This document shows, in pieces, positions 1 through 64,000 of a stretch of DNA of 64,000 bases. Source of the DNA: Candidatus Enterousia sp. GTDB lineage: Bacteria; Pseudomonadota; Alphaproteobacteria; Rs-D84. The stretch covers positions 11,794 to 75,793 of the forward strand of contig JAZQGC010000002.1 in the NCBI GenBank assembly GCA_045539815.1, in the 5' to 3' direction. The notes beneath the pieces are model-generated. The model saw nothing but the letters and a program-made list of their open reading frames with translations. It had not been told where the DNA came from and searched no databases. A program made the position numbers and the translations under genes. How positions within the stretch are numbered: the first letter of the stretch is position 1; each line of letters opens with the position of its first letter.

Positions 1-541
1 ACACATATTGTCCGTTACTGATTGCGGCCCACACACCATCTTTCAGATGTTGCGCACGAAAGGCCTTGATTGCATTTTTCTTGTGAACTTTATCCGGTTT
101 CGATAACAACAAGTCGTGCGCCAACGCATATCGTGGATTTCGTGGCAAATCATCAGTCTTGTTAAAATCAACACCAAAATTTCGATTTAAATCAACCAGT
201 CCGCCACGAACATTATCCATAACCTCGCGCATACGATTTTGCATACCCCAGCCATTAATCACATGAATCAAGACAACAGTGTATTTCTGCAAAAAATCTT
301 TTGATAAATTATTTGCAAATTTATCCAAGAACATCAATTGTGCTGCACTGCCAAAATAACCTTCTATGCCATGAATTCCCGAATTAAACACAATTTTATT
401 CGGCCCACAACCAATTGACACATACGGAATATCAAATTCATGATCTTGTGCCACAGCCCAACGAACACGATTATATCTGCTGGCACTTTTTACAAACTTA
501 TCGGTTGCCTGATGCCAATCTTCTGAATAATATCGTTGCAT
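1..541 (-). CDS. DUF2817 / M14 zinc-carboxypeptidase-like protein, N-terminal part only (gene runs off the window start)
   Basis: Absent from the ORF track because no stop lies in the window. My own reverse-strand translation from ATG 541-539 gives MQRYYSEDWHQATDKFVKSASRYNRVRWAVAQDHEFDIPYVSIGCGPNKIVFNSGIHGIEGYFGSAAQLMFLDKF. The SG-HG-EG-GS motif is typical of DUF2817. Confidence 0.55.
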   Translation of the reverse strand, partial: MQRYYSEDWHQATDKFVKSASRYNRVRWAVAQDHEFDIPYVSIGCGPNKIVFNSGIHGIEGYFGSAAQLMFLDKFANNLSKDFLQKYTVVLIHVINGWGMQNRMREVMDNVRGGLVDLNRNFGVDFNKTDDLPRNPRYALAHDLLLSKPDKVHKKNAIKAFRAQHLKDGVWAAISNGQYV

Positions 542-570
542 AATAAAACAAACCCTTTATTGGATAACAA

Positions 571-1308
571 TCACATTACCTTGCCTTGCATTGGGTAAAA
601 AGTCAACTGTATTTTTTCCCAACTGCTAAATTCATTTACAGGCAACATACGAAATGGCTGACATGTATCAATTGCATCTTTAATGGTATCCAACACATAC
701 GCAAACGCCGAATCTGTATCTGCGCGCGCGGCAGATTCAAACCACACATTTTGCACAGTTCCATTTTTACGCATCTTTAAATGCGCAACTGCGCGAATAT
801 CAGATATATCAGAACGCGTCGTATCAACGACCCAACAACGTGTCATTGCAACACGAATTGCATCAACAACAGAAACAGTCATTGTTCTGTCCAGGGACAA
901 GACCTCGCGATTGACACGTACAACACGTTTCTTTTTAGGCTGTTCTGGCGCTTGCTCTTTTAATTTTTCATCCCGTTTTTCTAACTTATCATCTTTCTTT
1001 AAGTCTTCAACCAAAGTCGTTGTTTTTATTTCTGTTTTTTCAACTTCAACCTTTGTTTTTTCTGGTGATTTTTCCGATTGTTTTACATTTTTATCTGGCG
1101 TTCCAACATTATACAACTTTGTATCTTTTCCGGACACAACCACATCATCTAAATCTATTTCTACAATTTGAATTCTGTCTGGCGTTACCAATTGCGCACG
1201 ATTAATAACCAATGTAACAGATGTCAAAATCAGGGCCACTAATAATAAATGCCCACAAACAGACATTAAAATATTTTCCAACGAAAATCTGCGCCACCAA
1301 CTGTTCAT
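571..1308 (-). CDS. tolA: TolA-like protein (N-terminal TM helix, Lys/Glu-rich linker, TolA/TonB-type C-terminal domain)
   Basis: Last gene of a ybgC-tolQ-tolR-X cluster. It has one TM helix (LLLVALILTSVTLVI) and a charged KEKxE linker. Assignment rests on position and architecture. Confidence 0.6.
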   Translation of the reverse strand: MNSWWRRFSLENILMSVCGHLLLVALILTSVTLVINRAQLVTPDRIQIVEIDLDDVVVSGKDTKLYNVGTPDKNVKQSEKSPEKTKVEVEKTEIKTTTLVEDLKKDDKLEKRDEKLKEQAPEQPKKKRVVRVNREVLSLDRTMTVSVVDAIRVAMTRCWVVDTTRSDISDIRAVAHLKMRKNGTVQNVWFESAARADTDSAFAYVLDTIKDAIDTCQPFRMLPVNEFSSWEKIQLTFYPMQGKVM

Positions 1309-1311
1309 AAA

Positions 1312-1710
1312 TTACTCCGGCTGGGTACGCAAACCAACTTTTTGGAACCCTGCATCTTTCAGTTTTCCCATAACCGACATAACAGCCCCATAATCAGCAT
1401 GCGTATCACCGCTTATCATGATAGTTAAATTTGGATTTTCACCCCGCATTGCGATTGCACGTTTTACAATATCATCACGCGTCATCTGTGTTTCAGACAA
1501 AAAATAACGCCCACGAGAATCGACACTGATTTGAATTGCATGATCGTTTCCCGTCATTGCGGACACGCCCGCACGCGGCAATTCCAAATCAATCCCCGTG
1601 GTCATCATCGGTGTAGTAACCATAAACACAGCCAACAACACCGTCATAACATCAATCATTGGTGTCAGCTGTATTCCGCCATCTGATTGTCTGCGCCGAA
1701 TTCTGGACAT
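1312..1710 (-). CDS. tolR: ExbD/TolR biopolymer transport protein
   Basis: 132 aa. Contains LTPMIDVMTVLLAVFMV, which is the ExbD/TolR TM motif. Located between tolQ and tolA. Confidence 0.85.
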   Translation of the reverse strand: MSRIRRRQSDGGIQLTPMIDVMTVLLAVFMVTTPMMTTGIDLELPRAGVSAMTGNDHAIQISVDSRGRYFLSETQMTRDDIVKRAIAMRGENPNLTIMISGDTHADYGAVMSVMGKLKDAGFQKVGLRTQPE

Positions 1711-1723
1711 AACACCCCCCCGA

Positions 1724-2215
1724 TTATTTTTTTGATTTTAAATCGCGCACATCCTGGACCATACGATCGTATAAATCGTCTGATTTTTTCGCAAAGCACT
1801 GATGCGCAATCGCCGCAGGAATTGCAGCAATCAACCCCAACGCAGTTGTCCCCAATGCCACTGCCAACCCTGGGGCAATAACACCAATACTGACAGACTG
1901 ATTTACACCAATTGACGCAAAAGAATCCATAACCCCCCACACGGTTCCAAACAAACCGATAAACGGAGAAATATACGCCACCATCGACAAAAACCACAAA
2001 TTCTTGTCAAACGGTTTTATTTTTTTATCAACAACAGTTTCCAGATTATCTGATTCTTTGATTGATAACGGGCTTCTTTTTACCATGCGCCACAGGCGAA
2101 TTTTTTCAATAATCACCGCCCATGACAAAACACTAAACACAACCAACACAATCGACACAAACAATGTCATCAAATCGCCAGTAAACAAACTTAGCATTGA
2201 AAAATTATTTTCCAT
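1724..2215 (-). CDS. tolQ: MotA/TolQ/ExbB proton-channel protein (compact, 163 aa)
   Basis: Contains PFIGLFGTVWGVM and GLAVALGTTALGLIAAIPA, the TolQ/ExbB signatures. Confidence 0.85.
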   Translation of the reverse strand: MENNFSMLSLFTGDLMTLFVSIVLVVFSVLSWAVIIEKIRLWRMVKRSPLSIKESDNLETVVDKKIKPFDKNLWFLSMVAYISPFIGLFGTVWGVMDSFASIGVNQSVSIGVIAPGLAVALGTTALGLIAAIPAAIAHQCFAKKSDDLYDRMVQDVRDLKSKK

Positions 2216-2228
2216 TTTTTCTTCCTTT

Positions 2229-2603
2229 TTAAATCAAACCTTCAATAAACTCTGCTGGTATCCTTTTTGGACGCATATCCGCACCCAAATAAACCACTTT
2301 TATGTTTATTATAGCACAAACGACACCATCTTTTACAAATTTTTGTTCAATTTTGACAACCACCGCACCAACATCTGTCATTTGTGTTTCAACAACAAAA
2401 TCGTCTGCAACGCGCAACGGCTGCAAATATTTAATATTCAACTCACGCACAACAAAGCCAATATCGCCATCAACTGTTACATGTCCGCGCAACCAATTCA
2501 TCCTGGCACGTTCTGCGATTTCCAGATATCGTGCATGATAAACGATACCTTCGGCATCTGTATCTGCATACGCAATTGTAAAAGGGAAAATATGCGTTTT
2601 CAT
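2229..2603 (-). CDS. ybgC: YbgC-type acyl-CoA thioesterase (4HBT hotdog fold)
   Basis: The N-terminus IAYADTDAEGIVYHARYL matches the YADTD-VYH motif. Located directly upstream of tolQ. Confidence 0.8.
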   Translation of the reverse strand: MKTHIFPFTIAYADTDAEGIVYHARYLEIAERARMNWLRGHVTVDGDIGFVVRELNIKYLQPLRVADDFVVETQMTDVGAVVVKIEQKFVKDGVVCAIINIKVVYLGADMRPKRIPAEFIEGLI

Positions 2604-3208
2604 TTTACAAAGTCCCCCGCATCTATATTTAATTCTGCCTTCAATCTTTGTGCAACACGACTTTTTATTTCATCAAAAACATTCCGCAACACAGGTTCAA
2701 AGTCAAACAAAGCCGCAAAATCCGCACTAAAAAACATCTTCCAATAGAAATTATCCGCATAATCACCAATATACGCCAAATCTTGGGCGCACATATGTTG
2801 TACGGTCGTATCCATAATATCCAACGCCTTGGCCAAGCGCGCCTCGTTTGTCTGGCGTGCATCATATTCTGCAAACAAATCTGCAACATGATTATTGCAT
2901 ACCAAGTTCAATATTGTCTTTATCGCATTTGTTTCTGCCAAACGCTTTTCTTGACGAACTTGATCCGTCTGTTCATGCAACGGCACATCATGCATAATCG
3001 CTTCTGGTAAATCATGCAACAGACACAATTCCAACACGCGTTGCATATTATATTCACCCTTTAAATAAGGCGCAAACACCATTGCCATCATCGCCATATT
3101 CCACGAGTGCGACGCCACAGCCTGTTTTTTTCCGTCTGACATACGCGTCAACCGATATTCGCATTCCAGTTTTTCTGCAATCTGCAAGAAATCAACAATA
3201 TTTTTCAT
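2600..3208 (-). CDS. HD-domain phosphohydrolase (YfbR/HD_3-like)
   Basis: Has the H...HD motif: ASHSWNMAMMA and LLHDLPEAIMHD. Confidence 0.7.
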   Translation of the reverse strand: MKNIVDFLQIAEKLECEYRLTRMSDGKKQAVASHSWNMAMMAMVFAPYLKGEYNMQRVLELCLLHDLPEAIMHDVPLHEQTDQVRQEKRLAETNAIKTILNLVCNNHVADLFAEYDARQTNEARLAKALDIMDTTVQHMCAQDLAYIGDYADNFYWKMFFSADFAALFDFEPVLRNVFDEIKSRVAQRLKAELNIDAGDFVK

Positions 3209-3212
3209 ATTT

Positions 3213-4202
3213 TTATTTTTCCAACCCCAGATGCCGATACCCCAAATCTGTAATCACACGACCACGCGGGGTGCGCTGAACAAATCCCAATTGCATCAAA
3301 TAAGGTTCAATCACATCTTCAATTGTATCGCTTGGTTCGGACAAGGCCGCAGACAAATTTTCAATTCCAACAGGGCCACCTGCATAAAATTTTATTATTG
3401 TATTCATATACTCACGGTCTATTTCATCCAATCCTGATCCGTCAATATGCAATTGAAACAATGTTGTTTTTATTGTATCTGCGCTGATTTCTTTCTTGCC
3501 CAATGCGGCGGCAAAATCACGCGCACGTTTTAACAATCGATTTGCAATACGCGGTGTTCCACGTGCGGCACGCGCCAACATCAACGCACCATCAGCATCG
3601 ATTTGCGTTCCCAAAATATTTGCACTGCGCGAAATAATTTTTGCCAAATCTTCTGGCGAATAAAATGTTAACCTTAAATCAATACCAAATCTGTCCCGCA
3701 ATGGATTAGACAACAAACCCGTACGCGTTGTTGCCCCGACCAGCGTAAACGGGGGCAGGTCGATACGCACACTTTTTGCGCTGGGCCCTTCGCCCAACAT
3801 GATATCCAGTTTAAAATCTTCCATCGCAGAATACAAAACTTCTTCAATTGCCGTTGGCAATCTATGGATTTCATCTATAAACAGAACATCCATTGGTTCC
3901 AGCGCGGTCAAAATTGCCGCCAGATCCCCCTGTTTGGTCAGCATCGGCGCAGCCGTTGCCCGAAAATTAGTACCTAATTCATTTGCCACAATATGCGCCA
4001 ATGTCGTTTTCCCCAGCCCCGGGGGGCCATACAGCAAGACATGGTCCATCGCTTCCCCACGCGCACGCGCCCCGGACACAAACACTGACAAATTCTGTTT
4101 TAAACTGTCATGACCAATAAAATCAGCCAAACAACGTGGACGAATCGTCTGCGCCATATCGTCTGGGATATTTGCATCTAAAAAGCGTTCTTTGTTTTGC
4201 AT
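3213..4202 (-). CDS. ruvB: Holliday junction branch migration helicase RuvB
   Basis: Walker [18 protein letters not shown], and a RuvB C-terminal winged helix. I chose the start at MQNKERF (4202) so it does not overlap the upstream gene's stop at 4204. Confidence 0.95.
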
Positions 4203-4203
4203 T

Positions 4204-4863
4204 TTACAACAACTTATCTTCTTCGTTTTCGCGTCCAACATACGCCTTTAAATCGTTATACATCTGTCGCAAATCTGCGGGCTGGCTGTACATTTCATCC
4301 GCCCCTTTGACACGAATAGTTTCCAAATCTATTTTCGCCTGTTTTTTCAAGACCTGTGTTAAATGTGCTGCAAATGCGCGTGCTTCATCAGATTCCCCAC
4401 CGCCTTGCAACAACAAACCACGATTTGGACGGGGTGACAAGAACGTAAAATCAGATACAGACGCATCTGGCGACACCAAGGCAAAACCTGAAATCTCGGG
4501 ACGGCGCATCATTGCCTGCAACACATACCAGGCCCCCAATTGATTACCTGCCAACCATATCTTATCACTGTCTTCATTATTATTTTGAATCCAGTCAATA
4601 ACTGTTGCGATATCCAACATATTTTCTGCGGTTGTACCAATCAGGCCTTCGGAATCGCCAACCCCACGATAATTAAATCGCACAACAGAAAAACCGATAT
4701 CCATAAACGCACGAAATGTCGCATAAGACACACGATCGTTCATATGGCATTTCTGACGTGGATTTCCCGACAACACAACGGCCAACGGCGCGCCTTCGTT
4801 CGCTGATTTATGATACACAGCATGCAATTTGCCTGCTTCGCCCGAGATGATAATATCTACCAT
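4204..4863 (-). CDS. alpha/beta-hydrolase-fold protein with a degenerate catalytic motif
   Basis: 219 aa. [11 protein letters not shown] and [10 protein letters not shown] resemble a conserved ~215 aa hydrolase family. The nucleophile elbow reads GNQLG rather than GxSxG. Confidence 0.65.
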
Positions 4864-4952
4864 AAGACAACACCTATATTAAAATTAAATTCTTTTTCTT
4901 ATCCCAAATTTAGAACAAAGCGATTATAAATTTCAATAAAAATATTTTTGTT

Positions 4953-4982
4953 TTGACACAAATATCAAAAATGTTCTAATAT
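4953..4982 (+). promoter_or_regulatory. sigma70-like promoter, TTGACA-18-TAATAT
   Basis: TTGACA at 4953-4958 and TAATAT at 4977-4982, about 30 nt upstream of the 5011 start. Confidence 0.4.
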
Positions 4983-5010
4983 TCATACCGAGAGAACCAA
5001 AGGTCATACA

Positions 5011-5925
5011 ATGTTACGAACAGCTGTTGCATCTATTTTAGCAATATTATGCGGATTTTCTGCACATGCGGCGGATTTTGTTGAACAAAATTTCCAAACA
5101 ATTTACACAGAAACACCTGTGCAATCCTATTACGCATACCCAGACGATCCAAATTTTATTCCAGAATCTGAATTCATGGAACGCGCAGACAGTTTGGATT
5201 ACGACCAAAACATTGTTGCCGCACGCGATTTAGAAAGCGCAATGCATCCTGGCGTACAATTTGCCGATAAACCGATGATTATATGTCGTAATTTTGGTTG
5301 CACGCGTTTAAACGACCGCATTACCCGCACATTTTTATTTAACAGCCTGACAAACATGTTCATGATGAACGCACATTCGCGTGTATATATTTGTGAAGCA
5401 GATCCTTTCTCACGCGATTGTTTACAATCTGGCATATCCTTTCCTGTACGCAGTGGTATTGCAAACGCGATGGTAAAAATCCCCAAGGCCACAATATCCC
5501 AGGTCAGCACTTCAACCGGCCTGTCCAAGGCAACTGTTGGCATGACATACGATTTTCTGGTAAACGGTATTGACCGCAAATGCGAACCAACGATTATGGA
5601 CATTGTTGTCCCCGTAAATTCCGAAGCAATCTTGTCAAATCGTGAATTTGCATGCAACATGACCAGTGATGGCATCAGCAGCGTATCCTTAATCGTCAGC
5701 ATTGACTATATTGATTTAGATTATGGCATATTGGGCGGATATTATTCATTGGGCATGCAGGGACCAACCACTGGCGGTGGTACCGGATACGCATTATTTA
5801 AAACAGAATTTACCACCGGTGGTATGCAGTTTCGCGCAGCAGTTGACGCCCAGGCAGATACCGCTGCCAACGCGACACGCACAATTCAACCCGGTGAATA
5901 CGCTGTTGAACCACTAAAAAAATAA
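5011..5925 (+). CDS. hypothetical secreted protein
   Basis: Signal peptide MLRTAVASILAILCGFSAHA/AD. No recognisable domain. Confidence 0.6.
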   Translation: MLRTAVASILAILCGFSAHAADFVEQNFQTIYTETPVQSYYAYPDDPNFIPESEFMERADSLDYDQNIVAARDLESAMHPGVQFADKPMIICRNFGCTRLNDRITRTFLFNSLTNMFMMNAHSRVYICEADPFSRDCLQSGISFPVRSGIANAMVKIPKATISQVSTSTGLSKATVGMTYDFLVNGIDRKCEPTIMDIVVPVNSEAILSNREFACNMTSDGISSVSLIVSIDYIDLDYGILGGYYSLGMQGPTTGGGTGYALFKTEFTTGGMQFRAAVDAQADTAANATRTIQPGEYAVEPLKK

Positions 5926-5964
5926 CTTGTTAGCGGTGTATTTTTTGATACACTGACACACAAG

Positions 5965-6603
5965 ATGAATAAAACCGTTCTGATTATTGACGATGACGAT
6001 ATGTTGCGCAACACCCTGGCCCAGGGGTTACGCGCGTCTGATTTTAATGTTCTAACATCGCCATCCGCAGAAAATGCAGAATCTGTACTGTCCAAAATAT
6101 CCGTTGACGCAATAATTCTGGACAGAATGATGTCTGGCATGGACGGATTAAGTTTTTTAAAGAAATTGCGCGACGCTGGAAATAATACACCAACAATAAT
6201 GCTAACCGCAATGTCGGGCCCAGAAAACACCATTGACGGCCTGTCTGGCGGGGCAGACGACTATTTAACAAAACCATTTCAGATTCGTGAATTGATATTA
6301 CGAATAAACAACATAACACGACACAACAGACAACCAAACAATATTTTACCAGACGGCCTGTTTTTTATTGACGATGAATTTTTTATCGAACAGAACGGAA
6401 CCAAGGTCCTGTTTGGTTTATCTGGCGAAGAAAAAAAATTACTTATTGGTCTGACCAGTCCGATTGGCAATATCGTCGCGGCATCTCCAATGGTTGCAAA
6501 ACGCTTGCGCAACAAAATAAATGTTGTATTATCTGATATGGATATAATAACAATTCGCGGACACGGATACAAAATAATAGAAAACAAACAAAAAAAACGG
6601 TGA
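5965..6603 (+). CDS. OmpR-family response regulator
   Basis: Receiver domain (IIDDDD, ILDRMMSGMDG, TKPF) plus a winged-helix C-terminus (IRGHGYKI). Confidence 0.85.
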   Translation: MNKTVLIIDDDDMLRNTLAQGLRASDFNVLTSPSAENAESVLSKISVDAIILDRMMSGMDGLSFLKKLRDAGNNTPTIMLTAMSGPENTIDGLSGGADDYLTKPFQIRELILRINNITRHNRQPNNILPDGLFFIDDEFFIEQNGTKVLFGLSGEEKKLLIGLTSPIGNIVAASPMVAKRLRNKINVVLSDMDIITIRGHGYKIIENKQKKR

Positions 6604-6609
6604 TGTAAA

Positions 6610-7890
6610 ATGAGACTAATTCCACGCAGTTTTTTATGGCGCACAATATTAATGATTTTAATACCATTAATCGTCGCACAGATTATCGTTGCAAATGCGT
6701 TCTTTGGCAACCATTGGTCACGCGTGCACAACACCTTGGCGCGCACATTGGCCGGCGAAATTGTAACAATGATGAACTTTATTGATCAAAACAAAACCAC
6801 AGAATCACAACAATTGGCCCGTGACATCGGTATTAATTTCAGCATCAACAAACAATTAAACAGACCAAAACATAATGATAACAACGCCAACGAAACAGGG
6901 GAACTGGCGGCAGAATTATCAAAACGTTTAAAACGCCCGGCAAACATTTACATGGACAAGGGCAAACGATTGGTATTTGTTGATGTTCCGACCAAGGATA
7001 ACCAAATTGCAACATTTGGCACATCTTTGTATCGCATATATTCAACCAGTACCGAAGTTTTCATTATCTGGCTATTGGGGTCTATTTTGATTGTATCGGT
7101 ATTGGTATCGCCGTTTATCATAATGCACACCCGCAGCATTAAACGAATTGCACGTGCTGCCAATCGTTTTGGGCGCGGTCTGGACGCACCTGGTTTCAGC
7201 CCCAGTGGTTCCAAAGAAATACGCGAAGCGGCCACATCAATGATAACAATGAAGGAACGCCTGGACCGTTATAACAGAACCCGTACCGACATGCTAAATG
7301 CTGTAAGTCATGACTTAAAGGCGCCATTAACACGCATGCGTTTGGCAATTGAAACAAACACGGCGGACAACGCAACCTTAATTCGTGACATCGACCGCAT
7401 GACAGAGATGGTAAATGGATATCTGGCGTTTGCGCGTGGCGAAACCCCTGAAATAGAACAGGCAACCGAACTGCCTCCAATGCTGACGCGTATTGCCCGC
7501 GACGCGGCACCGACCAAGGAAATTATAACAAACTTTCCTGACACACCTGTTCAATTTTACGCCCGCCCAATGGCACTGGCACGCGCATTCAGTAATATCA
7601 TAGAAAACGCGGCCAGATACGCAAACAAGACAATAAAAATCACTGAAACAGATGCACCTGATCATATTGAAATCTGTATAGAAGATGACGGCATCGGTAT
7701 ACCAGACGACCGCAAAAAAGATGCATTGCGCCCATTTGTTCGCCTGGACGACGCACGCGGGACAGATACCGGTGGCACGGGGCTGGGGTTATCCATTGCG
7801 CAAACCGCAATTGAAAATCATGGTGGTCAATTATTCCTGGAAAACAGCGATTTGGGCGGATTAAAGGTAAAAATTATTTTACCAATCTAA
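6610..7890 (+). CDS. EnvZ/PhoR-like sensor histidine kinase
   Basis: Two TM helices, H-box SHDLKAPLTRM, N-box NIIENAARY, G-boxes DDGIGIP and GTGLGLSI. Confidence 0.85.
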   Translation: MRLIPRSFLWRTILMILIPLIVAQIIVANAFFGNHWSRVHNTLARTLAGEIVTMMNFIDQNKTTESQQLARDIGINFSINKQLNRPKHNDNNANETGELAAELSKRLKRPANIYMDKGKRLVFVDVPTKDNQIATFGTSLYRIYSTSTEVFIIWLLGSILIVSVLVSPFIIMHTRSIKRIARAANRFGRGLDAPGFSPSGSKEIREAATSMITMKERLDRYNRTRTDMLNAVSHDLKAPLTRMRLAIETNTADNATLIRDIDRMTEMVNGYLAFARGETPEIEQATELPPMLTRIARDAAPTKEIITNFPDTPVQFYARPMALARAFSNIIENAARYANKTIKITETDAPDHIEICIEDDGIGIPDDRKKDALRPFVRLDDARGTDTGGTGLGLSIAQTAIENHGGQLFLENSDLGGLKVKIILPI

Positions 7891-7893
7891 TAA

Positions 7894-7916
7894 ATCCCCA
7901 ACATGGGGATTTTTTT
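7894..7916 (+). terminator. rho-independent terminator
   Basis: Hairpin ATCCCCAacatGGGGAT followed by T6. Confidence 0.7.
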
Positions 7917-7982
7917 ATTATTGCTTTCATGAAAAAACATTGTATAATCACGGGGCAATTCTAATTAATTAGGGGAAAACAT

Positions 7983-9290
7983 ATGTTCAAAAAAGAAAAA
8001 ATCAAAGATTTACATTATTCAGTTAATGGCTTGATTTCTGCGGCGGACGCACAATCTGCGGCGGATGAAATCTTGCTGGAATACGGTAAAAAGGCAAAAA
8101 TGCCTGGTTTCCGTGCCGGAAAAATTCCATTATCTATCCTGCGTCAAAAATATAATGCATCTGCATATGGCGAAGCAATTGATAAATTAATGAACAAAGA
8201 TTTGAACGAATATGTCGCAGACAAAAAAATTCGTTTAGCTGGCGCCCCAAAGGCAGATTTGGCTGGCTGGGAATTTGGCAAAGACATTGAATATTCTTTG
8301 GAATTTGATATTTTGCCAACATTGCCTGAAATAGATTTAGAAAAATTCACTGTAACCAAAAAAGTTGCAGAACCTGACGACAAAGAAATCAATATTGCAT
8401 TGGAAAATATTCGCAAAAGCCGCAGCCAAGCAGAAAAACAAGACGCAAAATACAAGGCTGCAAACGGCGATATCGCGGTAATTGATTTCAAGGGCTTTGT
8501 TGGTGACGAAGCATTCGAAGGTGGCGAAGCAAAAAAACATCACTTAACATTGGGCTCTGGCGCATTTATCCCGGGCTTTGAAGATCAAATTATCGGACAC
8601 AAGGTTGGCGATAAATTTGATGTAAATGTTAAATTCCCAGATGAATATCATGCAGAAAACCTGGCTGGTAAAGACGCTCGTTTTGCGGTTGAAATTCACG
8701 AAATTCGCAAATTCATTTTACCTGAATTAAATGACGAATTGGCAAAACAAGTTGGTCAAGAATCCGTAGATGCGCTGAAACAACATATCAGCAAAATCCT
8801 GGCTGACCAGTATGCCGATGTTGCACAACGCGATATGCGCAATGAATTGTTGGACATCTTGGCAGACAAGGTTAAATTAAACCTGCCAGAAACATTGGTC
8901 GAACAAGAATACAATATGGCAAAATCAGAATTTGATCGTTCTCACTCTCATTGTGGCGACGCAAAATGCGAACACAAATGGGACGAAAAGACAGAACGCA
9001 AAGACGCTGAACGCCGTGTAAAATTGGGCTTGATATTGGCAGAATGGGGCACACAGAACAAAATAGAAGTAACACGCGAAGACTTGCAACAGGCAATCTG
9101 GGCCGAAGCATCCCGCTATCCAGATCCAAAACAGGTTTTTGAATTCTATAACAAGAACCAAAATGCATTGGCAATGTTGCGTGGCATGATGTTCGAACGC
9201 AAAGCCCTGGATGCAATGTTGACACATGTAAAAACAAAAGAAAAAAAATTAAAAGCAGATGAATTGTTTAAACAAGCACCTGTAAAATAA
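7983..9290 (+). CDS. tig: trigger factor
   Basis: N-terminal ribosome-binding motif GFRAGKIP, an FKBP-like middle domain (IDFKGFVGDEAFEGGEA) and a C-terminal arm domain. Confidence 0.9.
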   Translation: MFKKEKIKDLHYSVNGLISAADAQSAADEILLEYGKKAKMPGFRAGKIPLSILRQKYNASAYGEAIDKLMNKDLNEYVADKKIRLAGAPKADLAGWEFGKDIEYSLEFDILPTLPEIDLEKFTVTKKVAEPDDKEINIALENIRKSRSQAEKQDAKYKAANGDIAVIDFKGFVGDEAFEGGEAKKHHLTLGSGAFIPGFEDQIIGHKVGDKFDVNVKFPDEYHAENLAGKDARFAVEIHEIRKFILPELNDELAKQVGQESVDALKQHISKILADQYADVAQRDMRNELLDILADKVKLNLPETLVEQEYNMAKSEFDRSHSHCGDAKCEHKWDEKTERKDAERRVKLGLILAEWGTQNKIEVTREDLQQAIWAEASRYPDPKQVFEFYNKNQNALAMLRGMMFERKALDAMLTHVKTKEKKLKADELFKQAPVK

Positions 9291-9295
9291 CACCG

Positions 9296-9322
9296 ACGCC
9301 CCCCCAAAAAGGGGCGTTTTTT
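9296..9322 (+). terminator. rho-independent terminator
   Basis: Hairpin ACGCCCC...GGGGCGT followed by a T-run. Confidence 0.65.
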
Positions 9323-9374
9323 ATTGAATATAAAAATATTCCTATTTATAATAAAATAAAAAAAGGAGATACTT

Positions 9375-10334
9375 ATGCAGGCATACCTTAATATACTAAA
9401 CGACATTTATCGCCATTGCACCGATCTGCGCGATAACCGCACCGGGATACCAGATATTGGACTGGGACATGGCGCCGTATTCGAGCATGATATGAAAAAC
9501 GGATTTCCATTGGTTACAACCAAGAAAATGGGATTAAAAAATATTGCAACTGAACTGGAATTCTTTTTGCACGGCATCACAGATAAAAAATGGTTACAAG
9601 ACCGCAAATGTAACATCTGGAACGAATGGGCAAACCCTGTCAAGGTTGAACAAAAATACAAAACACAATTACAGAACCAAACGACCAACCTGACAGACAC
9701 AGAAAAACAACATTTGCGTAATTCTATAATGGATACAGAACGTGATTTGGGTCCAATTTACGGATTCCAATGGCGACACTTTGGTGGCGAATACCAATGG
9801 GATAAAAATCGTATAGAAAAAAATCCAACAGACAATTTTAACCCGCAAAAACCGGGCATAGACCAGGTAGCAAGCGCAATCGACAAATTAAAAAACAATC
9901 CAAACGACAGACGCATTATTGTTTCTGCCTGGAATCCGACAGACTTTTATCAAATGGCTTTGCCACCATGCCATATCATGCACCAACTAATTGTCCGTGA
10001 CGGAAAATTATCTTTGATATGGACACAGCGCTCTTGCGATATGTTCTTGGGCATACCATATAATATCGCCAGTTACGCATTACTGTTACTGCTGTACGCC
10101 AAAGAAGCAGGGTTGGAACCACATATGTTAAAAGGCGAACTGCACGATGCGCATATTTATCAAAACCATTTTGATCAGGTTGCCACACAACTACAACGCA
10201 AACCGCTTGATTTACCAACAGTTGAAATCCCTGATAAAAATTGGACAGGCATGTTAAACTGGCGTGCAGACGGCGGTTTTAAACTAAAAGACTATGTCTG
10301 TCACGAACGTTTACGTGGCGATGTTGCCCGCTAA
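9375..10334 (+). CDS. thyA: thymidylate synthase (ThyA, long form with insertions)
   Basis: DRTGIP, LGPIYGFQWRHFG, SAWNP, LPPCH and QRSCDMFLGIPYNIASYALL are all ThyA signatures. Confidence 0.95.
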   Translation: MQAYLNILNDIYRHCTDLRDNRTGIPDIGLGHGAVFEHDMKNGFPLVTTKKMGLKNIATELEFFLHGITDKKWLQDRKCNIWNEWANPVKVEQKYKTQLQNQTTNLTDTEKQHLRNSIMDTERDLGPIYGFQWRHFGGEYQWDKNRIEKNPTDNFNPQKPGIDQVASAIDKLKNNPNDRRIIVSAWNPTDFYQMALPPCHIMHQLIVRDGKLSLIWTQRSCDMFLGIPYNIASYALLLLLYAKEAGLEPHMLKGELHDAHIYQNHFDQVATQLQRKPLDLPTVEIPDKNWTGMLNWRADGGFKLKDYVCHERLRGDVAR

Positions 10335-10361
10335 AAAAAATCCCCATGTGGGGATTTTTTT
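10333..10361. terminator. bidirectional terminator between convergent genes
   Basis: A8-TCCCCAtgtGGGGA-T7 palindrome. Confidence 0.7.
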
Positions 10362-12522
10362 AAATCATCGGTGGGAAACATTCATCCGTTCCATCAACGC
10401 AACACAACATACTGCCATTAACATCTGTTGCTGTTTCGCCCGCGCAACAACCATTTGCATCCGGCGCACTGTTATCTGCGCATACATTTTGTGTATCTGT
10501 TTCGTAATCAGGCGACGCAACAAACATCTTCTCTTGTTGCGACACATTATACACCGGCTTTTCAACCACAGGTTCGCTTTCAACCGCAACCACTTCTTCT
10601 GCAACAGTGTCTGTTGTTACCACAGGTTCTGAAACAACTGTTGTGTCATCCACTGTCTGAATTGCCGCATCCAGGGCCTGAACCAACGTGGCGTCCATTG
10701 CTGTTTCTTCGACAATTGGCGCATCCGGTACAACTGGAACATCAGCCGTTACAGTTTGAACAACATCTGATTCAACCACTTCTGCAACCACAGGTTCTGC
10801 AACTTCTTCTGTTACGCCTGTTTTTTCTTCATCTGCAACACTTACCACATCAATAAACGGCGATTCTGTATCTTCTAGCGTCACAAGATTAACCGTTTCA
10901 TCTGTTGTATCTACATAAGATTCTTTTTCTTCATCGATTTGTACCAACTGTGTTTTTGCTTCCAGCTCAGGCACCATATCATCCGTTACAGATTTTTGAT
11001 ATAACCACAATGTAAACACAGACAAAACAATCAAGACAACCAACATAATATAATAAATTTTTGTTGGCTTATTAGACACAGAATTATCAACAACCACTGC
11101 TTCTTCTGCGATTGGCGAAGCAGGGCGCACTGCATCTTCTGCCACTTTTGCAACAACATGATTGTTTGACACATTATCAGTCGCAACAGTCTTTATATCA
11201 GCGTCCCCCAGCACATCTTCTGCGACCAAGTCCGCTTGTTCTGTTGCAATTGGTGTAAATGTATCTAACACAGGCTTTTCTGTTACATATGTTACTTCTT
11301 CTGTTACGGGTTCCGCCACAGGTTCTGCAATTTCATCAAAAGAAACAGGTGGCACAAACGCCAACGGCTGCACAACAGATTCTGAAACAGTATCACCATC
11401 AGATTTGTTATCTTTGTTCTCAATATCTGTCGGATATTCAGACACAACCTCTGGCAACTTATCAAATAAAACTTCTGGCACGCGTTCTGGAACAACTTCT
11501 GGTAATTTTTCTGTTACAACTTCTGGCAAATGATCCTGGACAACTTCTGGCAATTTTTCTGTGACAACTTCTGGCAAATGTTCGGACGCTGCCTTGGGCA
11601 AAAAAACATCCTGTTCTTCTTCAATTTTTTCTGCATCATCAAACACAGGCACAAAATTAATTCCAATGTCCAATATATCAGAAGCCGACTTTTTAACATC
11701 TTCGCTATTTTCTGTTGTATTAAAATCAATGGGTTTAAACGCAATACCTTCATCCAAAATATTTGGATCCTTGTCAAACAGCGGTTTTATTTCATCGTCA
11801 GCCATATTTTCCACCTTGTTTTTCTGTATTATTTCGTGTGTCTGATTCAATTTATCCAGAATTCCCTGGGCAATTACGGCATCTTCACCAGCCGTGTCCA
11901 ATCTTTTTTTTGCGTTTTGCAAACGCTTTTGCGCACGATTCAGCTTTTCACTTGTCGCATCCATTTGCGCTTCTATGCGTAAAACACGAGATGCCGAACG
12001 TTTTGTTGGTTCTGTTCCAATTGCACGTTTTGCATCAGACAAATCCGCCCGCAATTTTTTTAATTTGTCCTTCATATACACAATGGACTGATTTGTCCTT
12101 TGTATTGTATCGTTTGCATGTACCGCCTGTTCTTCTGCTGCGACCAAACGTTCTTGTGCGATTCGTTTTGCAGACTTCTTATAAAAATCATCCAACTGTA
12201 CCAATATTGCATTTAAATCATCTTGGCCATCATACGCATCAAACAATCTGTCATATATCCCCAGCCCATCGTATTCAATATCCAGTTTCTGATACTTATT
12301 ATCTTTTTTTGGTCTGACCGTTTCTAAATCGACACCATAATCATTAGACAGGATATCATCCCATTTCCTGTCATCCACAGGATTTATTACCAATAAAACA
12401 TTAGGCTTTATATCACTGACTGAAAAATCCAGCACAAACACCAGGTTATTATCATCCTCACTGTAAAACGCGCGCATTGAACGACCCTGGACATTAAAAT
12501 CTGTACTGTACAACTTGTTCAT
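10360..12522 (-). CDS. hypothetical bitopic membrane protein (coiled coil, LPEVV repeats, acidic exported region, C-terminal Cys cluster)
   Basis: 720 aa long ORF. One TM helix (IYYIMLVVLIVLSVFTLWLY). Seven copies of an 8-aa xxLPEVVx repeat. C-terminus CCAGETATDVNGSMLCCVDGTDEC. Confidence 0.7.
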   Translation of the reverse strand: MNKLYSTDFNVQGRSMRAFYSEDDNNLVFVLDFSVSDIKPNVLLVINPVDDRKWDDILSNDYGVDLETVRPKKDNKYQKLDIEYDGLGIYDRLFDAYDGQDDLNAILVQLDDFYKKSAKRIAQERLVAAEEQAVHANDTIQRTNQSIVYMKDKLKKLRADLSDAKRAIGTEPTKRSASRVLRIEAQMDATSEKLNRAQKRLQNAKKRLDTAGEDAVIAQGILDKLNQTHEIIQKNKVENMADDEIKPLFDKDPNILDEGIAFKPIDFNTTENSEDVKKSASDILDIGINFVPVFDDAEKIEEEQDVFLPKAASEHLPEVVTEKLPEVVQDHLPEVVTEKLPEVVPERVPEVLFDKLPEVVSEYPTDIENKDNKSDGDTVSESVVQPLAFVPPVSFDEIAEPVAEPVTEEVTYVTEKPVLDTFTPIATEQADLVAEDVLGDADIKTVATDNVSNNHVVAKVAEDAVRPASPIAEEAVVVDNSVSNKPTKIYYIMLVVLIVLSVFTLWLYQKSVTDDMVPELEAKTQLVQIDEEKESYVDTTDETVNLVTLEDTESPFIDVVSVADEEKTGVTEEVAEPVVAEVVESDVVQTVTADVPVVPDAPIVEETAMDATLVQALDAAIQTVDDTTVVSEPVVTTDTVAEEVVAVESEPVVEKPVYNVSQQEKMFVASPDYETDTQNVCADNSAPDANGCCAGETATDVNGSMLCCVDGTDECFPPMI
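11441..11586. repeat. 24-bp-period tandem repeat encoding (x)xLPEVVx units
   Basis: The plus strand shows repeated acaacttctggcaa(a/t)t units, which translate to EHLPEVVTEKLPEVVQDHLPEVVTEKLPEVVPERVPEVLFDKLPEVV. Confidence 0.8.
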
Positions 12523-12566
12523 TAAAACCTCTCTCGCTTTAATATAGTCATCCCCAGTTTCAATTA

Positions 12567-13178
12567 TTATTTCTTTTTTGGTGGTGCAAATTGATACGCC
12601 TGCTTACAATGTTCATAACAATATGGTTTTCCGACAAAAACGGTTTCACCACAAAAATGAAAATGTTCAGAATCCGGATCCCCAATTGGCCAACGACATT
12701 GATTTGGTTTCAGGTTTGCCATTTCCAAGGAATGCTGAATAATACGCTGATGCATTGCCAGATTTTTTGCATTAGTTTTGACTGTATCTTTTACTTTTGT
12801 TTCTTCTGCGACCGCAACCGTTTTAGCCTTGGTGTTTTTCTTGGTATCATCTGCCTTTACAGGTGCAACTTTTTTGTCAGCCCCTTTTACCGCCTTGGCC
12901 ACAGGGGTTGTTTTTTTAGTTTCTTTTTTCTTAACAGTTGTTTTTGCTGTTTTTTTGGTATCTTTTTCTTTGCCTGCGTCTTTTTTTGCAGTTACTTTTT
13001 TATCTGCCTCTGCGGCCGCAGCGCCGCCAGCCTTGGCATTCCAGCCCAATCTGTTTAACTTACCAACAATGGCGTTTTTCGACATACCCAAACGCTTGCC
13101 AATTTCGGACGTAGACAATCCCTTGCCGGTTAATGCTTTTAATTTTTTTAATGCCGTGGCATCCCAACCCTTACTCAT
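12567..13178 (-). CDS. gcrA: cell-cycle regulator GcrA
   Basis: N-terminus WDATALKKLKALTGKGLSTSEIGKRLGMSKNAIVGKLNRLGW and C-terminus CRWPIGDP...FCG...PYC..HC are GcrA hallmarks. Confidence 0.9.
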   Translation of the reverse strand: MSKGWDATALKKLKALTGKGLSTSEIGKRLGMSKNAIVGKLNRLGWNAKAGGAAAAEADKKVTAKKDAGKEKDTKKTAKTTVKKKETKKTTPVAKAVKGADKKVAPVKADDTKKNTKAKTVAVAEETKVKDTVKTNAKNLAMHQRIIQHSLEMANLKPNQCRWPIGDPDSEHFHFCGETVFVGKPYCYEHCKQAYQFAPPKKK

Positions 13179-13250
13179 TTTACAAAACCCTTGTTATACA
13201 TTATAATGCAATTCTAGCACAAATCCGATTCGAAACGCAAGGGAGAAAAC

Positions 13251-13721
13251 ATGATAAACACCATATTTTTAACAGGACTGTTATCATTGGCGGCATGGCT
13301 GGCATATAAAATATCGGTTGCAGATTTTCGTCGGCGCATTATCCCGGACGCATACCTGTTTCCATTAATGTTAATCGGATTAATAACGACAACATTCTAT
13401 CAAATTCCAACAGATATTGAATCTGGGGTAATTGGCGCTGCTTTTGGATATTTTGTATCTTGTTTTATTGGGTTGGCATATGAATACATTTCCAAACGAC
13501 GCGCACAATCATACGACACACCAATTGGCATGGGGGACATCAAATTAATTGGGGTTGGGGGACTGTGGTTGGGCACAACTGGTTTATCCATTGCATTAAT
13601 AATATCTTGCATTATTGGTGCGTGGTGGGGACGGGCACACAAACAGCGTTTTATTCCATTTGCGCCATTTTTTATTTTTGGCTGTTTTTTGACTTTCATT
13701 AGTTTTGCCTTTTTGTTATAA
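13251..13721 (+). CDS. A24-family prepilin-peptidase-like membrane protein (CpaA/TadV type, no methyltransferase domain)
   Basis: 156 aa and polytopic. First Asp motif RRRIIPD and second motif GMGDIKLIG. Confidence 0.7.
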   Translation: MINTIFLTGLLSLAAWLAYKISVADFRRRIIPDAYLFPLMLIGLITTTFYQIPTDIESGVIGAAFGYFVSCFIGLAYEYISKRRAQSYDTPIGMGDIKLIGVGGLWLGTTGLSIALIISCIIGAWWGRAHKQRFIPFAPFFIFGCFLTFISFAFLL

Positions 13722-15766
13722 TGACTGCACAGGGACCTGAAATGAGAATGAATTTGTCTGTTATTTTCAGCTGCATAATTGGCGCAACATTGTGCATTTC
13801 TGGCGCATATTCTGTGTCGCCTTTTTCTAAATACGGCCAGATTCAAAATGTTCAAACATACTCGTCTAATCCATTTTATAACCAGAATTCGCCATACAAT
13901 CAAACGATGCCACAACCGGTATATGCCCTGGGGCCATCAATCCAAACATCAGATTGCCAATCTGTATTGGCGACATTGGTTGCACAACAATGTTCAATGA
14001 TGAACAATTGTCAAAGCGCCCGCCTGTCTGACATTCGTCCGGCAATAATGTTACAGTTATCACGCATGCCGGGGGGCAACTATGCGACATCATGTTCGGG
14101 CTATCTGGACAGTGCATTTGAAAATTATAAAAAGAATTTTTCATACAACACACCAACTGCGGGCGCGACATTTCCGGCCGCAACCGTTCCAAACCCAAAC
14201 GCTGACGCCGCCAATCCCCAGATAAAAATATTTCCTGACGCGCAAAAGCCACAATGGGCAACAGAAATGGCACAGCGCAAGCAAGAATTAAAAGAATTAC
14301 AGGCTGCATCTGGCGCAAATGATGCGGGATTAGAATACGCAGAATTTCAAAAAACATATGCTGATTTATCTTTCACTGAACGCATGGCGAACGAGGCCGC
14401 CGGCTTTGAACCATACAAGGACAAAAAAGCATACGACACATTAAAAATAGAAAGCGAACAAGAATATCTTGAAAAACAAGCTGCCTTATCACGTATAAAT
14501 TCAAAATCAACAGATTCCAATAATAACACAAAAACAAACGACAACGAAAAGAACCCGAATTTAATAACCGATCATAATTACGACGAATTCGAAGCTTTAT
14601 TACCATGGTATGGAATTTTGGTTGTAAAAGCGGGAAGTCTTGATAAATACGCCGCATTAGATTTACCAATAATATCAACAGAATATATGAAGGCGCATCG
14701 CGATGAATTTTATCCCGCAAATTCGGATCAAACATTCGGTCATGGTTGCACATATTACAATCATACGGCAAACGACAATGATATTATCAATCGCGCAACA
14801 CACAACGTTATGGGCGAAGAAAATAACTTTTTCAGTGGCAGTGATTACTATGTATTTGATGGATCCGATGTCTATTGGGGTTGGCTAACCATAGCAGGCG
14901 AAGTCGCATTAGCCCTGTTGACATTAGGCATATCCGCAGAAGCAAGCGCTGCAAAAACAGCTTTACAAATAACTGATGCCAGTACAAAAACAATTGCTGC
15001 CGCTTCAAAAACCAAAGGACTTATCACTGTTGGTAAACTAACTACTAACGCCGAAAAGTTAAAAAAAGCTGCCGAAGCAGCCAAGGCTGTAAAGGCAGGC
15101 GACGCCGCATCAAAAACCAAGGCAATTGATGCATTGGCAGATGCTGGCATTACTGTAAAAAATACAGCACGACCAGTTACATTTAAAAACATAGCAACGG
15201 CATTAGAAACAGCAATTGCAACAGCAAAACCTGTAAAATGGACATCTTCGTTGTCAAAACCGTGGCGACTGATAAAAAGTGGTGCAAAAGATTTAAAATC
15301 AAACAAAATAGGACGCGGCGTTTCATGGGGAACCAATTTCAAAACCCTTGGGATTACCGCTGCTGGCATTGGTGTTAATTATTATATCAAAGAATTCATG
15401 AAATCATTTGGATACAGCTCATCGATGATACAAGACCCAACAACCGGCGATGTTGCATTTAACAGTTTTGGTCTGTTATCAGATGACGACGAAGAGGGAC
15501 GCGAAAACGTTGTTTCACATGGTGCATGGATACAATTTAACGAAATTGGTACTGCGAACGAAAATGATGCTGTAAATGAAGCTCTTGTTTTTGCTGACGA
15601 ATTAAAAAAAGAAATAGATAAAATAAACGCGTCGGACCCGTTATGTGACATAGATATATATGTTGTACAGCCCGCAATCAGCAACCCTGAAAAACTGCCT
15701 GGGGCCCGCCAAATATATTACATATTGCAAAATGACGATCAAAAAATTCAAGTTCGAACAAAGTAA
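13721..15766 (+). CDS. hypothetical large envelope protein, paralog A (signal peptide, two hydrophobic segments, Ala/Lys-rich loop)
   Basis: The start overlaps the upstream stop (TAATG); the real start may be MRMNL at 13742. Homologous to the next gene across WYGILVV, INRA..N..GEE, YYV.G and CDIDIYVVQP. Confidence 0.7.
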   Translation: MTAQGPEMRMNLSVIFSCIIGATLCISGAYSVSPFSKYGQIQNVQTYSSNPFYNQNSPYNQTMPQPVYALGPSIQTSDCQSVLATLVAQQCSMMNNCQSARLSDIRPAIMLQLSRMPGGNYATSCSGYLDSAFENYKKNFSYNTPTAGATFPAATVPNPNADAANPQIKIFPDAQKPQWATEMAQRKQELKELQAASGANDAGLEYAEFQKTYADLSFTERMANEAAGFEPYKDKKAYDTLKIESEQEYLEKQAALSRINSKSTDSNNNTKTNDNEKNPNLITDHNYDEFEALLPWYGILVVKAGSLDKYAALDLPIISTEYMKAHRDEFYPANSDQTFGHGCTYYNHTANDNDIINRATHNVMGEENNFFSGSDYYVFDGSDVYWGWLTIAGEVALALLTLGISAEASAAKTALQITDASTKTIAAASKTKGLITVGKLTTNAEKLKKAAEAAKAVKAGDAASKTKAIDALADAGITVKNTARPVTFKNIATALETAIATAKPVKWTSSLSKPWRLIKSGAKDLKSNKIGRGVSWGTNFKTLGITAAGIGVNYYIKEFMKSFGYSSSMIQDPTTGDVAFNSFGLLSDDDEEGRENVVSHGAWIQFNEIGTANENDAVNEALVFADELKKEIDKINASDPLCDIDIYVVQPAISNPEKLPGARQIYYILQNDDQKIQVRTK

Positions 15767-15768
15767 TC

Positions 15769-17454
15769 ATGCTGACACGAATTGTTTGTATATTATATTT
15801 TCTCTGCCTTCCTTGGTCAGCTTTTGCAGATTCTGCTGGGACGCCGTGTGCCAGCGCTGTTATTTCAAAAGAAATCGCACAGTCTGCACCAGAAATAGAT
15901 GAAAACACATCCGAACAATCCGTTAAACAATGGATTTATTCCGTTCTGTCAGACAAAACTGTTTTAACCAATGTTTTGAAATGCCCAGAAATTGCGTCTT
16001 TATCCCCAGAAGACACAATTACATTTTCGCCGATACAATTTACTTTTCCAAATGGTCGCGAAATTGTTATAAACTATGAAACGCAACAAAAAATACTGAC
16101 CCAGCGTTTAACAATATCTGAAAAACGCGGCCTGCCATCTGACGATCCAAACCCACGTGTTGGCGACAAGAACGATGACTCTGTTTGGACAAACACAGAT
16201 CCGGCATGGTATGGAATCATGGTTGTTGAATCCGGCGCATTAAATCAATTTGTTGGTCCTGATAAAAACAACACAATATCTGTAAAATACATTAACGATA
16301 ATATTGACACATTATACCCCAGCGGTCTTAATTGCACCAGTCGCAGCGCACTGGCCGAAGATAATTGTGCAATAAATCGCGCGGTTACAAATACTGTTGG
16401 AATCGAAGGCGACACAAACGATTACTATGTTGCCGGCGATATTAACCTGGAATGGATTGGTTACGCTGAAATCGCATTGGATGTCGTTATTACTGTTGCA
16501 ACATTTGGCACCGGCACACTGGCATTGGGGGCTGTCAGGGGCGCACAATCACTGCGTGCATTAAATGGCATGCGCAATACCCTGAAAACATTACGCGCAA
16601 CAGATACCGTTCGTGATTACATAAAATATACGGGTCAGGCAAACAGACTAACCGCAGAATTAAAAACAATTGATCGGGTTGCTGACGCCACAAAATACGC
16701 AGAAAAAACAAAAGAACTGGAAAAAATACAAGACACCGTAAAAACACTAGAAAACGCCGATGATGTAAAAAAATATCGTGAAACATCAAAAACTTTTTCT
16801 GATTTAAATTCATATCGTCATACATTAAAAGGTGCAGAATTCAGAAAAATCCCAAATCGTGGCAACGTCGCGGTCCGCAGTGTTCGTGCCACACGCGCCG
16901 CAGCAAAAACATTAAAAGCCGTAACAACCGGCAACAAATTAATTAAACGCGGTGCAAAACTGGGACGGGCCAGTAAACTATCCACACGCGTTCGCGATTA
17001 TTTATTTCACAGTACATTAAAAACCGCGGGCGTATTAGCAAAAATGCAAATGGCAACCGGCGCAATATACGGCGCCCTGCAAACGGTTGGCGGATTGATG
17101 TACGATTTTACCGAAACCAGTACAGGCGAATTTACCAATGACATTGATTTTAAACCGTTGTTATTGTTGTCTGCCGACGACATCCAGGGACAAGAAGATA
17201 CAATAAACTATGGTATGTGGTTAATGTGGTATGGTGATTCACAAAGCCCCATGGACGATGATGCCGCATATTTACAGGCAATGGACTTTGCGGCAAAATT
17301 CCACGAAGATTTATTGGACATCCAGGAAGATTCCGCATCACCTTGTGATATTGATATTTTTGTTGTGCGACCAATCATACGCAATCCAGACAGCCAAAAC
17401 CCAGAATTATATTACTTGATTATGAACGATACACCATGGACAACACATGACTAG
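15769..17454 (+). CDS. hypothetical large envelope protein, paralog B
   Basis: Signal peptide LCLPWSAFA. Shares WYGIMVVESGAL, AINRAVTNTVG, YYVAGD and SPCDIDIFVVRPIIRNP with the 13721 gene. Confidence 0.7.
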   Translation: MLTRIVCILYFLCLPWSAFADSAGTPCASAVISKEIAQSAPEIDENTSEQSVKQWIYSVLSDKTVLTNVLKCPEIASLSPEDTITFSPIQFTFPNGREIVINYETQQKILTQRLTISEKRGLPSDDPNPRVGDKNDDSVWTNTDPAWYGIMVVESGALNQFVGPDKNNTISVKYINDNIDTLYPSGLNCTSRSALAEDNCAINRAVTNTVGIEGDTNDYYVAGDINLEWIGYAEIALDVVITVATFGTGTLALGAVRGAQSLRALNGMRNTLKTLRATDTVRDYIKYTGQANRLTAELKTIDRVADATKYAEKTKELEKIQDTVKTLENADDVKKYRETSKTFSDLNSYRHTLKGAEFRKIPNRGNVAVRSVRATRAAAKTLKAVTTGNKLIKRGAKLGRASKLSTRVRDYLFHSTLKTAGVLAKMQMATGAIYGALQTVGGLMYDFTETSTGEFTNDIDFKPLLLLSADDIQGQEDTINYGMWLMWYGDSQSPMDDDAAYLQAMDFAAKFHEDLLDIQEDSASPCDIDIFVVRPIIRNPDSQNPELYYLIMNDTPWTTHD

Positions 17455-18493
17455 GGCAGGGGTTTATATTTTATTATTTTATGTGTTTATGACACCAATA
17501 CACGGTGTCGCATCTTTCTTGCAACCTGCGTCATTTCCAAAAACAATCCAAGACACAACAACATTTACCGAACGCATGGAAAACGAACGCATTGGATTTA
17601 TGCCATACAAGGATAAACGCGCATACGACACATTGAAAATACAAACAGAACAAGAATACTTGGACAGTATGATTCAAACTGCCAACGCACGCAACAAACA
17701 AGATCTGGCCAACATGTCTGTTGATGAATATTGTAATAAATATCCACTGGATGCTGAACGTTGTCCGCAAACATCTGGGCAAGAGGCACAAATTATCGCC
17801 AACGCAAATCGCAAACCAACACCCCAAACAATCGCCCAACCAACGGGTACTATTGTTGGCTATGACACTAACGGCATTGCTGTTATCGCCAAACCAAATG
17901 CATATAACGGACCATGCACACAACCACAACACAGCAATTGGTTTTCAAACAAAATATTAAGCACCGGTAAATACGCCGGCATTGACCCTGCATTTGAAAA
18001 AGCAATAATAACAACCTTTCGCAAAGAAGGTGATTGTGTAAACGACCCCGACGATTCGGGCGGATACACATGCTATGGCATATCCCAGAAAAATAATCCC
18101 GAAATTGATGTAAAAAATATAACGCGTGCAGACGCAGAAAATATTGCATATCAAAAATATTACACGCAATACGGATTCAACAAATTGCCCGACCACATTC
18201 GCGGTTCTGTATTTATGTTGGGCTGGAACGCCGGCCCCGTGGTCAGCATAAGACGTTTATGCCGTGTATTGGGGATACCAGAACGCAATGAAATAGACAA
18301 TGATATTATTAACGCCATACATAACTATCCCGGCGATTTACATAATGATTTCATGGATGTTCAACAGAAATTTTATATCGATGCATCGAACAAAAATAAT
18401 AACAAAAAATATTTAAAAGGCTGGATGGAAAGTGTTCGTTTGACACGCGAAAACGGATGTCACACTGAAACGACCACGCCAATCAGACGCTGA
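17447..18493 (+). CDS. secreted peptidoglycan muramidase, GH108 plus PG_binding_3-like, with an N-terminal module shared with the 13721 gene
   Basis: The KEGDCVNDPDDSGGYTCYGIS motif is GH108 type (EGG-VNDP-D-GG-T-YGI). The start overlaps the upstream stop by 8 nt (ATGACTAG). Confidence 0.75.
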   Translation: MTRAGVYILLFYVFMTPIHGVASFLQPASFPKTIQDTTTFTERMENERIGFMPYKDKRAYDTLKIQTEQEYLDSMIQTANARNKQDLANMSVDEYCNKYPLDAERCPQTSGQEAQIIANANRKPTPQTIAQPTGTIVGYDTNGIAVIAKPNAYNGPCTQPQHSNWFSNKILSTGKYAGIDPAFEKAIITTFRKEGDCVNDPDDSGGYTCYGISQKNNPEIDVKNITRADAENIAYQKYYTQYGFNKLPDHIRGSVFMLGWNAGPVVSIRRLCRVLGIPERNEIDNDIINAIHNYPGDLHNDFMDVQQKFYIDASNKNNNKKYLKGWMESVRLTRENGCHTETTTPIRR

Positions 18494-18566
18494 TGATATT
18501 AATTCTTATTGTTTTTTTTATTGTGATTTTTTATAATCATATCATAACATGAAACAGGGGGTATAC

Positions 18567-18884
18567 ATGAAGAAAATAATTACAGCCTTGGCAATTATAA
18601 TTTCAACTGTATATGCGGCAAATGCATATCAGGTATTATCATCCAAAGAATTGGGTAAAAATGATGCAAAAAATCAAAATGTTGTTGTGAAATGCACGAC
18701 AGATACGGGTAAATTATCCAATCAAACATGCTCTTTGCGTCGCTATGCCAAATGTACCGGAAACGGTTCTGCAAAACGTTGCAGCGGTTGGCAACCATGG
18801 CGCGATTTGCGCAATCCATCTGCGCAATATTCTGATTGGCAGGCTGCGGCATCTGCATGCTGTCGGTCCAAGGGATTAAGATAA
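18567..18884 (+). CDS. small secreted cysteine-rich protein
   Basis: Start chosen at MKKIITALAIIISTVYAANA. Six Cys residues in about 80 mature residues. Confidence 0.55.
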   Translation: MKKIITALAIIISTVYAANAYQVLSSKELGKNDAKNQNVVVKCTTDTGKLSNQTCSLRRYAKCTGNGSAKRCSGWQPWRDLRNPSAQYSDWQAAASACCRSKGLR

Positions 18885-18885
18885 T

Positions 18886-18912
18886 AAAAAAACCGCGATT
18901 TGCGGTTTTTTT
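18886..18912. terminator. bidirectional terminator
   Basis: A-run, AACCGCgatttGCGGTT, then T-run. Confidence 0.75.
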
Positions 18913-18913
18913 A

Positions 18914-19198
18914 TTATTGTTCAACCCATATCAATGTTCGACCAGACGCAGCTGTTGTAGAAGGCTGCCCCAGCGAAACAGTATCAAATCTGGTATCGGC
19001 ACCAGACGCAACAGTTGAAGATGTTTGTCCAACTGGCAAACGATTTATATTGACCGTACCAGATGTCAAATTTGACGCATTAGTTGTCTTGCTGAAATTA
19101 TCATCAACATACTTAACGCTGGAAACATCTGCGGCAAAAGCCGGCATAACAAACATACCAATGATTGCAAAAACATGTATCGCTTTTTTTATTTTCAT
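18914..19198 (-). CDS. small secreted protein with a tail-fibre-like motif
   Basis: Start at MKIKK, preceded by GGGGGGAAG. Signal peptide ...MPAFA/AD. Contains LPVGQTSSTVASGADTRFD. Confidence 0.55.
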   Translation of the reverse strand: MKIKKAIHVFAIIGMFVMPAFAADVSSVKYVDDNFSKTTNASNLTSGTVNINRLPVGQTSSTVASGADTRFDTVSLGQPSTTAASGRTLIWVEQ

Positions 19199-19218
19199 CA
19201 CGCTTCCCCCCAGCATTT

Positions 19219-19635
19219 TTAATTTTCGACATGATAATATGCACCATTATGATACACATTAACATCACCAGATGATTTACCACTGACCAACTTGCTGTAA
19301 CATACGGTACCATTTGACGTTCTGAACGCCAATGCGGGACTTGTTTCCTTGGTACTGTATATATTATAAGATTTACCCGTACCTGTCTTTAACTTGGTAA
19401 TTCCACCGCCACACAATTCAGCAAAGAACATACATATTTTATCTGTGGTATTTGAACAATTTGCAAACATCGTTGTTCCAATCGCAGTTGACCCAGACGG
19501 ACAAGAATCTCCTAATTCAATGGTAATCGCCGGTTTTTCCAACGAAACATATCCAGACGGACAGGTTGCTGCACCTGCAACTGCTGTTGCAAAGCAACAC
19601 AACAAAGTCATAAAAACTGCGGATATTTTATTCAT
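19219..19635 (-). CDS. secreted Cys-rich protein with CPSG modules and the TTPSL-type C-terminal domain
   Basis: Signal peptide MNKISAVFMTLLCCFATAVAGA. The C-terminal ~58 aa align to the C-termini of the 45731 gene and the giant 55878 gene. Confidence 0.65.
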   Translation of the reverse strand: MNKISAVFMTLLCCFATAVAGAATCPSGYVSLEKPAITIELGDSCPSGSTAIGTTMFANCSNTTDKICMFFAELCGGGITKLKTGTGKSYNIYSTKETSPALAFRTSNGTVCYSKLVSGKSSGDVNVYHNGAYYHVEN

Positions 19636-20071
19636 AAAACGCCCCCAGAATCACATTACGAAACGCAACATTTTCACTATTTGACTGATCTGCCAACTTA
19701 CCAGCACATGCCAATGGACAATACTGTAAACAATTTGATGCGTTATTATCATTTGGTTCTGCAAACACCCAACGCGAAACCACCGGTTGAACAATTTTGC
19801 AAAAACAGTCTGTATTTTCATATGGATTTGAACTAATCCACACACTATCTACGGCGCGATTATCTGCATTACCACCATCTTTATGACCACAAACCGAAAC
19901 GCCACGAATCGCAATACCATTACAATTTGAACCCCAATCTGTATGATATTGCTCAGGCGTAATATTTTGACACGCCGTACTCGTATTTAACGCGATACAT
20001 TTTTGAATCGCATACGCAGGCACACTCAATAACACAAACAAACAAAATGCAAATTTTATAGTTCTCATCAT
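19628..20071 (-). CDS. secreted Cys-rich protein, CWC family
   Basis: Signal peptide ...LLSVPAYA. The motif DCFCKIVQPVVSRWVF...C...C...CA is shared with the 44691 and 45239 genes. Confidence 0.65.
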   Translation of the reverse strand: MMRTIKFAFCLFVLLSVPAYAIQKCIALNTSTACQNITPEQYHTDWGSNCNGIAIRGVSVCGHKDGGNADNRAVDSVWISSNPYENTDCFCKIVQPVVSRWVFAEPNDNNASNCLQYCPLACAGKLADQSNSENVAFRNVILGAFYE

Positions 20072-20144
20072 CCCGTCCTGTAATTCTGTTATTAATACGG
20101 AATAAATTTTAACAAAAACGACAAACTAAATCAACACAAAAAAA

Positions 20145-20221
20145 TGGTGGATGTGATTGGACTCGAACCGACGACCTCTTCGATGTGAACGAAGCGCTCT
20201 AACCAACTGAGCTACACATCC
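20145..20221 (-). tRNA. tRNA-Val (anticodon CAC), CCA encoded
   Basis: Hand-folded cloverleaf: acceptor GGATGTG/CACATCC, anticodon loop TTCACAT. One C-A mismatch in the T stem. Confidence 0.85.
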
Positions 20222-20276
20222 ATACCACACAGCATATTATAAAACAACCCATACCCCTTGCAAGCATTTTTATTAT

Positions 20277-22256
20277 ATGATAAAATTTACATCAACAACG
20301 ATGGATACAAACATGCAAAAAAACTATTTGATTTTTGACACAAACACAATGCAACAAATTAAAAAGAACTTGCATTACCCGATAAATAATGTACACCCAT
20401 CACTAAAACAACCAACCATAAACACAGAAAGCGTTATCCAAGACATTATAAACCAGCATAACGCGGCTTATCCTGTTGATTTATTCAATAAAATTAATCA
20501 AACACTGCAAAACATCGACACAATAAACGCAGAAATATCAAAGCTTGATGCCCAAGCACAAGACATCAACATAAACCATGAACAATATTTAAATGATATA
20601 GATAAAGTTAAACCAGAAATTACACAAAAATTAGAAACGCTTAAATCTTTCTTTCCAAACAAACAATTTGACAGTATCTTGTCCAACTTTTTTGATTACG
20701 ACAGAATGTTGCGCAACATGCAAAACAACATGGGAACATTTACAAAAATATTTCAATCAAAATCCCGCACCCAAGAATTTGAAAAATTATATTCCGAGAT
20801 TGCAGAACTGGCAAAAGAATTGGGGATATACGACCTTGCCGCCCCAGAAACAAACATCCAATCCAATATACGACAAAACAAAACACAAACAAACACAAAA
20901 CTGAATATCATAAACGAGAAGAAACAAAGATTACAAAACGAACTAAATATCGAACAAAAACAATTAGCGGAATATACCAAACAACATGATATTTTATCTG
21001 ATAAATTACACCAAGACATTGCAGAATTTTTAAACGCATATGAAAATCGCCACCTGTTACGCAAAAATATTCCCGCCACATTAAACATGCAGGGCTTAAA
21101 TGAACCTGTGGCTTTTTTTCAATCAATATCCAATATAACCCCAGAAGAATTAACAACCTTATTAAATCATGCCGGATTAAGGGTCGGATACAATCCATCT
21201 GAATACATCATACGACAATCGCGTACAATCAGTGGCGATCCATGCCTGGAACTGATAACACCGTTTTATTCGCCTGAAAAAGCCAGAAGAAACATAACAG
21301 AAATCATGAAATACTTGGCTGAACATGGCGCAACATTTAACGGTATAATAAAACCCGCCACATATTCACAAATAAACCCATTACCAACACACAATATACA
21401 ACAGACTGATGAAAACAGGGCGCGTATCATACAATACATACAGGAAAAACTACAATCCCCCGACGCACTGGACCGTGATACATTTTATACGCAGTATTAC
21501 ACAAACGACGACCAGAAACAGTACCTTTTTCGTGGCCACACATTTATAACCAGCGACCCAAAATCTTCATACGCAACACCAACATGGCGCCCCGGGCGTA
21601 CGGGCATAGTATATGGAAGCACCGATCCAAAATACGCTGCCAGTTATGCAGGTGGCGCAGATTACGATGGTGTTAACGGCAAGACAATGAATTCACAGCA
21701 TTTATTACACGTAAATAATTATAATGTTGGTTTTGTAACAGTATTTAAAAACAGTAAACGCAACATATTTGTTTCAGATATAAATCTTGAAACCATGGGC
21801 AAGAACAAACATCTTAAACCATCAATAAAAATCAATCAGATGATGAACCATGTTAACGAAACCATTATTTCCCCGCATAACAACCCTGTTGTTGCCAGAT
21901 ACATGGTTGTTGGAAATAAAATGGTAAAAATTGACGACAACGATGAAAAATGGCGCGAAATTATGGATTTTATGGCACCAGATTTAAATATGACCCACAT
22001 AACCAGCTTTAATAAAGAACAGGCTGACCCAACACAAACAACTCACGGACAGGCTTTGATACAACGAATTCAAAACATACAAAACGAAATAGAAAACACG
22101 GGGTCAATCACGACATATGACATACCCGACGAAAATCTGCAAAAACTGGGGTATAAATCCCCAACAGAACAATTTACCAACGGCACAAACAAAATAAATC
22201 AGATGTCAGACATATTATTACACAGAAATATGCAACAATATAATGTTAACGAATAA
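20277..22256 (+). CDS. hypothetical N/Q/K-rich coiled-coil protein with a globular C-terminal domain
   Basis: 659 aa ORF with no signal peptide. Bracketed by tRNA genes. The exact start is uncertain (several in-frame Met). Confidence 0.6.
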   Translation: MIKFTSTTMDTNMQKNYLIFDTNTMQQIKKNLHYPINNVHPSLKQPTINTESVIQDIINQHNAAYPVDLFNKINQTLQNIDTINAEISKLDAQAQDININHEQYLNDIDKVKPEITQKLETLKSFFPNKQFDSILSNFFDYDRMLRNMQNNMGTFTKIFQSKSRTQEFEKLYSEIAELAKELGIYDLAAPETNIQSNIRQNKTQTNTKLNIINEKKQRLQNELNIEQKQLAEYTKQHDILSDKLHQDIAEFLNAYENRHLLRKNIPATLNMQGLNEPVAFFQSISNITPEELTTLLNHAGLRVGYNPSEYIIRQSRTISGDPCLELITPFYSPEKARRNITEIMKYLAEHGATFNGIIKPATYSQINPLPTHNIQQTDENRARIIQYIQEKLQSPDALDRDTFYTQYYTNDDQKQYLFRGHTFITSDPKSSYATPTWRPGRTGIVYGSTDPKYAASYAGGADYDGVNGKTMNSQHLLHVNNYNVGFVTVFKNSKRNIFVSDINLETMGKNKHLKPSIKINQMMNHVNETIISPHNNPVVARYMVVGNKMVKIDDNDEKWREIMDFMAPDLNMTHITSFNKEQADPTQTTHGQALIQRIQNIQNEIENTGSITTYDIPDENLQKLGYKSPTEQFTNGTNKINQMSDILLHRNMQQYNVNE

Positions 22257-22286
22257 AAAAAGCACCAACAACTGTTGGTGTTTTTT
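22257..22286 (+). terminator. rho-independent terminator
   Basis: Hairpin CACCAACaactGTTGGTG followed by T6. Confidence 0.7.
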
Positions 22287-22290
22287 ATCT

Positions 22291-22377
22291 TGGTGGGGAT
22301 AGTGGGACTCGAACCCACACGGTCGCAATGACCAAAGGATTTTAAGTCCTCAGCGTCTACCATTCCGCCATATCCCC
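22291..22377 (-). tRNA. tRNA-Leu (anticodon TAA), long variable arm, CCA encoded
   Basis: Acceptor GGGGATA/TATCCCC, anticodon loop CTTAAAA, 87 nt. Confidence 0.9.
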
Positions 22378-22400
22378 GAAGACTATATTCCCAAAAAATT

Positions 22401-22476
22401 TGGTGGAGCTGATGGGACTCAAACCCACGACCTCTACGATGCGAACGTAGCGCTCTATCAACTGAGCTACAACCCC
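22401..22476 (-). tRNA. tRNA-Ala (anticodon CGC), CCA encoded
   Basis: Anticodon loop TTCGCAT. The G3:U70 alanine identity pair is present. Confidence 0.9.
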
Positions 22477-22485
22477 AAAACTTTA

Positions 22486-22572
22486 TGGTGGGCGTAAGAA
22501 GACTCGAACTTCCAAGGTATTGCTACCACTAGTACCTGAAACTAGCGCGTCTACCAATTCCGCCATACGCCC
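22486..22572 (-). tRNA. tRNA-Leu (anticodon CAG), long variable arm, CCA encoded
   Basis: Acceptor GGGCGTA/TACGCCC, anticodon loop TTCAGGT, 87 nt. Confidence 0.9.
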
Positions 22573-22689
22573 ATAAAGCGAACAAATATTAACTCAAATC
22601 TAAAACAATTGCAACAAGAAAAATTTGATTTTTTTAACTGCTTTTTCACTTGCGCTGTTTTTCATAAATTTGCTAAGATTTTAGCAGAG

Positions 22690-25194
22690 ATGAAGAAAAT
22701 TCTATTTTTACTTGCAAATACCCTTGTTTGCGTTGGTATTGCCAACGCTGCTGTTCGTGATGGAACGGGTACCAAGCGCGCACAAAACACCACTCAATCA
22801 CGCGTATCAACCACGCAACGCGCCACAACTGCGCGCACAACTGTGTTGCCTGCACGCACATCAACAAAAACAACAACCCCGCGCAACGCCAAGGGCACCA
22901 TACAACGCCCAACAAACGACGCACACAACGCGCGTACACCGACAAAATCAACCATCACACGCAGTGCAATAAAATCCGACAAAACAACCACACCCCGTCC
23001 CCAGACTATATCGCGTGCCGCATCAACGGATGCAACGGTCGCACAAACACGCACTGGTGCCGAATACGAAAAATGTAAAACAACATATTTCACCTGTATG
23101 GATCAATTTTGCAGTTTGAAAAATGACGATTTTCGTCGTTGTTCCTGTAATGACCGTGTATTTCAATTGATGGAAACACGCGACACACTGAAACAGGCCG
23201 GCGAACAATTAACCATTTTCAACGAAAATCTAGAGGTTGTAGGCATGACCGCCGCCCAGGCAACGGCCATGAAAACCGCATCCGAAGGGGAAAACGCCTT
23301 GACCGCTGACCAATCCGCATCCAAGGCATTATTACAAGCAATCATGAATTCTATACGCGGCGACGATACAAATGTTGGTGGCAAATATTCAGATCTGAAC
23401 AGTATCAATATAACATTTGATAATGTTAACGCGTTTGGCATGGCTGACACCGGCCAGGCAATTGCCGCATACAATGGCCAGGCCCTGTACCAGGCCGTAT
23501 ACCCACAATGTCGCACTGCGGTTATGTCTGATTGTAATGATGCATCCCTGCAACGCGCAATAACGGCATACCTGATGGCAATTGAACAAGATTGCAACAC
23601 CGTACAAACCGCAATCGAAAACACACAAAAGCAACTGAAATCCGCTGTCCGCGAAGGCAGCGCCATGTTGGATTTGGCACGTATTGAAAATCGCCAAAAA
23701 CATAACTCCACAGATCTGGCAACATGCATCAGCAATATATCCACCGCCATACAAAGCGAAGAGGTATGTGGTGCGAACTATCATAAATGCCTGGACAATG
23801 GCGAATATATCGACATATCTACGGGAAAACCAATTGTTGGTGTAACAGACTTCTATAAATTGGAACAACTGTTGGTATTCAGCGATGGTATCGAGGCTGC
23901 CGAACAAAAACTATCCAAGAATCCAACGAACAAAACCTTTGTTAACAACTTTGTCAGCCGCACAAAAAACTTTGCACTTGACGCATTGGACAAATGCACA
24001 GAACAGGCCGACATTGCATGGTCTGAATATTTGGACCAAGCATTGCTGGATATATACTATGCCCAACGCGCCAAGGTTGCAGAAATCAAACAAGGATGCT
24101 TTGATTTTGTGTCTTCTTGTTATGTAAATCGCAACGATTCCATTACAGACGCAATGAAGGGTCTGACCGCAGACACAACAACAATGATTAATCCTGATAA
24201 AATCATATTAAACTCTGCAATGTGCACAGAATATGTTGATTCTTGCAACAATATGTTCAGCACAGACATCGTCAAAGACTATGTTAACTTACAAACAGAG
24301 ACAGATAATCTAACCGCATGTCGCGCGGTTGTAAAGCGTTGTTTTGATAGATATGGTGGCACCAATTACGAGAATTTCTTTTATCCATACAGCGGTTTGT
24401 TTGAGGCCGGAAAAGCACCAGATTGGTTTACCCTGTACGACACCAAGAACAACACGGACGAAAAAACTTATGTATCCAGATGCGCCCAGGAATTAACTGA
24501 AATTAACGCATGCAACGACACAGAGATCATAGAAAAAACATTTGGCGGATTTGACAAACTGGAAGACGACGTGTATGGCTTGGAAACAGGCAAAGAACAG
24601 CGTCAATTACGTGTAACTGGCGTCGCAACCGAAGTTTATAACCAAATCATATCAACATTAACAACACAATGCCTGAATATATACGGCAGATTTGTTCAAG
24701 CCCAGCATATAGACTCAAACAAATATACAACAGGCAACCTGTGTAGAATAGACAAATCCTATATTCCTGAAAAATTTGGACGGCTCTCTGGACAGGATGA
24801 ATATATATGCCCTGCGAATTATAATATGCAAGTTGACACAGAATCATGGGGCGCATGTCAATGTTGGGAAAACGGCGGTCGCCGCAGTCGTAACGGCAAA
24901 TCCCAACGCTGTGAAGCATTGATGGTTATAGAAAAAGATGTCGATGACACCACACTGGATAACAAAGATGAAACAACCACATTTTCTTGCATAAAAAAAG
25001 AAAATGAAATGTACACATTTTCAAACAACGCAGAGCCCCCCCTGTGGTGTACATTGTCAAACATTAACCCACAAACAAATACCGTGTGTCCAGGCAATCT
25101 AGAAAACACCGGTACACCAGATAGTCCCGAATATACCTGTACAGAAATAGATACAAGCAAAGACGAATCTGTTCCGCCTGGTATTACCGAATAA
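22690..25194 (+). CDS. large secreted cysteine-rich protein with a basic Thr/Arg-rich low-complexity linker
   Basis: Start chosen at MKKILFLLANTLVCVGIANA (signal peptide). About 95 aa are T/R/K-rich with almost no acidic residues, followed by a ~700 aa Cys-rich body. Confidence 0.7.
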   Translation: MKKILFLLANTLVCVGIANAAVRDGTGTKRAQNTTQSRVSTTQRATTARTTVLPARTSTKTTTPRNAKGTIQRPTNDAHNARTPTKSTITRSAIKSDKTTTPRPQTISRAASTDATVAQTRTGAEYEKCKTTYFTCMDQFCSLKNDDFRRCSCNDRVFQLMETRDTLKQAGEQLTIFNENLEVVGMTAAQATAMKTASEGENALTADQSASKALLQAIMNSIRGDDTNVGGKYSDLNSINITFDNVNAFGMADTGQAIAAYNGQALYQAVYPQCRTAVMSDCNDASLQRAITAYLMAIEQDCNTVQTAIENTQKQLKSAVREGSAMLDLARIENRQKHNSTDLATCISNISTAIQSEEVCGANYHKCLDNGEYIDISTGKPIVGVTDFYKLEQLLVFSDGIEAAEQKLSKNPTNKTFVNNFVSRTKNFALDALDKCTEQADIAWSEYLDQALLDIYYAQRAKVAEIKQGCFDFVSSCYVNRNDSITDAMKGLTADTTTMINPDKIILNSAMCTEYVDSCNNMFSTDIVKDYVNLQTETDNLTACRAVVKRCFDRYGGTNYENFFYPYSGLFEAGKAPDWFTLYDTKNNTDEKTYVSRCAQELTEINACNDTEIIEKTFGGFDKLEDDVYGLETGKEQRQLRVTGVATEVYNQIISTLTTQCLNIYGRFVQAQHIDSNKYTTGNLCRIDKSYIPEKFGRLSGQDEYICPANYNMQVDTESWGACQCWENGGRRSRNGKSQRCEALMVIEKDVDDTTLDNKDETTTFSCIKKENEMYTFSNNAEPPLWCTLSNINPQTNTVCPGNLENTGTPDSPEYTCTEIDTSKDESVPPGITE

Positions 25195-25220
25195 AAAAAA
25201 CCGCAAATTGCGGTTTTTTT
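25193..25220. terminator. bidirectional terminator
   Basis: A8-CCGCaaattGCGG-T7. Confidence 0.75.
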
Positions 25221-26376
25221 ATTTTTTATACAATAAATCAGCTATTTGTTTACCCGCGCCACTGGACCGGCACCATAATTCATCGGCCGACTTTAAATCC
25301 GAAATCATCTTGTTACGAACACTGGGAATTGTCAGTTGTTGCACAGCGCCCAAAACATTTTCCAGCGTTGCATCAGGCCCCAAGAATTCTGGATAAACAC
25401 CCCGATTTAATAATATATTAACCAAAGAAACCCAACGCACACGTATAAATTGCTTTATCAACCATGTGGTTACCTTATTCATTTTATAAACAACGATTGT
25501 TGGCACATGCAACATTGCCAATTCTGCCGACACCGTTCCACTGGCAACAATCGCAATATATGTTTGCGAATAAATATCGTATCGCGCATCAGCATCAACA
25601 ATCATGGGTTTTACGCGCCACTTTGCAACCTGGGCACGCACATAATCACGCGTTGTTTCAACTGTTGGTATAACAAATTGATATCCCACATACCCATTAC
25701 GTGACAAAGTATCCGCAACATCACGCATTAATGGCAACAAGCGTTTTACTTCGGACATACGGCTGCCCGGGACCAACGTTATTATTTTTTTATCATCTTT
25801 TATTTTATGTTGCACCTTGCGTCCAATCAGTCCTTCGGCAATTGGGTGACCGACCGCAACCGTATCCAATCCATATTTGGTAAAATAGGGCAATTCAAAG
25901 TCAAAAAACGCATACAATTTATCAAACAATTTTGCATATTTTTTTGCCCGTTTTGGTCGCCAGGCCCAAACCTGGGGTGCAACAACATGATGGAATCGCA
26001 TTCCCTGTTTTATTAAATTCTGCCCTGCGGGCATATTACGCAATTTTTTTATAACACTTTTTGCAAATCCTGGTGAATCAATTGTCAGAACAACATCAGG
26101 TTGTGTTGCAATAATTGCATCAACCGTCTGTTTAATTCTGGTCATCAAAGTCCGCGCATGCCCCAATACCTCTACAGCGCCCATAACAGACAAATCCCCC
26201 ATCGGAAACAACGAACTCAGGCCGTATTTCTGCATATTTTGTCCGCCAATACCGACAAATTCAGCATCCGGCATATTTTCCATTATGCGTCCGCCCAGGA
26301 TATCACCAGAAACCTCGCCAGCGATTATAAAAACCTTTAATTTTTTATTGTGCATTTTTAGACGTGCCAATTCCAC
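25219..26376 (-). CDS. lpxB: lipid-A-disaccharide synthase
   Basis: N-terminus KVFIIAGEVSGDILGGRIM and overall LpxB-like sequence. The start may instead be MHNKK at 26355. Confidence 0.9.
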   Translation of the reverse strand: MELARLKMHNKKLKVFIIAGEVSGDILGGRIMENMPDAEFVGIGGQNMQKYGLSSLFPMGDLSVMGAVEVLGHARTLMTRIKQTVDAIIATQPDVVLTIDSPGFAKSVIKKLRNMPAGQNLIKQGMRFHHVVAPQVWAWRPKRAKKYAKLFDKLYAFFDFELPYFTKYGLDTVAVGHPIAEGLIGRKVQHKIKDDKKIITLVPGSRMSEVKRLLPLMRDVADTLSRNGYVGYQFVIPTVETTRDYVRAQVAKWRVKPMIVDADARYDIYSQTYIAIVASGTVSAELAMLHVPTIVVYKMNKVTTWLIKQFIRVRWVSLVNILLNRGVYPEFLGPDATLENVLGAVQQLTIPSVRNKMISDLKSADELWCRSSGAGKQIADLLYKK

Positions 26377-27142
26377 GCTTTGAACGATTTTCTATAAAAT
26401 CAATCGCATCCATTGCGTACTTATTATTTTTAACTTCCTTGCGCACCTTGGCCAATCGTTCGGACACTGTACCTTCGCCATCACGGAAAACCGCCGAATA
26501 CACAGCATGAATTGCATGCATATCATCATTTGTAAATCCATGTCGCATTAATCCGACACGGTTAATTGTACGATATACTGCGCGATTTCCATCGTATATT
26601 GCATATGGCAATACATCATTGCCAACGCCACTCATACCGCCAATAAATGCATTTCGTCCGATACGCGCAAATTGCAACACCATAACACCACCAGACAGAA
26701 TTGCAAAATCTTCGATTTCCACATGTCCCGCGACCTGGACCAAATTTGACATAACGACGCTGTTTCCAACCTTGCAGTCATGTCCGATATGCGCATTAAC
26801 CATTATCTGGCAATCATCCCCCACAACCGTTCCATCTGATGCGGGCGTCCCCGAATGAATTGTTGCATACTCACGAATTTTGCAGCGTTTACCAATACGC
26901 AATCCCGTCATTGTGGATTCATCTTGCCATTTTAAGTCCTGACTTAACCCCCCCAGCACGGCAAAAGGGTACACAATAGAATCATCACCAATTGATGTTT
27001 TTCCTTCTATCACGACATGCGACACCAGTTCGACACGGTCGCCCAATACAACATTCGGTCCAACAATACAAAACGGACCAATTTTACAATCAGCGCCAAT
27101 TTTTGCGCCTTCATGAATAACTGCGGTTGGATGTATACTCAT
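26345..27142 (-). CDS. lpxA: acyl-ACP--UDP-N-acetylglucosamine O-acyltransferase
   Basis: Left-handed beta-helix hexapeptide repeats plus the LpxA C-terminal helical domain (GLMRHGF). Confidence 0.9.
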   Translation of the reverse strand: MSIHPTAVIHEGAKIGADCKIGPFCIVGPNVVLGDRVELVSHVVIEGKTSIGDDSIVYPFAVLGGLSQDLKWQDESTMTGLRIGKRCKIREYATIHSGTPASDGTVVGDDCQIMVNAHIGHDCKVGNSVVMSNLVQVAGHVEIEDFAILSGGVMVLQFARIGRNAFIGGMSGVGNDVLPYAIYDGNRAVYRTINRVGLMRHGFTNDDMHAIHAVYSAVFRDGEGTVSERLAKVRKEVKNNKYAMDAIDFIENRSKRGIGTSKNAQ

Positions 27143-27225
27143 AATATTTCTTATCCTGTATTTTATTTTCTGATACAGATATTACAGTATTTGCACAAAA
27201 ATTTGTATTCAATAAATATAACAAA

Positions 27226-28212
27226 TTATAACAAGCGCTTTACTTCATACCATACATCACGCGATAATTCTGGGCGCCACAGCAAGATTCCTATGACGGT
27301 TATAACCGGCACAATTGTCAAAACACCAAACGCCATCAACATCACAGCGAATATATTTTCTGCCACGCCATCTTGAATTCTGTCAGAATGTCGAACAGAC
27401 ATTGCGAACATAACAAAGAACATCAGCAACACAGCCATCAGAACCGGCACTGCCTCGGTCAGCAAGAACAACGCCACCCCCAACGCACAAATAACACGCG
27501 TCAACCATTTCAATTTTATATACAAGGCATGTTTTATTTTACCCGCAGGCTTAACATTATTTGTCACCACGGCGCCAATTGCACTGATTCCCACCAGCAA
27601 GATTGCCACCAGATGCCCCAGTGTCAGGTTTCCCAACTGTCCGAATCTAAAAAATTCTGGTTGCATTAAAATTGCAACAACTGTTGACAACAAAATCAAA
27701 ACAGTACCCGCCATTGGCCGCATCGGGGCAGGGGCCACACGTCCCAACGCCAACCCCAAGAACATTGCACCGACCTGTAACAATGGCCCCCACCATGCAT
27801 GCATATCTGATAAAGCAACCAAAACAACACCACAAACACACGCCACCCCCCAGTACCAGCGCATCTTTGGTATTTTATATTTACGCCCATACGAAGACAA
27901 AAACAAGGACGCCAAGAACAATACAACGGCGCACATCATCGGCAACACAGACCAACTGTCGCGTAAAATCTGATAATCACCACCAATCAATACGACCCAT
28001 GCACCTGTCAATCCCACGGTCCACATGGCCCCATATTTTATAACATCTGTTTTTTCCCAAGCAATTTTATTTAAAATCGCATCACGCATCAGATACACAA
28101 CAACGAACAACGGCAACATTAACAATCCCAACCACAAGAACGCAGGACCAAACAACGCCATATTATTAAATGCACTGACCGCACTTTGCACAACGATAAT
28201 ATCTTCTAACAT
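27226..28212 (-). CDS. hypothetical polytopic inner-membrane protein
   Basis: 328 aa with about 9 hydrophobic helices. Located immediately upstream of lpxA on the same strand. Confidence 0.6.
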   Translation of the reverse strand: MLEDIIVVQSAVSAFNNMALFGPAFLWLGLLMLPLFVVVYLMRDAILNKIAWEKTDVIKYGAMWTVGLTGAWVVLIGGDYQILRDSWSVLPMMCAVVLFLASLFLSSYGRKYKIPKMRWYWGVACVCGVVLVALSDMHAWWGPLLQVGAMFLGLALGRVAPAPMRPMAGTVLILLSTVVAILMQPEFFRFGQLGNLTLGHLVAILLVGISAIGAVVTNNVKPAGKIKHALYIKLKWLTRVICALGVALFLLTEAVPVLMAVLLMFFVMFAMSVRHSDRIQDGVAENIFAVMLMAFGVLTIVPVITVIGILLWRPELSRDVWYEVKRLL

Positions 28213-28246
28213 ATACTTGCCTTTTTAATTCAATGTTTTATTATAA

Positions 28247-28939
28247 ATGCATATGAGCACAAAACAAGCAATTTTTACCCTGATGGGTGGTCGCGTTAAA
28301 TTTCATCGTGGCACATATAATCCGACATCCGATGCGGTATGGTTGGCTGCATTTGCCGCATCATTTAACGCAAGAACCGTTTTGGATGTTGGTATTGGCA
28401 CAGGTGGGGTATCGTTATGTTTACAATCCCACACACCACACACCCAGATTACAGGGCTGGACACATCCCTGGAAATGTTAACCCAATGCGCCGATAACGC
28501 AGAATTAAATTCTGTTAACCTGGAATTAATACATACTGATATAGAACAATGGCGAACAGCACGTACATTTGACATGGTTATAACAAACCCGCCGTATTTT
28601 AATGGCACCCCTGCGAAACATAACGCCCACCACAACGCCAACCTGTCTGGATGGATATCCCGTTGCATTGCGCGCGTAAAACCCATGGGCACATTCTGCA
28701 TAATCACAGACGCATCAACCCTGGGACAGGTAATATCAGAAATGGCACAGAAACTGGGCGATATTACAGTAATTCCCCTATTTGGGTCAAAACCCACGGC
28801 CGAGCGTATTTTAATATCCGGCCGTTTGGGCACAAAAGGCATATCAAAAATATACAGTGGCTTTTCGATGAATTACGCACCAATTTTACGCGACGGCTTG
28901 ACTATTGCAGATATTTTGTCTAAACTGGGGCAGAAATGA
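28247..28939 (+). CDS. class I SAM-dependent N6-adenine methyltransferase (TrmN6/YfiC-like)
   Basis: SAM motif VLDVGIGTGGVSL and catalytic motif VITNPPYF. Confidence 0.75.
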   Translation: MHMSTKQAIFTLMGGRVKFHRGTYNPTSDAVWLAAFAASFNARTVLDVGIGTGGVSLCLQSHTPHTQITGLDTSLEMLTQCADNAELNSVNLELIHTDIEQWRTARTFDMVITNPPYFNGTPAKHNAHHNANLSGWISRCIARVKPMGTFCIITDASTLGQVISEMAQKLGDITVIPLFGSKPTAERILISGRLGTKGISKIYSGFSMNYAPILRDGLTIADILSKLGQK

Positions 28940-30213
28940 TAAATTTTATAACCAGACATTTTACATCCCTGTGGGCATTTATCACATCACCATTTCGTGC
29001 GATATGGCGTCTGATTGTGCGCATGTTTCCGCCCCGTCAATTTACGGTTATGGACACACCGCGCGGCAATGTTTACACATTTGATCAAAGCAGTTTTTGG
29101 CGTTTCACGCGTTTTTGTGGCAAGGTTGGTCTGATTATATGGGCATCTTGGTCAACATATGTGTTTATTTACCACCGTCCATTATTACAGATGCGCACCC
29201 AGCAACTGGAAGAAGCACGCGCCACCCACGACAGACACATGACAGATTTACAGACATACTTAAAGAAATACAATGATTTGGCGCGCGACTTAAATGTTAT
29301 CGACGACAAGGTTTTAAACGACAAATCACTGAAAGACAAAGAAAAAGAAAAATTAATAAACAGCCGCATAAAAACCTGGGGCGAACTGGAATTTTTGCAC
29401 ACCCGCGTTACAGAAATGCTGAAAGACGAAGAATACGCCCCAGAATACACAAAAATGTCTGAATTATCCGCAGAATATGAATTAACACGTGCCGAGAACG
29501 AAGAACTAAAAAAACGCAACACAAAATTAGTTGAAAACATGTTGCAAATTGCCGAAGCAGACAACGCAATTGTTGACATGGTTGACACACTGACGACGGA
29601 CAAATCCGCAGAATTACATAAAAACATAAAAACAATTAACGGCACACTGGCCACATTGGGATTGACCGAAAAAACACTTATACGTAATGTAAATAAATAT
29701 TCCAGTCCGATTGTTGGCGCGGCATTTAATCCATTGGAATTTGATAAAGACATCAATGAAAAATATAAAAAACTGGCTGATGGTCTGGAACGTTGGAACG
29801 GCTTAAAGCGCCTGAATGAGGTACTGCCACTGGGTAAACCGGTAAAATCCCGTATAACATCCAACTATGGCGTACGCAATGATCCATTTACCGGCAAACC
29901 CAAAAAGCATCGTGGCATTGATTTTGCCGGGAAAATTGGCACAGAATTATTGGCGGTTGCACCGGGGCGCGTTGTTTCTGCGGGGGAACGCGTTGGATAT
30001 GGCACAACGGTTGAAATTGATCATGGTTTGGGCTTTACAACCCTGTACGCCCACTTGTCCCAGATTATGGTATCGCGTGGGGACTGGGTCAGACCTGGCA
30101 CTGTAATTGGATTGGCTGGGTCGTCTGGGCGTTCAACGGGCCCACATTTGCATTATGAAATCAGATACAAGGGCGCACCATTTGATCCAACAAAATTTGT
30201 AAAAGGAAACTAA
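28936..30213 (+). CDS. membrane-anchored coiled-coil M23 metallopeptidase (LmdC/EnvC-like)
   Basis: TM helix VGLIIWASWSTYVFIY, a coiled coil, and M23 motifs HRGIDFAG and GPHLHYEIR. Confidence 0.85.
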   Translation: MINFITRHFTSLWAFITSPFRAIWRLIVRMFPPRQFTVMDTPRGNVYTFDQSSFWRFTRFCGKVGLIIWASWSTYVFIYHRPLLQMRTQQLEEARATHDRHMTDLQTYLKKYNDLARDLNVIDDKVLNDKSLKDKEKEKLINSRIKTWGELEFLHTRVTEMLKDEEYAPEYTKMSELSAEYELTRAENEELKKRNTKLVENMLQIAEADNAIVDMVDTLTTDKSAELHKNIKTINGTLATLGLTEKTLIRNVNKYSSPIVGAAFNPLEFDKDINEKYKKLADGLERWNGLKRLNEVLPLGKPVKSRITSNYGVRNDPFTGKPKKHRGIDFAGKIGTELLAVAPGRVVSAGERVGYGTTVEIDHGLGFTTLYAHLSQIMVSRGDWVRPGTVIGLAGSSGRSTGPHLHYEIRYKGAPFDPTKFVKGN

Positions 30214-30216
30214 GAC

Positions 30217-30567
30217 ATGCTGGCATTTACTAATTCTTCGGAAAAACAATCCCCAACCATTATCGGGGCAGGTTGCAAATTGACAGGCGACATAAAAACA
30301 GACCATACTGTACAAATTCACGGCGAAGTTGTGGGCAACATCACCGCAGAAACAGTTGTCATTGGTCGTGGCGGTCGCGTTATTGGCGAAGTACAAACAC
30401 CAATATTATTTTTACATGGTACCCTGGATGGTCCGGCCACAGTTAACATTGCCAATGTATTCAGTGCGGCCCAAATGACGGGCGAACTGTCGTATCGCAC
30501 ACTAAACATTACCGGCAACACAGGTCTTGAATGCAAATTATCAAAACGAAAGGACACAGAAAAATGA
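30217..30567 (+). CDS. bactofilin
   Basis: 116 aa. IGAGCKLTGDIKTDHTVQIHGEVVGNITAETVVIGRGGRVIGEV is the bactofilin beta-helix repeat pattern. Confidence 0.8.
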   Translation: MLAFTNSSEKQSPTIIGAGCKLTGDIKTDHTVQIHGEVVGNITAETVVIGRGGRVIGEVQTPILFLHGTLDGPATVNIANVFSAAQMTGELSYRTLNITGNTGLECKLSKRKDTEK

Positions 30568-31010
30568 ATAAAACAGTATCCAAGGTATATATCGCATCCG
30601 ATCATCGCGGTGTCAGTTTAAAATTGTATTTGATTGAAATGTTGGCGGCCAGTGGTTATAACACTGTAAATCTGGGGGTTGACGATCCGAACACATCTGC
30701 GGATTATCCAGATGTTGCTGCAACATTGGCGGACGCCATGATTGACGATAAAAACGCACGTGGCATAATTATTTGTGGCACTGGTGCGGGCGTTATGATT
30801 GCTGCAAACAGATATCGTCATATTCGTGCATCGCGTTGCACCACACCAACCCAGGCGCGCGACGATCGTTTCCACGATGACATAAATGTATTGGCCCTGG
30901 CGGCAGACGATATTGATATAGAGGTTGCATTTTTATGCGTTCAATCATTTTTGGAAAGTCCATTTGACAATATTGAACGCCGCATTCGCAGAATTGAAAA
31001 AATATCATAA
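30564..31010 (+). CDS. rpiB: ribose-5-phosphate isomerase B
   Basis: IASDHRG and ICGTGAGVMIAANR motifs. Start chosen at MNKTVSKVY. Confidence 0.9.
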   Translation: MNKTVSKVYIASDHRGVSLKLYLIEMLAASGYNTVNLGVDDPNTSADYPDVAATLADAMIDDKNARGIIICGTGAGVMIAANRYRHIRASRCTTPTQARDDRFHDDINVLALAADDIDIEVAFLCVQSFLESPFDNIERRIRRIEKIS

Positions 31011-31038
31011 AAAAAATCCCCAAACGGGGATTTTTTTT
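31011..31038. terminator. bidirectional terminator
   Basis: A-run, ATCCCCaaacGGGGAT, then T8. The core is identical to the element at 55847. Confidence 0.75.
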
Positions 31039-31084
31039 ATCAAAAACACGGTCTAAACACCAAAATTTCCTGACCTGATTATTC

Positions 31085-32185
31085 TTAATCTGCTAAATAA
31101 CATTCTTCGTCACAATATTCCGTCTCTGCATTAAAGTAACAATCCCCCGCTGACTTGCCGTCTACTGATTGCAAACTCCAAAATCCTGTATCATCTTCAC
31201 CAGACTTAGCACCATCATGCTTCTTATAACAATCGTTTTTCGTTCTCTCTTCATAATACGTTCTATTACAATTGGCTATATCTTTTGATTCTAATTTCTT
31301 TATGCTAATTTGATTAGAAGTATAACTGTCATATATGTATATATAATCTGGTACAAATAAAGATTTAGCAGAACCTAATTCCCCATTACCGCACTTATAC
31401 TTCTTAAAAGAAAATGCTTTTGAATCCTGTTGTACAAAACCATTGTCGTCACAAGATATACCGCCGCCTTTTGCAGTATAATTTATTTTGCCTTCCTCAT
31501 CCTTATACACTGGCACAAAATAGTTGGAAGGGGAATTATTTTTGTCTTCATACTGATATTTTACTACCCAATGATTCACTTTATTATCACCATTACCCAA
31601 ATCTGCAAATGCAATACACAAATCTTCAAGCCGCTCAGACCAATATACATTACGCTCTACAGATTCATTCTCATCATAACATAAACCACCCCCTTCGGTT
31701 GAATCCCAACACATTGCAGCTTGTTGTTCCGCCATAATATATGAACCATCCTCAAAATTCACGGAATCAGTATTATCTAAAAACACCATTGCATTATTAT
31801 TTGGATGAATATTTTGTACTCTACATGACGAGGATTCATACACATATTCACCATACTGCGTATTATTACAACATCTACTACCGCCCTGCGTCCCCCCAAA
31901 ACTTAAACAACTTGGTACGCAATGTCCACAATTTGAGGGAGGACTTGAACTGCTATCTATATAAAGAGTTGTTTCACTCCCATAAAAATCTTGATATTTT
32001 GCTCCTGGCAAGCTGTCAATTACATCTTTATAAGTAGTATTTTCTCTACACGGGTAATAAGACAACGTATCTTCTATGTCTTCGAAATAGTCAATTTGAG
32101 TATTTTGTTGCCAATAAGATGAAGATGTTTTAACAAAACCAAACAAAACAAAAAATACAACCAACACACGGGTTAATTTGTGCAT
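31085..32185 (-). CDS. secreted Cys-rich protein, CYY-E C-terminal family (large member)
   Basis: Signal peptide VVFFVLFGFVKTSSS. The C-terminus DDTGFWSLQSVDGKSAGDCYFNAETEYCDEECYLAD aligns to the 42797 gene C-terminus. Confidence 0.7.
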   Translation of the reverse strand: MHKLTRVLVVFFVLFGFVKTSSSYWQQNTQIDYFEDIEDTLSYYPCRENTTYKDVIDSLPGAKYQDFYGSETTLYIDSSSSPPSNCGHCVPSCLSFGGTQGGSRCCNNTQYGEYVYESSSCRVQNIHPNNNAMVFLDNTDSVNFEDGSYIMAEQQAAMCWDSTEGGGLCYDENESVERNVYWSERLEDLCIAFADLGNGDNKVNHWVVKYQYEDKNNSPSNYFVPVYKDEEGKINYTAKGGGISCDDNGFVQQDSKAFSFKKYKCGNGELGSAKSLFVPDYIYIYDSYTSNQISIKKLESKDIANCNRTYYEERTKNDCYKKHDGAKSGEDDTGFWSLQSVDGKSAGDCYFNAETEYCDEECYLAD

Positions 32186-32198
32186 AATAATATCCTTT

Positions 32199-32921
32199 TT
32201 ATTTTAATTTCTGGGTCCATTCGTTATCTGGAAAATTCTTACGCAACATTTCTGCATACCCATGCACTTGTTCTGGTAACCCAATTGCGGTATAGCATTC
32301 CGTTAAACGGTATAATGCTTCGGGCGTCATGACTGTTTCCTGGGCGTCTGATACAACCGACTGCAAACGATTAATCGCACTGGTCCAGTTTTCCCGACGC
32401 ATATCATTACGCGCCGCATACATAACCTTGCCCGCGATATAGTTTTTCAGAATAATTATCTTGTTTTTTGCATTTTTTGCATATTCACTGCGCGGGAAAC
32501 GCTGTACCAAACTTTGGAACTGTTGCAGGGCATATGCACTCATCCCCGGTTCACGACGAACATCACTGACCTGGCGGTAATAACACATACCACGCAAATA
32601 CATTACATATGCAACATCACGGTGGCCGGGATAAAAACGCATAAATCTGTCAGTTACCAATAACGCCCCCGCAAAATCCCCATCCATATAATACGAATAT
32701 GCCGCCATAACCAGCGCATCTGGGGCCCATTGACTGACCGGGAACATCGATTCGACCTTCAAGAATTCCAGCGCCGCCTGTTCATAATCTTCGTCATTAA
32801 ATTCTGCATATGCCGTTTCATAAATCTGTGGCAATGTTACATCTGTTTGAATTTGTGCATCTTTACCGGCGCATGCCCCCAAAAACACGCAACATAAAAT
32901 CAACAATCTTAAATTTCTCAT
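32199..32921 (-). CDS. bamD: outer membrane protein assembly factor BamD
   Basis: Lipobox FLGAC, TPR repeats and BamD-like sequence. Confidence 0.85.
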   Translation of the reverse strand: MRNLRLLILCCVFLGACAGKDAQIQTDVTLPQIYETAYAEFNDEDYEQAALEFLKVESMFPVSQWAPDALVMAAYSYYMDGDFAGALLVTDRFMRFYPGHRDVAYVMYLRGMCYYRQVSDVRREPGMSAYALQQFQSLVQRFPRSEYAKNAKNKIIILKNYIAGKVMYAARNDMRRENWTSAINRLQSVVSDAQETVMTPEALYRLTECYTAIGLPEQVHGYAEMLRKNFPDNEWTQKLK

Positions 32922-32974
32922 GCTAAATATTCCTGCCTTGATTTTTTATTAACATACGCATTATAATCAAAACT

Positions 32975-34441
32975 ATGAAACTTGGCAAACATATTTTAGG
33001 CGTCGGCGCCATGACAGGAATCAGTCGCGTATTTGGATTTATTCGCGACATGCTGATTGCGCGCGTATTGGGGGCGGGGCGCCTGTCTGATATATTCTTG
33101 GCGGCGTTCAAGTTACCGAATTTATTCCGCGACTTGTTGGGCGAAGGGGCACTGTCCGCAATATTTATCCCAATGTATACAGATTCCAAGAAAGATGCTG
33201 GCTTTGCAAAAAATGTATTTTCTTGGTTAATGGTTATTTTGCTGGGGATTACAATCTTGTTTGAAATATTTATGCCACTGATTGTATGGATATTGGCACC
33301 TGGGTTTGATGCGGTCCCGGGCAAGATGGAAATGACGGTTATTATATCACGCATAATGTTCATTTATGTAATATTCATTTGCGGGTCGGCATTTTTATCG
33401 GCAATATTGAACGCCTTTTCCAGATTTATACTGGCGGCATTTATGCCTGTATTACTAAACATAATGTTAATTTGTGCATTATTGGCGGCGATGATATTTG
33501 GTTCAGAACACATTTTGTACCTGATGGCGGGCACAGTTGTGGCATCTGGCGTTATACAGTTCTTGGTTTTATGGACACGCATCCGACGCAAACATTTTGG
33601 ATTGCATCTGGTTCGTCCAAAATGGACCCCTGGCATCAGCAGTATATTCCGTCGCATGGGGGTCAGCATTGTCGGCAGTGGTTTTTACCAGATAACCATT
33701 ATTGTCGGCACACTGGTCGCCAGTTTTCAGGGTGGGGCGGTATCGTGGTTGTATTATTCTGACAGAATTGTACAATTGCCATTTGCGATGATTGGTCTGG
33801 CCGCTGGCACCGTACTGATGTCATCTATATCAAATGCGCTGGCGGACAAGAATATGCGCAGTATCTATATCCAACAGAATTCATCTGCCCGCAAATCATT
33901 AATGTTAACATTGCCATGCGTTGTGGGCTTGTTTATTTTATCTGAACCAATTATTCAATACTTGTTTGAATATGGTGCCTGGACGCACCAGTCAACAATC
34001 GCTGTTTCACGTGCAATAATGATTCAGGCACTGGTATTACCAGCCATGGTAATCAGCCAAATATACAGCAAAACCTTGTACGCATCCCAAGATGTAAAAA
34101 CACCTGTAAAAACCAGCATGATATCATTGGGCTTGGCCGCGGTATTATATGTTACACTGTTTCCATTTATCGGATATTTGGCCATACCTGTGGGGATTGT
34201 CATCAGCGGATATGTAAAAAATTATTTACTGGGGCGCATTTGTCGCCAGCGTCAATTGACCAAGACAGACAGTCGCACAATTCATGCAACCGTATCTTTC
34301 TTGGTACTATCTGTGATTTTGGGGGCGATACTGTATATGATTCCGATAACCAACATATGGGCACTGTTTATTGCGATTGCGGGTTATGGTGTTACATACC
34401 TGCCGTTGGCGTACATTTTAGACCGAAAAATCAAGCATTAA
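32975..34441 (+). CDS. murJ: lipid II flippase MurJ
   Basis: ISRVFGFIRDMLIARVLGAG, AFKLPNLFRDLLGEGALSAIFIP and about 14 TM helices. Confidence 0.9.
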   Translation: MKLGKHILGVGAMTGISRVFGFIRDMLIARVLGAGRLSDIFLAAFKLPNLFRDLLGEGALSAIFIPMYTDSKKDAGFAKNVFSWLMVILLGITILFEIFMPLIVWILAPGFDAVPGKMEMTVIISRIMFIYVIFICGSAFLSAILNAFSRFILAAFMPVLLNIMLICALLAAMIFGSEHILYLMAGTVVASGVIQFLVLWTRIRRKHFGLHLVRPKWTPGISSIFRRMGVSIVGSGFYQITIIVGTLVASFQGGAVSWLYYSDRIVQLPFAMIGLAAGTVLMSSISNALADKNMRSIYIQQNSSARKSLMLTLPCVVGLFILSEPIIQYLFEYGAWTHQSTIAVSRAIMIQALVLPAMVISQIYSKTLYASQDVKTPVKTSMISLGLAAVLYVTLFPFIGYLAIPVGIVISGYVKNYLLGRICRQRQLTKTDSRTIHATVSFLVLSVILGAILYMIPITNIWALFIAIAGYGVTYLPLAYILDRKIKH

Positions 34442-34510
34442 AATAAATTTGAAACCGAACCTTTTTTATGATAAAATACAAAACATAAAGAATGTAAGGA
34501 GTCAAAAATC

Positions 34511-35392
34511 ATGAAAAAAGTTATATCTTTGGCTGTATTGGCTGCAACATTGGCGGGCTGTATGGACCTCAGCACGACCAGCAATAATGCCGGTTATGGC
34601 GCAGACGGCTTTGGCGAAGAAGCATTGGTTACAACAACACCTGCAACAGAACAGTCATTAAATGATACATATCTGATGGCGGCCGCACCAAAATATTATA
34701 TCGGCACCGCATACAAGGTTGACGAAGTACAGTATATCCCTGTGGAAGATTTGACATACAACCAAACAGGCATGGCTGGTATAATTCCCACAGAATTAAA
34801 TGGCACAAAAACCAGCAATGGCGAAATATTTGATGTTAATCAAATGGTCGCAACCAGCAAGACATTACCATTACCAACCATTGCGCGCGTAACAAATCTG
34901 GACAACGGTCAATCTGTTGTTGTTCGTGTAAACAATCGCGGTCCATTTGTAAACACACGTTTAATGGATTTATCGCCTGCGGCGGCGCAAAAAATTGGCA
35001 TCAACGGCCAGGCCAAGGTTCAAATCCAGGTATTGGGCGACCAAACAATTGCTGTAAAGAACGCAACATTGGGCACACCACAAACAGAAGTTGTTGTAAC
35101 AGACACACCTGTTGAATCTGCACCTGTTGCACAACCTGCCGCACCAGCGTCCGGCACATACAGTGTTCAATTGGCTGCATTTTATGCCCAGGACAGCGCC
35201 GATGCATTGGCCCAACGCATGAAAACATACGGCGATGCAGTTGTCGTTAACGAAGGCGACATGTTCAAGGTTCGTATTATCAATCTGGACGCCACCCAGG
35301 CACGCAGCATAATCGACACACTGCGTTCAAACGAAGGCATGGCCCCAGGATTGTTAAAAGACGGTCGTTGGGTAAATCCTGACAGTATCTAA
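34511..35392 (+). CDS. rlpA: septal ring lytic transglycosylase RlpA (DPBB plus SPOR), lipoprotein
   Basis: Lipobox LAGC, DPBB motif TSNGEIFD...ARVTNLDNGQSVVVRVNNRGPF, and a SPOR-like C-terminus. Confidence 0.85.
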   Translation: MKKVISLAVLAATLAGCMDLSTTSNNAGYGADGFGEEALVTTTPATEQSLNDTYLMAAAPKYYIGTAYKVDEVQYIPVEDLTYNQTGMAGIIPTELNGTKTSNGEIFDVNQMVATSKTLPLPTIARVTNLDNGQSVVVRVNNRGPFVNTRLMDLSPAAAQKIGINGQAKVQIQVLGDQTIAVKNATLGTPQTEVVVTDTPVESAPVAQPAAPASGTYSVQLAAFYAQDSADALAQRMKTYGDAVVVNEGDMFKVRIINLDATQARSIIDTLRSNEGMAPGLLKDGRWVNPDSI

Positions 35393-35424
35393 AAAAATAA
35401 AAAACCCGCATTTGCGGGTTTTTT
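35393..35424. terminator. bidirectional terminator
   Basis: A-run, AACCCGCatttGCGGGTT, then T-run. Confidence 0.75.
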
Positions 35425-35938
35425 ATTTTTGATAATCGTTGTACTTAAACCATTTCCAACTATCTTCAATCTTATACTTACGCCAATCCTTTTGCACATC
35501 TACTTCTGATTCATAAACAATCTTTTCTTTTGGAATTATTATTGGTTTTGCACGAATTTCTTTATCATATATCAGCTTCACAGAATATTTTACATACGGA
35601 CAAAACGCAGGCAAAATATATTGTATTGTAATCACCTGTGGCGACAATTTTACACCATTGTGCGCCAAACAACCGCTTACCGCATCACCGCGTTTGCTGA
35701 CATCCGAAGAATAGCATTTGCATTTTCTGGTTTCTTTATCCAAATGATCACACGCAATTGTTGTTAACCAAATCAAACCATCTTCATCCATTACTTTTAC
35801 AAAACAGCATGTACCGCATTGCTTGCACAGATTTTCCCATTTTGGACTGTACGGTACTATACACCCCTTGCCATCTTTGTTATCCTTGCACCCTTTACAA
35901 CTTTTTTTGCAATCAGGCGCATAACTATATTTTTTCAT
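35423..35938 (-). CDS. YkgJ-family (UPF0153) CxxCxxCC zinc/iron-sulfur cluster protein
   Basis: CKQCGTCCF motif plus additional conserved Cys residues. Confidence 0.7.
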   Translation of the reverse strand: MKKYSYAPDCKKSCKGCKDNKDGKGCIVPYSPKWENLCKQCGTCCFVKVMDEDGLIWLTTIACDHLDKETRKCKCYSSDVSKRGDAVSGCLAHNGVKLSPQVITIQYILPAFCPYVKYSVKLIYDKEIRAKPIIIPKEKIVYESEVDVQKDWRKYKIEDSWKWFKYNDYQK

Positions 35939-36016
35939 AAAAAGCCTCTTTTTTTTTACACACTACAATATAATACATATTATCATTTTGTCAATATCAG
36001 ATTAATAAAAAAATTT

Positions 36017-36045
36017 ATCCCCGACATAAAATCGGGGATTTTTTT
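36017..36045. terminator. terminator hairpin downstream of leuS
   Basis: ATCCCCGacataaaatCGGGGAT flanked by an A-run and a T-run. Confidence 0.55.
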
Positions 36046-36053
36046 ACAACCAA

Positions 36054-38450
36054 TTACTTCTTTACAACAAAGTTCACCAACTTTTTCGGCACAACAATTG
36101 TTTTGATGATTTCAACACCATCCAATTTTGCACCTGTGGCTTCTTTTGCCGCATCAATAATCGCTGTTTCATCTGCATCGGTGGCGACAACAAATTCTGC
36201 TGCACGTTTACCGTTAATTGACGCAACAATTGTCATTTGCGTCTCAACCAGCTTTGACGCATCAAATGTTGGCCACGGTTCAAATACCAGCATATCATCA
36301 TGCCCCAGTTTTTCCCACATTTCTTCGGTTAAATGCGGTGCAAATGGATTCAATATCTGCAACAGTGTTTCATACGCAGGGCGGGGCATTTTACCACCAA
36401 ACGCATTGATATATTCCATCATTGCAGAAATTGTGGTATTAAATTTCATTTCTTCCAAACGCTGTGTTGCATCGGCAATCAGTTTATGTTGCAAACGTTC
36501 TTGTTCTGCGGTCATTGGCTCATCTGTCAGATTATCCGACAAATTTTCCACACGTTTCAAGAAACGTTGCACACCAGCCAGCGCCCCATCAGTCCATATC
36601 GTGTTATTTTCCCACGGCCCTAACGACAACACCGCAACACGTCCAGCGTCCGCACCAACACTTTCAACCAAATCAGCGACCATAAATCCGTTACCGCGTG
36701 ACTTGGACATTTTAAACCCATCGTTACCCATTAACAACCCCTGGGCGGTTCGTTTTGCATATGGTTCTGGCGTATTTACCAATCCCAAATCATACAAAGC
36801 ATGATGCCAGAAACGCGAATAAATCAAGTGTCTGGTATTGTGTTCATGCCCACCATTATAATGCGTTACCGGCATCCATTTTTCCATCTGTTCACGCGAA
36901 CAGAATTCATCATTGTTTTTCGGGTCCAGATAACGCAAGAAATACCACGAAGACCCCGCCCATCCCGGCATTGTATCTGTTTCGCGTTTTGCCGGCGCGC
37001 CACAATGCGGACAGGTTGTATTTACCCAATCTGTTGCACGTGCCAATGGACCTTCGCCATCATCTGTTGGACGATAATCAGACATATATGGTTGCATCAG
37101 TGGCAATTCAGAATCCGGCACAGGTACCCAACCACATTTTTCACAATGCACCATTGGGATTGGTTCGCCCCAGTACATTTGACGCGAAAATCCCCAGTCT
37201 TTTAATTTATATTTTGTTGTTCCGCGTGCAAAGCCATGTTCAGAACCGTATTTAATTGCGGCTGCAATCGCATCATCTTTACCCATACCATCCAAGAAAG
37301 AAGAGTTTATATGTACACCATCACCTTCCCAGACTTTTCCTTCTTCACCGCCCGCCAGAACAGGGATAATATCCAGTCCAAACTTTTTCGCAAAGTCCCA
37401 ATCACGACCATCATGTGCCGGCACCGCCATAATCGTACCATACGCATAATCCACCAAGACATAATCTGATGTAAACACTGGAATTTCAGTTCCCGTGAAC
37501 GGATTTACCGCCATAATTCCATCCAAACGCACACCGGTCTTTTCTTTTGTTGCATCTGTTCGTTCAATTTCAGATTTTGATGCAGATTCCTTGATATAAG
37601 AACGCACATCATCTGCGTTTTTAATTTTGCCTTCATCCAGCCATTTTTTTACCAACGCGTGTTCTGGCGCAATAACACAGAAGGTTACACCGAATATAGT
37701 ATCAACACGTGTTGTATAAACAGTCATAACATCATCGCCAACCATAAAATCAACATCCGCACCATGGGATTTACCAATCAGATTTATTTCGTCTTTTTTA
37801 ATACGTTCATCAAAATCAACATCTTTCAATCCGTCCAGCAATTTATCTGCATACTTTGACAACGCCAGGTTCCACTGTAACTTTTCTTTTTTTTCAATTG
37901 CCCCATGACAGCGTGGACATTTATTATCTTCCAATTCTTCGTTTGTAAATGTTGTTCTGCAATCGGGACACCAGTTCATTGGCAACGCAGACTTATACGC
38001 CAACCCCGCTTTCCAGAATTGAATAAACATCCACTGGGTCCACTTGATATATTCCGGATCAGACGTTGAAACGCGTGTTTCCGGGCTGACAGACCAACCA
38101 ACACGATCTATCATTTCAGAATAACTTTTAGTTAATTCAGCGGCAACATCGGCAGGATGCTTACCAATTTTTGTTGCATAATGTTCGCCTGCGATTCCCA
38201 TTGCGTCAAACCCCATTGGGAACAACACATCAAAACCGCGCGCACGACGAAATCGCGCCAACACATCGATACCAGAATAATTCAACATATGTCCTGCATG
38301 CATACCCGCCCCAGACAAAAACGGAAATTCTACCAACGTATAAAACCTTGTTTTTGAACCATCATTTTTTGGCACAAACGCACGTGCATCTGCCCATTTT
38401 TTTTGCCATTTTGCTTCGCGTTCATGAATTCTTTTGATATCATCTGCCAT
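36054..38450 (-). CDS. leuS: leucyl-tRNA synthetase
   Basis: A HIGH-like motif (AGMHAGH), KMSKS (FKMSKSRGN) and a CP1 editing domain. Start chosen at MADDIKRIHEREAKWQKKW. Confidence 0.95.
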   Translation of the reverse strand: MADDIKRIHEREAKWQKKWADARAFVPKNDGSKTRFYTLVEFPFLSGAGMHAGHMLNYSGIDVLARFRRARGFDVLFPMGFDAMGIAGEHYATKIGKHPADVAAELTKSYSEMIDRVGWSVSPETRVSTSDPEYIKWTQWMFIQFWKAGLAYKSALPMNWCPDCRTTFTNEELEDNKCPRCHGAIEKKEKLQWNLALSKYADKLLDGLKDVDFDERIKKDEINLIGKSHGADVDFMVGDDVMTVYTTRVDTIFGVTFCVIAPEHALVKKWLDEGKIKNADDVRSYIKESASKSEIERTDATKEKTGVRLDGIMAVNPFTGTEIPVFTSDYVLVDYAYGTIMAVPAHDGRDWDFAKKFGLDIIPVLAGGEEGKVWEGDGVHINSSFLDGMGKDDAIAAAIKYGSEHGFARGTTKYKLKDWGFSRQMYWGEPIPMVHCEKCGWVPVPDSELPLMQPYMSDYRPTDDGEGPLARATDWVNTTCPHCGAPAKRETDTMPGWAGSSWYFLRYLDPKNNDEFCSREQMEKWMPVTHYNGGHEHNTRHLIYSRFWHHALYDLGLVNTPEPYAKRTAQGLLMGNDGFKMSKSRGNGFMVADLVESVGADAGRVAVLSLGPWENNTIWTDGALAGVQRFLKRVENLSDNLTDEPMTAEQERLQHKLIADATQRLEEMKFNTTISAMMEYINAFGGKMPRPAYETLLQILNPFAPHLTEEMWEKLGHDDMLVFEPWPTFDASKLVETQMTIVASINGKRAAEFVVATDADETAIIDAAKEATGAKLDGVEIIKTIVVPKKLVNFVVKK

Positions 38451-38539
38451 TTTTTCAACCTTTTTGATTAAATTTACGGGCACACTGTAATAATAAAACG
38501 GTTTTAATTCAAGTTTTTTATACACCTAAAAAAAGCAAA

Positions 38540-38568
38540 TTGACACCCACAGATAAAAATGCAATAAT
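38540..38568 (+). promoter_or_regulatory. sigma70-like promoter, TTGACA-17-AATAAT
   Basis: TTGACA at 38540-45 and AATAAT at 38563-68. Homologous to the promoter at 40139. Confidence 0.5.
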
Positions 38569-38607
38569 CACAACCGATATATCGACGTAACAGGGGGAAG
38601 CGTTCAT

Positions 38608-39318
38608 ATGAACAAAATAAATAAGCTATTATGGGGAATATTAAGTCTTGGCATCAGCCTTATTTATCGTACAAATGTAGATGCGGCCCACTATACAGAT
38701 ACAAACGCAATAACAAACCCTGCTGTCGGCGACACAATCACTATCGGCTGCGATTTTGGCAATATTGTACTATCACTTGTGTACGCATTTAATCACGCAG
38801 CCAACACAACAAGTGACATTCCACGTGAAGAAAATTGCGTATACCTTGACGAGTATATATGCAACACAACCGCAACTTACACAAGCATGTGCAATTCTTT
38901 TAATCACACGGCAATACCAAAACACTCATCAGCTGTTAATCCATCTGATTTCACATGCAGCACATTAACCTGTCCAAACGGTGGCACATTGGGGCAACGT
39001 GCCGTACTTCAAACTGAGACATTAAATCTAACCAAAAACAGCAATTGTCACCGATATTACACTGGCGGCACTGGTCATCGCTACATTGGCTTTTCTTTTG
39101 TAATCAGTGCAATCACTGCCAGTTCTGGCTGGTACGGCAGCTATAGCAAATTCAACGGCACCAAGGATTGGATATATCAACAATACAGCATTTATTGGCA
39201 ACGCGTTAACAACAATTCTATAAACGATTGTTATCTTGCGCCGGGCACATATACCGACAGCAACGGCAACACATACACCCAAACCGATTCCGACAACAAA
39301 TGCTATTACCAGGAATAA
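38608..39318 (+). CDS. secreted Cys-rich protein, CYY-E family (tandem paralog 1)
   Basis: Conserved leader MNKINKLLWGILSLGISLIYRTNVDA, YTGGTGH motif, and a C-terminus ending CYYQE. Confidence 0.7.
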   Translation: MNKINKLLWGILSLGISLIYRTNVDAAHYTDTNAITNPAVGDTITIGCDFGNIVLSLVYAFNHAANTTSDIPREENCVYLDEYICNTTATYTSMCNSFNHTAIPKHSSAVNPSDFTCSTLTCPNGGTLGQRAVLQTETLNLTKNSNCHRYYTGGTGHRYIGFSFVISAITASSGWYGSYSKFNGTKDWIYQQYSIYWQRVNNNSINDCYLAPGTYTDSNGNTYTQTDSDNKCYYQE

Positions 39319-39330
39319 GGAAACCGCACA

Positions 39331-40128
39331 ATGAATAAACTGAATAAAGTTTTATGGGGAATCATCAGCGGATTTATATCCGTCGTGTATAACTTCAATG
39401 CACATGCACACGACTGCATACTCCATGAAATCGAGAGAATTGCCATCGACTGCGACTCTTCCAATTATGGCAGAAAATGTCCTGACGAACAATTGTCCAA
39501 CCCGACATATAAGAATGAAGCCTTTAGTACTCTGTTGAACACAATTATATATTCTGGGTATTACAACGTTAATGGTGGCGACGAAACACCTGTATATTGG
39601 TTTGCTGACAGTAATTATATTGATGACATATTAGATGCATTCAACACACAAAACGAATGGGTAAATGGTCGCCAATCCATCGCAGTCGATATCGACCATG
39701 AATTTGTCACAAACAGAACATATAACGGGAACATCGATTACGGTTCTTACTGCAACGCGGACTCTGAACAAAGTTGCAGTGGCAAAATAACAAATTGCCC
39801 CAGTCATACAGCCGGTATTCTGGCCAAATATACAACGACGGCATGGGTCGACAACGATGTTATTGAATATATATTGGGGGATTACAATCTGCGCAAAAAC
39901 CCCCAGGGCTATAATAACACCGACAACCCTTTATATGTATTTAACAACATATCATCTGCCATTGCGATTATGACAGTAAAAAATATCAACGATTGCAAAT
40001 ATTTTTATTCATACAGCGGAAAAAAAGCAACCGCATGTCGGGTTGCTCCGACCAGAGAATACAACGGTTCGGATACACGTGGACGATACGCAATCCCGGC
40101 AAACGACACCTGTTATTACGAATATTAA
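39331..40128 (+). CDS. secreted Cys-rich protein, CYY-E family (tandem paralog 2)
   Basis: Leader MNKLNKVLWGIISGFISVVYNFNAHA, C-terminus CYYEY, and the same AAGGAAACCGCACAATGAA 5' junction as paralog 3. Confidence 0.7.
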   Translation: MNKLNKVLWGIISGFISVVYNFNAHAHDCILHEIERIAIDCDSSNYGRKCPDEQLSNPTYKNEAFSTLLNTIIYSGYYNVNGGDETPVYWFADSNYIDDILDAFNTQNEWVNGRQSIAVDIDHEFVTNRTYNGNIDYGSYCNADSEQSCSGKITNCPSHTAGILAKYTTTAWVDNDVIEYILGDYNLRKNPQGYNNTDNPLYVFNNISSAIAIMTVKNINDCKYFYSYSGKKATACRVAPTREYNGSDTRGRYAIPANDTCYYEY

Positions 40129-40138
40129 ACCAACCAGA

Positions 40139-40167
40139 TTGACAACACATGCAAAAATTGCAACAAT
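40139..40167 (+). promoter_or_regulatory. sigma70-like promoter, TTGACA-17-AACAAT
   Basis: TTGACA at 40139-44 and AACAAT at 40162-67, followed by an A9 tract (40180-40188) and an AAGGA SD. Confidence 0.45.
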
Positions 40168-40200
40168 CGTAACGGTTGTAAAAAAAAAGGAAACCGCACA

Positions 40201-40911
40201 ATGAACAGACTGAATAAACTTTTATGGGGCATTCTAAGCTTTGGCATCAGCCTTGTTTATCGCGCAAACACAACAAACGCCAGCATATTCAGCGGTCTTA
40301 CCACTTTTGGCAACGGTAATGTCGGCGACACTATAACAGAATCATGTGACGAAATATTTGGCACAGGAATATTAAAATTCGAAATAATTGAGGCCACCGA
40401 AACAACAACCGAACCAACAAACACGACAAAATGCAGCGACCTGCCAGAATATTGTGACGAGATAACCAGCGAATACAACTATGATTTAGAAGCTTACAAA
40501 ACAAATTCCTATGGATGTGAATATGGCGATTTTCTTAATCTGGTAAATTATCGATATTGCGAGTCATGCCCTGGTGTCGGTTCAACAGACCAATCGCCAC
40601 TCTTTGACTGGTACAAAATATCCCTGGAAGACATCATTTGTTACAGCGAATACACCGGTGGCACGGGGCACGTATTCCGAAAATACAAAATTGGGCTGAT
40701 TGGGACAGACGTTGACCCCGACCCTGAAAGCACCGTTTTAACGGTCGTCAACGGCCGCAAATGCACAACAGAATATTCCAGTTGCGTCGGTTCCATTGAA
40801 TGGTTGGATGTAACTTATACCCCAGACAAAACAGATTGCCGCATATCTGTTAACGCAGGGACCGACGGACGCGGACACTACAAACAAAGATATTGTTATT
40901 ACGAAGAATAA
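40201..40911 (+). CDS. secreted Cys-rich protein, CYY-E family (tandem paralog 3)
   Basis: Leader MNRLNKLLWGILSFGISLVYRANTTNA, YTGGTGH motif, and C-terminus CYYEE. Confidence 0.7.
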   Translation: MNRLNKLLWGILSFGISLVYRANTTNASIFSGLTTFGNGNVGDTITESCDEIFGTGILKFEIIEATETTTEPTNTTKCSDLPEYCDEITSEYNYDLEAYKTNSYGCEYGDFLNLVNYRYCESCPGVGSTDQSPLFDWYKISLEDIICYSEYTGGTGHVFRKYKIGLIGTDVDPDPESTVLTVVNGRKCTTEYSSCVGSIEWLDVTYTPDKTDCRISVNAGTDGRGHYKQRYCYYEE

Positions 40912-40932
40912 AACAAATAAAAACGATTGAAC

Positions 40933-41898
40933 ATGACCAAAAAAACAGAACAAAACACACCAGATATTTCAATAATTATACCAAACCGCAATTATTCGCA
41001 CTATATTGCCGACGCACTGAATTCTGTTTTGCATCAGACTTTTCAGAATTGGGAATGTATTGTGATTGACGATGCCAGCACCGATGACAGCGTATCTGTT
41101 ATTCAAAAATTTGTGGATTCTGATCCGCGTTTCAGACTGTTTCGCAACAAAAAAACATTGGGCACATCTGCGTCCCGTAACATCGGGCTGGACAACGCGC
41201 GTGGGACATATATTGCATTTTTGGATTCCGACGATTCATACACGCAAAACGCATTGGAAACATTGTTCAAATTGGCACAACAGACCAGGGCGCCAATGGT
41301 TGGCGGACACGCCAATATTGTTCCTGTTTCATTTAAATACATCCCGCAAGAGCAAGTACCCATCGCAGACACAAACAATTTCAAAACCATCTATAACCCG
41401 GTAGTATTATTACAGGCCAACCAGAATCATAAATGGTGCTGGATATGGCGTCGCATATATCATCGTGCCTTGATTGGCGATGTTCGTTTTTCAACAAAAT
41501 TCACATCACTGGGCGAAGATTTGGCATTTATGATGGATATTTTATACAGATCGCACCCAACGATTGAAACGCCGGTACCGGTTGTTAATCATCGATATCA
41601 CGATGAAGCAATGACCAATTTGAACAAGCTGGATGAAACATATTTTGACTGGTTTCCGCACTATTTTGAACACCTGCGCGATAACAGTTTGGACAAATAC
41701 GACGCTGAATTTCTGCGTCAAACATATCGTGCAGCGTTTGCATATTTGTTAATGGAAACAATATCACGCCCGCGTAAGTTTAACAAATTACAGATGCAGG
41801 CACGCGCAGTTCTGATTAAATCTTGCAAATTAATTCCGCGTCGTTATCTGACGCGCAAACAACGCTTTTTATGCTGGTTTTTGACATGTCTAAAGTAA
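40933..41898 (+). CDS. family 2 glycosyltransferase
   Basis: ISIIIPNRN...VIDDASTDDS and LDSDD motifs. Confidence 0.85.
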   Translation: MTKKTEQNTPDISIIIPNRNYSHYIADALNSVLHQTFQNWECIVIDDASTDDSVSVIQKFVDSDPRFRLFRNKKTLGTSASRNIGLDNARGTYIAFLDSDDSYTQNALETLFKLAQQTRAPMVGGHANIVPVSFKYIPQEQVPIADTNNFKTIYNPVVLLQANQNHKWCWIWRRIYHRALIGDVRFSTKFTSLGEDLAFMMDILYRSHPTIETPVPVVNHRYHDEAMTNLNKLDETYFDWFPHYFEHLRDNSLDKYDAEFLRQTYRAAFAYLLMETISRPRKFNKLQMQARAVLIKSCKLIPRRYLTRKQRFLCWFLTCLK

Positions 41899-42821
41899 AT
41901 GTATTATATTGTTTTGACAGTAAATTTTGGCGCATGGCGGCGGTTTCCATTGGTTCAATAATGAAAAACCGCGACAGCGGCACCAATATAACGGTATACT
42001 GTATGGTTGCGCCGCACACACGTGGCCGTCGCTATATCAATCGTATTGTACGGCGGGGTGGGGGGCGTTTAGTATGGCGCACAATACATCCGCGTCAAAA
42101 TCCATTTCGCAATCACGACTATTCGCGTTGGTCGCCTGTGATATTTTATCGTCTGTTTGCGCATCGTATTTTCAAGAATCTGGACAAGATATTATATTTG
42201 GATTCTGACACAATCATCCAGACCGATTTAACAAACCTGTACAACACAGATGTACGCGATTACGCAATGGGCGCGATACGCGACATGGCCCCCATACACA
42301 ACCCCAAAGAAAAAAGTGGCCAATATGTTCTTAATTTCAAGCAGAAATATTTAAAGAACGACTTGTATGTAAATTCTGGGGTATTGCTGTTAAACATGAA
42401 CTATATGCGCATTCATGGCGACGAATTGCTGGCGGTTAAGATACCATTAACATACCCCGACCAGGACATTTTAAATGTTGCATTTGATGGAAAAATACTG
42501 GAATTACCATTGCGTTATAACTGCGTACCGGACATGGGGGTTGATATCAAGTTCCCAAAATCAGAATATCTGTATGTAAAAAACAAAATAGAGATTGCAC
42601 ATTTTTACGCGGTAAAGCCATATTATTACCACCACACCCCGCGCAATTCATATGCAATATTCTATCACGCGGCGCGATATGTCGGATTTTATCCAGACGA
42701 ATTCATCAAGGCCGACGAACATCATGCATATCAACAAGAACACAAACGACATCGCACCCAAATACCATTTGTTCGCACGGACAACACCGGACAAATATGG
42801 TTCCTGTGGATGCGGATATAA
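41886..42821 (+). CDS. family 8 glycosyltransferase (LPS/LOS galactosyl- or glucosyltransferase-like)
   Basis: VLYCFDSKFW, YLDSDTII (DxD) and NSGVLLLN motifs. The start overlaps the GT2 stop. Confidence 0.8.
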   Translation: MSKVNVLYCFDSKFWRMAAVSIGSIMKNRDSGTNITVYCMVAPHTRGRRYINRIVRRGGGRLVWRTIHPRQNPFRNHDYSRWSPVIFYRLFAHRIFKNLDKILYLDSDTIIQTDLTNLYNTDVRDYAMGAIRDMAPIHNPKEKSGQYVLNFKQKYLKNDLYVNSGVLLLNMNYMRIHGDELLAVKIPLTYPDQDILNVAFDGKILELPLRYNCVPDMGVDIKFPKSEYLYVKNKIEIAHFYAVKPYYYHHTPRNSYAIFYHAARYVGFYPDEFIKADEHHAYQQEHKRHRTQIPFVRTDNTGQIWFLWMRI

Positions 42822-43939
42822 CCACAGCAACAGGGGACAGGGAACATGCCGGCACAAACAAACAAACAAACAAACAAACAAACAAACGAACAATAGTTAA
42901 ATTTGTTGTTTGTCTTCTTGTTGCTGCATTTCCATTATTTGCATACAGCACAACGCCTTCATTATTGAATTGCTCAACCACGGTTTATATGCACGAAATA
43001 CACCCCGGTGAATCCGGAACAATATACTACAACTCCGGTGCCAACTTGGATTCATATGAAGAATCTTGCGACCACCAAACAAGAATTTCTATAAACCAAT
43101 GCAGAAGAGGATCAAACGGAAGTAGCTGTTATATCAACGATTCAGCAAGTTTTTATTATGCAGAACAATGCCAAGAGCAACCTTGGGACAAATACACAGA
43201 CCTGACAGTATACACTGGCCAACTATCTCCTAAACGTAATCATGATTGGATAAATGGTGTAAATAATTACATAACTTCACAAAAAGCAATATGTTGTGGC
43301 AAGAATTTTGATTATTGTGGCAGCTGTTACAGCAATTATTCTCACACCCATGATGTATATTGGCAATACACAGATTCAGCCATAGTCAACAAATTCAACA
43401 GCATATCCTGGAACGGTGTAAAACATTATTATTTAACAATTGAAGAAAAAATACCGGACTTTATTACATCGAACAAATACTGTTCCGCCGCAAACGATGA
43501 TGGCACCTGTAAAACTTGGGCCACATGTCCAAATGGTGGCAAAGTATATTACCAACAAACCACATATCAATTACAACGCTGTACCAATGAATATGACTGT
43601 GAAGATATTACATCACAAGACGACATTAATAACCATCCTATTTACGAAGCACAATCAGGTAGCACCACCATAGAAGCAACAAAAATTAACGATATAAATT
43701 GCATAAACAAAACCATAGTCGAAGTGAAAACACAAGACGATTGTTATAAAGAATACCTGACCGTAAAACCAAAAAACGATACATTTAATGACGAAAATTC
43801 CAATCAAAAATACGACACAAAAGAAACCTTTACCGATGACACTGGAACATATATTCTGAATGGAAATTATACTGGCAATTGTTTTTACAATGCAGAAGAA
43901 AACTATTGCAGCGAAAACAATTGTTATTTCAGCGACTAA
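42797..43939 (+). CDS. secreted Cys-rich protein, CYY-E family (large member), putatively phase-variable
   Basis: The ORF is in frame from ATG 42797 through the (CAAA)8 tract (TNKQTNKQTNK) into the signal peptide KFVVCLLVAAFPLFAYS. C-terminus CFYNAEENYCSENNCYFSD. Confidence 0.7.
   Translation: MVPVDADITTATGDREHAGTNKQTNKQTNKRTIVKFVVCLLVAAFPLFAYSTTPSLLNCSTTVYMHEIHPGESGTIYYNSGANLDSYEESCDHQTRISINQCRRGSNGSSCYINDSASFYYAEQCQEQPWDKYTDLTVYTGQLSPKRNHDWINGVNNYITSQKAICCGKNFDYCGSCYSNYSHTHDVYWQYTDSAIVNKFNSISWNGVKHYYLTIEEKIPDFITSNKYCSAANDDGTCKTWATCPNGGKVYYQQTTYQLQRCTNEYDCEDITSQDDINNHPIYEAQSGSTTIEATKINDINCINKTIVEVKTQDDCYKEYLTVKPKNDTFNDENSNQKYDTKETFTDDTGTYILNGNYTGNCFYNAEENYCSENNCYFSD
42855..42886. repeat. 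perfect tetranucleotide microsatellite (CAAA)8
   Basis: Counted base by base: C at 42855, 59, 63, 67, 71, 75, 79 and 83. It is followed by the degenerate units CGAA and CAAT. Confidence 0.95.
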
Positions 43940-44658
43940 GAACAGTGTCCCTGGCGCACAAAGCACCCCAAGAATTCGGTATTACCACTGCCACCCTGGA
44001 TGGGCGACGGCACAACACCGCAATTTTCAAACCCGTTTTCCGCAAACGCAGACACAACCCTATCAATTGCATATTGATGCCATGCTTGGTCGCGTATAAC
44101 GCCGTTACAACGGGCGGCAATATCACGTGGAACTTCGAACTGTGGTTTTATCAGGGCAACAACATTTTTTGCGCCCCACGGTGGCAAACACCCAACAATA
44201 TTGACCAATGACACAAAAGACACATCAATAACAATCAAATCAACCATTGATAATGGCTGTAATTCACGAATATCCGTCTGTTCCAGTGACACCACCCGAA
44301 CATCTGTGCGTAAATGTGGCGCCAACTGATTTGTACCAACATCAACCGCATACACACGCGCCGCACCACGCGACAGCAAAACATCGGTAAAACCACCAGT
44401 ACTGGCACCAATATCCAAACACGCCATACCATGTGGATTTATATTAAATTCTGTCAATGCATGCGCCAATTTTAAGCTGCCACGCCCAACAGCATAGGGT
44501 AAATCGCCCGCAACAATCGCATCAGATTCAGCCACCGTCATACTGGGCTTTTTCGCAGGCGCGCCGTTTACCGTAACCAAACCGGCACGAATTGCCGCCA
44601 CGGCACGCGCCCGCGTTGAATAAAGACCACGACTAACCAATGCGACATCTAATCTCAT
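43936..44658 (-). CDS. tlyA: TlyA-family rRNA 2'-O-methyltransferase
   Basis: S4 domain MRLDVALVSRGL and FtsJ-like motif CLDIGASTGGFTDVLL. Confidence 0.9.
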   Translation of the reverse strand: MRLDVALVSRGLYSTRARAVAAIRAGLVTVNGAPAKKPSMTVAESDAIVAGDLPYAVGRGSLKLAHALTEFNINPHGMACLDIGASTGGFTDVLLSRGAARVYAVDVGTNQLAPHLRTDVRVVSLEQTDIRELQPLSMVDLIVIDVSFVSLVNIVGCLPPWGAKNVVALIKPQFEVPRDIAARCNGVIRDQAWHQYAIDRVVSAFAENGFENCGVVPSPIQGGSGNTEFLGCFVRQGHCS

Positions 44659-44690
44659 ACACAAAATAATAAATAAAATTTTTAATAAAA

Positions 44691-45221
44691 TCAATCACCA
44701 TAACCAACGGTCGCCAACATACATTGCCATGTTCTGGAACCGTAGTTATCAGTACCATTAACGTCTCTTTTTGATAAATAAGCCGCACAGTTAGCCGCAC
44801 AATTTTCCGAACATTTTTTGTTGTATATATAAAAATAAATCCATCCCGATTCGAACGGGTGTGTCATTTTACACCAACAATATTCACCATCATTACGTCC
44901 ATAAAAATTGTCGTTCACATCACCATTTGATGCAGCGGTTTGCCCCCAATACCCAGATATATAATTCGGTCCTGCACAACTGTGCAGTGGCAAATTCGTT
45001 TTATCCGACTTTAATGTACTGCACGACGCAACGCCACTGACCGCGCCAAAACCATTAATATTTATACGCCAATCAAAACCATCACCCACATATCCGGATG
45101 CGGTTGTGTTTTTGTAATCCGTTCCCAATACAACCTGGTCCGATTTGGCGCAAAATGTCGCACCAGACGCAATCAACGGGCACAACGCAATATATAAAAC
45201 AACCAAAATATTCCTGAACAT
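44691..45221 (-). CDS. secreted Cys-rich protein, CWC family
   Basis: Start at MFRNILVVLYIALCPLIASGA. Motifs GVASCS and YCWCKMTHPFESGWIYF...C...C...CA. Confidence 0.65.
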   Translation of the reverse strand: MFRNILVVLYIALCPLIASGATFCAKSDQVVLGTDYKNTTASGYVGDGFDWRININGFGAVSGVASCSTLKSDKTNLPLHSCAGPNYISGYWGQTAASNGDVNDNFYGRNDGEYCWCKMTHPFESGWIYFYIYNKKCSENCAANCAAYLSKRDVNGTDNYGSRTWQCMLATVGYGD

Positions 45222-45238
45222 CAGTATCCCTTTTGTTA

Positions 45239-45721
45239 TTACCATACTGCTTCGAATAATTTATCCCGAAACGCATAACTGCCCACGACACCATCGGCGC
45301 ACAGGCGCGCACATCCCGACGTACACAAATCCACACTGTCATATGAACGCAAATACATAAAATAACTGGTCGCGGGACGACGCAACGCACACCAACAATG
45401 TGCCCCCATATCATCAGCCGGCACGACCTGATTTCCCGTTACAACCGTATATTGCGCCCCCGCAGAAAATTCACTGCACGACGCAACACCGCGCAAGAAC
45501 CGAAATGTACCGTTCATCGATGACATTGTGTCGTAATCAACGTCAACCCGCCAATTCATACCATCAATCTGGGGCGCGCCATACTTAACAGAATTATCCG
45601 TATCCTTGTCCATCGTAACCACGACCGAAAAATCGGTCTGACACATCACCCCAATTGCCACACCGGGCAGGGCACATAACAACATCATCACACACCAGAT
45701 AAATTTACCTTGTATAATCAT
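45239..45721 (-). CDS. secreted Cys-rich protein, CWC family
   Basis: Signal peptide; motifs RGVASCS and HCWCALRRPATSYFMY...C...C...CA. Confidence 0.65.
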   Translation of the reverse strand: MIIQGKFIWCVMMLLCALPGVAIGVMCQTDFSVVVTMDKDTDNSVKYGAPQIDGMNWRVDVDYDTMSSMNGTFRFLRGVASCSEFSAGAQYTVVTGNQVVPADDMGAHCWCALRRPATSYFMYLRSYDSVDLCTSGCARLCADGVVGSYAFRDKLFEAVW

Positions 45722-45730
45722 TATCGGTCC

Positions 45731-46570
45731 TTATTTTACGGCATGATAAAAATTATCTTCGTACATTATGTTTATGGCGCCTTTGCTTTTTTCCGGCACC
45801 AGATTAACATAACATTGACGATTACCAGACTTAAAGTTTAACGATGGGGTCGTCAATTTTTTTGCATATATCGGGATTACCAAACCACCACCCGTACGCA
45901 AATAACGCATACTGACCCCCGTACTGGTCAACGCGCATAAATTGGCACAATTACCCAAATAGTTCATATCTTGTCCGGCGGCACACAAACGCACCGCCAA
46001 CTTTGTATCCGGCACATCAGTATACGGATACCCATGTATTGATATCAGGCTGTTATCTGTCAAATTCGAACCATCGTATGGCGAAACAAGACGTGTACCC
46101 GACGGACAATCAAGACCATTGGCCACAACACGCATTGAATCATTCGAAAACACATTATTATATCCCGCCGGACAATTTTCTGTATCAGGCGCATACGACA
46201 CACAACCCACACCATCAAAATATCCGTTTTCACACATGGTTACCGGAATTTGATTTAACATATACACCCCAGGCTTACGCATCCGATGCGTGGCCTCTGG
46301 GCATGTACCATCAGTCCGGGGCATACCAATTCCAAACAAATTTACTGTGATATAATTATCGGCACAATAATCATTTGCGACATATTTCTGACATGAATAT
46401 TCAACTGTTTTTGTGGTTGTTTCTGCGGCCTCATCAGTTATTTCTGTAACCGTCATCACCGGATATCCACCATCACACAGCATCATATCGGGCAGGGCGC
46501 CATACACAGTCGCCGAACACATGAACATCATAAAAAATATAAATATCCCCCACATATCGCCATCACGCAT
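45731..46570 (-). CDS. secreted Cys-rich protein with CP[AS]G modules and the TTPSL-type C-terminal domain
   Basis: Signal peptide IFIFFMMFMCSATVYG. C-terminus IPIYAKKLTTPSLNFKSGNRQCYVNLVPEKSKGAINIMYEDNFYHAVK. Confidence 0.65.
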   Translation of the reverse strand: MRDGDMWGIFIFFMMFMCSATVYGALPDMMLCDGGYPVMTVTEITDEAAETTTKTVEYSCQKYVANDYCADNYITVNLFGIGMPRTDGTCPEATHRMRKPGVYMLNQIPVTMCENGYFDGVGCVSYAPDTENCPAGYNNVFSNDSMRVVANGLDCPSGTRLVSPYDGSNLTDNSLISIHGYPYTDVPDTKLAVRLCAAGQDMNYLGNCANLCALTSTGVSMRYLRTGGGLVIPIYAKKLTTPSLNFKSGNRQCYVNLVPEKSKGAINIMYEDNFYHAVK

Positions 46571-46744
46571 AAAAAAACCACCAAAATTATTTCAGGTGGT
46601 TGGAGTTAGCAACAATAGTAAGAATTGCGTGCTTATTCAATATATTCGCACACTCCAACCAAAAAGGTTGGAAAATCGTTTTAACGTCTTGCACATGACG
46701 CTTACTAACAGGTTGCTAGCCTCATCATCAGAACACCTGATAAC
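46571..46744 (-). promoter_or_regulatory. structured ~175 nt leader or small RNA ending in a terminator-like, SD-sequestering hairpin
   Basis: Runs from the predicted TSS below the 46751-46779 promoter to the ATG at 46570. There is a long-range helix (TAGCAAC..TAGTAAG / CTTACTA..GTTGCTA), an internal hairpin CCAACCtttttGGTTGG, and a terminal ACCACC-N12-GGUGGU-U7-AUG. Confidence 0.4.
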
Positions 46745-46750
46745 ACAGAC

Positions 46751-46779
46751 ATTATACCAGGAAGCATTTTCTATATCAA
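46751..46779 (-). promoter_or_regulatory. near-consensus sigma70 promoter, TTGATA-17-TATAAT
   Basis: The reverse strand reads TTGATAtagaaaatgcttcctggTATAAT. Confidence 0.55.
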
Positions 46780-46854
46780 GCACGCAATTATTTGACAATA
46801 ATAAAAATAAAATTTATCATCTTAGATACAAAAAAACCAAGGGACCCAAACAAT

Positions 46855-47160
46855 ATGAATAATCAAAAAACAACAAAAAATTTAGACCAGTTAAAACGAC
46901 GCGAAAAAATCTTGAAAACAGAAACAAAAATAATAAACACTGGCATTTTACTGGGCGCAGGCACATCGGCCGCACATGCAATACTTGCATTAATAAGTTT
47001 TTGCGACAACGCCCCCACAGAAGATTATATCATGCTTACACTTGGTGCGATGGGTTTTGGCGGGCTTACTGCGATATGCGCCAACACCGCCCGGGAAATA
47101 ACAAAACGACGCGAACAAATATCAAATCAAATACACAGCAATACCATGCAACAAAAGTAA
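46855..47160 (+). CDS. small hypothetical membrane protein (about 2 TM)
   Basis: Start at MNNQKTTKNL. Hydrophobic segments GILLGAGTSAAHAILALISF and IMLTLGAMGFGGLTAICA. Confidence 0.4.
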   Translation: MNNQKTTKNLDQLKRREKILKTETKIINTGILLGAGTSAAHAILALISFCDNAPTEDYIMLTLGAMGFGGLTAICANTAREITKRREQISNQIHSNTMQQK

Positions 47161-47500
47161 AAAATACATAAAAAAGGGCTTTTTTTAGCGATTTTTTACA
47201 CAAAAAACCGCTAAAACCCGCAGAAATCCGCCATTTTTTCTATTTTTTACGGCCAGAGCAGGGCAAAACACAATATTCTTCCACACCAATATTGTCCTGC
47301 CAGGATTTTTTATCATATTTGCGAACGACAACGCCCGTTCAACCGACAAATAACAAGCACACGAACAAAAAAACTTTGAATTTTATACACGCATTATAAA
47401 AAATTTTATTTTTGTATTATCACAAATTATACATATCTGGCACGCGTATAAATAACCAACCGTTGCGACGCATAACCAAAAGCCAAAGCGCCATAACGAC

Positions 47501-47711
47501 ATATTATGTATACAGGTGCGCCAATGAAAACAAGCACAGCGATGTTTGAATTGTTGCGCATACGAATATAAAATTTTTTTAATTTTTATATCGTATAAAA
47601 CCAAGGCATCATGTACATATATTATGTATACAGGTGCGCCAATGAAAACAAGCGCAGCGACGTTTGAATTGTTGCGCATACGAATATAAAAATTTTAATT
47701 TTTATATCGTA
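47501..47711. repeat. two tandem ~95 bp direct repeats (47501-47595 and 47619-47711) in a ~660 bp non-coding region
   Basis: The copies differ by two substitutions and a short A/T indel. The first 12 nt (ATATTATGTATA) recur inverted at 47715-47726. Confidence 0.85.
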
Positions 47712-47822
47712 AAGTATACATAATATACATTATGCGCCTTTTATATTTTACTGCCCCGCCATATAAATACAGGCGGATAAACCGCCTGCAAAAATATTAA
47801 ATTCATTTATCAAAATCACCAA

Positions 47823-48395
47823 TTAACGCTTTGTTATTTTTTTGATTTTTTTCAATGAATCTGTCGCAACATTTGTTGCCACTTTTTTCAAACCCTTTAA
47901 AGATTTTTTCAAATCACTGTCTTCGACAGATCCTGTCTCAACGGCTTCTACATCCGAACAACAAAACGGACATTTTGTCGCCGCATTATTAATTGTAGAC
48001 TTACAATATGGGCACGCATGCGTATTAGCAGGTTTTTTATCACGCATTTTATTCATGGTGCGAACAAACAAGAATATCGCAAACATTGTGATAAAGAAAC
48101 TGACCACAGAATTCAAAAACACGCCTAAATTCAATGTTGTTGCACCTGCTGCCTGGGCCTGGGCAATTGTTTCATAAACAGCCCCTGCTTCACCGCCACC
48201 CAACACAAAGAACCACTGCGAAAAATCCACACCACCAATCAACAACCCAATCGGTGGCATAATAACATCTTTTACCAACGAATTCACAACACCGGTCATC
48301 ACACTACCAACAATGATACCGACAGCCATATCTATTGCATTTCCACGTTGAACAAAAGTACTAAATTCTTTAAATATATTATTCTTTTTTGCCAT
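47823..48395 (-). CDS. mscL: large-conductance mechanosensitive channel MscL with a C-terminal zinc-ribbon extension
   Basis: FVQRGNAIDMAVGIIVG and MPPIGLLIGGVDFS are MscL signatures. It carries an extra CPYCKSTINNAATKCPFCC followed by a Lys-rich tail. Confidence 0.85.
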   Translation of the reverse strand: MAKKNNIFKEFSTFVQRGNAIDMAVGIIVGSVMTGVVNSLVKDVIMPPIGLLIGGVDFSQWFFVLGGGEAGAVYETIAQAQAAGATTLNLGVFLNSVVSFFITMFAIFLFVRTMNKMRDKKPANTHACPYCKSTINNAATKCPFCCSDVEAVETGSVEDSDLKKSLKGLKKVATNVATDSLKKIKKITKR

Positions 48396-48411
48396 TTTTT
48401 ACTCCTTTGTA

Positions 48412-48960
48412 TTATTTATTAGAATAATCTTCTATTGCACGCAACACCTTACCCAATGTTTTGCGCAAACTTTCATCATTTGTCTCTACCGTAATATCTG
48501 CCATTGCATAAACAGAATATCGTTCTTTTATCAATTGCGCCAAAATTTCACGACTGTTTGTATTCAACAACTGTGGACGCGTATCGCGTGCACCAGTACG
48601 CCTTACCAACAAATCCAAATCCGCACGCAACCACACAGACAACGCACGCTCTAAAACCATTTCGCGTATCGCGGGCGTAATAAAAGCCCCCTCGCCCGTG
48701 GAAATAACTTTCAGCGCAGGCGGCGTATCCAACAAACGTTCAATAACACGCTTTTCAACGCGTCTAAATTCTTCTTCGCCATACATTGAAAAAATATCAA
48801 CAACACTGCAACCAGCCGCCGCTTCTATTTCCTTGTCTGAATCCACAAACGGTATCCCCAAGCGTCGCGCCAACGCACGCCCAACACTGGTCTTCCCTGC
48901 CCCCATCAAACCAACCATAACGACAGGTCTGTCAATAAAATCCTCGCGTTCTTTACTCAT
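48412..48960 (-). CDS. aroK: shikimate kinase
   Basis: GLMGAGKTSVGRALARRLGIPFVDSD. Start chosen at MSKERED. Confidence 0.9.
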   Translation of the reverse strand: MSKEREDFIDRPVVMVGLMGAGKTSVGRALARRLGIPFVDSDKEIEAAAGCSVVDIFSMYGEEEFRRVEKRVIERLLDTPPALKVISTGEGAFITPAIREMVLERALSVWLRADLDLLVRRTGARDTRPQLLNTNSREILAQLIKERYSVYAMADITVETNDESLRKTLGKVLRAIEDYSNK

Positions 48961-49084
48961 AACAAATATCATTTTACCAAAAACACCTGTTTTTTACAAT
49001 AAAAATCACACAAGAACTTCTAAAACAGCCCATTTTATGTTATAATATCATCAGAAAACGTTCATAGAGAGAGAGGACAAAAAC

Positions 49085-50149
49085 ATGAAAAAAGTACTTT
49101 CATACACAACCTGCGCCCTGCTGCTTACCGGTATTACCAACACAACCAACGCCACACCGGCGGCAACATACGCAAACAACATTACCACAAACAATATCAG
49201 CGCCCTGCAACACACAATCGTAAACACCGCATTTAACAATCTGCACGGGAACAAAACAACAAATACCACAACCACAAAGAACAACAATTCCCATGACATA
49301 TACGGTCGCGCACCAATGTACGGCACAATGTCCCAATACGGCGAATACAACGACGACGGACGCAGTGGCGGCGACAAAAGCAACGCCGCACTGAACAACA
49401 TACAATTCACATGGCAACACAACGCAGACCGCGTAAAATTTAACGAATTCGCACCACTTGATACCGACTCTGACCTGATACTTGTCAATCTGATTGGGAA
49501 CGAGTATAATATCGGCACAGTAAAAAACACATGGGGAATATACACTGGTTACATTGGCACAACCCAAGAAAACAATCAAATAAACATTGACGAACAAGGC
49601 GGATATTTTGGACTTGCAAACAATTTCAATATACAAAAATTAAACATAAAAACAACAATTAACGCCGGCGCATTGGACAATTCGGTCGACACCACAAACG
49701 GCACAGACGATTATACAAACTTTTGGATTGGCGCCGCCACCAGAATATCATACGATATAAAACTGGACCCTTCATTAATCCTGCGCCCAGAAATATACGC
49801 AGGATACACATGGATTAAATCAGACGACTACACATCCGCATCGGGCCAATTCATAAACAACAGCAATACAAATTCTTTTGAAATAACCCCAGCCATCAAT
49901 ATCACAAAACATGTTGGCAATAATTGGTATTGGACATTGAACACAAAATATATAATCATTACCAACAACGACAAAAACATAATCGTAAACAATACAAAGT
50001 TAAAAGAATTAGATATTGGAAACTTTTTTGAATATGGTTTAACCATAAACAAACAGTTTGATAATACAGATTTTTCCATCAATATCGGCCGACACGACGG
50101 CGACAGATATGGTTGGTTTGGCGGATTAAATATGCGCTATATATTCTAA
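49085..50149 (+). CDS. outer-membrane beta-barrel protein (autotransporter beta-domain-like, minimal passenger)
   Basis: Signal peptide ...TNTTNA, alternating beta-strand pattern, and a C-terminal ...GGLNMRYIF with terminal Phe. Confidence 0.6.
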   Translation: MKKVLSYTTCALLLTGITNTTNATPAATYANNITTNNISALQHTIVNTAFNNLHGNKTTNTTTTKNNNSHDIYGRAPMYGTMSQYGEYNDDGRSGGDKSNAALNNIQFTWQHNADRVKFNEFAPLDTDSDLILVNLIGNEYNIGTVKNTWGIYTGYIGTTQENNQINIDEQGGYFGLANNFNIQKLNIKTTINAGALDNSVDTTNGTDDYTNFWIGAATRISYDIKLDPSLILRPEIYAGYTWIKSDDYTSASGQFINNSNTNSFEITPAINITKHVGNNWYWTLNTKYIIITNNDKNIIVNNTKLKELDIGNFFEYGLTINKQFDNTDFSINIGRHDGDRYGWFGGLNMRYIF

Positions 50150-50180
50150 AAAAACACCCGCCAAATGGCGGGATTTTTTT
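50150..50180. terminator. bidirectional terminator
   Basis: A-run, CCCGCCaaatGGCGGG, then T7. Confidence 0.75.
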
Positions 50181-51243
50181 AATCCATATTTGCCAACTGT
50201 TCTAATTGATCCGCCGCAATCAAGGCATCTATCATTTCATCCAATCCTGCACCACCGGCCAAAATATCATCCAGTTTATACAATGTCAGTTTAATACGAT
50301 GATCTGTCACGCGTTGTTCTGGAAAATTATATGTACGTATTTTTTCACTACGATCCCCAGAACCAACCATAGATTGACGTGACGCATTACTTGCATTTTC
50401 TTGTTCCATACGCTGTTTTTCATACAGTTTTGAGCGCAATACAGACATTGCCGCAATTTTATTCTGCAATTGACTACGTTCATTTTGACACGTAACAACA
50501 ATTCCTGTCGGGAAATGAGTAATACGTATTGCACTATCCGTTTTATTAACGTGCTGACCGCCTGCACCAGACGCACGAAATATATCTATACGAATATCTT
50601 TATCCTCAATAACAACGTCAATTTCTTTTGCTTCTGGCATAACCGCAACAGATGCCGCACTGGTATGAATACGTCCACCCGCTTCGGTTTCGGGTACGCG
50701 CTGAACACGATGAATCCCAGATTCAAACTTCATACGACCATACGCGCCCGCACCATCTATCTTAAAGACTATTTCTTTATACCCACGCAAAGAAGTCGCA
50801 TTTTCTTCGATAACTTCTACTTTCCAGCCTTGGCGCAACGCATAAGATTTATATTGATTATACAAATCGCCTGCAAATAGCGCAGATTCTTCACCACCAA
50901 CGCCGGCACGAATTTCCATAATAACACTATTATCATCTGCATCATCACGCGGCAACAATGCGATTTGCAAACTCTTTTCAATATCGGGCAACCTATGATT
51001 TAGCTCGTGCAATTGTTCTGTTGCAATATCACGCAAATCCGCATCATGCAACATCTCCTTTGCATCATTAATACCGGCAACAACCTGGAAATATTCGCTT
51101 ATCAACGGCAAAATCTCATTAAGACGCGAATATTCCTTGGATATTTTTGCCAACTCATCACCAGACAGATCGCCTGTATTCATTTTGTTTTCAATTTCTG
51201 ACGCCCTGTTTTGAATATCTTTTAACTTCTGTTCAATAATCAT
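50179..51243 (-). CDS. prfA: peptide chain release factor 1
   Basis: GGQ motif SGAGGQHVNKTDSAIRITH and RF1-type PxT (VPETE). Confidence 0.95.
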   Translation of the reverse strand: MIIEQKLKDIQNRASEIENKMNTGDLSGDELAKISKEYSRLNEILPLISEYFQVVAGINDAKEMLHDADLRDIATEQLHELNHRLPDIEKSLQIALLPRDDADDNSVIMEIRAGVGGEESALFAGDLYNQYKSYALRQGWKVEVIEENATSLRGYKEIVFKIDGAGAYGRMKFESGIHRVQRVPETEAGGRIHTSAASVAVMPEAKEIDVVIEDKDIRIDIFRASGAGGQHVNKTDSAIRITHFPTGIVVTCQNERSQLQNKIAAMSVLRSKLYEKQRMEQENASNASRQSMVGSGDRSEKIRTYNFPEQRVTDHRIKLTLYKLDDILAGGAGLDEMIDALIAADQLEQLANMD

Positions 51244-52538
51244 TATATGTCACCCTTCAAGATTTTTATCGCATCAGACAAAACAACAGTTTGTTGAACA
51301 CCCGTCTGCATATTTTTAATTGACACAAGTTGATTTTTTACTTCATCTTCACCAATTATTATACTGTATTTAGCTTTTATTTTATCTGCATACTCAATTT
51401 GATTTTTAAATTTCTTGTCTGCATCTAAATACGCCACGGACGAAATATTCGCATCACGCAACGAATTCAAAACAGACATCGCATAGACTGTATTTTCCTG
51501 TCCCATAACCAAAACAGACGCTTCTATTGGTGATTCAAATTGGCTTAAATCTATTTTGCCCTCGTCCATTAATGCGACCAACAATCTGGACACACCAACC
51601 GCAGCACCAACACCAATTATTTTAGTCTTTGAAAATTTAGCAGTCAAATTATCATATCTGCCACCGCCACCAACGGCACCCAATTCAGGGAATTTTTCCA
51701 AAAAGAATTCAAAAACAACACCTGTATAATACGCATGACCACGCATAATCCCCAAATCAATTTGCGCATTTTTTATTCCCATCGCGTCCAGCAATTCCAT
51801 AAATTTATCCAATTCTGAAATCGCCAAATCCAAGTTATCGCTTTTTCCAACAAACGAACGATAACCATTTGTAAATACTTGATTGATTATTTCTGCTGAC
51901 TGCGTACTGATTTCTGTACTTAACGCATCAAAAAAGTCTTTTAATTTATCCTTTTTATCTATCAACACAAACGCATTTCTGCGTTGTGCATCATCCAAAT
52001 TCAAAAAGTCAAACATCGCATTCCAAAACTTGCGATTACCAACACGCACATATGTTGGACCAATAAACTCAGATACAGATTCATAGACCCGCGACAAAGT
52101 CGCAACAATTTCCGCATCATAATTTACAGACAACGAATTAATACCCATAATATCCAAATCCATTTGATAGAATTCACGATATCTGCCACGTTGTGGTCGT
52201 TCACCACGATAATTACGCGCGAATTGATACGCCCTGAACGGAAAAGCCAAATCATTTATATTACCCGCAACATATCTGGCCAATCCGACCGTACCATCAT
52301 AACGCAAGCCCATTTTTGTATCACCCTTTTGAAACAAAAACATTTGCGTTTCAATTTCATCCCAGTTATCTTTGTCTGTCAAAACTTCTGCACGTTCAAT
52401 CGCAGGCAAATCCAAACGCGAGAAACCAGCCATACGCAAAACATTCTGCATACGCCCCACGCACAGGTCAAAACAACGTTGCTGTACAGGTGTTAATTCT
52501 ATAAATCCCGATAATGGTTTTGTTGGTTTTAAATCCAT
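51243..52538 (-). CDS. hisS: histidyl-tRNA synthetase (alphaproteobacterial atypical type)
   Basis: LRYDGTVGLARY, motif 2 FARNYRGERPQRGRYREFYQMD, motif 3 GGGRYDNL, and a C-terminal anticodon-binding domain. Confidence 0.85.
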   Translation of the reverse strand: MDLKPTKPLSGFIELTPVQQRCFDLCVGRMQNVLRMAGFSRLDLPAIERAEVLTDKDNWDEIETQMFLFQKGDTKMGLRYDGTVGLARYVAGNINDLAFPFRAYQFARNYRGERPQRGRYREFYQMDLDIMGINSLSVNYDAEIVATLSRVYESVSEFIGPTYVRVGNRKFWNAMFDFLNLDDAQRRNAFVLIDKKDKLKDFFDALSTEISTQSAEIINQVFTNGYRSFVGKSDNLDLAISELDKFMELLDAMGIKNAQIDLGIMRGHAYYTGVVFEFFLEKFPELGAVGGGGRYDNLTAKFSKTKIIGVGAAVGVSRLLVALMDEGKIDLSQFESPIEASVLVMGQENTVYAMSVLNSLRDANISSVAYLDADKKFKNQIEYADKIKAKYSIIIGEDEVKNQLVSIKNMQTGVQQTVVLSDAIKILKGDI

Positions 52539-52876
52539 TTTTTATTCCTATGGTTTTAAACAAGAAACTTTTCGACACTATATTGTGCCGATATTATATC
52601 ATAAAAATAATCAATATGCTAATATCCACCCAAACGGGCGTGATGAAAAACGCAAAAAACACAAAAACTATCAGTCATTACGCCTAGTCTAGAACAAAAA
52701 ATCGGGATTTCAAGATTTTTTTAACATCAGGCGGGGCGTCGTTTGCCTGCACACAAATGACGAAAGAAAAGATTCTTGCTTTTTAACATCTGTATCGGCA
52801 CTATTTGACGCCCCATAAACTACATACACATAATACATAAACAGCTAAAAAAATTCCACAGGGACGTTTTCCTGAT

Positions 52877-53575
52877 TTAAAAATACCGATGAAGTTGCCC
52901 ACCATTTACCGCCAACCAACGTTTTGCACGTTCGACACCAAACCCATACAATTCGCGTACAGTTGCCCAGAATTCTGGCGAATGATCCATATGCTTTACA
53001 TGCGCCAATTCATGCATAACAACATATCGCATTACATCAGCCGGCGCAAAGGCCAAGCGCCACGAAAAAGACATTGTACCAGAACTGGAACAACTGCCCC
53101 AACGCGAAACAGTATCACGGATTGCAATTTTTTTTGGCCAAAACTCGCACGGCGCACTTTTTATTATATTTTTTACTTCTTTCAGAAATTCTGCCTTAAC
53201 AAAATCACGCACACGCCTTTCAAACATATCTGCGCCACCACCAACAACCAAAATCCCATCATCTGTAAAAACATCAGAACGCGCACCAGGATTATGCTGC
53301 AACACAATACAACGCCCAAAAATCTCTAACACATCACCGGCTTTGACCGTTGTTTTTACAGGCGCCTGTTTAAAAATATTTTCTATCCAACGCTGTTTTG
53401 ATTCCAAAAATTTTATTGCACCAGAAGCAGACACTAACCAAGGTTTCGAAATAACAATTTCAGGTTTTGGAACAAATTTTGGTCGCAGCGTAATATTTCG
53501 CAAACCGCGTCTGGTATTTATTACAACAGGAATCTCTTGACCTGACGATAACACAAACACATAATCCGCCATCAT
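52877..53575 (-). CDS. YgjP/DUF45 (M48-like) zinc metallohydrolase
   Basis: HELAHVKHMDHSPEFW (HExxH...H). Confidence 0.75.
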   Translation of the reverse strand: MMADYVFVLSSGQEIPVVINTRRGLRNITLRPKFVPKPEIVISKPWLVSASGAIKFLESKQRWIENIFKQAPVKTTVKAGDVLEIFGRCIVLQHNPGARSDVFTDDGILVVGGGADMFERRVRDFVKAEFLKEVKNIIKSAPCEFWPKKIAIRDTVSRWGSCSSSGTMSFSWRLAFAPADVMRYVVMHELAHVKHMDHSPEFWATVRELYGFGVERAKRWLAVNGGQLHRYF

Positions 53576-53599
53576 CGCTTCACTTAGTTTTAAATTACA

Positions 53600-55381
53600 C
53601 TACTTTAATTTTGCCTTTATATCACATACAATTGTATCCGCGTCAAATCCCATTTCCGAATAAACAACATCCCCCGGACCAGACACGCCAAATCGATCGA
53701 TACCAACAACCGCATCTGCAAATTCAAACCATGGTGCAGACGCAGACGCTTCGATTGCCACAACAAATCCACGCAATATTTTTTGCTTAAACCCATCGTC
53801 CTGCATTCGAAAATCAGCAACAGACAGCATTGAAACAACCTGCACACCCTTGCCCAGTTTTTTTGCGACCTGTATCGCCAATGGCACTTCTGTCCCTGTT
53901 GCAATAATTGTTGCGCGAACGCGTTTATATTGCGCCCCATAAATAATATATGCGCCACGCGACAAATCAGTATTTTCTGGGGTCTGAACCATTTCTATTT
54001 TTTGCCGTGACAATATAATCGCCGACGGACGCGCACTTTCGCCCAACGCGGTTTGCCAGGCATAGGCCAATTCATCTGCGTTACACGGGCGAAAAACATT
54101 TAAATTTGGCATTAAACGCAATGCGGGCAATTGTTCTATTGGTTGATGTGTTGGACCATCTTCACCGACCGCAACACTATCGTGCGTAAAGACATATACC
54201 ACGGGCAAACCAGATAACGCAGACAAACGAATCGCGGGACGCATATAATCACTGAACACCAGAAAAGTTGACCCAAAAACCCGCATTCCCATTGCGGCCA
54301 TACCGTTCATGATTGCGGCCATTGCATGTTCGCGCACACCATAATTAATATAATTACCTGTAAAATCATTTGCCTGAATTTCACGCACGCCATTAATTTT
54401 TACATTTGTACTGCCACCTAAATCGGCACTGCCGCCAATAACATCAACCCCCGCATCTGATAACAATTGCAAATAATACCCTGACAATTCGCGTGTTGAT
54501 ATATTCGTCTTGTTCACAACAAAATCCAATTTTGGTAATTTTGCCGCTGTTCGAACTGACACAACATCAGCCATCCCAGACGCAACACCGCCCCACAAAC
54601 GTTCGCCTGCGACAGACATGTTTTTTTGAATCAAACCCATTAATTCCGAATCGCCCAGCCCAAAACCATGAACCCGATTCGACCCAGCCAGGCTGGATCC
54701 GGCACCAATAACTGTCTTACATTGTATAAATACGGGCTTATCTTGCTTTTGCGCCCGTTGCAACGCACGATTTAACGCCACAAAATCATCACCATTGACA
54801 CCAAACACTGACCAACCAGCGGCACTCATTCGTGCACACATATCAATATCCGTCTGTGCAACGCCATCGATACTGACACCATTATCCGCCCATAACAAGA
54901 CCATATTATTTAATTTATATCTTCCTGCAAATGCAATTGATTCTTGGGCGACACCTTCCATCAAATCACCATCTGAACACAGGCAATACACACGTGCATC
55001 TGTTTTGTTTATTTTTTCCGCCAACGCCATACCAACTGCGTTACCAACACCCTGCCCCAACGGCCCAGTCGTTGCATCAACCCCATCAATTCCATACTCA
55101 GGATGTCCTGGCAAACCACCAAACTTACGAAATTCCGCCAAATCCCCAACTTCATACCCAGATAATTTTAACACAGAATATAACAACGCACTGCCATGCC
55201 CCGCGGACAAGACAAACCTGTCGCGTCCACGACGTAAAAAATTAGCAAACACGCACGTAATAATATCTGCCGCCCCCAAGACAATTCCGACATGTCCGCT
55301 GCCCGCCATACGAACCGCATACAACGCCCACGCGCGTACTGCATTTGCCATTTCTTTTAAATCTTTGGAATTATAGCTCAT
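53600..55381 (-). CDS. tkt: transketolase (compact, 593 aa)
   Basis: GSGHVG, GHGSALLYS and GPLGQGVGNAVGMA motifs, with TPP- and pyrimidine-binding domains. Confidence 0.9.
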   Translation of the reverse strand: MSYNSKDLKEMANAVRAWALYAVRMAGSGHVGIVLGAADIITCVFANFLRRGRDRFVLSAGHGSALLYSVLKLSGYEVGDLAEFRKFGGLPGHPEYGIDGVDATTGPLGQGVGNAVGMALAEKINKTDARVYCLCSDGDLMEGVAQESIAFAGRYKLNNMVLLWADNGVSIDGVAQTDIDMCARMSAAGWSVFGVNGDDFVALNRALQRAQKQDKPVFIQCKTVIGAGSSLAGSNRVHGFGLGDSELMGLIQKNMSVAGERLWGGVASGMADVVSVRTAAKLPKLDFVVNKTNISTRELSGYYLQLLSDAGVDVIGGSADLGGSTNVKINGVREIQANDFTGNYINYGVREHAMAAIMNGMAAMGMRVFGSTFLVFSDYMRPAIRLSALSGLPVVYVFTHDSVAVGEDGPTHQPIEQLPALRLMPNLNVFRPCNADELAYAWQTALGESARPSAIILSRQKIEMVQTPENTDLSRGAYIIYGAQYKRVRATIIATGTEVPLAIQVAKKLGKGVQVVSMLSVADFRMQDDGFKQKILRGFVVAIEASASAPWFEFADAVVGIDRFGVSGPGDVVYSEMGFDADTIVCDIKAKLK

Positions 55382-55417
55382 GTATGATATTATATCATAA
55401 AAAAGGACGAATATAAA

Positions 55418-55846
55418 ATGTTAAAAATTTGGACTGACGGCAGCTGTTTGGGCAACCCAGGACCAGGTGGTTGGGGTTTTGTTGCAACAGATGGTAAAAA
55501 TACTGCTGAACGCAGTGGCGGAGAATCGAACACAACAAATAATCGCATGGAATTAATGGCTGTCATTCGTGCATTAAGTGCGGCGAAGAATCACGACGAA
55601 CTTGAAATTCATACGGACAGCCAGTATGTCAAAAACGGCATGCAATCTTGGTTACCAACATGGAAGCGTAATAATTGGCGTACATCGACGAAAAAGCCGG
55701 TAAAAAATCAAGACCTGTGGATGCAATTAGATGAACTGGCATCACAGAAAAAAATACACTGGTTTTGGGTACGCGGACACAATGGTGACGAAATGAACGA
55801 ACGTGTTGACAACCTGGCCCGAACCGCCGCCGAAGGCATAAAATAA
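55418..55846 (+). CDS. rnhA: ribonuclease HI
   Basis: TDGSCLGNPGPGGWG, TNNRMEL and TDSQYV motifs. Confidence 0.95.
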   Translation: MLKIWTDGSCLGNPGPGGWGFVATDGKNTAERSGGESNTTNNRMELMAVIRALSAAKNHDELEIHTDSQYVKNGMQSWLPTWKRNNWRTSTKKPVKNQDLWMQLDELASQKKIHWFWVRGHNGDEMNERVDNLARTAAEGIK

Positions 55847-55872
55847 AAAAATCCCCAAACGGGGATTTTTTT
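55847..55872. terminator. bidirectional terminator
   Basis: A-run, ATCCCCaaacGGGGAT, then T-run. Confidence 0.75.
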
Positions 55873-55877
55873 ACACA

Positions 55878-58800
55878 TCACAATACGCTATCATCATGCA
55901 CCCAATATGGAACCCCCTTGTCAACGATGCGCAAGGCGCGATTTGATTCCGTATTCATTTTTGTTTCTGTTTTGGACATATCGCCATAATATACCACCCC
56001 GTCGACACGCACATGTAACGATGGCGTTGTACGCTTTACTGAACGCAAATACAGTTTATTTTCACCAATATGTAAAATACGTCCGCAATCAGTACTTTCA
56101 TCTGCCCCCTTGCCATATCCGATTGTACGCAACGCATCTTTACACTGATTGCGTCCGACATATTGTAACGACAACTGTTGCAATATATCACCGGCATTGT
56201 TATCTAACTGTCCTTCTGCCGACGGCGACCAGTAACCATCGCCAACCTTGGCACAAGTATTTTCAATCGCATCTTGTGGGCCGGTTGCGACATATACATT
56301 ATTTATCAGATCATTAACATCGGTTATATCTGCGTTATGTGGCGACCAATATCCTGGCCCGCACATCAGTGCGACACCTGTACAATTTGCATCATACAAT
56401 TTTGTCACAGGGTTGTAATCACAGCTGACATAGAATAATCCCCGTTCATTTACCTTGTCATCATATCCTGCATCAACATTTGTATTGTTTTGAAGATCCA
56501 AATACCAACGTTCTGCGTATCCGAACACCGCACGACATTGGTTTGCCGCGGAATGCGGCGCATGTTCCAACGCATCCAACAATTCTGCACTTGCTGCGCC
56601 ATATTTTTCTGTTATTGTCGGACACTTCTCTAATCCTTGGACTTGACCATTATATTCCCAGGCCCCGCCCGTACAGAACGAATCGTCTGGACATTCTGCG
56701 CAAACATCACCATTTAAATAATATCCGGCATCACAAGATATAGAACTGATAGACCATTGTGCAGTCAAATTAATCACCGCATTATTTTCAGCCGTCGCAT
56801 TAACCAAAGACGCCCCAGGTTGAATCACCTTGCCATCGCAACTGCCACCGCTGCACAACCAACCAACAAAATTATAACCAGTCATTACAAACGCATTATT
56901 TTCCGCGACACAGCCACCATCATAGTTACAAACAACATCTGCCATATCACCAGACCCAAGGCCCGCATTATATTTCACAGTAAATGTGTTTGCCACGCAT
57001 GCATTTGTTGTTACGGTTGTGCCACCATTATAATTATATCCCGTGTTACATGTACAGCTTGCCTGACCTGTGGCGCCATTTGTGGACGAATTTGCCGGAC
57101 ACGCATTACACTGTGCGCTGTTTGTTTCTGTCCAAGTATTTGCACCACATGTTGTAATATTGTTATCGGAACATGCAGACCCCGCCGGACAAGTTACACA
57201 TACACCATTGTTCATATAAAGACCAGAATAACAACTGCTGACAGAACACAAATCACAATTTGTATATGCGCCTGTTTCTTCTTCGTACATACAAGACCTG
57301 ACACCTGTTCCTACTTCCGTGGAACACTCAACCACAGGCAACATACACTCTTCAATAGATCCCGCAGTATCTGTCAGCGTTACACCCCCATCCGGACATG
57401 CGTGTGTGATATTTGTGTCAGAAAACATACATTTTTCGGTTTCTTCTTCTGGCAGGCTAACACATTGTTCTGCACCAGCAGACCAATTATTATATCCAAC
57501 AGGAACACATATATTGTTAATAGCTTCTTGTGGATTTGACGCATAAACCATTAAAGACATAACGTCGATATTACCATATTGAACATCCAGAATATCGTTA
57601 TCAAAATTAGAAACGTACCCCGTACCACAAAAAGTTGCATACCCGCGACAATCGCTATCATATTGTTGTGTTGTTGTATTATATTTACAATCTACCACAT
57701 AATATCCTCTATTATTGGCATTCCAATCAAAATCGTCACCATCAATATTTGTCTCTCCAAGATCAGCAAACCATTTTGGAAGATACACAAATAAAGCTCT
57801 ACATTGGTTAACCGACGAATTGCGCGTCTCATCTAAAAGCCCCCCATTGTATGCGCTTGCCGCACCATACTTGTTTGTTACTGCTGGGCAGTCTGTTCTG
57901 CCGTGGATTCCACCGTCATATAACCACTCGCCACCTTCGCAATAATATTCATCTTCGCAGTCGATACAATATAAACCATCCAGATATTGTCCTGCTGGGC
58001 ATGAAATAATTACAGGTTTCCATTGTGCAACAAAAACCAAGCTATCCATATTTACATCCGTCAAATCTGACACAGTTTGCCCATCTGCAAATTTTTCGCC
58101 ATTAAACAGCCAACCATCAAATTCATGTCCCGCTTTATAGAAAGTGTTTTTATTTAAAACACATGATGTACCATATGTGCATGTTGTATCTGTCATACTG
58201 CCATCGCCACCATTTGCATTGTATCTGATGGTGTATGTGATTGGTTCCCATTGTGCATACAAGAACAAACCTGCGCCCTGTGTTGACGATGCATTTTTAA
58301 GGTTTGCACCATCTTCAAAATACTGGCTTTTATCGTAATTTGCCCAATTCTTGAATATGTATCCCGTTTTTGTATATGTGTTTGCGCTAATGTAACAGTC
58401 GGAATTATATGTACATGTTGTGTTTGCCATACTGCCATCGCCACCATTAGATACATATATGACAGTAAATGTATTTGCCGTCCATTGCGCTGTAAATGTA
58501 ACACTGGCACCGTTCGTGCTGGTCAGATTGGTATCAATGGTCGAACCCGACTGATATGTTGTTGAAACATACTGCCATCCAGCAAATGTATAACCAGTTT
58601 TTGTTGGTTTTGTGCTGGATACGGTACAATTTTGACCGTATGTACATATTGTGTCTGCTATACTGCCATCGCCACCGTTTGTATTATACTTAATTGTATA
58701 TGTGTTTGCCACGCATGCATTTGTTGTTACGGTTGTGCCACCATTATAATTATATCCCGTGTTACATGTACAGCTTGCCTGACCCGTGGCACCATTTGTG

Positions 58801-61664
58801 GATGAATTTGTTGGACACGCACTAATAATTCCTGTATCTGTATAATTTACTTTACCACCAGGACACATATTATTCACCGGACAATTTGTCACTGTGTCCG
58901 CACCAGAAATCGCAATATATTTTCCTGATTCAACAGTCATTTGACACTGATTTATCGCCGTCAGCCCTGCACCGCCATCGTCATATCCGTTTGGACATGG
59001 GGTACAAGACACCTTGCCACCAAAATAAGATTCAAATCCTGTCATGTATTGATATTCGCCTGCTGGACACGATGTTATCAGCCCAGAACCAGTGAAAACT
59101 TCTGTCATTTGATCTGTTGCCGTTGTTGTCTTGCTGATACCGGCAAACAAATCGTTCGGAATATCGCCATGAACTTTTGAACAACCATAGAACATTCTTC
59201 TGAACATTCTTGTATTTGGTGTGCCACTGATGCCAGCAAACAAATCTGATGGAATTTCACTGTTTAACGACGAACAGCCTTCGAATGTACTGTTAAACAT
59301 TCTTTCTGTCGGCACACCGTTAAATGTACCAAAGAAATTCGAAGGTATTGTAAAGTTTAATTTAGAACACCCCCAAAACGTATTATTATACATATAATCC
59401 GCTGGGGCCCCACTGATACGTGCAAATAAATCAGATGGCACAGTTTCCAGATTTGAACATCCTGCAAATGTATCCGCAAACATATAACCTGCTGGTTTTC
59501 CATAAATACCGCCAAACAGTCCACTTGGGATTGTTGTCAAACTTTTACATTGTGCAAACGTTGCATTAAACAATGCAGACGCAGGACTGCCGTCTAATCC
59601 ACCAAACAACCCAGCTGGCACAGTCTTCAACGCTGTTCCCTCGAACGTAGATCTAAACATGTTGCTGACAGGCTGACTTGTAATCCCATCAAATAACGTC
59701 GAAGGTATAGATTCCAGATTTGTACTATTATAGAAAGACTGAAAGAAACGCGGTTGTGATCCATTTGACAATGTACCAAATATCGCCCCCAGACTGCCTG
59801 ACAGACTTTTGATATTTGTATTTCCATTAAAAGTGATTGCTGCCATATTTGACGCAGAATTATATTCGGTCGCCTGACCAGAGATACCAATCACATAAGA
59901 TTTTGATCCGATTAATTCATATGTAAAAGATTCTAAATTCGTATTTGTTTTATTGATAACCTTAATAGCAGATCCATCACCTAAATCAACATAAAAAGTC
60001 CCCTTTGCAGTTAATGAAAAAGTAAAAGCTTCAGGATTGTCAACTGTTGTAATTTCAACCTCGGGCACAAATGGTGTACATGCTGTTGTTGTAGTTGTCA
60101 GCGAACCATTTGCCAAATATCCATTTTTACACGTACAATATGATGAACCTGCGGAACTGGTTGAATTTTCTGGACATGTGTAAACACCAAATGTGTCATT
60201 ATATGTCCCGCTGCTGCACCCTGGCACAGAACCACCTGGACAATAAGAACCCGCTGGACACGTTGATACTTCACGATACAACATTGAACGTGATGTATTT
60301 GAAGAACAATAATCATCCAAATAACGCGTCTTCAGATAATACCCCGGATTTACCCTGTACCAATATATAGAACTGGTGGTCATACCATACTTACCCGCGG
60401 ACGAATCATAACGAACGCCTTCATATGTAACATATCCCGCATTTGTTGTAAAACCATATACAGCCGCACATCGATTAATATCAGATAATCCAACATTTAT
60501 CCAAAATGCATATTCGTTTCTGCCGTCATCAAATACATAATCCGATCCCGGCAACACGGTTGGTTTATGTGTACTTGGGTCCGGACATGCGTTTGCGCCA
60601 CCTGTTGAACCATAAGTAACCTTGACACCACCAGGACAATAATTATTTTCTGAACACGTTGTCTGTGCAGAATCATTTGCATTTGCAATATATTTTCCCG
60701 CCGTGGTTGTTACATAGCACTTATTCTGTGCGGTATTCCCTGCGTCTGATGTATATCCTGTTGGACAAGTATACATCAAATGAGTTGCGCCATCGTATGT
60801 TCGTGTTCCCCCCGGACAGTAATATCCGGCCTTACACGTTTCACAGGTTGTTATGTTCAAATATTTTCCCGCAGAACAGGTATAGCTATTTGCAGTCCAT
60901 TGTGCGGTAAATGTAACACTGCCACCATTTGTGCTGGTCAGATTAGATACGGTCGCGCCCGCCTGATATGTTGTTGAACCATACTTCCATCCGGCAAATG
61001 TATAACCAGTCTTTGTTGGTTTTGTGCTGGATACGGTACAGTTTTGTCCGTATGTGCATGTTGTGTCGGATACCGCGCTGCCGCCCGCAGAATCGTATTT
61101 AATTGTGTAAGTATTTGCCGTCCATTGTGCATACAATGTTGCCTGATCATTACCATTGGGATTAGAACCTGTAATCGCCCCGGCACTTGATATTATTTGG
61201 CTGCCACCAGATGCGGCTGTATAAAAACCATTAAATGTATACCCTGTTCTGGTTGGTAATTGTGACGAACTTAACGTAGATATCGTGGTACCGATTGCCG
61301 CTGCAGATGTTGCAGGCGTTCCTGTTGTTTTCTTTAAACTGGTAAACCAGGCAACTCCCTTAACCGTATATAATTGTGCCAATCCACCCGAACCACCATT
61401 TGGGTTTAATGTAACCTTGTATGCCGGTGCATATGTGCCCCCAGGACAGAATTCTGCACGTGGCGCATAATCCGTACAAGAAGAACATATATTTCCAGTT
61501 GTTGGTGTACCATTATAAGCACCGTTATACCTCATAAAAAACCCAGCTCCACATGAAGTATATTTTACGGCAGAGTCACAAACATAGCCGGCCGCATAAA
61601 CATTTGCTGCCAACCCAAAGAACATCAAAAAAACCGTAAAAAGCCCAACAAATACGCGCTTCAA
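55878..61664 (-). CDS. giant (1928 aa) mosaic surface protein: Listeria-Bacteroides (Flg_new) repeats, BspA/DUF285-like LRRs, ephrin-receptor/VSP-like Cys repeats, TTPSL-type C-terminal domain
   Basis: Uninterrupted 5.8 kb ORF. Signal peptide MKRVFVGLFTVFLMFFGLAANVYA. Flg_new units end TGYTFAGW...TAQWTAN. There are about 24-aa F..TF.GC..L...IPS.LF repeats around 59100-59720. CxxGxY...CxxCxxGYYCPGG motifs occur throughout. Confidence 0.85.
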   Translation of the reverse strand: MKRVFVGLFTVFLMFFGLAANVYAAGYVCDSAVKYTSCGAGFFMRYNGAYNGTPTTGNICSSCTDYAPRAEFCPGGTYAPAYKVTLNPNGGSGGLAQLYTVKGVAWFTSLKKTTGTPATSAAAIGTTISTLSSSQLPTRTGYTFNGFYTAASGGSQIISSAGAITGSNPNGNDQATLYAQWTANTYTIKYDSAGGSAVSDTTCTYGQNCTVSSTKPTKTGYTFAGWKYGSTTYQAGATVSNLTSTNGGSVTFTAQWTANSYTCSAGKYLNITTCETCKAGYYCPGGTRTYDGATHLMYTCPTGYTSDAGNTAQNKCYVTTTAGKYIANANDSAQTTCSENNYCPGGVKVTYGSTGGANACPDPSTHKPTVLPGSDYVFDDGRNEYAFWINVGLSDINRCAAVYGFTTNAGYVTYEGVRYDSSAGKYGMTTSSIYWYRVNPGYYLKTRYLDDYCSSNTSRSMLYREVSTCPAGSYCPGGSVPGCSSGTYNDTFGVYTCPENSTSSAGSSYCTCKNGYLANGSLTTTTTACTPFVPEVEITTVDNPEAFTFSLTAKGTFYVDLGDGSAIKVINKTNTNLESFTYELIGSKSYVIGISGQATEYNSASNMAAITFNGNTNIKSLSGSLGAIFGTLSNGSQPRFFQSFYNSTNLESIPSTLFDGITSQPVSNMFRSTFEGTALKTVPAGLFGGLDGSPASALFNATFAQCKSLTTIPSGLFGGIYGKPAGYMFADTFAGCSNLETVPSDLFARISGAPADYMYNNTFWGCSKLNFTIPSNFFGTFNGVPTERMFNSTFEGCSSLNSEIPSDLFAGISGTPNTRMFRRMFYGCSKVHGDIPNDLFAGISKTTTATDQMTEVFTGSGLITSCPAGEYQYMTGFESYFGGKVSCTPCPNGYDDGGAGLTAINQCQMTVESGKYIAISGADTVTNCPVNNMCPGGKVNYTDTGIISACPTNSSTNGATGQASCTCNTGYNYNGGTTVTTNACVANTYTIKYNTNGGDGSIADTICTYGQNCTVSSTKPTKTGYTFAGWQYVSTTYQSGSTIDTNLTSTNGASVTFTAQWTANTFTVIYVSNGGDGSMANTTCTYNSDCYISANTYTKTGYIFKNWANYDKSQYFEDGANLKNASSTQGAGLFLYAQWEPITYTIRYNANGGDGSMTDTTCTYGTSCVLNKNTFYKAGHEFDGWLFNGEKFADGQTVSDLTDVNMDSLVFVAQWKPVIISCPAGQYLDGLYCIDCEDEYYCEGGEWLYDGGIHGRTDCPAVTNKYGAASAYNGGLLDETRNSSVNQCRALFVYLPKWFADLGETNIDGDDFDWNANNRGYYVVDCKYNTTTQQYDSDCRGYATFCGTGYVSNFDNDILDVQYGNIDVMSLMVYASNPQEAINNICVPVGYNNWSAGAEQCVSLPEEETEKCMFSDTNITHACPDGGVTLTDTAGSIEECMLPVVECSTEVGTGVRSCMYEEETGAYTNCDLCSVSSCYSGLYMNNGVCVTCPAGSACSDNNITTCGANTWTETNSAQCNACPANSSTNGATGQASCTCNTGYNYNGGTTVTTNACVANTFTVKYNAGLGSGDMADVVCNYDGGCVAENNAFVMTGYNFVGWLCSGGSCDGKVIQPGASLVNATAENNAVINLTAQWSISSISCDAGYYLNGDVCAECPDDSFCTGGAWEYNGQVQGLEKCPTITEKYGAASAELLDALEHAPHSAANQCRAVFGYAERWYLDLQNNTNVDAGYDDKVNERGLFYVSCDYNPVTKLYDANCTGVALMCGPGYWSPHNADITDVNDLINNVYVATGPQDAIENTCAKVGDGYWSPSAEGQLDNNAGDILQQLSLQYVGRNQCKDALRTIGYGKGADESTDCGRILHIGENKLYLRSVKRTTPSLHVRVDGVVYYGDMSKTETKMNTESNRALRIVDKGVPYWVHDDSVL
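56985..57104. repeat. intragenic 120 bp near-identical direct repeat, copy 1
   Basis: Differs from 58701-58820 at only about 5 positions. Encodes CP(A/T)NSSTNGATGQASCTCNTGYNYNGGTTVTTNACVANT. Confidence 0.85.
58701..58820. repeat. intragenic 120 bp near-identical direct repeat, copy 2
   Basis: See the 56985-57104 entry. Confidence 0.85.
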
Positions 61665-61784
61665 GACCTAACTTCCTCTCTATCAAGTGACATCATAGAA
61701 CAAAACACAATTTACAACAAGCGCTTTTTTTACATATTTTAATTAATTTTTTATTTGACCCAAAAAAACAAAAAAGGCACATAT

Positions 61785-62447
61785 TTATGCGCCTTTGAAC
61801 CCTGTTGCGACAATAAACATCTCGACGCTATCCTTGCGCGAAGAAGGCGGTTTTATATGATGAACAGATTCAAATTTTTCCTTGATTTGCTTTAATAATT
61901 CATTTGTTGTTCCGCCGGTAAAAGACTTGCAAACAAAGGTTCCGCCAACCTTTAACGCGCGCAACGCGAAATCAAATGCATATTCCAACAAAACCATTTG
62001 GCGGATATGGTCTGTTTTCTTGTGTCCGACTGTATTTGGTGCCATATCAGAAACAATTACATCCGCGGTCCCTGCACCAACTTCGTCATGAGATAAGCCC
62101 AATTTTTCTTCCAGCCAGCGCAGTGCCGCATCCGTGGTAAAGTCCCCCTGATAAGTTTCAACACCAACAATCGGCGATATTTCCAATAAATCCATTGCAA
62201 AAATCTTGGATTTTGGGTAAGTACGCGCAATATATTGCGACCATGACCCTGGCGCTGCACCCAAATCAACAACAACCTGGCCGTTTCGCAAGAATTTGAA
62301 CTTTTCGTTCATTTCTATTAATTTATATGCGGCACGCGCACGATATCCATCCTTGTGCGCACGTGCGACATATGGATCTGCGGCCTGACGTTGCAACCAC
62401 GCGACCGAAGATTTTTTGCTGGCAATTTTTTTATTGGTTATCTTCAT
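61785..62447 (-). CDS. rlmE: 23S rRNA U2552 2'-O-methyltransferase RlmE/FtsJ
   Basis: YRARAAYKLIE, VVDLGAAPGSWSQ and DVIVSDMAPN motifs. Confidence 0.9.
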   Translation of the reverse strand: MKITNKKIASKKSSVAWLQRQAADPYVARAHKDGYRARAAYKLIEMNEKFKFLRNGQVVVDLGAAPGSWSQYIARTYPKSKIFAMDLLEISPIVGVETYQGDFTTDAALRWLEEKLGLSHDEVGAGTADVIVSDMAPNTVGHKKTDHIRQMVLLEYAFDFALRALKVGGTFVCKSFTGGTTNELLKQIKEKFESVHHIKPPSSRKDSVEMFIVATGFKGA

Positions 62448-62956
62448 TTAGATTTGCTTTGCATTTGTTTACATTTTTTATTATAAAAATCCATTGCACG
62501 ATCATGTGCATATTGTGAATTAAACAACGCAAAATGATCCATATCATGCGAAAAGAAGAATGTTTTACGCTGATTATTCTTGTATGTTACAACCACTTTA
62601 TACCCCAAGAAACGTTTTTGTTTTGGTGCATATACAAAAAAATCTGGCTCTGGCTTTTGGACATCAACCGGTGTATAATCGAAACGTTGTTTCAGATTAT
62701 GCGCCATATTATAAAACCAATTTCCATGAACACGCCACAGACAAGAATCTGCCAACCACAACGGCCCCGGCATTTTTTGCAACCTGCGTCCAACCGCGGG
62801 TGTTCCGTCAATTCTATCCTGGGGCACACTGTTTATCCACATAACAGATTCGCCCGAATTATTGGCAACTGTTAAATTATAAAACACAGACATATGCCCA
62901 TTGGCATCTGGTTTTGTTATTTTTTTTACTTCAATAATACGATTGTATTTTTCCAT
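62444..62956 (-). CDS. hypothetical protein
   Basis: 170 aa ORF. Its stop overlaps the rlmE start (4 nt). No recognisable domain. Confidence 0.5.
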   Translation of the reverse strand: MEKYNRIIEVKKITKPDANGHMSVFYNLTVANNSGESVMWINSVPQDRIDGTPAVGRRLQKMPGPLWLADSCLWRVHGNWFYNMAHNLKQRFDYTPVDVQKPEPDFFVYAPKQKRFLGYKVVVTYKNNQRKTFFFSHDMDHFALFNSQYAHDRAMDFYNKKCKQMQSKSK

Positions 62957-63062
62957 TATATTTACCCGTCTTTTTTAAATCAACCGCCATGTACGGTTGA
63001 TAATTCTTTCTGCCCCCTCTCTTTTCCTTATCTGTTTAAAAATTCTAAATTCATCACAAAAA

Positions 63063-63572
63063 CTATTTTGCGCCTGGGAAACCACCCTGTTGCATTTTCT
63101 GCATAACAGCTTCCATTCCACCCATACGTTGAATCATCGCCATCTGTTGTTTCATTTTTGTGTATTGTTTGATGATATGTTCAACATCACGAACGGTACA
63201 CCCAGCCGTTTCTGCAATACGCGCCTTGGCATTTGCAAATATTTTTTCTGGTTCTGCGCGTTCTGCGGGCGTCATTGCTTCTAACAGTTTAATCTGACTG
63301 TCAACACTGCCGTCTTTGATTTTTTCCTTCATTGCATTAACAGCGCCACTCATACCCGGCACCATCTTCAACAACCCGCTAAAATTACTCATTTTTTTAA
63401 TCTGTTTCAGCTGTGCCAACATATCATTCATATCAAACTGTCCAGACATCATGCGTTGTGCAGTTTCCTTCATCCCCGATGGTATTTTATCGGCTGTCAA
63501 ATCCTTATCAGCCCCAGCGACATTATTATTTTCAACAACTTTTTGTTCTTTCTTTTTACCAAATCCAAACAT
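63063..63572 (-). CDS. free-standing SRP54/Ffh M-domain protein (no NG GTPase domain)
   Basis: FDMNDMLAQLKQIKKMSNFSGLLKMVPGMSG...MTPAERAEPEKI...RIAETAGCTVRDVEHIIKQYTKMKQQM aligns by eye to the E. coli Ffh M domain. The gene starts 17 nt after the uvrA stop. Confidence 0.7.
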   Translation of the reverse strand: MFGFGKKKEQKVVENNNVAGADKDLTADKIPSGMKETAQRMMSGQFDMNDMLAQLKQIKKMSNFSGLLKMVPGMSGAVNAMKEKIKDGSVDSQIKLLEAMTPAERAEPEKIFANAKARIAETAGCTVRDVEHIIKQYTKMKQQMAMIQRMGGMEAVMQKMQQGGFPGAK

Positions 63573-63589
63573 ACCTACTCCTTTTTGTA

Positions 63590-64000
63590 CTATTTTTTTA
63601 TTTTATTTATTTTTACTGTTTTGTCCAGATACTTATGCAAATATTTTCCTGTTTTTGATTCTGGCACCTGTACAATATCTTCTGGGGTACCTGCTGCAAT
63701 CAGTTGTCCACCACCGGCGCCACCTGTGGGTCCTAAATCAATAACCCAATCGGCTGTTTTTATAACTTCTAAATTATGTTCAATTACAATAACAGTATTT
63801 CCCTGATCCACCAATTCGTGCAACACAGACAGCAAAGATTTTATATCTTCAAAGTGCAATCCGGTTGTGGGTTCATCCAATATATATATTGTTTCCCCTG
63901 TACTGCGCGCGGCCAATTCTTTGGACAATTTTATACGCTGTGCTTCACCACCTGACAGATCCAACGAACTTTGTCCCAGCTTTATATAATCCAGTCCAAC
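63590..64000 (-). CDS. uvrA: excinuclease ABC subunit UvrA, C-terminal end (gene continues beyond the window)
   Basis: [54 protein letters not shown]. The frame stays open to position 64000. Confidence 0.95.

Follow-up and report, generated by a model that had tools for sequence, protein, structure and literature searches.

The 5.8-kb gene at positions 55878-61664 on the minus strand of the window (the whole 64,000-nucleotide stretch that was analysed) probably codes for a modular, disulfide-rich binding protein or adhesin of Candidatus Enterousia sp. that is exported through Sec and drawn from a fast-shuffling, lineage-specific repertoire; we assign this reading a probability of roughly 0.55. 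The analysis established the architecture of the protein, the family to which it belongs, the taxonomic restriction of that family and the variability of the locus.

The gene is one unbroken ORF of 1928 aa that starts with TTG at 61664 and stays in frame across 5787 nt, in agreement with the first-pass annotation, which had described an uninterrupted 5.8-kb ORF with a Sec signal peptide and a modular exported product whose module map was largely retained here. The start codon is preceded by a good Shine-Dalgarno sequence, and both are kept in the ortholog at a related locus (L060); an AT-rich, promoter-like stretch lies further upstream. As judged from its residues, the N-terminus MKRVFVGLFTVFLMFFGLAANVYA/AG fits a Sec-type signal peptide. 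The protein ends in ...WVHDDSVL and contains no other hydrophobic segment.

61773-61796, terminator-like hairpin of rlmE, upstream of the Shine-Dalgarno sequence of the 1928-aa gene
61672-61680, minus strand, Shine-Dalgarno sequence GAGAGGAAG, 7 nt upstream of the TTG
61593-61664, minus strand, predicted signal peptide, aa 1-24, from the TTG start; ortholog N-termini are similar

The mature part of the protein was divided into the following modules, listed from the N- to the C-terminus.

61410-61592, minus strand, N-terminal Cys-rich module, aa 25-85 (GYVC..C..G.F...C..C....CPGG), common to a subset of relatives (12 of 295 proteins, best E 2.6e-16)
60885-61409, minus strand, Flg_new block 1, two repeats and a degenerate leader, aa 86-260 (Pfam, NCBIfam, self-comparison)
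60078-60884, minus strand, Cys-rich region, aa 261-529, with TNFR/ephrin-like half-units as well as a 6-Cys unit (aa 263); a module of ~110 aa is inserted at aa 360-470
59805-60077, minus strand, PKD-like beta-sandwich cap, aa 530-620 (TFYVDLGDGS...), a recurring cassette (AlphaFold model; PKD_4 in relatives)
59070-59804, minus strand, seven repeats of 30-31 aa (MFxxTFxGCxxLxxIPxxLFxGIxGxP) and a cap, aa 621-865 (motif spacing, TIGR02167, PDB-sequence profile, model)
58710-59069, minus strand, Cys-rich block, aa 866-985, with the protein's best Ephrin_rec_like match, which is sub-threshold (17.5 bits, cut-off 23.1)
58017-58709, minus strand, Flg_new block 2, three repeats, aa 986-1216 (Pfam, self-comparison, DNA repeat scan)
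57465-58016, minus strand, module A, aa 1217-1400, a 6-Cys unit and a ~135-aa alpha/beta extension (self-comparison, shared in relatives)
56994-57464, minus strand, Cys-rich block, aa 1401-1557, the final ~60 aa of which repeat those of aa 928-985
56754-56993, minus strand, Flg_new block 3, one repeat, aa 1558-1637 (Pfam, self-comparison)
56205-56753, minus strand, module A', aa 1638-1820, a diverged copy of module A (self-comparison, AlphaFold model)
55881-56204, minus strand, linker and family-defining C-terminal domain, core aa ~1859-1928, DCGRILHIGENKLYLRSVKRTTPSLHVRVDGVVYYGDM...LRIVDKGVPYWVHDDSVL (profile, HMM, AlphaFold)

Membership in Flg_new/List_Bact_rpt was judged by a score above the curated cut-off together with repeated units of ~65-75 aa containing ...TGYTFxGW...AQW, and the protein belongs to both families: PF09479 (Pfam) matched six stretches (119.7 bits, cut-off 27, E 6e-35) and TIGR02543 (NCBIfam) matched five (86.5 bits, cut-off 20.95). 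The six solid Flg_new repeats form three blocks (about aa 137-260, 986-1216 and 1558-1637), at the locations where at least six Listeria-Bacteroides-type repeats had been claimed. In these bona fide repeats, and in being very large, exported and repeat-built, the protein resembles the InlB B-repeat giants of Firmicutes and other gut bacteria, and NCBI labels its relatives 'InlB B-repeat-containing protein'. However, its host is a diderm alphaproteobacterium, it has no LPXTG, SLH or other Gram-positive anchor, and Flg_new accounts for only about a quarter of it, the remainder being Cys-rich units, module A and a lineage-specific C-terminal domain. A homology search with the whole protein was dominated by Flg_new matches from Firmicutes and was informative only for the top few relatives.

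The central cassette consists of the PKD-like cap and the repeat block, which always comes next in relatives; the cassette occurs up to seven times per protein. The AlphaFold model of the cap is a confident beta-sandwich (pLDDT >90), and PKD_4 matched 3 of 13 homologous cassettes (E 0.0016, Pfam), the window copy giving no Pfam match to PKD (PF00801, PF18911; WGDG...Y) at E <= 10. In the repeat block, the MFxxTFxGCxxL motif starts at aa 699, 728, 758, 789 and 820, a spacing of 29-31 aa. About eight repeats of ~24 aa, resembling BspA/DUF285 leucine-rich repeats (LRRs), had been proposed here: the block is present, its units are 30-31 aa long and number about seven plus a cap, and the family assignment is borderline. 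TIGR02167 (PARCEL/Liste_lipo_26, cut-off 30) scored 18.3 bits on the whole protein and 31.9 bits on the isolated aa 529-865, where no single stretch was significant; its alignment in this protein covers only the first 10-13 profile positions, and two relatives gave 52.8 and 33.2 bits. DUF285 (PF03382) reached 12.3 bits, below the Pfam cut-off of 25, and LRR_5 (PF13306) had no reported match in the protein and only 24.7 bits versus 27.7 in relative P0258. A cassette profile compared with PDB sequences matched LRRTM (E 2e-4), followed by 4fs7, VLRs and InlB-based repebodies, and LRR proteins made up 19 of the top 20 matches. A Foldseek comparison of the confident repeat model with the PDB gave no LRR neighbour among the matches listed (best E 0.2). 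We regard aa 621-865 as a borderline case of a divergent PARCEL/DUF285/BspA-type LRR-like solenoid. The block shares the F-x-G-C-x-x-L motif and export with proteins of this type (TIGR02167, PF03382, PF13306), such as Listeria lipoproteins, Mycoplasma proteins, Tannerella BspA and Trichomonas BspA-like proteins, but its 30-31-aa unit departs from the 26-residue PARCEL period and a PKD-like cap always stands ahead of it.

The diverged duplication noted previously (~190 aa) was recovered by comparing aa 1213-1400 with aa 1635-1820 (~185 aa, 42-46% identity, E 1e-31 to 1e-18). Neither module A nor the C-terminal domain matched a Pfam or NCBIfam family, and a sequence profile of the two found nothing in the PDB. 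AlphaFold modelled aa 1636-1928 (module A' and the C-terminal domain) with a pLDDT of 85.4; Foldseek found no significant neighbour of this model in the PDB or BFVD, the best BFVD match (probability 0.97, E 0.32, TM 0.18) being an uncharacterised target. The C-terminal domain and module A are new to structural and family databases, and relatives are annotated only as InlB B-repeat-containing or hypothetical.

The C-terminal domain, with a core of ~70 aa predicted to form three beta-hairpins, defines a family that we named in this analysis after its TTPSL motif (profile CGRILHxG...YLRSxKKTTPSLNVK...YYGNM...YSVYDDS, at or near the C-terminus). An HMM built from the A3 alignment matched aa ~1859-1928 with E 2.3e-37, a partly circular score in that the window copy is the first of the eight A3 sequences. 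The domain aligned to 27 relatives at 35-59% identity, and the TTPSL-type C-terminus singled out in the first-pass annotation is strongly conserved among them. A word-index search with the domain returned short fragments only, and an exhaustive profile search was needed; the latter yielded 757 protein clusters (E <= 1e-3), of which 577 reached E <= 1e-10, with proteins of 64-6644 aa. The domain lies no more than 15 aa from the C-terminus in 151 of 184 proteins (82%), and 27 of the 184 (15%) carry after it an extra domain of 96-211 aa, possibly lectin-like or Cys-rich. A genome scan with a trimmed 8-sequence alignment of the domain gave 59 loci, all of them in gut MAGs labelled Enterousia, Alphaproteobacteria or Rickettsiales, or in bins that are mislabelled but show Enterousia-like flanks. 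A genome contains several members, at times side by side, and the window holds a second candidate:

45731-46570, minus strand, separate ORF for a Cys-rich secreted protein of 279 aa, whose TTPSL-domain match is weak and truncated (KKLTTPSLNFK, E 0.0033)

Each module of the 1928-aa protein was found in other family members in other combinations. The TTPSL family is a large, lineage-restricted one, the only constant part of which is the ~70-residue predicted beta-hairpin domain at or near the C-terminus; its variable part is built by duplication and recombination from a common module stock. This stock comprises Flg_new (InlB B-repeat) units, PKD-like caps with PARCEL/BspA-like cassettes, TNFR/ephrin-receptor-like 6-Cys units and the unannotated ~185-aa module. 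In the literature on Enterousia and Rs-D84, we found no paper describing these TTPSL-type proteins.

Beyond these observations, we infer a surface location, adhesion, a ligand and a role for the C-terminal domain. The protein would be exported through Sec, with cleavage of the signal peptide, and its disulfides would form outside the cytoplasm. It would then reach the cell surface, with the conserved C-terminal domain as a possible common handle for retention or sorting, and rigid Cys-rich and Flg_new segments would project the repeat and lectin-like modules, whose targets might be structures on mucus, a partner cell or a host. At loci flanked by housekeeping genes, rapid shuffling of modules would diversify binding specificity, antigenicity or both, and the family may serve to attach the bacterium to a host or to a partner cell. 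A small conserved C-terminal domain on hundreds of variable architectures in one lineage recalls the T9SS CTD, LPXTG and autotransporter barrels by functional analogy only, as the TTPSL domain has neither sequence or fold likeness to these nor an identified cognate machinery. The protein was also rejected as type V or T9SS cargo, with no such Pfam or NCBIfam match in it or in its last 109 aa and a C-terminal domain of only ~70 aa. Because a further domain trails the TTPSL domain in 15% of members (27/184), which is another difference from these systems, a strictly terminal sorting signal is less likely and other roles are possible.

The strongest competing explanation, which we nevertheless consider unlikely, is that the protein is released in soluble form and serves in binding or scavenging, its C-terminal domain being an adaptor, a ligand-binding head or an oligomerisation module rather than an anchor. 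Consistent with this, no outer-membrane translocator or anchor was identified by Pfam and NCBIfam, which gave no autotransporter barrel or T9SS-type match in the protein, and clustering of the neighbourhoods of the 59 loci revealed no recurrent partner dedicated to secretion or anchoring; the genes found were housekeeping ones alone (secA in 26 loci, dnaE in 15, then pfkA, dnaK and others). Pfam searches of ten other window ORFs detected no secretion system apart from one prepilin peptidase and one small autotransporter-like barrel protein. A scavenging function would be plausible in Rs-D84, which lacks standard uptake systems (PMC12306168). The possibly lectin-like or Cys-rich domains beyond the TTPSL domain also suit a soluble protein, and the tails look interchangeable because one relative (P0001) pairs the same N-terminal module with a different Cys-rich C-terminus. 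However, the TTPSL domain occupies the extreme C-terminus in 82% of proteins and all else is variable, a pattern typical of sorting or retention modules, and in other bacteria giant repeat proteins of the Flg_new and LRR types are usually associated with the cell.

The host assignment rests on the flanking genes: RlmE, PrfA and RnhA are 90-93% identical to proteins of Candidatus Enterousia MAGs (loci L012 and L060), with synteny, which places the 1928-aa gene in an Rs-D84/Enterousia genome, as the TTPSL-family definition requires. The earlier description of a reduced alphaproteobacterium was supported, Rs-D84 genomes being reported as smaller than 1 Mb (PMC12306168). Candidatus Enterousia, an uncultured gut alphaproteobacterium, belongs to the order Rs-D84. 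Rs-D84/Enterousia are widespread in human and animal guts, with genomes of about 1 Mb or less from which most biosynthesis is missing; Rs-D84 has been proposed to be partner dependent and to encode many uncharacterised membrane proteins (PMC12306168). The locus reads uvrA-ffh-rlmE-X-rnhA-tkt-ygjP, with flanks 70-93% identical across three species, and X encodes one protein of 1928 aa here, two of 1236 and 849 aa in L060 and one of 569 aa in L012. The locus is variable between species. The PKD-repeat cassette, internal to the ORF here, is a separate neighbouring gene in L060.

A completely different orthologous locus in each species, a large paralogous family of extremely diverse architecture and several, sometimes adjacent, members per genome would also be expected of an antigenic- or phase-variation system like that of the Giardia VSPs, in which one of many coat proteins is expressed at a time and this protein would be a member. 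This explanation appears improbable: no switching device was seen in a scan of the ORF for direct repeats with units longer than 3 bases, which gave only diverged copies and no long identical DNA repeats for recombination, and an ordinary promoter-like region and Shine-Dalgarno sequence of its own precede the gene. The variation was seen between species rather than within a strain, the one near-identical fragment from another sample (P0185, 97.6% identity) has the same architecture, and the protein has no VSP family match or membrane anchor. Nothing in the data shows a switching mechanism or the variable surface 'coat' suggested by the first-pass annotation.

A modular gene from a metagenome-type source, a cassette that is a separate gene at the related L060 locus, and cassette junctions (aa ~529 and ~866) uncorroborated by any close relative would all fit the assembly of two or more repeat-rich genes into a chimera. 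We consider a chimera highly improbable: the frame is unbroken from end to end, and repeat collapse is not favoured because the two longest DNA repeats within the ORF measure 171 nt (86% identity) and 122 nt (89% identity). Independent assemblies match aa 138-529 and aa 1449-1928 (P0002, residues 314-701 of which are 71% identical to the Cys-rich region aa 261-529), aa 1051-1654 (P0001) and aa 1633-1928 (P0185). In addition, P0038 and others have the same order in one ORF (Flg_new, PKD-repeat cassette, Cys block, Flg_new), and neighbouring genes that had simply been mis-joined would not leave the cassette mid-ORF.

All 90 cysteines lie downstream of the signal peptide, and three canonical CxAGxYL..CxxC..YCxGG units were found (aa 263, 1222 and 1644); AlphaFold gave no confident model for the Cys block aa 893-985 (pLDDT <50). 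The ephrin-receptor-like assignment of these repeats drew support from relatives and from the unit profile, but the copies in this protein remained below the Ephrin_rec_like/GCC2_GCC3 (PF07699) cut-off, at 17.5 and 16.7 bits versus 23.1. Among family relatives, 17 of 71 matched at E <= 0.001 (best 1.3e-15), six of ten re-scanned singly passed the cut-off (for example, P0253 with 46.1 bits), and the 6-Cys unit profile matched human ELAPOR1 (E 5e-4). The units share the CxxGxY...CxxCxxGxY spacing of ephrin-receptor-like, GCC2_GCC3 and TNFR-like repeats (PF07699, PF23091), whereas the 6-Cys unit is longer here and has a conserved YCxGG and a CP...C tail. No evidence was found for the label 'cysteine-knot-like', and a cystine-knot reading was rejected, the only sequence relatives being TNFR/ephrin-type repeats. 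The proposed likeness to Giardia VSPs and ciliate surface antigens extends to a Cys-rich, large variable family of presumed surface proteins in a gut organism; VSP membership, which we defined by a VSP family match, dense CxxC and a C-terminal transmembrane helix with a CRGKA tail, was rejected, as Pfam scans gave no VSP family and the protein has only 8 CxxC in 1928 aa and no such helix, tail or other C-terminal membrane anchor. Recent acquisition of the Cys-rich repeats from a eukaryotic donor, either the animal host or a gut parasite, which would make the gene a prokaryote-eukaryote mosaic, is very doubtful: although the only named relatives of the unit belong to families best known from eukaryotes (Ephrin_rec_like, ELAPOR1), the likeness is marginal (17-23 bits), the unit is ubiquitous and highly diversified in hundreds of Rs-D84 proteins, and the uniform G+C of the gene (0.40-0.43 versus ~0.41 for the remainder of the window) led us to reject a recent foreign origin.

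A more far-reaching proposal, which we offer as speculative and rather unlikely as a whole, joins two ideas: the C-terminal domain would be an unrecognised Rs-D84-specific sorting or anchoring signal acting through an outer-membrane pathway, and its several hundred carriers would form a fast-recombining adhesin repertoire for attaching to and exploiting a partner cell (a bacterium, a protist or host epithelium), an alphaproteobacterial counterpart of the episymbiotic Patescibacteria. Domain shuffling and gene fusion or fission in a reduced genome are cleanly illustrated in nature by the three architectures at one housekeeping-flanked locus. This 5.8-kb gene would represent about 0.6% of a genome of ~0.9 Mb, a typical reported size for an Enterousia MAG. 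The definition of the C-terminal domain gives a simple marker with which to enumerate the whole repertoire and a handle for localisation and pull-down, and the TTPSL family is the obvious candidate for the interface of Rs-D84/Enterousia with other cells.

The frame at 55878..61664 (minus strand) is a single uninterrupted ORF of 1928 codons. Its start codon is a TTG at 61664 with a Shine-Dalgarno sequence, GAGAGGAAG, 7 nt upstream, further 5′ of which lie a promoter-like AT-rich stretch and, belonging to the preceding gene rlmE, a terminator-like hairpin. The same TTG and Shine-Dalgarno sequence are kept in the ortholog from a related genome, which makes this start credible. The sole hydrophobic segment of the product (the window protein) comprises residues 1-24, MKRVFVGLFTVFLMFFGLAANVYA|AG; as the first-pass annotation had proposed, these residues look like a Sec signal peptide, and the 90 cysteines all come after it. 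The module order was obtained from self-comparison, family scans and motif searches.

Module order of the window protein (gene on the minus strand)
aa 1-24 (-): signal peptide
aa 25-85: N-terminal Cys module
ending at aa 260: two Flg_new repeats
aa 261-529: Cys-rich region carrying an inserted module
aa 530-620: PKD-like beta-sandwich
aa 621-865: seven 30-31-aa repeats and a cap
aa 866-985: Cys block
aa 986-1216: three Flg_new repeats
aa 1217-1400: module A
aa 1401-1557: Cys block
aa 1558-1637: one Flg_new repeat
aa 1638-1820: module A′
ending at aa 1928: linker and C-terminal domain

All module locations claimed in the first-pass annotation were correct, and its observation on the giant ORF is confirmed except for the repeat period: the repeat block is present, but its MFxxTFxGCxxL motif recurs every 29-31 residues and not every ~24, the sole factual error.

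The Flg_new assignment made earlier is unambiguous (PF09479, 119.7 bits over six stretches; TIGR02543, 86.5 bits), whereas membership of the repeat block among the PARCEL/DUF285/BspA-type repeats is borderline. DUF285 fell well short (12.3 bits, cut-off 25), and TIGR02167 (cut-off 30 bits) scored 18.3 bits with the whole protein and 31.9 bits with the isolated repeat segment; the BspA-type claim finds its support at the family level, where two relatives reached 52.8 and 33.2 bits with TIGR02167. Against PDB sequences, a profile built from 13 homologous cassettes (PKD-like cap plus repeats) matched hardly anything but LRR proteins, with LRRTM first (E 2e-4), followed by 4fs7, lamprey VLRs and InlB-based repebodies. 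AlphaFold modelled the cap and repeat block at pLDDT >90 with one short beta-bridge per ~30 residues, and Foldseek returned no significant PDB neighbour for this model. We therefore describe the block as an LRR-like solenoid, possibly of a divergent PARCEL type, and not as a confirmed PARCEL member. The PKD-like cap, for which weak PKD matches were found in 3 of the 13 cassettes, always precedes the repeats, and one relative can carry as many as seven copies of the cassette.

The Cys repeats, previously likened to ephrin-receptor repeats, are likewise borderline in the window protein (Ephrin_rec_like 17.5 bits, cut-off 23.1) and supported in the family: 17 of 71 shorter members matched at E <= 0.001 (best E 1.3e-15), and 6 of 10 members re-scanned singly exceeded the cut-off (for example, P0253 with 46.1 bits). 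Five of the 71 also matched the ELAPOR1 TNFR-like family, and a profile of the recurrent 6-Cys unit in our alignment (C-x-A-G-x-Y-L...C-x-x-C...Y-C-x-G-G...C-P...C) matched human ELAPOR1 (E 5e-4). The Cys block was modelled only at pLDDT <50. Neither a VSP family nor a cystine-knot family was found in any scan, and the suggested Giardia VSP analogy and cysteine-knot character were not upheld.

Module A, a 6-Cys unit with a ~135-residue alpha/beta extension, and the C-terminal domain had no match in Pfam or NCBIfam and no sequence relative in the PDB. The model of module A′ with the C-terminal domain was confident (pLDDT 85.4, about 95 for the C-terminal domain; pTM 0.78) and had no significant structural neighbour in the PDB or BFVD. 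The C-terminal domain is predicted to form three consecutive beta-hairpins behind a probable disulfide, and its ~70-residue consensus (CGRILHxG...YLRSxKKTTPSLNVK...YYGNM...L[KR]...YSVYDDS) is strongly conserved in relatives. Both this domain and the ~185-aa module are novel, and the family is unannotated and lineage-specific.

Searched exhaustively with a profile of the C-terminal domain, a set of 1.84 billion representative proteins gave 757 clusters (E <= 1e-3; 577 with E <= 1e-10), and the carriers are 64 to 6644 residues long. All modules of the window protein recur in other members, differently combined. Among 184 members analysed locally, 151 have no more than 15 residues beyond the C-terminal domain, and 27 have a further domain of 96-211 residues behind it, either a Cys-rich "CWC" module or a type beginning YTQVEYIQSSG. 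The latter (180-210 aa, ...YTQVEYIQSSG.QYI.TG...; P0154, P0157, P0158, P0160, P0181, P0202 and P0203) carries a motif that may be that of phage-tail and of jelly-roll or lectin-like receptor-binding domains; one of the 71 scanned members matched Laminin_G_3. A pair of neighbouring small secreted proteins in the window (44691-45721, minus strand; 184 and 160 aa) contain a 'YCWC...C...C..C' module that also occurs inside large members (P0038) and after the C-terminal domain (P0155, P0235); this module, too, appears to be shuffled among proteins while existing also as a stand-alone gene.

Scanning one genome per GTDB species yielded 59 family loci, essentially all labelled Candidatus Enterousia or uncultured Alphaproteobacteria/Rickettsiales and derived from the guts of humans, ruminants, horses and other hosts. 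A Muribaculaceae or Bacteroides label is carried by a few, whose flanking genes share 65-85% identity with those of alphaproteobacterial loci and which therefore look mislabelled or mis-binned; L022 (OZ246409.1), L028, L031 and L054, labelled Muribaculaceae or Bacteroides fragilis and including one 716-kb 'chromosome', have Enterousia-like flanks of this kind. The window's RlmE, PrfA and RnhA are 90-93% identical to those of two Enterousia MAG loci, L012 and L060 (transketolase, 72%), and by these sequences the window belongs to the Enterousia lineage. Rs-D84/Enterousia genomes are reported to be mostly <1 Mb, to lack most biosynthesis and respiration, and probably to belong to partner-dependent organisms (PMC12306168). 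Together with the window's place in this lineage, these small genomes bear out the earlier description of the host as a reduced alphaproteobacterium.

The proposed variability was also borne out: in three species the context uvrA-ffh-(small ORFs)-rlmE-X-rnhA-tkt-ygjP is kept, and X differs. In the window X is one 1928-aa gene. In L060 it is a 1236-aa gene (longer from the conserved TTG) with Flg_new, Cys units, module A and the C-terminal domain; the cassette is missing from it, and a separate gene of 849 aa follows, which has a signal peptide of its own, a PKD-like cap and ~20 repeats. The L012 version is a single Cys-rich gene of 569 aa that shares the N-terminal motif and the C-terminal domain and lacks Flg_new and the cassette. 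Flanking proteins are 70-93% identical, whereas X aligns only in parts, at 40-71% identity, and differs by large insertions and deletions. The cassette, a neighbouring gene in L060 and internal in the window protein, provides direct evidence of module movement, or of gene fusion or fission. A 170-aa ORF between ffh and rlmE (62444-62956, minus strand; no Pfam match) is found in L060 (67% identity) and absent from the equivalent L012 position.

The window protein is thus disulfide-rich and modular, and its family lineage-restricted and rapidly reshuffled around one constant domain. We propose that, exported by Sec through its predicted signal peptide, it would reach the cell surface, where rigid Cys-rich and Flg_new segments would form a stalk that holds out the repeat cassette and module A towards host or partner ligands, and the conserved C-terminal domain would act as a common handle for retention or sorting. 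This reading draws on where the C-terminal domain lies and how it is conserved, on what Flg_new and BspA-like repeats usually do in other bacteria, and on the lineage's proposed lifestyle. A secreted, non-anchored binding protein is a serious rival, since the analysis turned up neither a translocator nor an anchor (the window protein has no barrel or T9SS-type signal), housekeeping genes are all that the 59 neighbourhoods have in common, with no dedicated partner among them, and some members carry another domain behind the C-terminal one. A family gene adjoins secA in 26 of the 59 loci (L001-L059) and dnaE in 15; family genes thus occupy a few conserved housekeeping-flanked sites. Antigenic variation of the VSP kind may be at work, although neither a switching device nor within-population variation was seen. 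A recent eukaryotic origin of the Cys repeats is unlikely, the G+C along the gene (0.40-0.43) being the window average. An assembly chimera is also unlikely: the largest internal DNA repeats of the 5.8-kb ORF are 171 nt at 86% identity, so that nothing favours collapse or mis-joining, and four long segments are colinear with independently assembled relatives (aa 138-529 with P0002, 71% identity; aa 1051-1654 with P0001, 47%; aa 1449-1928 with P0002, 52%; aa 1633-1928 with P0185, 97.6%).

Other ORFs in the window
13251-18493 (+): prepilin peptidase (Peptidase_A24), two paralogs without a Pfam match (681 and 561 aa, 27% identity), then a lysozyme-like protein (GH108; weak peptidoglycan-binding match); may be an envelope or secretion-related cluster
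22609-25194 (+): 861-aa ORF, 33 Cys, signal-peptide-like segment soon after an upstream TTG; no Pfam match, no similarity to collected family proteins
31085-32185 (-) and 42797-43939 (+): Cys-rich secreted proteins (17 and 20 Cys) without family assignment, sharing a ~95-aa C-terminal region (32% identity) ending ...CYFNAE.(.)YC.E..CY..D
38608-40911 (+): three tandem ORFs (236, 265 and 236 aa) for small secreted paralogs rich in Cys (9-11 in each) whose signal peptides are alike (MNKxNKxLWGI...); first and third 29-34% identical; no match among collected family proteins
49085-50149 (+): 354-aa protein, Asn/Thr-rich N-terminal part, autotransporter beta-domain match (33.8 bits, cut-off 26), C-terminus ...RYIF typical of outer-membrane barrels

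The first-pass annotation was right on mosaic architecture, host and variability, and its interpretation as a whole is partly supported. The window protein is a giant modular bacterial adhesin-like protein, a known category, and it represents an unannotated family.

Follow-up and report, generated by a model that had tools for sequence, protein, structure and literature searches.

The window, i.e., the whole 64,000-nucleotide stretch of DNA from Candidatus Enterousia sp. (Alphaproteobacteria, order Rs-D84) analyzed here, ends within uvrA, which is followed on the same strand by an open reading frame (ORF) for a protein of 169 amino acids and, further downstream, by rlmE (Table 1). The ORF starts with ATG at position 63572, 5 nt after a strong Shine-Dalgarno site, and the uvrA stop codon (63590–63592) leaves a gap of only 17 nt. 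This bears out the earlier statement, made from the sequence alone, that no 5′ fragment of ffh adjoins the gene. Scanning the surroundings of the gene for promoters and terminators gave sites no more numerous than in shuffled sequence.

Table 1. Features at the locus of the M-domain-only protein (positions of the window).
Feature	Position	Strand	Remarks or evidence
M-domain-only Ffh derivative	63063..63572	(-)	169 aa, stop codon included; ffh ortholog without N and G domains
N-terminal tag MFGFGKKK, codons 1-8	63549..63572	(-)	Aromatic/Gly residues, then a lysine run
Hypervariable acidic spacer, codons 9-29	63486..63548	(-)	dN/dS, charge, pLDDT
GM-linker helix remnant and M domain, codons 30-145	63138..63485	(-)	Helix M1, finger loop, signal-sequence groove, ex-RNA-binding helix-turn-helix
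Altered SRP-RNA-binding motifs AMTPAERAEPEKIFANAKARIAETAGC, codons 99-125	63198..63278	(-)	Compared with Ffh of relatives and of E. coli
Met/Gln-rich C-terminal tail (..QRMGGMEAVMQKMQQGGFPGAK), codons 146-169	63066..63137	(-)	dN/dS, MGGM core
uvrA-to-ORF spacer, 17 nt	63573..63589	(-)	Shine-Dalgarno AAGGAG at 63578-63583; read from sequence
uvrA 3′ end, runs off the window	63590..64000	(-)	Conserved upstream neighbor of ffh in the family
rlmE, FtsJ-type 23S rRNA methyltransferase	61785..62447	(-)	Pfam FtsJ E 2.5e-57; conserved downstream neighbor of ffh in the family

The identity of the 169-aa protein as an Ffh M domain is far beyond chance. It matches the Pfam profile SRP_SPB (PF02978) over its entire length (1–91 of 91 positions, residues 45–144, E 1.1e-22, 80.7 bits at a cut-off of 27 bits), and the NCBIfam ffh model TIGR00959 only in its C-terminal part (model positions 315–427 of 428; 86 bits at a cut-off of 473 bits), which confirms the stand-alone M domain described in the sequence-only reading. 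The E. coli Ffh M domain (PDB 5aka, 1dul) aligns with the protein at E ~1e-15, and the Ffh M-domain motifs quoted in that reading are seen in the residue-by-residue alignment, where NAKARIAETAG stands opposite GSRKRRIAAGSG. The AlphaFold2 model (core pLDDT ~85) contains helices at residues 32–43, 48–63, 75–86, 89–99, 102–106, 113–123 and 127–149, and Foldseek assigns this model to Ffh/SRP54 M domains with a probability of 1.00.

The other components of the SRP are missing. A full-length ffh or an orphan NG-domain gene, for which a search had been advised, was found nowhere in the source genome (98% complete), in which the profile search returned a single SRP_SPB match. SRP-type GTPase domains, of either Ffh-NG or FtsY, are likewise absent from this genome, from ~130 further sampled genomes of the clade and from closed chromosomes: PF00448 yields nothing above its cut-off in the source genome, in 24 genus-mates, in 123 of 151 family genomes and in the closed chromosome OZ007020.1. 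The sole weak PF00448 match is Der/EngA. Local tblastn searches with 12 Ffh and 7 FtsY queries from relatives recovered the M domain only, and FtsY was detected neither by HMM nor by tblastn in the source genome, the genus-mates or the closed genomes. For 4.5S RNA, the valid tests are Rfam searches and an nhmmer profile: RF00169 has no match at E ≤ 1 in the source genome and five closed or near-closed genomes, and none at E ≤ 0.1 in the 24 genus-mates, while it is found in 13 of 16 sister-family genomes; the lineage-specific nhmmer profile gave no match either. A hand-written regular expression for the domain IV motif of 4.5S RNA was dropped, having matched none of 8 positive controls. Most of the genomes compared are MAGs, and the organisms are uncultured.

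FtsY is present in SRP-positive genera of the same family, and 4.5S RNA in sister families. The NG-domain matches in close same-family relatives have E-values of 1e-60 to 1e-74, so that there is no gradient of SRP GTPase divergence toward the genomes without a match. In the source genome, the genes found beside ftsY in relatives occupy mid-contig positions and are spread over two different contigs. The ftsY locus has therefore been rearranged, and a clean deletion scar was not seen there. Taken together, the clade has lost FtsY and the 4.5S SRP RNA and, with the N and G domains of Ffh lost as well, the GTPase-driven SRP targeting cycle is gone in these bacteria.

What remains is found at the ancestral site. 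Within the family, eight SRP-positive genera show the gene order uvrA–ffh–rlmE, with an Ffh of 439–489 aa. The genera with an M-domain-only (M-only) protein have this protein in the same place, between uvrA and rlmE, and a divergent lineage (L195) shares the uvrA/M-only junction, which settles the earlier question of whether stand-alone M domains follow uvrA in related genomes. In the phylogenetic tree, another of the checks suggested from the sequence, the M-only proteins group together in one clade (100/100) beside the Ffh of the family; its stem measures 1.3 substitutions per site and is followed by stasis. Because the NG domain, FtsY and 4.5S RNA are absent and sister genera keep uvrA–ffh–rlmE, the M-only gene is the ffh ortholog, from which N and G were deleted in place; a split gene and a paralog are both excluded. 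The M domain (PF02978) and orthology by descent and locus thus link the protein to Ffh, while the N domain and SRP54-type GTPase G domain (PF02881/PF00448), the SRP-RNA-binding motifs together with the SRP RNA gene, and the partner receptor FtsY are lacking.

The sequence-only reading had offered two explanations, a split or relocated ffh and a neofunctionalised signal-peptide-binding paralog. The former is contradicted by the lack of any NG-domain gene in the source genome, ~130 further clade genomes and closed chromosomes, and by the position of the gene. Of the latter, the paralogy has to be given up, since no full-length ffh exists, whereas the suggestion that a signal-peptide-binding protein has been remodelled survives. 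The accompanying rule, that the absence of a full-length ffh elsewhere would imply a simple split essential gene, fails because FtsY and 4.5S RNA are also missing. N and G were deleted once, in a common ancestor of at least seven genera and one more divergent lineage, possibly by an in-frame deletion that fused the original Met-Phe start with the LGMGD hinge. A search of 1.84 billion proteins for other stand-alone M domains brought up a single genuine, divergent M-only relative, P0128. Nearly all short M-domain matches were rejected: they begin at the Met inside the LGMGD hinge and retain canonical SMT and GSG motifs, and are therefore pieces of normal Ffh cut off at contig edges or by gene calling.

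The M-only gene is under very strong selection and seems to have retained a function, as judged from dN/dS over 74 Enterousia orthologs (dS ~1.7). The ratio is 0.07 for the whole ORF and 0.034 for codons 30–145, and 0.03 for the N-terminal tag, which is near-invariant among these orthologs. The spacer behind the tag evolves rapidly (0.69); across orthologs it varies in length from 11 to 28 residues, carries a mean net charge of -3.2 and is modelled by AlphaFold2 with a pLDDT below 50. The C-terminal tail has a dN/dS of 0.13 with an invariant MGGM core. In other M-only genera and the divergent lineage, the tag takes the forms MFGLGKKK, MAFLGFGKKK, MAWFGRSKK and MGLFGKKK. AlphaFold2 predicts the tag to be disordered, and MFGFGKKK occurs no second time in the source proteome. 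Homology to the N-terminal membrane-targeting helix of FtsY was considered and rejected: the most closely related FtsY proteins of the family begin with MGIFSKISSLFTGKK, and the likeness is compositional only. FtsY proteins of the sister order start with MFGNLGKKL or MLGIFGKKL, which resemble the tag loosely.

The earlier description of a degenerate RNA-binding motif holds as well. In 20 Ffh sequences from SRP-positive relatives and in that of E. coli, the SRP-RNA-binding segment follows the pattern SMT..ER.(basic)P...(S/A)RK.RIA.G(S/A)G; the 169-aa protein has AMTPAER and NAKARIAETAG instead. The 38-residue segment has a net charge of 0.0, compared to +3.5 and +5.3 in relatives with SRP RNA. 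The exchanges S to A, R to A and G to T within these motifs are fixed, eight diagnostic substitutions are fixed clade-wide, and the altered motif FANAKxRIAE is near-invariant. The M-only protein thus seems to have given up RNA binding. Its methionine content (11.4%) is close to that of Ffh M domains (9.6–11.3%), and helix M1 with the finger loop is the most Ffh-like part of the protein (61% identical to the Ffh consensus of relatives).

These observations lead to the proposal, to which we assign a probability of roughly 0.6, that after the in-place truncation of ffh the M-only protein binds signal anchors at the ribosome exit independently of GTP and RNA. The methionine-rich groove would still bind hydrophobic signal-anchor sequences, and the protein would operate at the tunnel exit with neither GTP nor RNA, docking via its M domain and the conserved C-terminal tail. 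Nascent membrane proteins might be captured there and passed on to SecYEG/YidC. In Ffh, the flexible C-terminus enters the ribosomal tunnel and contacts uL23, while the main ribosome anchor of the bacterial SRP (uL23/uL29) is the NG domain (PMC8082313). As the latter is absent from the M-only protein, docking of the M domain alone may be weak. The aromatic-plus-lysine tag on its floppy acidic spacer could anchor the protein to anionic membrane lipids, the translocon/insertase or the ribosome, but with eight residues, predicted disorder and only a loose likeness to the FtsY helix, this role is a guess. The strong conservation of the ex-RNA-binding surface in its new form points to a new partner.

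The source genome encodes SecA, SecY, SecD, LepB and YidC, and ~60 proteins are predicted to have at least four TM segments. SecA carries a SEC-C motif, and since it can associate with ribosomes and target membrane proteins unaided, the principal targeting factor may be another than the M-only protein. YidC, with 521 aa and the C-terminal sequence ...IKRNNK, does not exceed its counterparts in SRP-positive sisters in length; an extended, ribosome-binding C-terminus like that of YidC2 or Oxa1, which might compensate for the loss, was considered and is not present. Trigger factor and SecB had no match among 10 heuristically chosen candidates that were scanned. Whether the clade as such swapped the SRP cycle for a minimal, constitutive, exit-site-like M-domain adaptor that is tethered by its tag to the membrane or translocon is a more tentative matter, for which we would put the odds slightly below even.

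A soluble holdase chaperone would make use of the same features: the signal-sequence groove and methionine richness are kept, a SecA with SEC-C motif is at hand, and the NG domain with its usual uL23/uL29 contact is gone. The M domain would then bind hydrophobic segments in the cytosol, post- or late-translationally, and hand them to SecA/YidC with no stable association with the ribosome, and a precedent may be seen in chloroplast cpSRP54, which takes part in post-translational transport (PMC5115805). We consider this unlikely, given that the C-terminal tail, which enters the tunnel in Ffh, is conserved, that the closest architectural analogue, mL105, is ribosome-bound, and that a conserved tag on a flexible spacer looks like a tether rather than like part of a free chaperone. 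Alternatively, the protein could have been repurposed outside protein targeting, such that the remodelled helix-turn-helix has acquired another RNA or protein as its partner and the M fold is retained as a scaffold only. The long stem branch with subsequent stasis, the near-invariance of FANAKxRIAE, which is not decaying, and the clade-wide diagnostic substitutions agree with such a history. However, the regions that stayed most similar to Ffh are precisely the signal-binding helix M1 and the finger loop, the methionine content is unchanged, the positive charge required for RNA binding is lost, and a membrane proteome with Sec/YidC machinery still needs targeting aid, all of which makes repurposing rather improbable.

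The two remaining explanations concern the reality of the loss and of the gene. If the SRP GTPases and RNA were merely too divergent to be recognized, or located on an unassembled or unbinned replicon, the ORF would be half of a split SRP; the prevalence of MAGs and the distribution of the ftsY-flanking genes over different contigs leave some room for this. Yet the absence is consistent over ~130 genomes, single-contig and closed chromosomes included, strong NG-domain matches in same-family relatives reveal no divergence gradient, lineage-specific tblastn queries find nothing, the ftsY-flanking genes are mid-contig rather than at contig ends, and the changes in the RNA-binding motifs fit an absent RNA partner, so that hidden SRP components are very improbable. 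A decaying, functionless remnant, i.e., a pseudogene in progress, could be expected where an essential gene has been truncated and the lineage is under genome reduction (PMC12306168), but is already effectively refuted by the selection analysis, with a dN/dS of 0.03 at dS ~1.7 across 74 species. Moreover, 147 of 151 family genomes have an unbroken reading frame, start codon, Shine-Dalgarno site and tag have been conserved, and the gene persists in at least seven genera as well as in a lineage that is only 45% identical.

Among known systems, the proposed signal-anchor binder has its nearest parallel in mitochondrial MAP67/mL105, which is likewise an Ffh M domain without N and G in a system without SRP RNA. 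mL105, seen in structures of the Tetrahymena (PDB 6z1p, chain AT) and Polytomella mitoribosomes, lacks NG, occupies the Ffh-M site at the tunnel exit and contacts the insertase (PMC7326499, PMC9576764). MAP67 was proposed to stem from an internal deletion of N and G (PMC8321541). Foldseek relates 6z1p chain AT to the 169-aa protein with a probability of 0.97. Their sequence similarity is weak, with an E-value of 4.6e-4 as compared to ~1e-15 for the E. coli Ffh M domain, and the M-only protein nests within Rs-D84 Ffh, which speaks against common descent with MAP67. The two proteins have independent origins. The mitochondrial ancestor was alphaproteobacterial, like the source lineage of the Enterousia protein. 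The latter differs in being encoded on the chromosome at the ffh locus, in having no presequence and its own distinct N-terminal tag, and in its length (~170 aa vs. ~300 aa). Furthermore, the presumed source of MAP67 is a duplicate that existed alongside mtFfh; in Enterousia, the only copy of ffh was truncated. The ribosome docking seen for mL105 is a prediction for the Enterousia protein, whose M fold and C-terminal tail are conserved.

Compared to canonical Ffh, which in E. coli works with 4.5S RNA and FtsY, the Enterousia protein is orthologous by synteny and phylogeny and shares the M fold, finger loop, Met-rich groove and C-terminal tail, but has no N and G domains and hence no GTPase, no receptor and no RNA, and its RNA-binding motifs are altered and neutralized in charge. 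The RNA-less SRP54 of plastids and mitochondria bears mutations in the same two RNA-binding motifs (PMC8321541). However, cpSRP54 and mtFfh keep the NG GTPase and an FtsY-type receptor, both of which Enterousia has lost, and the clade therefore does not belong to the RNA-less SRPs of the cpSRP54 type. Bacteria can survive without the SRP cycle, as demonstrated by ffh and ftsY mutants of Streptococcus mutans with YidC2 and by suppressors of SRP deletion in E. coli (PMC8546722, PMC7844537), and Carsonella and Portiera have neither ffh nor ftsY (PMC4122945). These known cases are either laboratory deletions or extreme insect endosymbionts (<~0.3 Mb) that lost the whole gene. In Enterousia, by contrast, the loss is naturally fixed in a genome of ~0.9 Mb with SecA/SecYEG/YidC, the M domain is kept, and the single YidC is devoid of a ribosome-binding C-terminal tail.

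The SRP belongs to the standard core gene set, and ffh, ftsY and ffs serve as universal markers of completeness and phylogeny; these markers are absent in the M-only clade. The SRP (Ffh, SRP RNA, FtsY) is taken to be conserved throughout life (PMC7844537), and ffh and ftsY are still present in an insect symbiont of as little as 357 kb (PMC4122945). A widespread gut and rumen clade of ~0.9 Mb with intact Sec/YidC and dozens of predicted polytopic membrane proteins, which dispenses with the GTPase/RNA cycle and keeps the signal-binding domain alone, therefore bears on co-translational targeting of membrane proteins without a GTPase switch, on what an M domain can do by itself, and on the mitochondrial passage from a bacterial SRP to ribosome-bound mL105/MAP67. 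If the exit-site adaptor reading is true, living Alphaproteobacteria have independently repeated the mitochondrial dismantling of the SRP in which mL105/MAP67 was kept. As the deletion of N and G took place in alphaproteobacteria with intermediate relatives still alive, this transition is open to comparison and biochemistry. No published description of the M-only protein was found. In annotation pipelines, the M-only protein goes by the names “hypothetical” or “SRP54”.

The M-only gene, which encodes an Ffh M domain without the N and G (NG, GTPase) domains, is an ortholog of ffh, yet fails most of five features tested for Ffh. Its match to the NCBIfam ffh equivalog is confined to the last 113 model positions (315-427 of 428) and reaches 86 bits vs. 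a cut-off of 473, and the 17 nt that separate the uvrA stop codon from its ATG (TACAAAAAGGAGTAGGT) carry a strong Shine-Dalgarno site 5 nt upstream of the start. The M domain of E. coli Ffh (PDB 5aka, 1dul, 2pxb) aligns with the protein residue by residue (E ~1e-15), NAKARIAETAG standing opposite GSRKRRIAAGSG; the stand-alone M-domain ORF described in the sequence-only reading is confirmed, and this alignment recovers all motifs quoted there. The AlphaFold2 model is a helical M domain (core pLDDT ~85) of moderate confidence overall (mean pLDDT 65). At probability 1.00, Foldseek returns solely Ffh/SRP54 M domains, the best being 5aka and 1hq1 (target TM 0.87), and it also matches mitoribosomal M-only proteins (6z1p_AT, 0.97; 9i05_AI, 0.66).

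A six-frame search of the source genome (G000; 947 kb, 43 contigs, completeness score 98%) yields exactly one SRP_SPB match, the M-only ORF itself, and no full-length ffh. Nothing in the genome exceeds the cut-off for the SRP54-type GTPase domain PF00448, the top score (15.9 bits) belonging to a protein that Pfam assigns to the GTPase Der/EngA; Ffh-NG, the receptor FtsY and FlhF are therefore all absent. With 12 Ffh and 7 FtsY queries from relatives, tblastn recovers the M domain (E 1e-23 to 1e-28), everything else being P-loop noise. The bacterial small SRP RNA model RF00169 has no match in G000 at E<=1, nor does an nhmmer profile from eight sister-family 4.5S RNAs find anything there (best E 3.3; controls 1e-18 to 1e-28). 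The search for a full-length ffh or an orphan NG gene proposed in the sequence-only reading found neither in G000, and its two explanations are not borne out: PF00448 and tblastn reveal no NG domain of a split or relocated ffh, and the genome holds no genuine Ffh of which the sole SRP_SPB match could be a paralog. The ftsY locus is rearranged in comparison with relatives.

Candidatus Enterousia is an uncultured gut/rumen alphaproteobacterium of the order Rs-D84 with genomes of ~0.9 Mb (PMC12306168), and all genomes compared here stem from uncultured organisms. An open frame of 150-195 aa encodes the M domain in 23 of 24 Enterousia genus-mates, while neither an SRP GTPase domain nor RF00169 was found in any of the 24. 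Sister families of the order carry the M domain within a 440-489-aa Ffh, together with FtsY of ~295 aa, and 4.5S RNA was found in 13/16 of their genomes. Within the family, the GTPase domain is missing from 123 of 151 sampled genomes, namely Enterousia (109 genomes) and the genera g12, g17, g19, g20, g24 and g26. Each of these has a short frame for the M domain by itself; Ffh and FtsY persist in ten other genera. MAG incompleteness cannot account for this clade-wide loss: PF00448 is not found in the circular 958,618-bp chromosome OZ007020.1, and RF00169 is found neither there nor in two single-contig and two two-contig genomes. In the SRP-positive genus g15, two genomes have disrupted ffh frames, one with the M domain split over two frames (411 aa + 66 aa), the other with a TAG inside the frame. 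Sequencing errors could account for this, as could an early and independent decay of ffh in a neighbouring genus.

An exhaustive phmmer search against 1.84 billion representative proteins retrieved the M-only clade as one full-length representative plus fragments, as well as a divergent M-only protein, P0128 (45% identity, N-terminal tag MGLFGKKK, very short spacer). The latter is encoded on a contig from a different metagenome (L195, ENA ERZ23486243, 2625 nt) and suggests that the M-only clade extends beyond gut genera. Convergent and downstream of its gene lies rpsP (ribosomal protein S16), a classic ffh neighbour. The remaining short matches were rejected as stand-alone M domains, being fragments of ordinary Ffh that start at the hinge methionine. 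Eight such proteins of ~150-210 aa (P0158, P0193, P0204, P0206, P0209, P0234, P0236, P0237) begin with MGD(V/I).. or MAGRILGMGD.., their starts coinciding with the LGMGD hinge or slightly preceding it, and have canonical SMT/GSG motifs; they are pieces of normal ffh that arose at contig edges or through misplaced start calls, and such entries in public catalogues may pass for stand-alone M domains.

The genes uvrA, ffh (439-489 aa) and rlmE follow one another in eight SRP-positive genomes that represent genera of this family, sometimes with small ORFs between, and uvrA directly adjoins ffh in two of the eight. The M-only genera show the order uvrA, M-only gene, rlmE, so that the window gene is the ffh ortholog at the ancestral locus. 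This neighbourhood, and the phylogenetic place of the M domain relative to genuine Ffh, had both been proposed as checks at the outset. In a maximum likelihood tree of M domains, 23/23 sampled M-only proteins form one clade (100/100), sister to six Ffh sequences of the family (96/82), with a stem branch of 1.3 substitutions per site and short branches inside, which points to one event, after which the protein was rapidly remodelled and then entered stasis. In a MAFFT alignment, the M-only start, MFGFG, coincides with the ILGMGD hinge, which closes the G domain and is universally conserved. In 20/20 Ffh sequences this hinge precedes FDxND by exactly 32 residues, and M-only proteins start 28-56 residues before FDxND. 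An in-frame deletion fusing a native Met-Phe to the hinge G-M-G-D would give MFGMGD, near the observed MFGFGK, and would retain the old translation signals. The same kind of deletion was proposed by Pyrih et al. as the origin of mitochondrial MAP67 (PMC8321541). The neighbouring 170-aa ORF has no Pfam or NCBIfam match and is an Enterousia-only insertion that neither the other M-only genera nor SRP-positive relatives possess; its evolution is fast, with tblastn matches in 21 of 98 loci searched (80 Enterousia) at 24-41% identity.

The M-only gene is under strong purifying selection, and dN/dS across 74 Enterousia orthologs plus the window gene (synonymous divergence ~1.7) differs by segment, which therefore defines a four-part protein (see table). 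The tag sequence is unique within the proteome and occurs in other genera as MFGLGKKK, MAFLGFGKKK, MAWFGRSKK, MAWFSKKKK or MGLFGKKK.

Coordinates of genes, ORFs and protein segments (window positions unless a locus is named; residues are those of the M-only protein)
Feature	Position (strand)	Length	dN/dS	Description
M-only gene	63063-63572 (-)	169 aa		ATG-started ORF
uvrA stop codon	63590-63592
170-aa ORF	62444-62956 (-)	170 aa		between M-only gene and rlmE; stop overlaps rlmE start by 4 nt
1928-aa ORF	55878-61664 (-)	1928 aa		signal-peptide-like N-terminal segment, many Cys-rich modules, repeated 'TGYTF.GW'-type units
Tag	residues 1-8		0.03	MFGFGKKK, almost invariant
Spacer	residues 9-29		0.69	hypervariable, acidic, 11-28 residues across orthologs, predicted disordered
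M domain with linker	residues 30-145		0.034
C-terminal tail			0.13	Met/Gln-rich, invariant MGGM core
P0128 gene	259-675 of L195	138 aa		13 nt after uvrA
Disrupted ffh, g15	G063:C11:19787-20087
Disrupted ffh, g15	G086:C8
L161	G000:C9:16602-18623	673 aa		N-terminal YbeY endoribonuclease domain and apolipoprotein N-acyltransferase (Lnt) domains

The M-only proteins retain the signal-binding features of Ffh and have lost the RNA-binding charge. Helix M1 and the finger loop are the most conserved part (61% consensus identity vs. 20 Ffh sequences of relatives), and the methionine content is unchanged (11.4% vs. 9.6-11.3%); together, these elements make up the signal-anchor groove (PMC8082313). The former RNA-binding helix-turn-helix has exchanged residues that are invariant in all SRP-RNA-bearing relatives: SMT has A in place of S, (S/A)RK has A for R, G(S/A)G begins with T, and an acidic residue stands for a basic one before Pro; the net charge of a 38-residue segment is 0.0 vs. 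+3.5 in the family and +5.3 in the order, which bears out the degenerate RNA-binding motif noticed earlier. Mutations in the same two motifs are reported for plastid/mitochondrial SRP54 without RNA (PMC8321541). The replacement motif FANAKxRIAE in turn hardly varies; the surface has thus become fixed anew and, judging from this conservation, may serve a new partner.

The usual SRP clients and the translocon are present, and the targeting cycle alone is gone. The genome keeps SecA (870 aa, SEC-C motif), SecY, SecD and signal peptidase I, as well as a single YidC of 521 aa, which has a short C-terminus and does not exceed the YidC of SRP-positive sisters in length. By a crude hydropathy scan, 135 proteins are predicted to have 2 or more transmembrane segments, 60 of them 4 or more and 34 of them 6 or more; a 1008-aa AcrB-type pump is among these.

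The genomic statements on the M-only clade we hold with great confidence; the overall reading, that an ffh truncated in place now functions as a signal-anchor adaptor, has a probability of about 0.6. The protein would still bind signal-anchor sequences and act at the tunnel exit independently of GTP and RNA, a ribosome-exit mechanism to which we give roughly even odds. For the aromatic and lysine tag on its flexible spacer, the best reading is that of a tether, whether to acidic lipids, SecYEG/YidC/SecA or rRNA. FtsY attaches to the membrane via short lipid-binding elements (PMC8082313); homology of the tag to these could not be shown. That the protein is instead a soluble holdase working with SecA seems unlikely, and a repurposing for a non-targeting role via the remodelled surface, for which the near-invariance of the new motif speaks, less likely still. 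Undetected or extrachromosomal SRP parts are highly improbable given a closed chromosome, OZ007020.1, without PF00448 and RF00169, and a dead remnant is scarcely conceivable at the dN/dS measured for linker and M domain.

For the signal-anchor adaptor, a likeness in mode of action to mL105/MAP67 may be proposed: mL105, an M-only protein of ciliate and green-algal mitochondria, sits at the tunnel exit, where it touches the insertase (PMC7326499, PMC9576764). The Enterousia protein does not belong to that family: it is much more similar to bacterial Ffh and falls within Rs-D84 Ffh. It thus represents an independent instance of convergence, in the class of bacteria that gave rise to mitochondria. 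cpSRP54 and mtFfh keep NG and receptor, whereas the Enterousia system has neither. Life without SRP is documented for laboratory mutants (S. mutans and E. coli suppressors; PMC8546722, PMC7844537) and for extreme insect symbionts, in which the whole gene is lost (PMC4122945). Our literature search found neither a bacterial M-only Ffh nor a loss of SRP in Enterousia described, and SRP, ffh and ftsY go unmentioned in the Enterousia genome paper (PMC12306168).

Simple motif searches of the predicted proteome of G000 detect signatures of DnaK and peptide deformylase and none of ClpX, ClpP or Lon, for which the expressions used were possibly too strict. The 1928-aa ORF is, from its sequence features, probably a giant exported surface protein. 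The domain combination at L161 is apparently unusual and may represent a fused ybeY-lnt gene pair.
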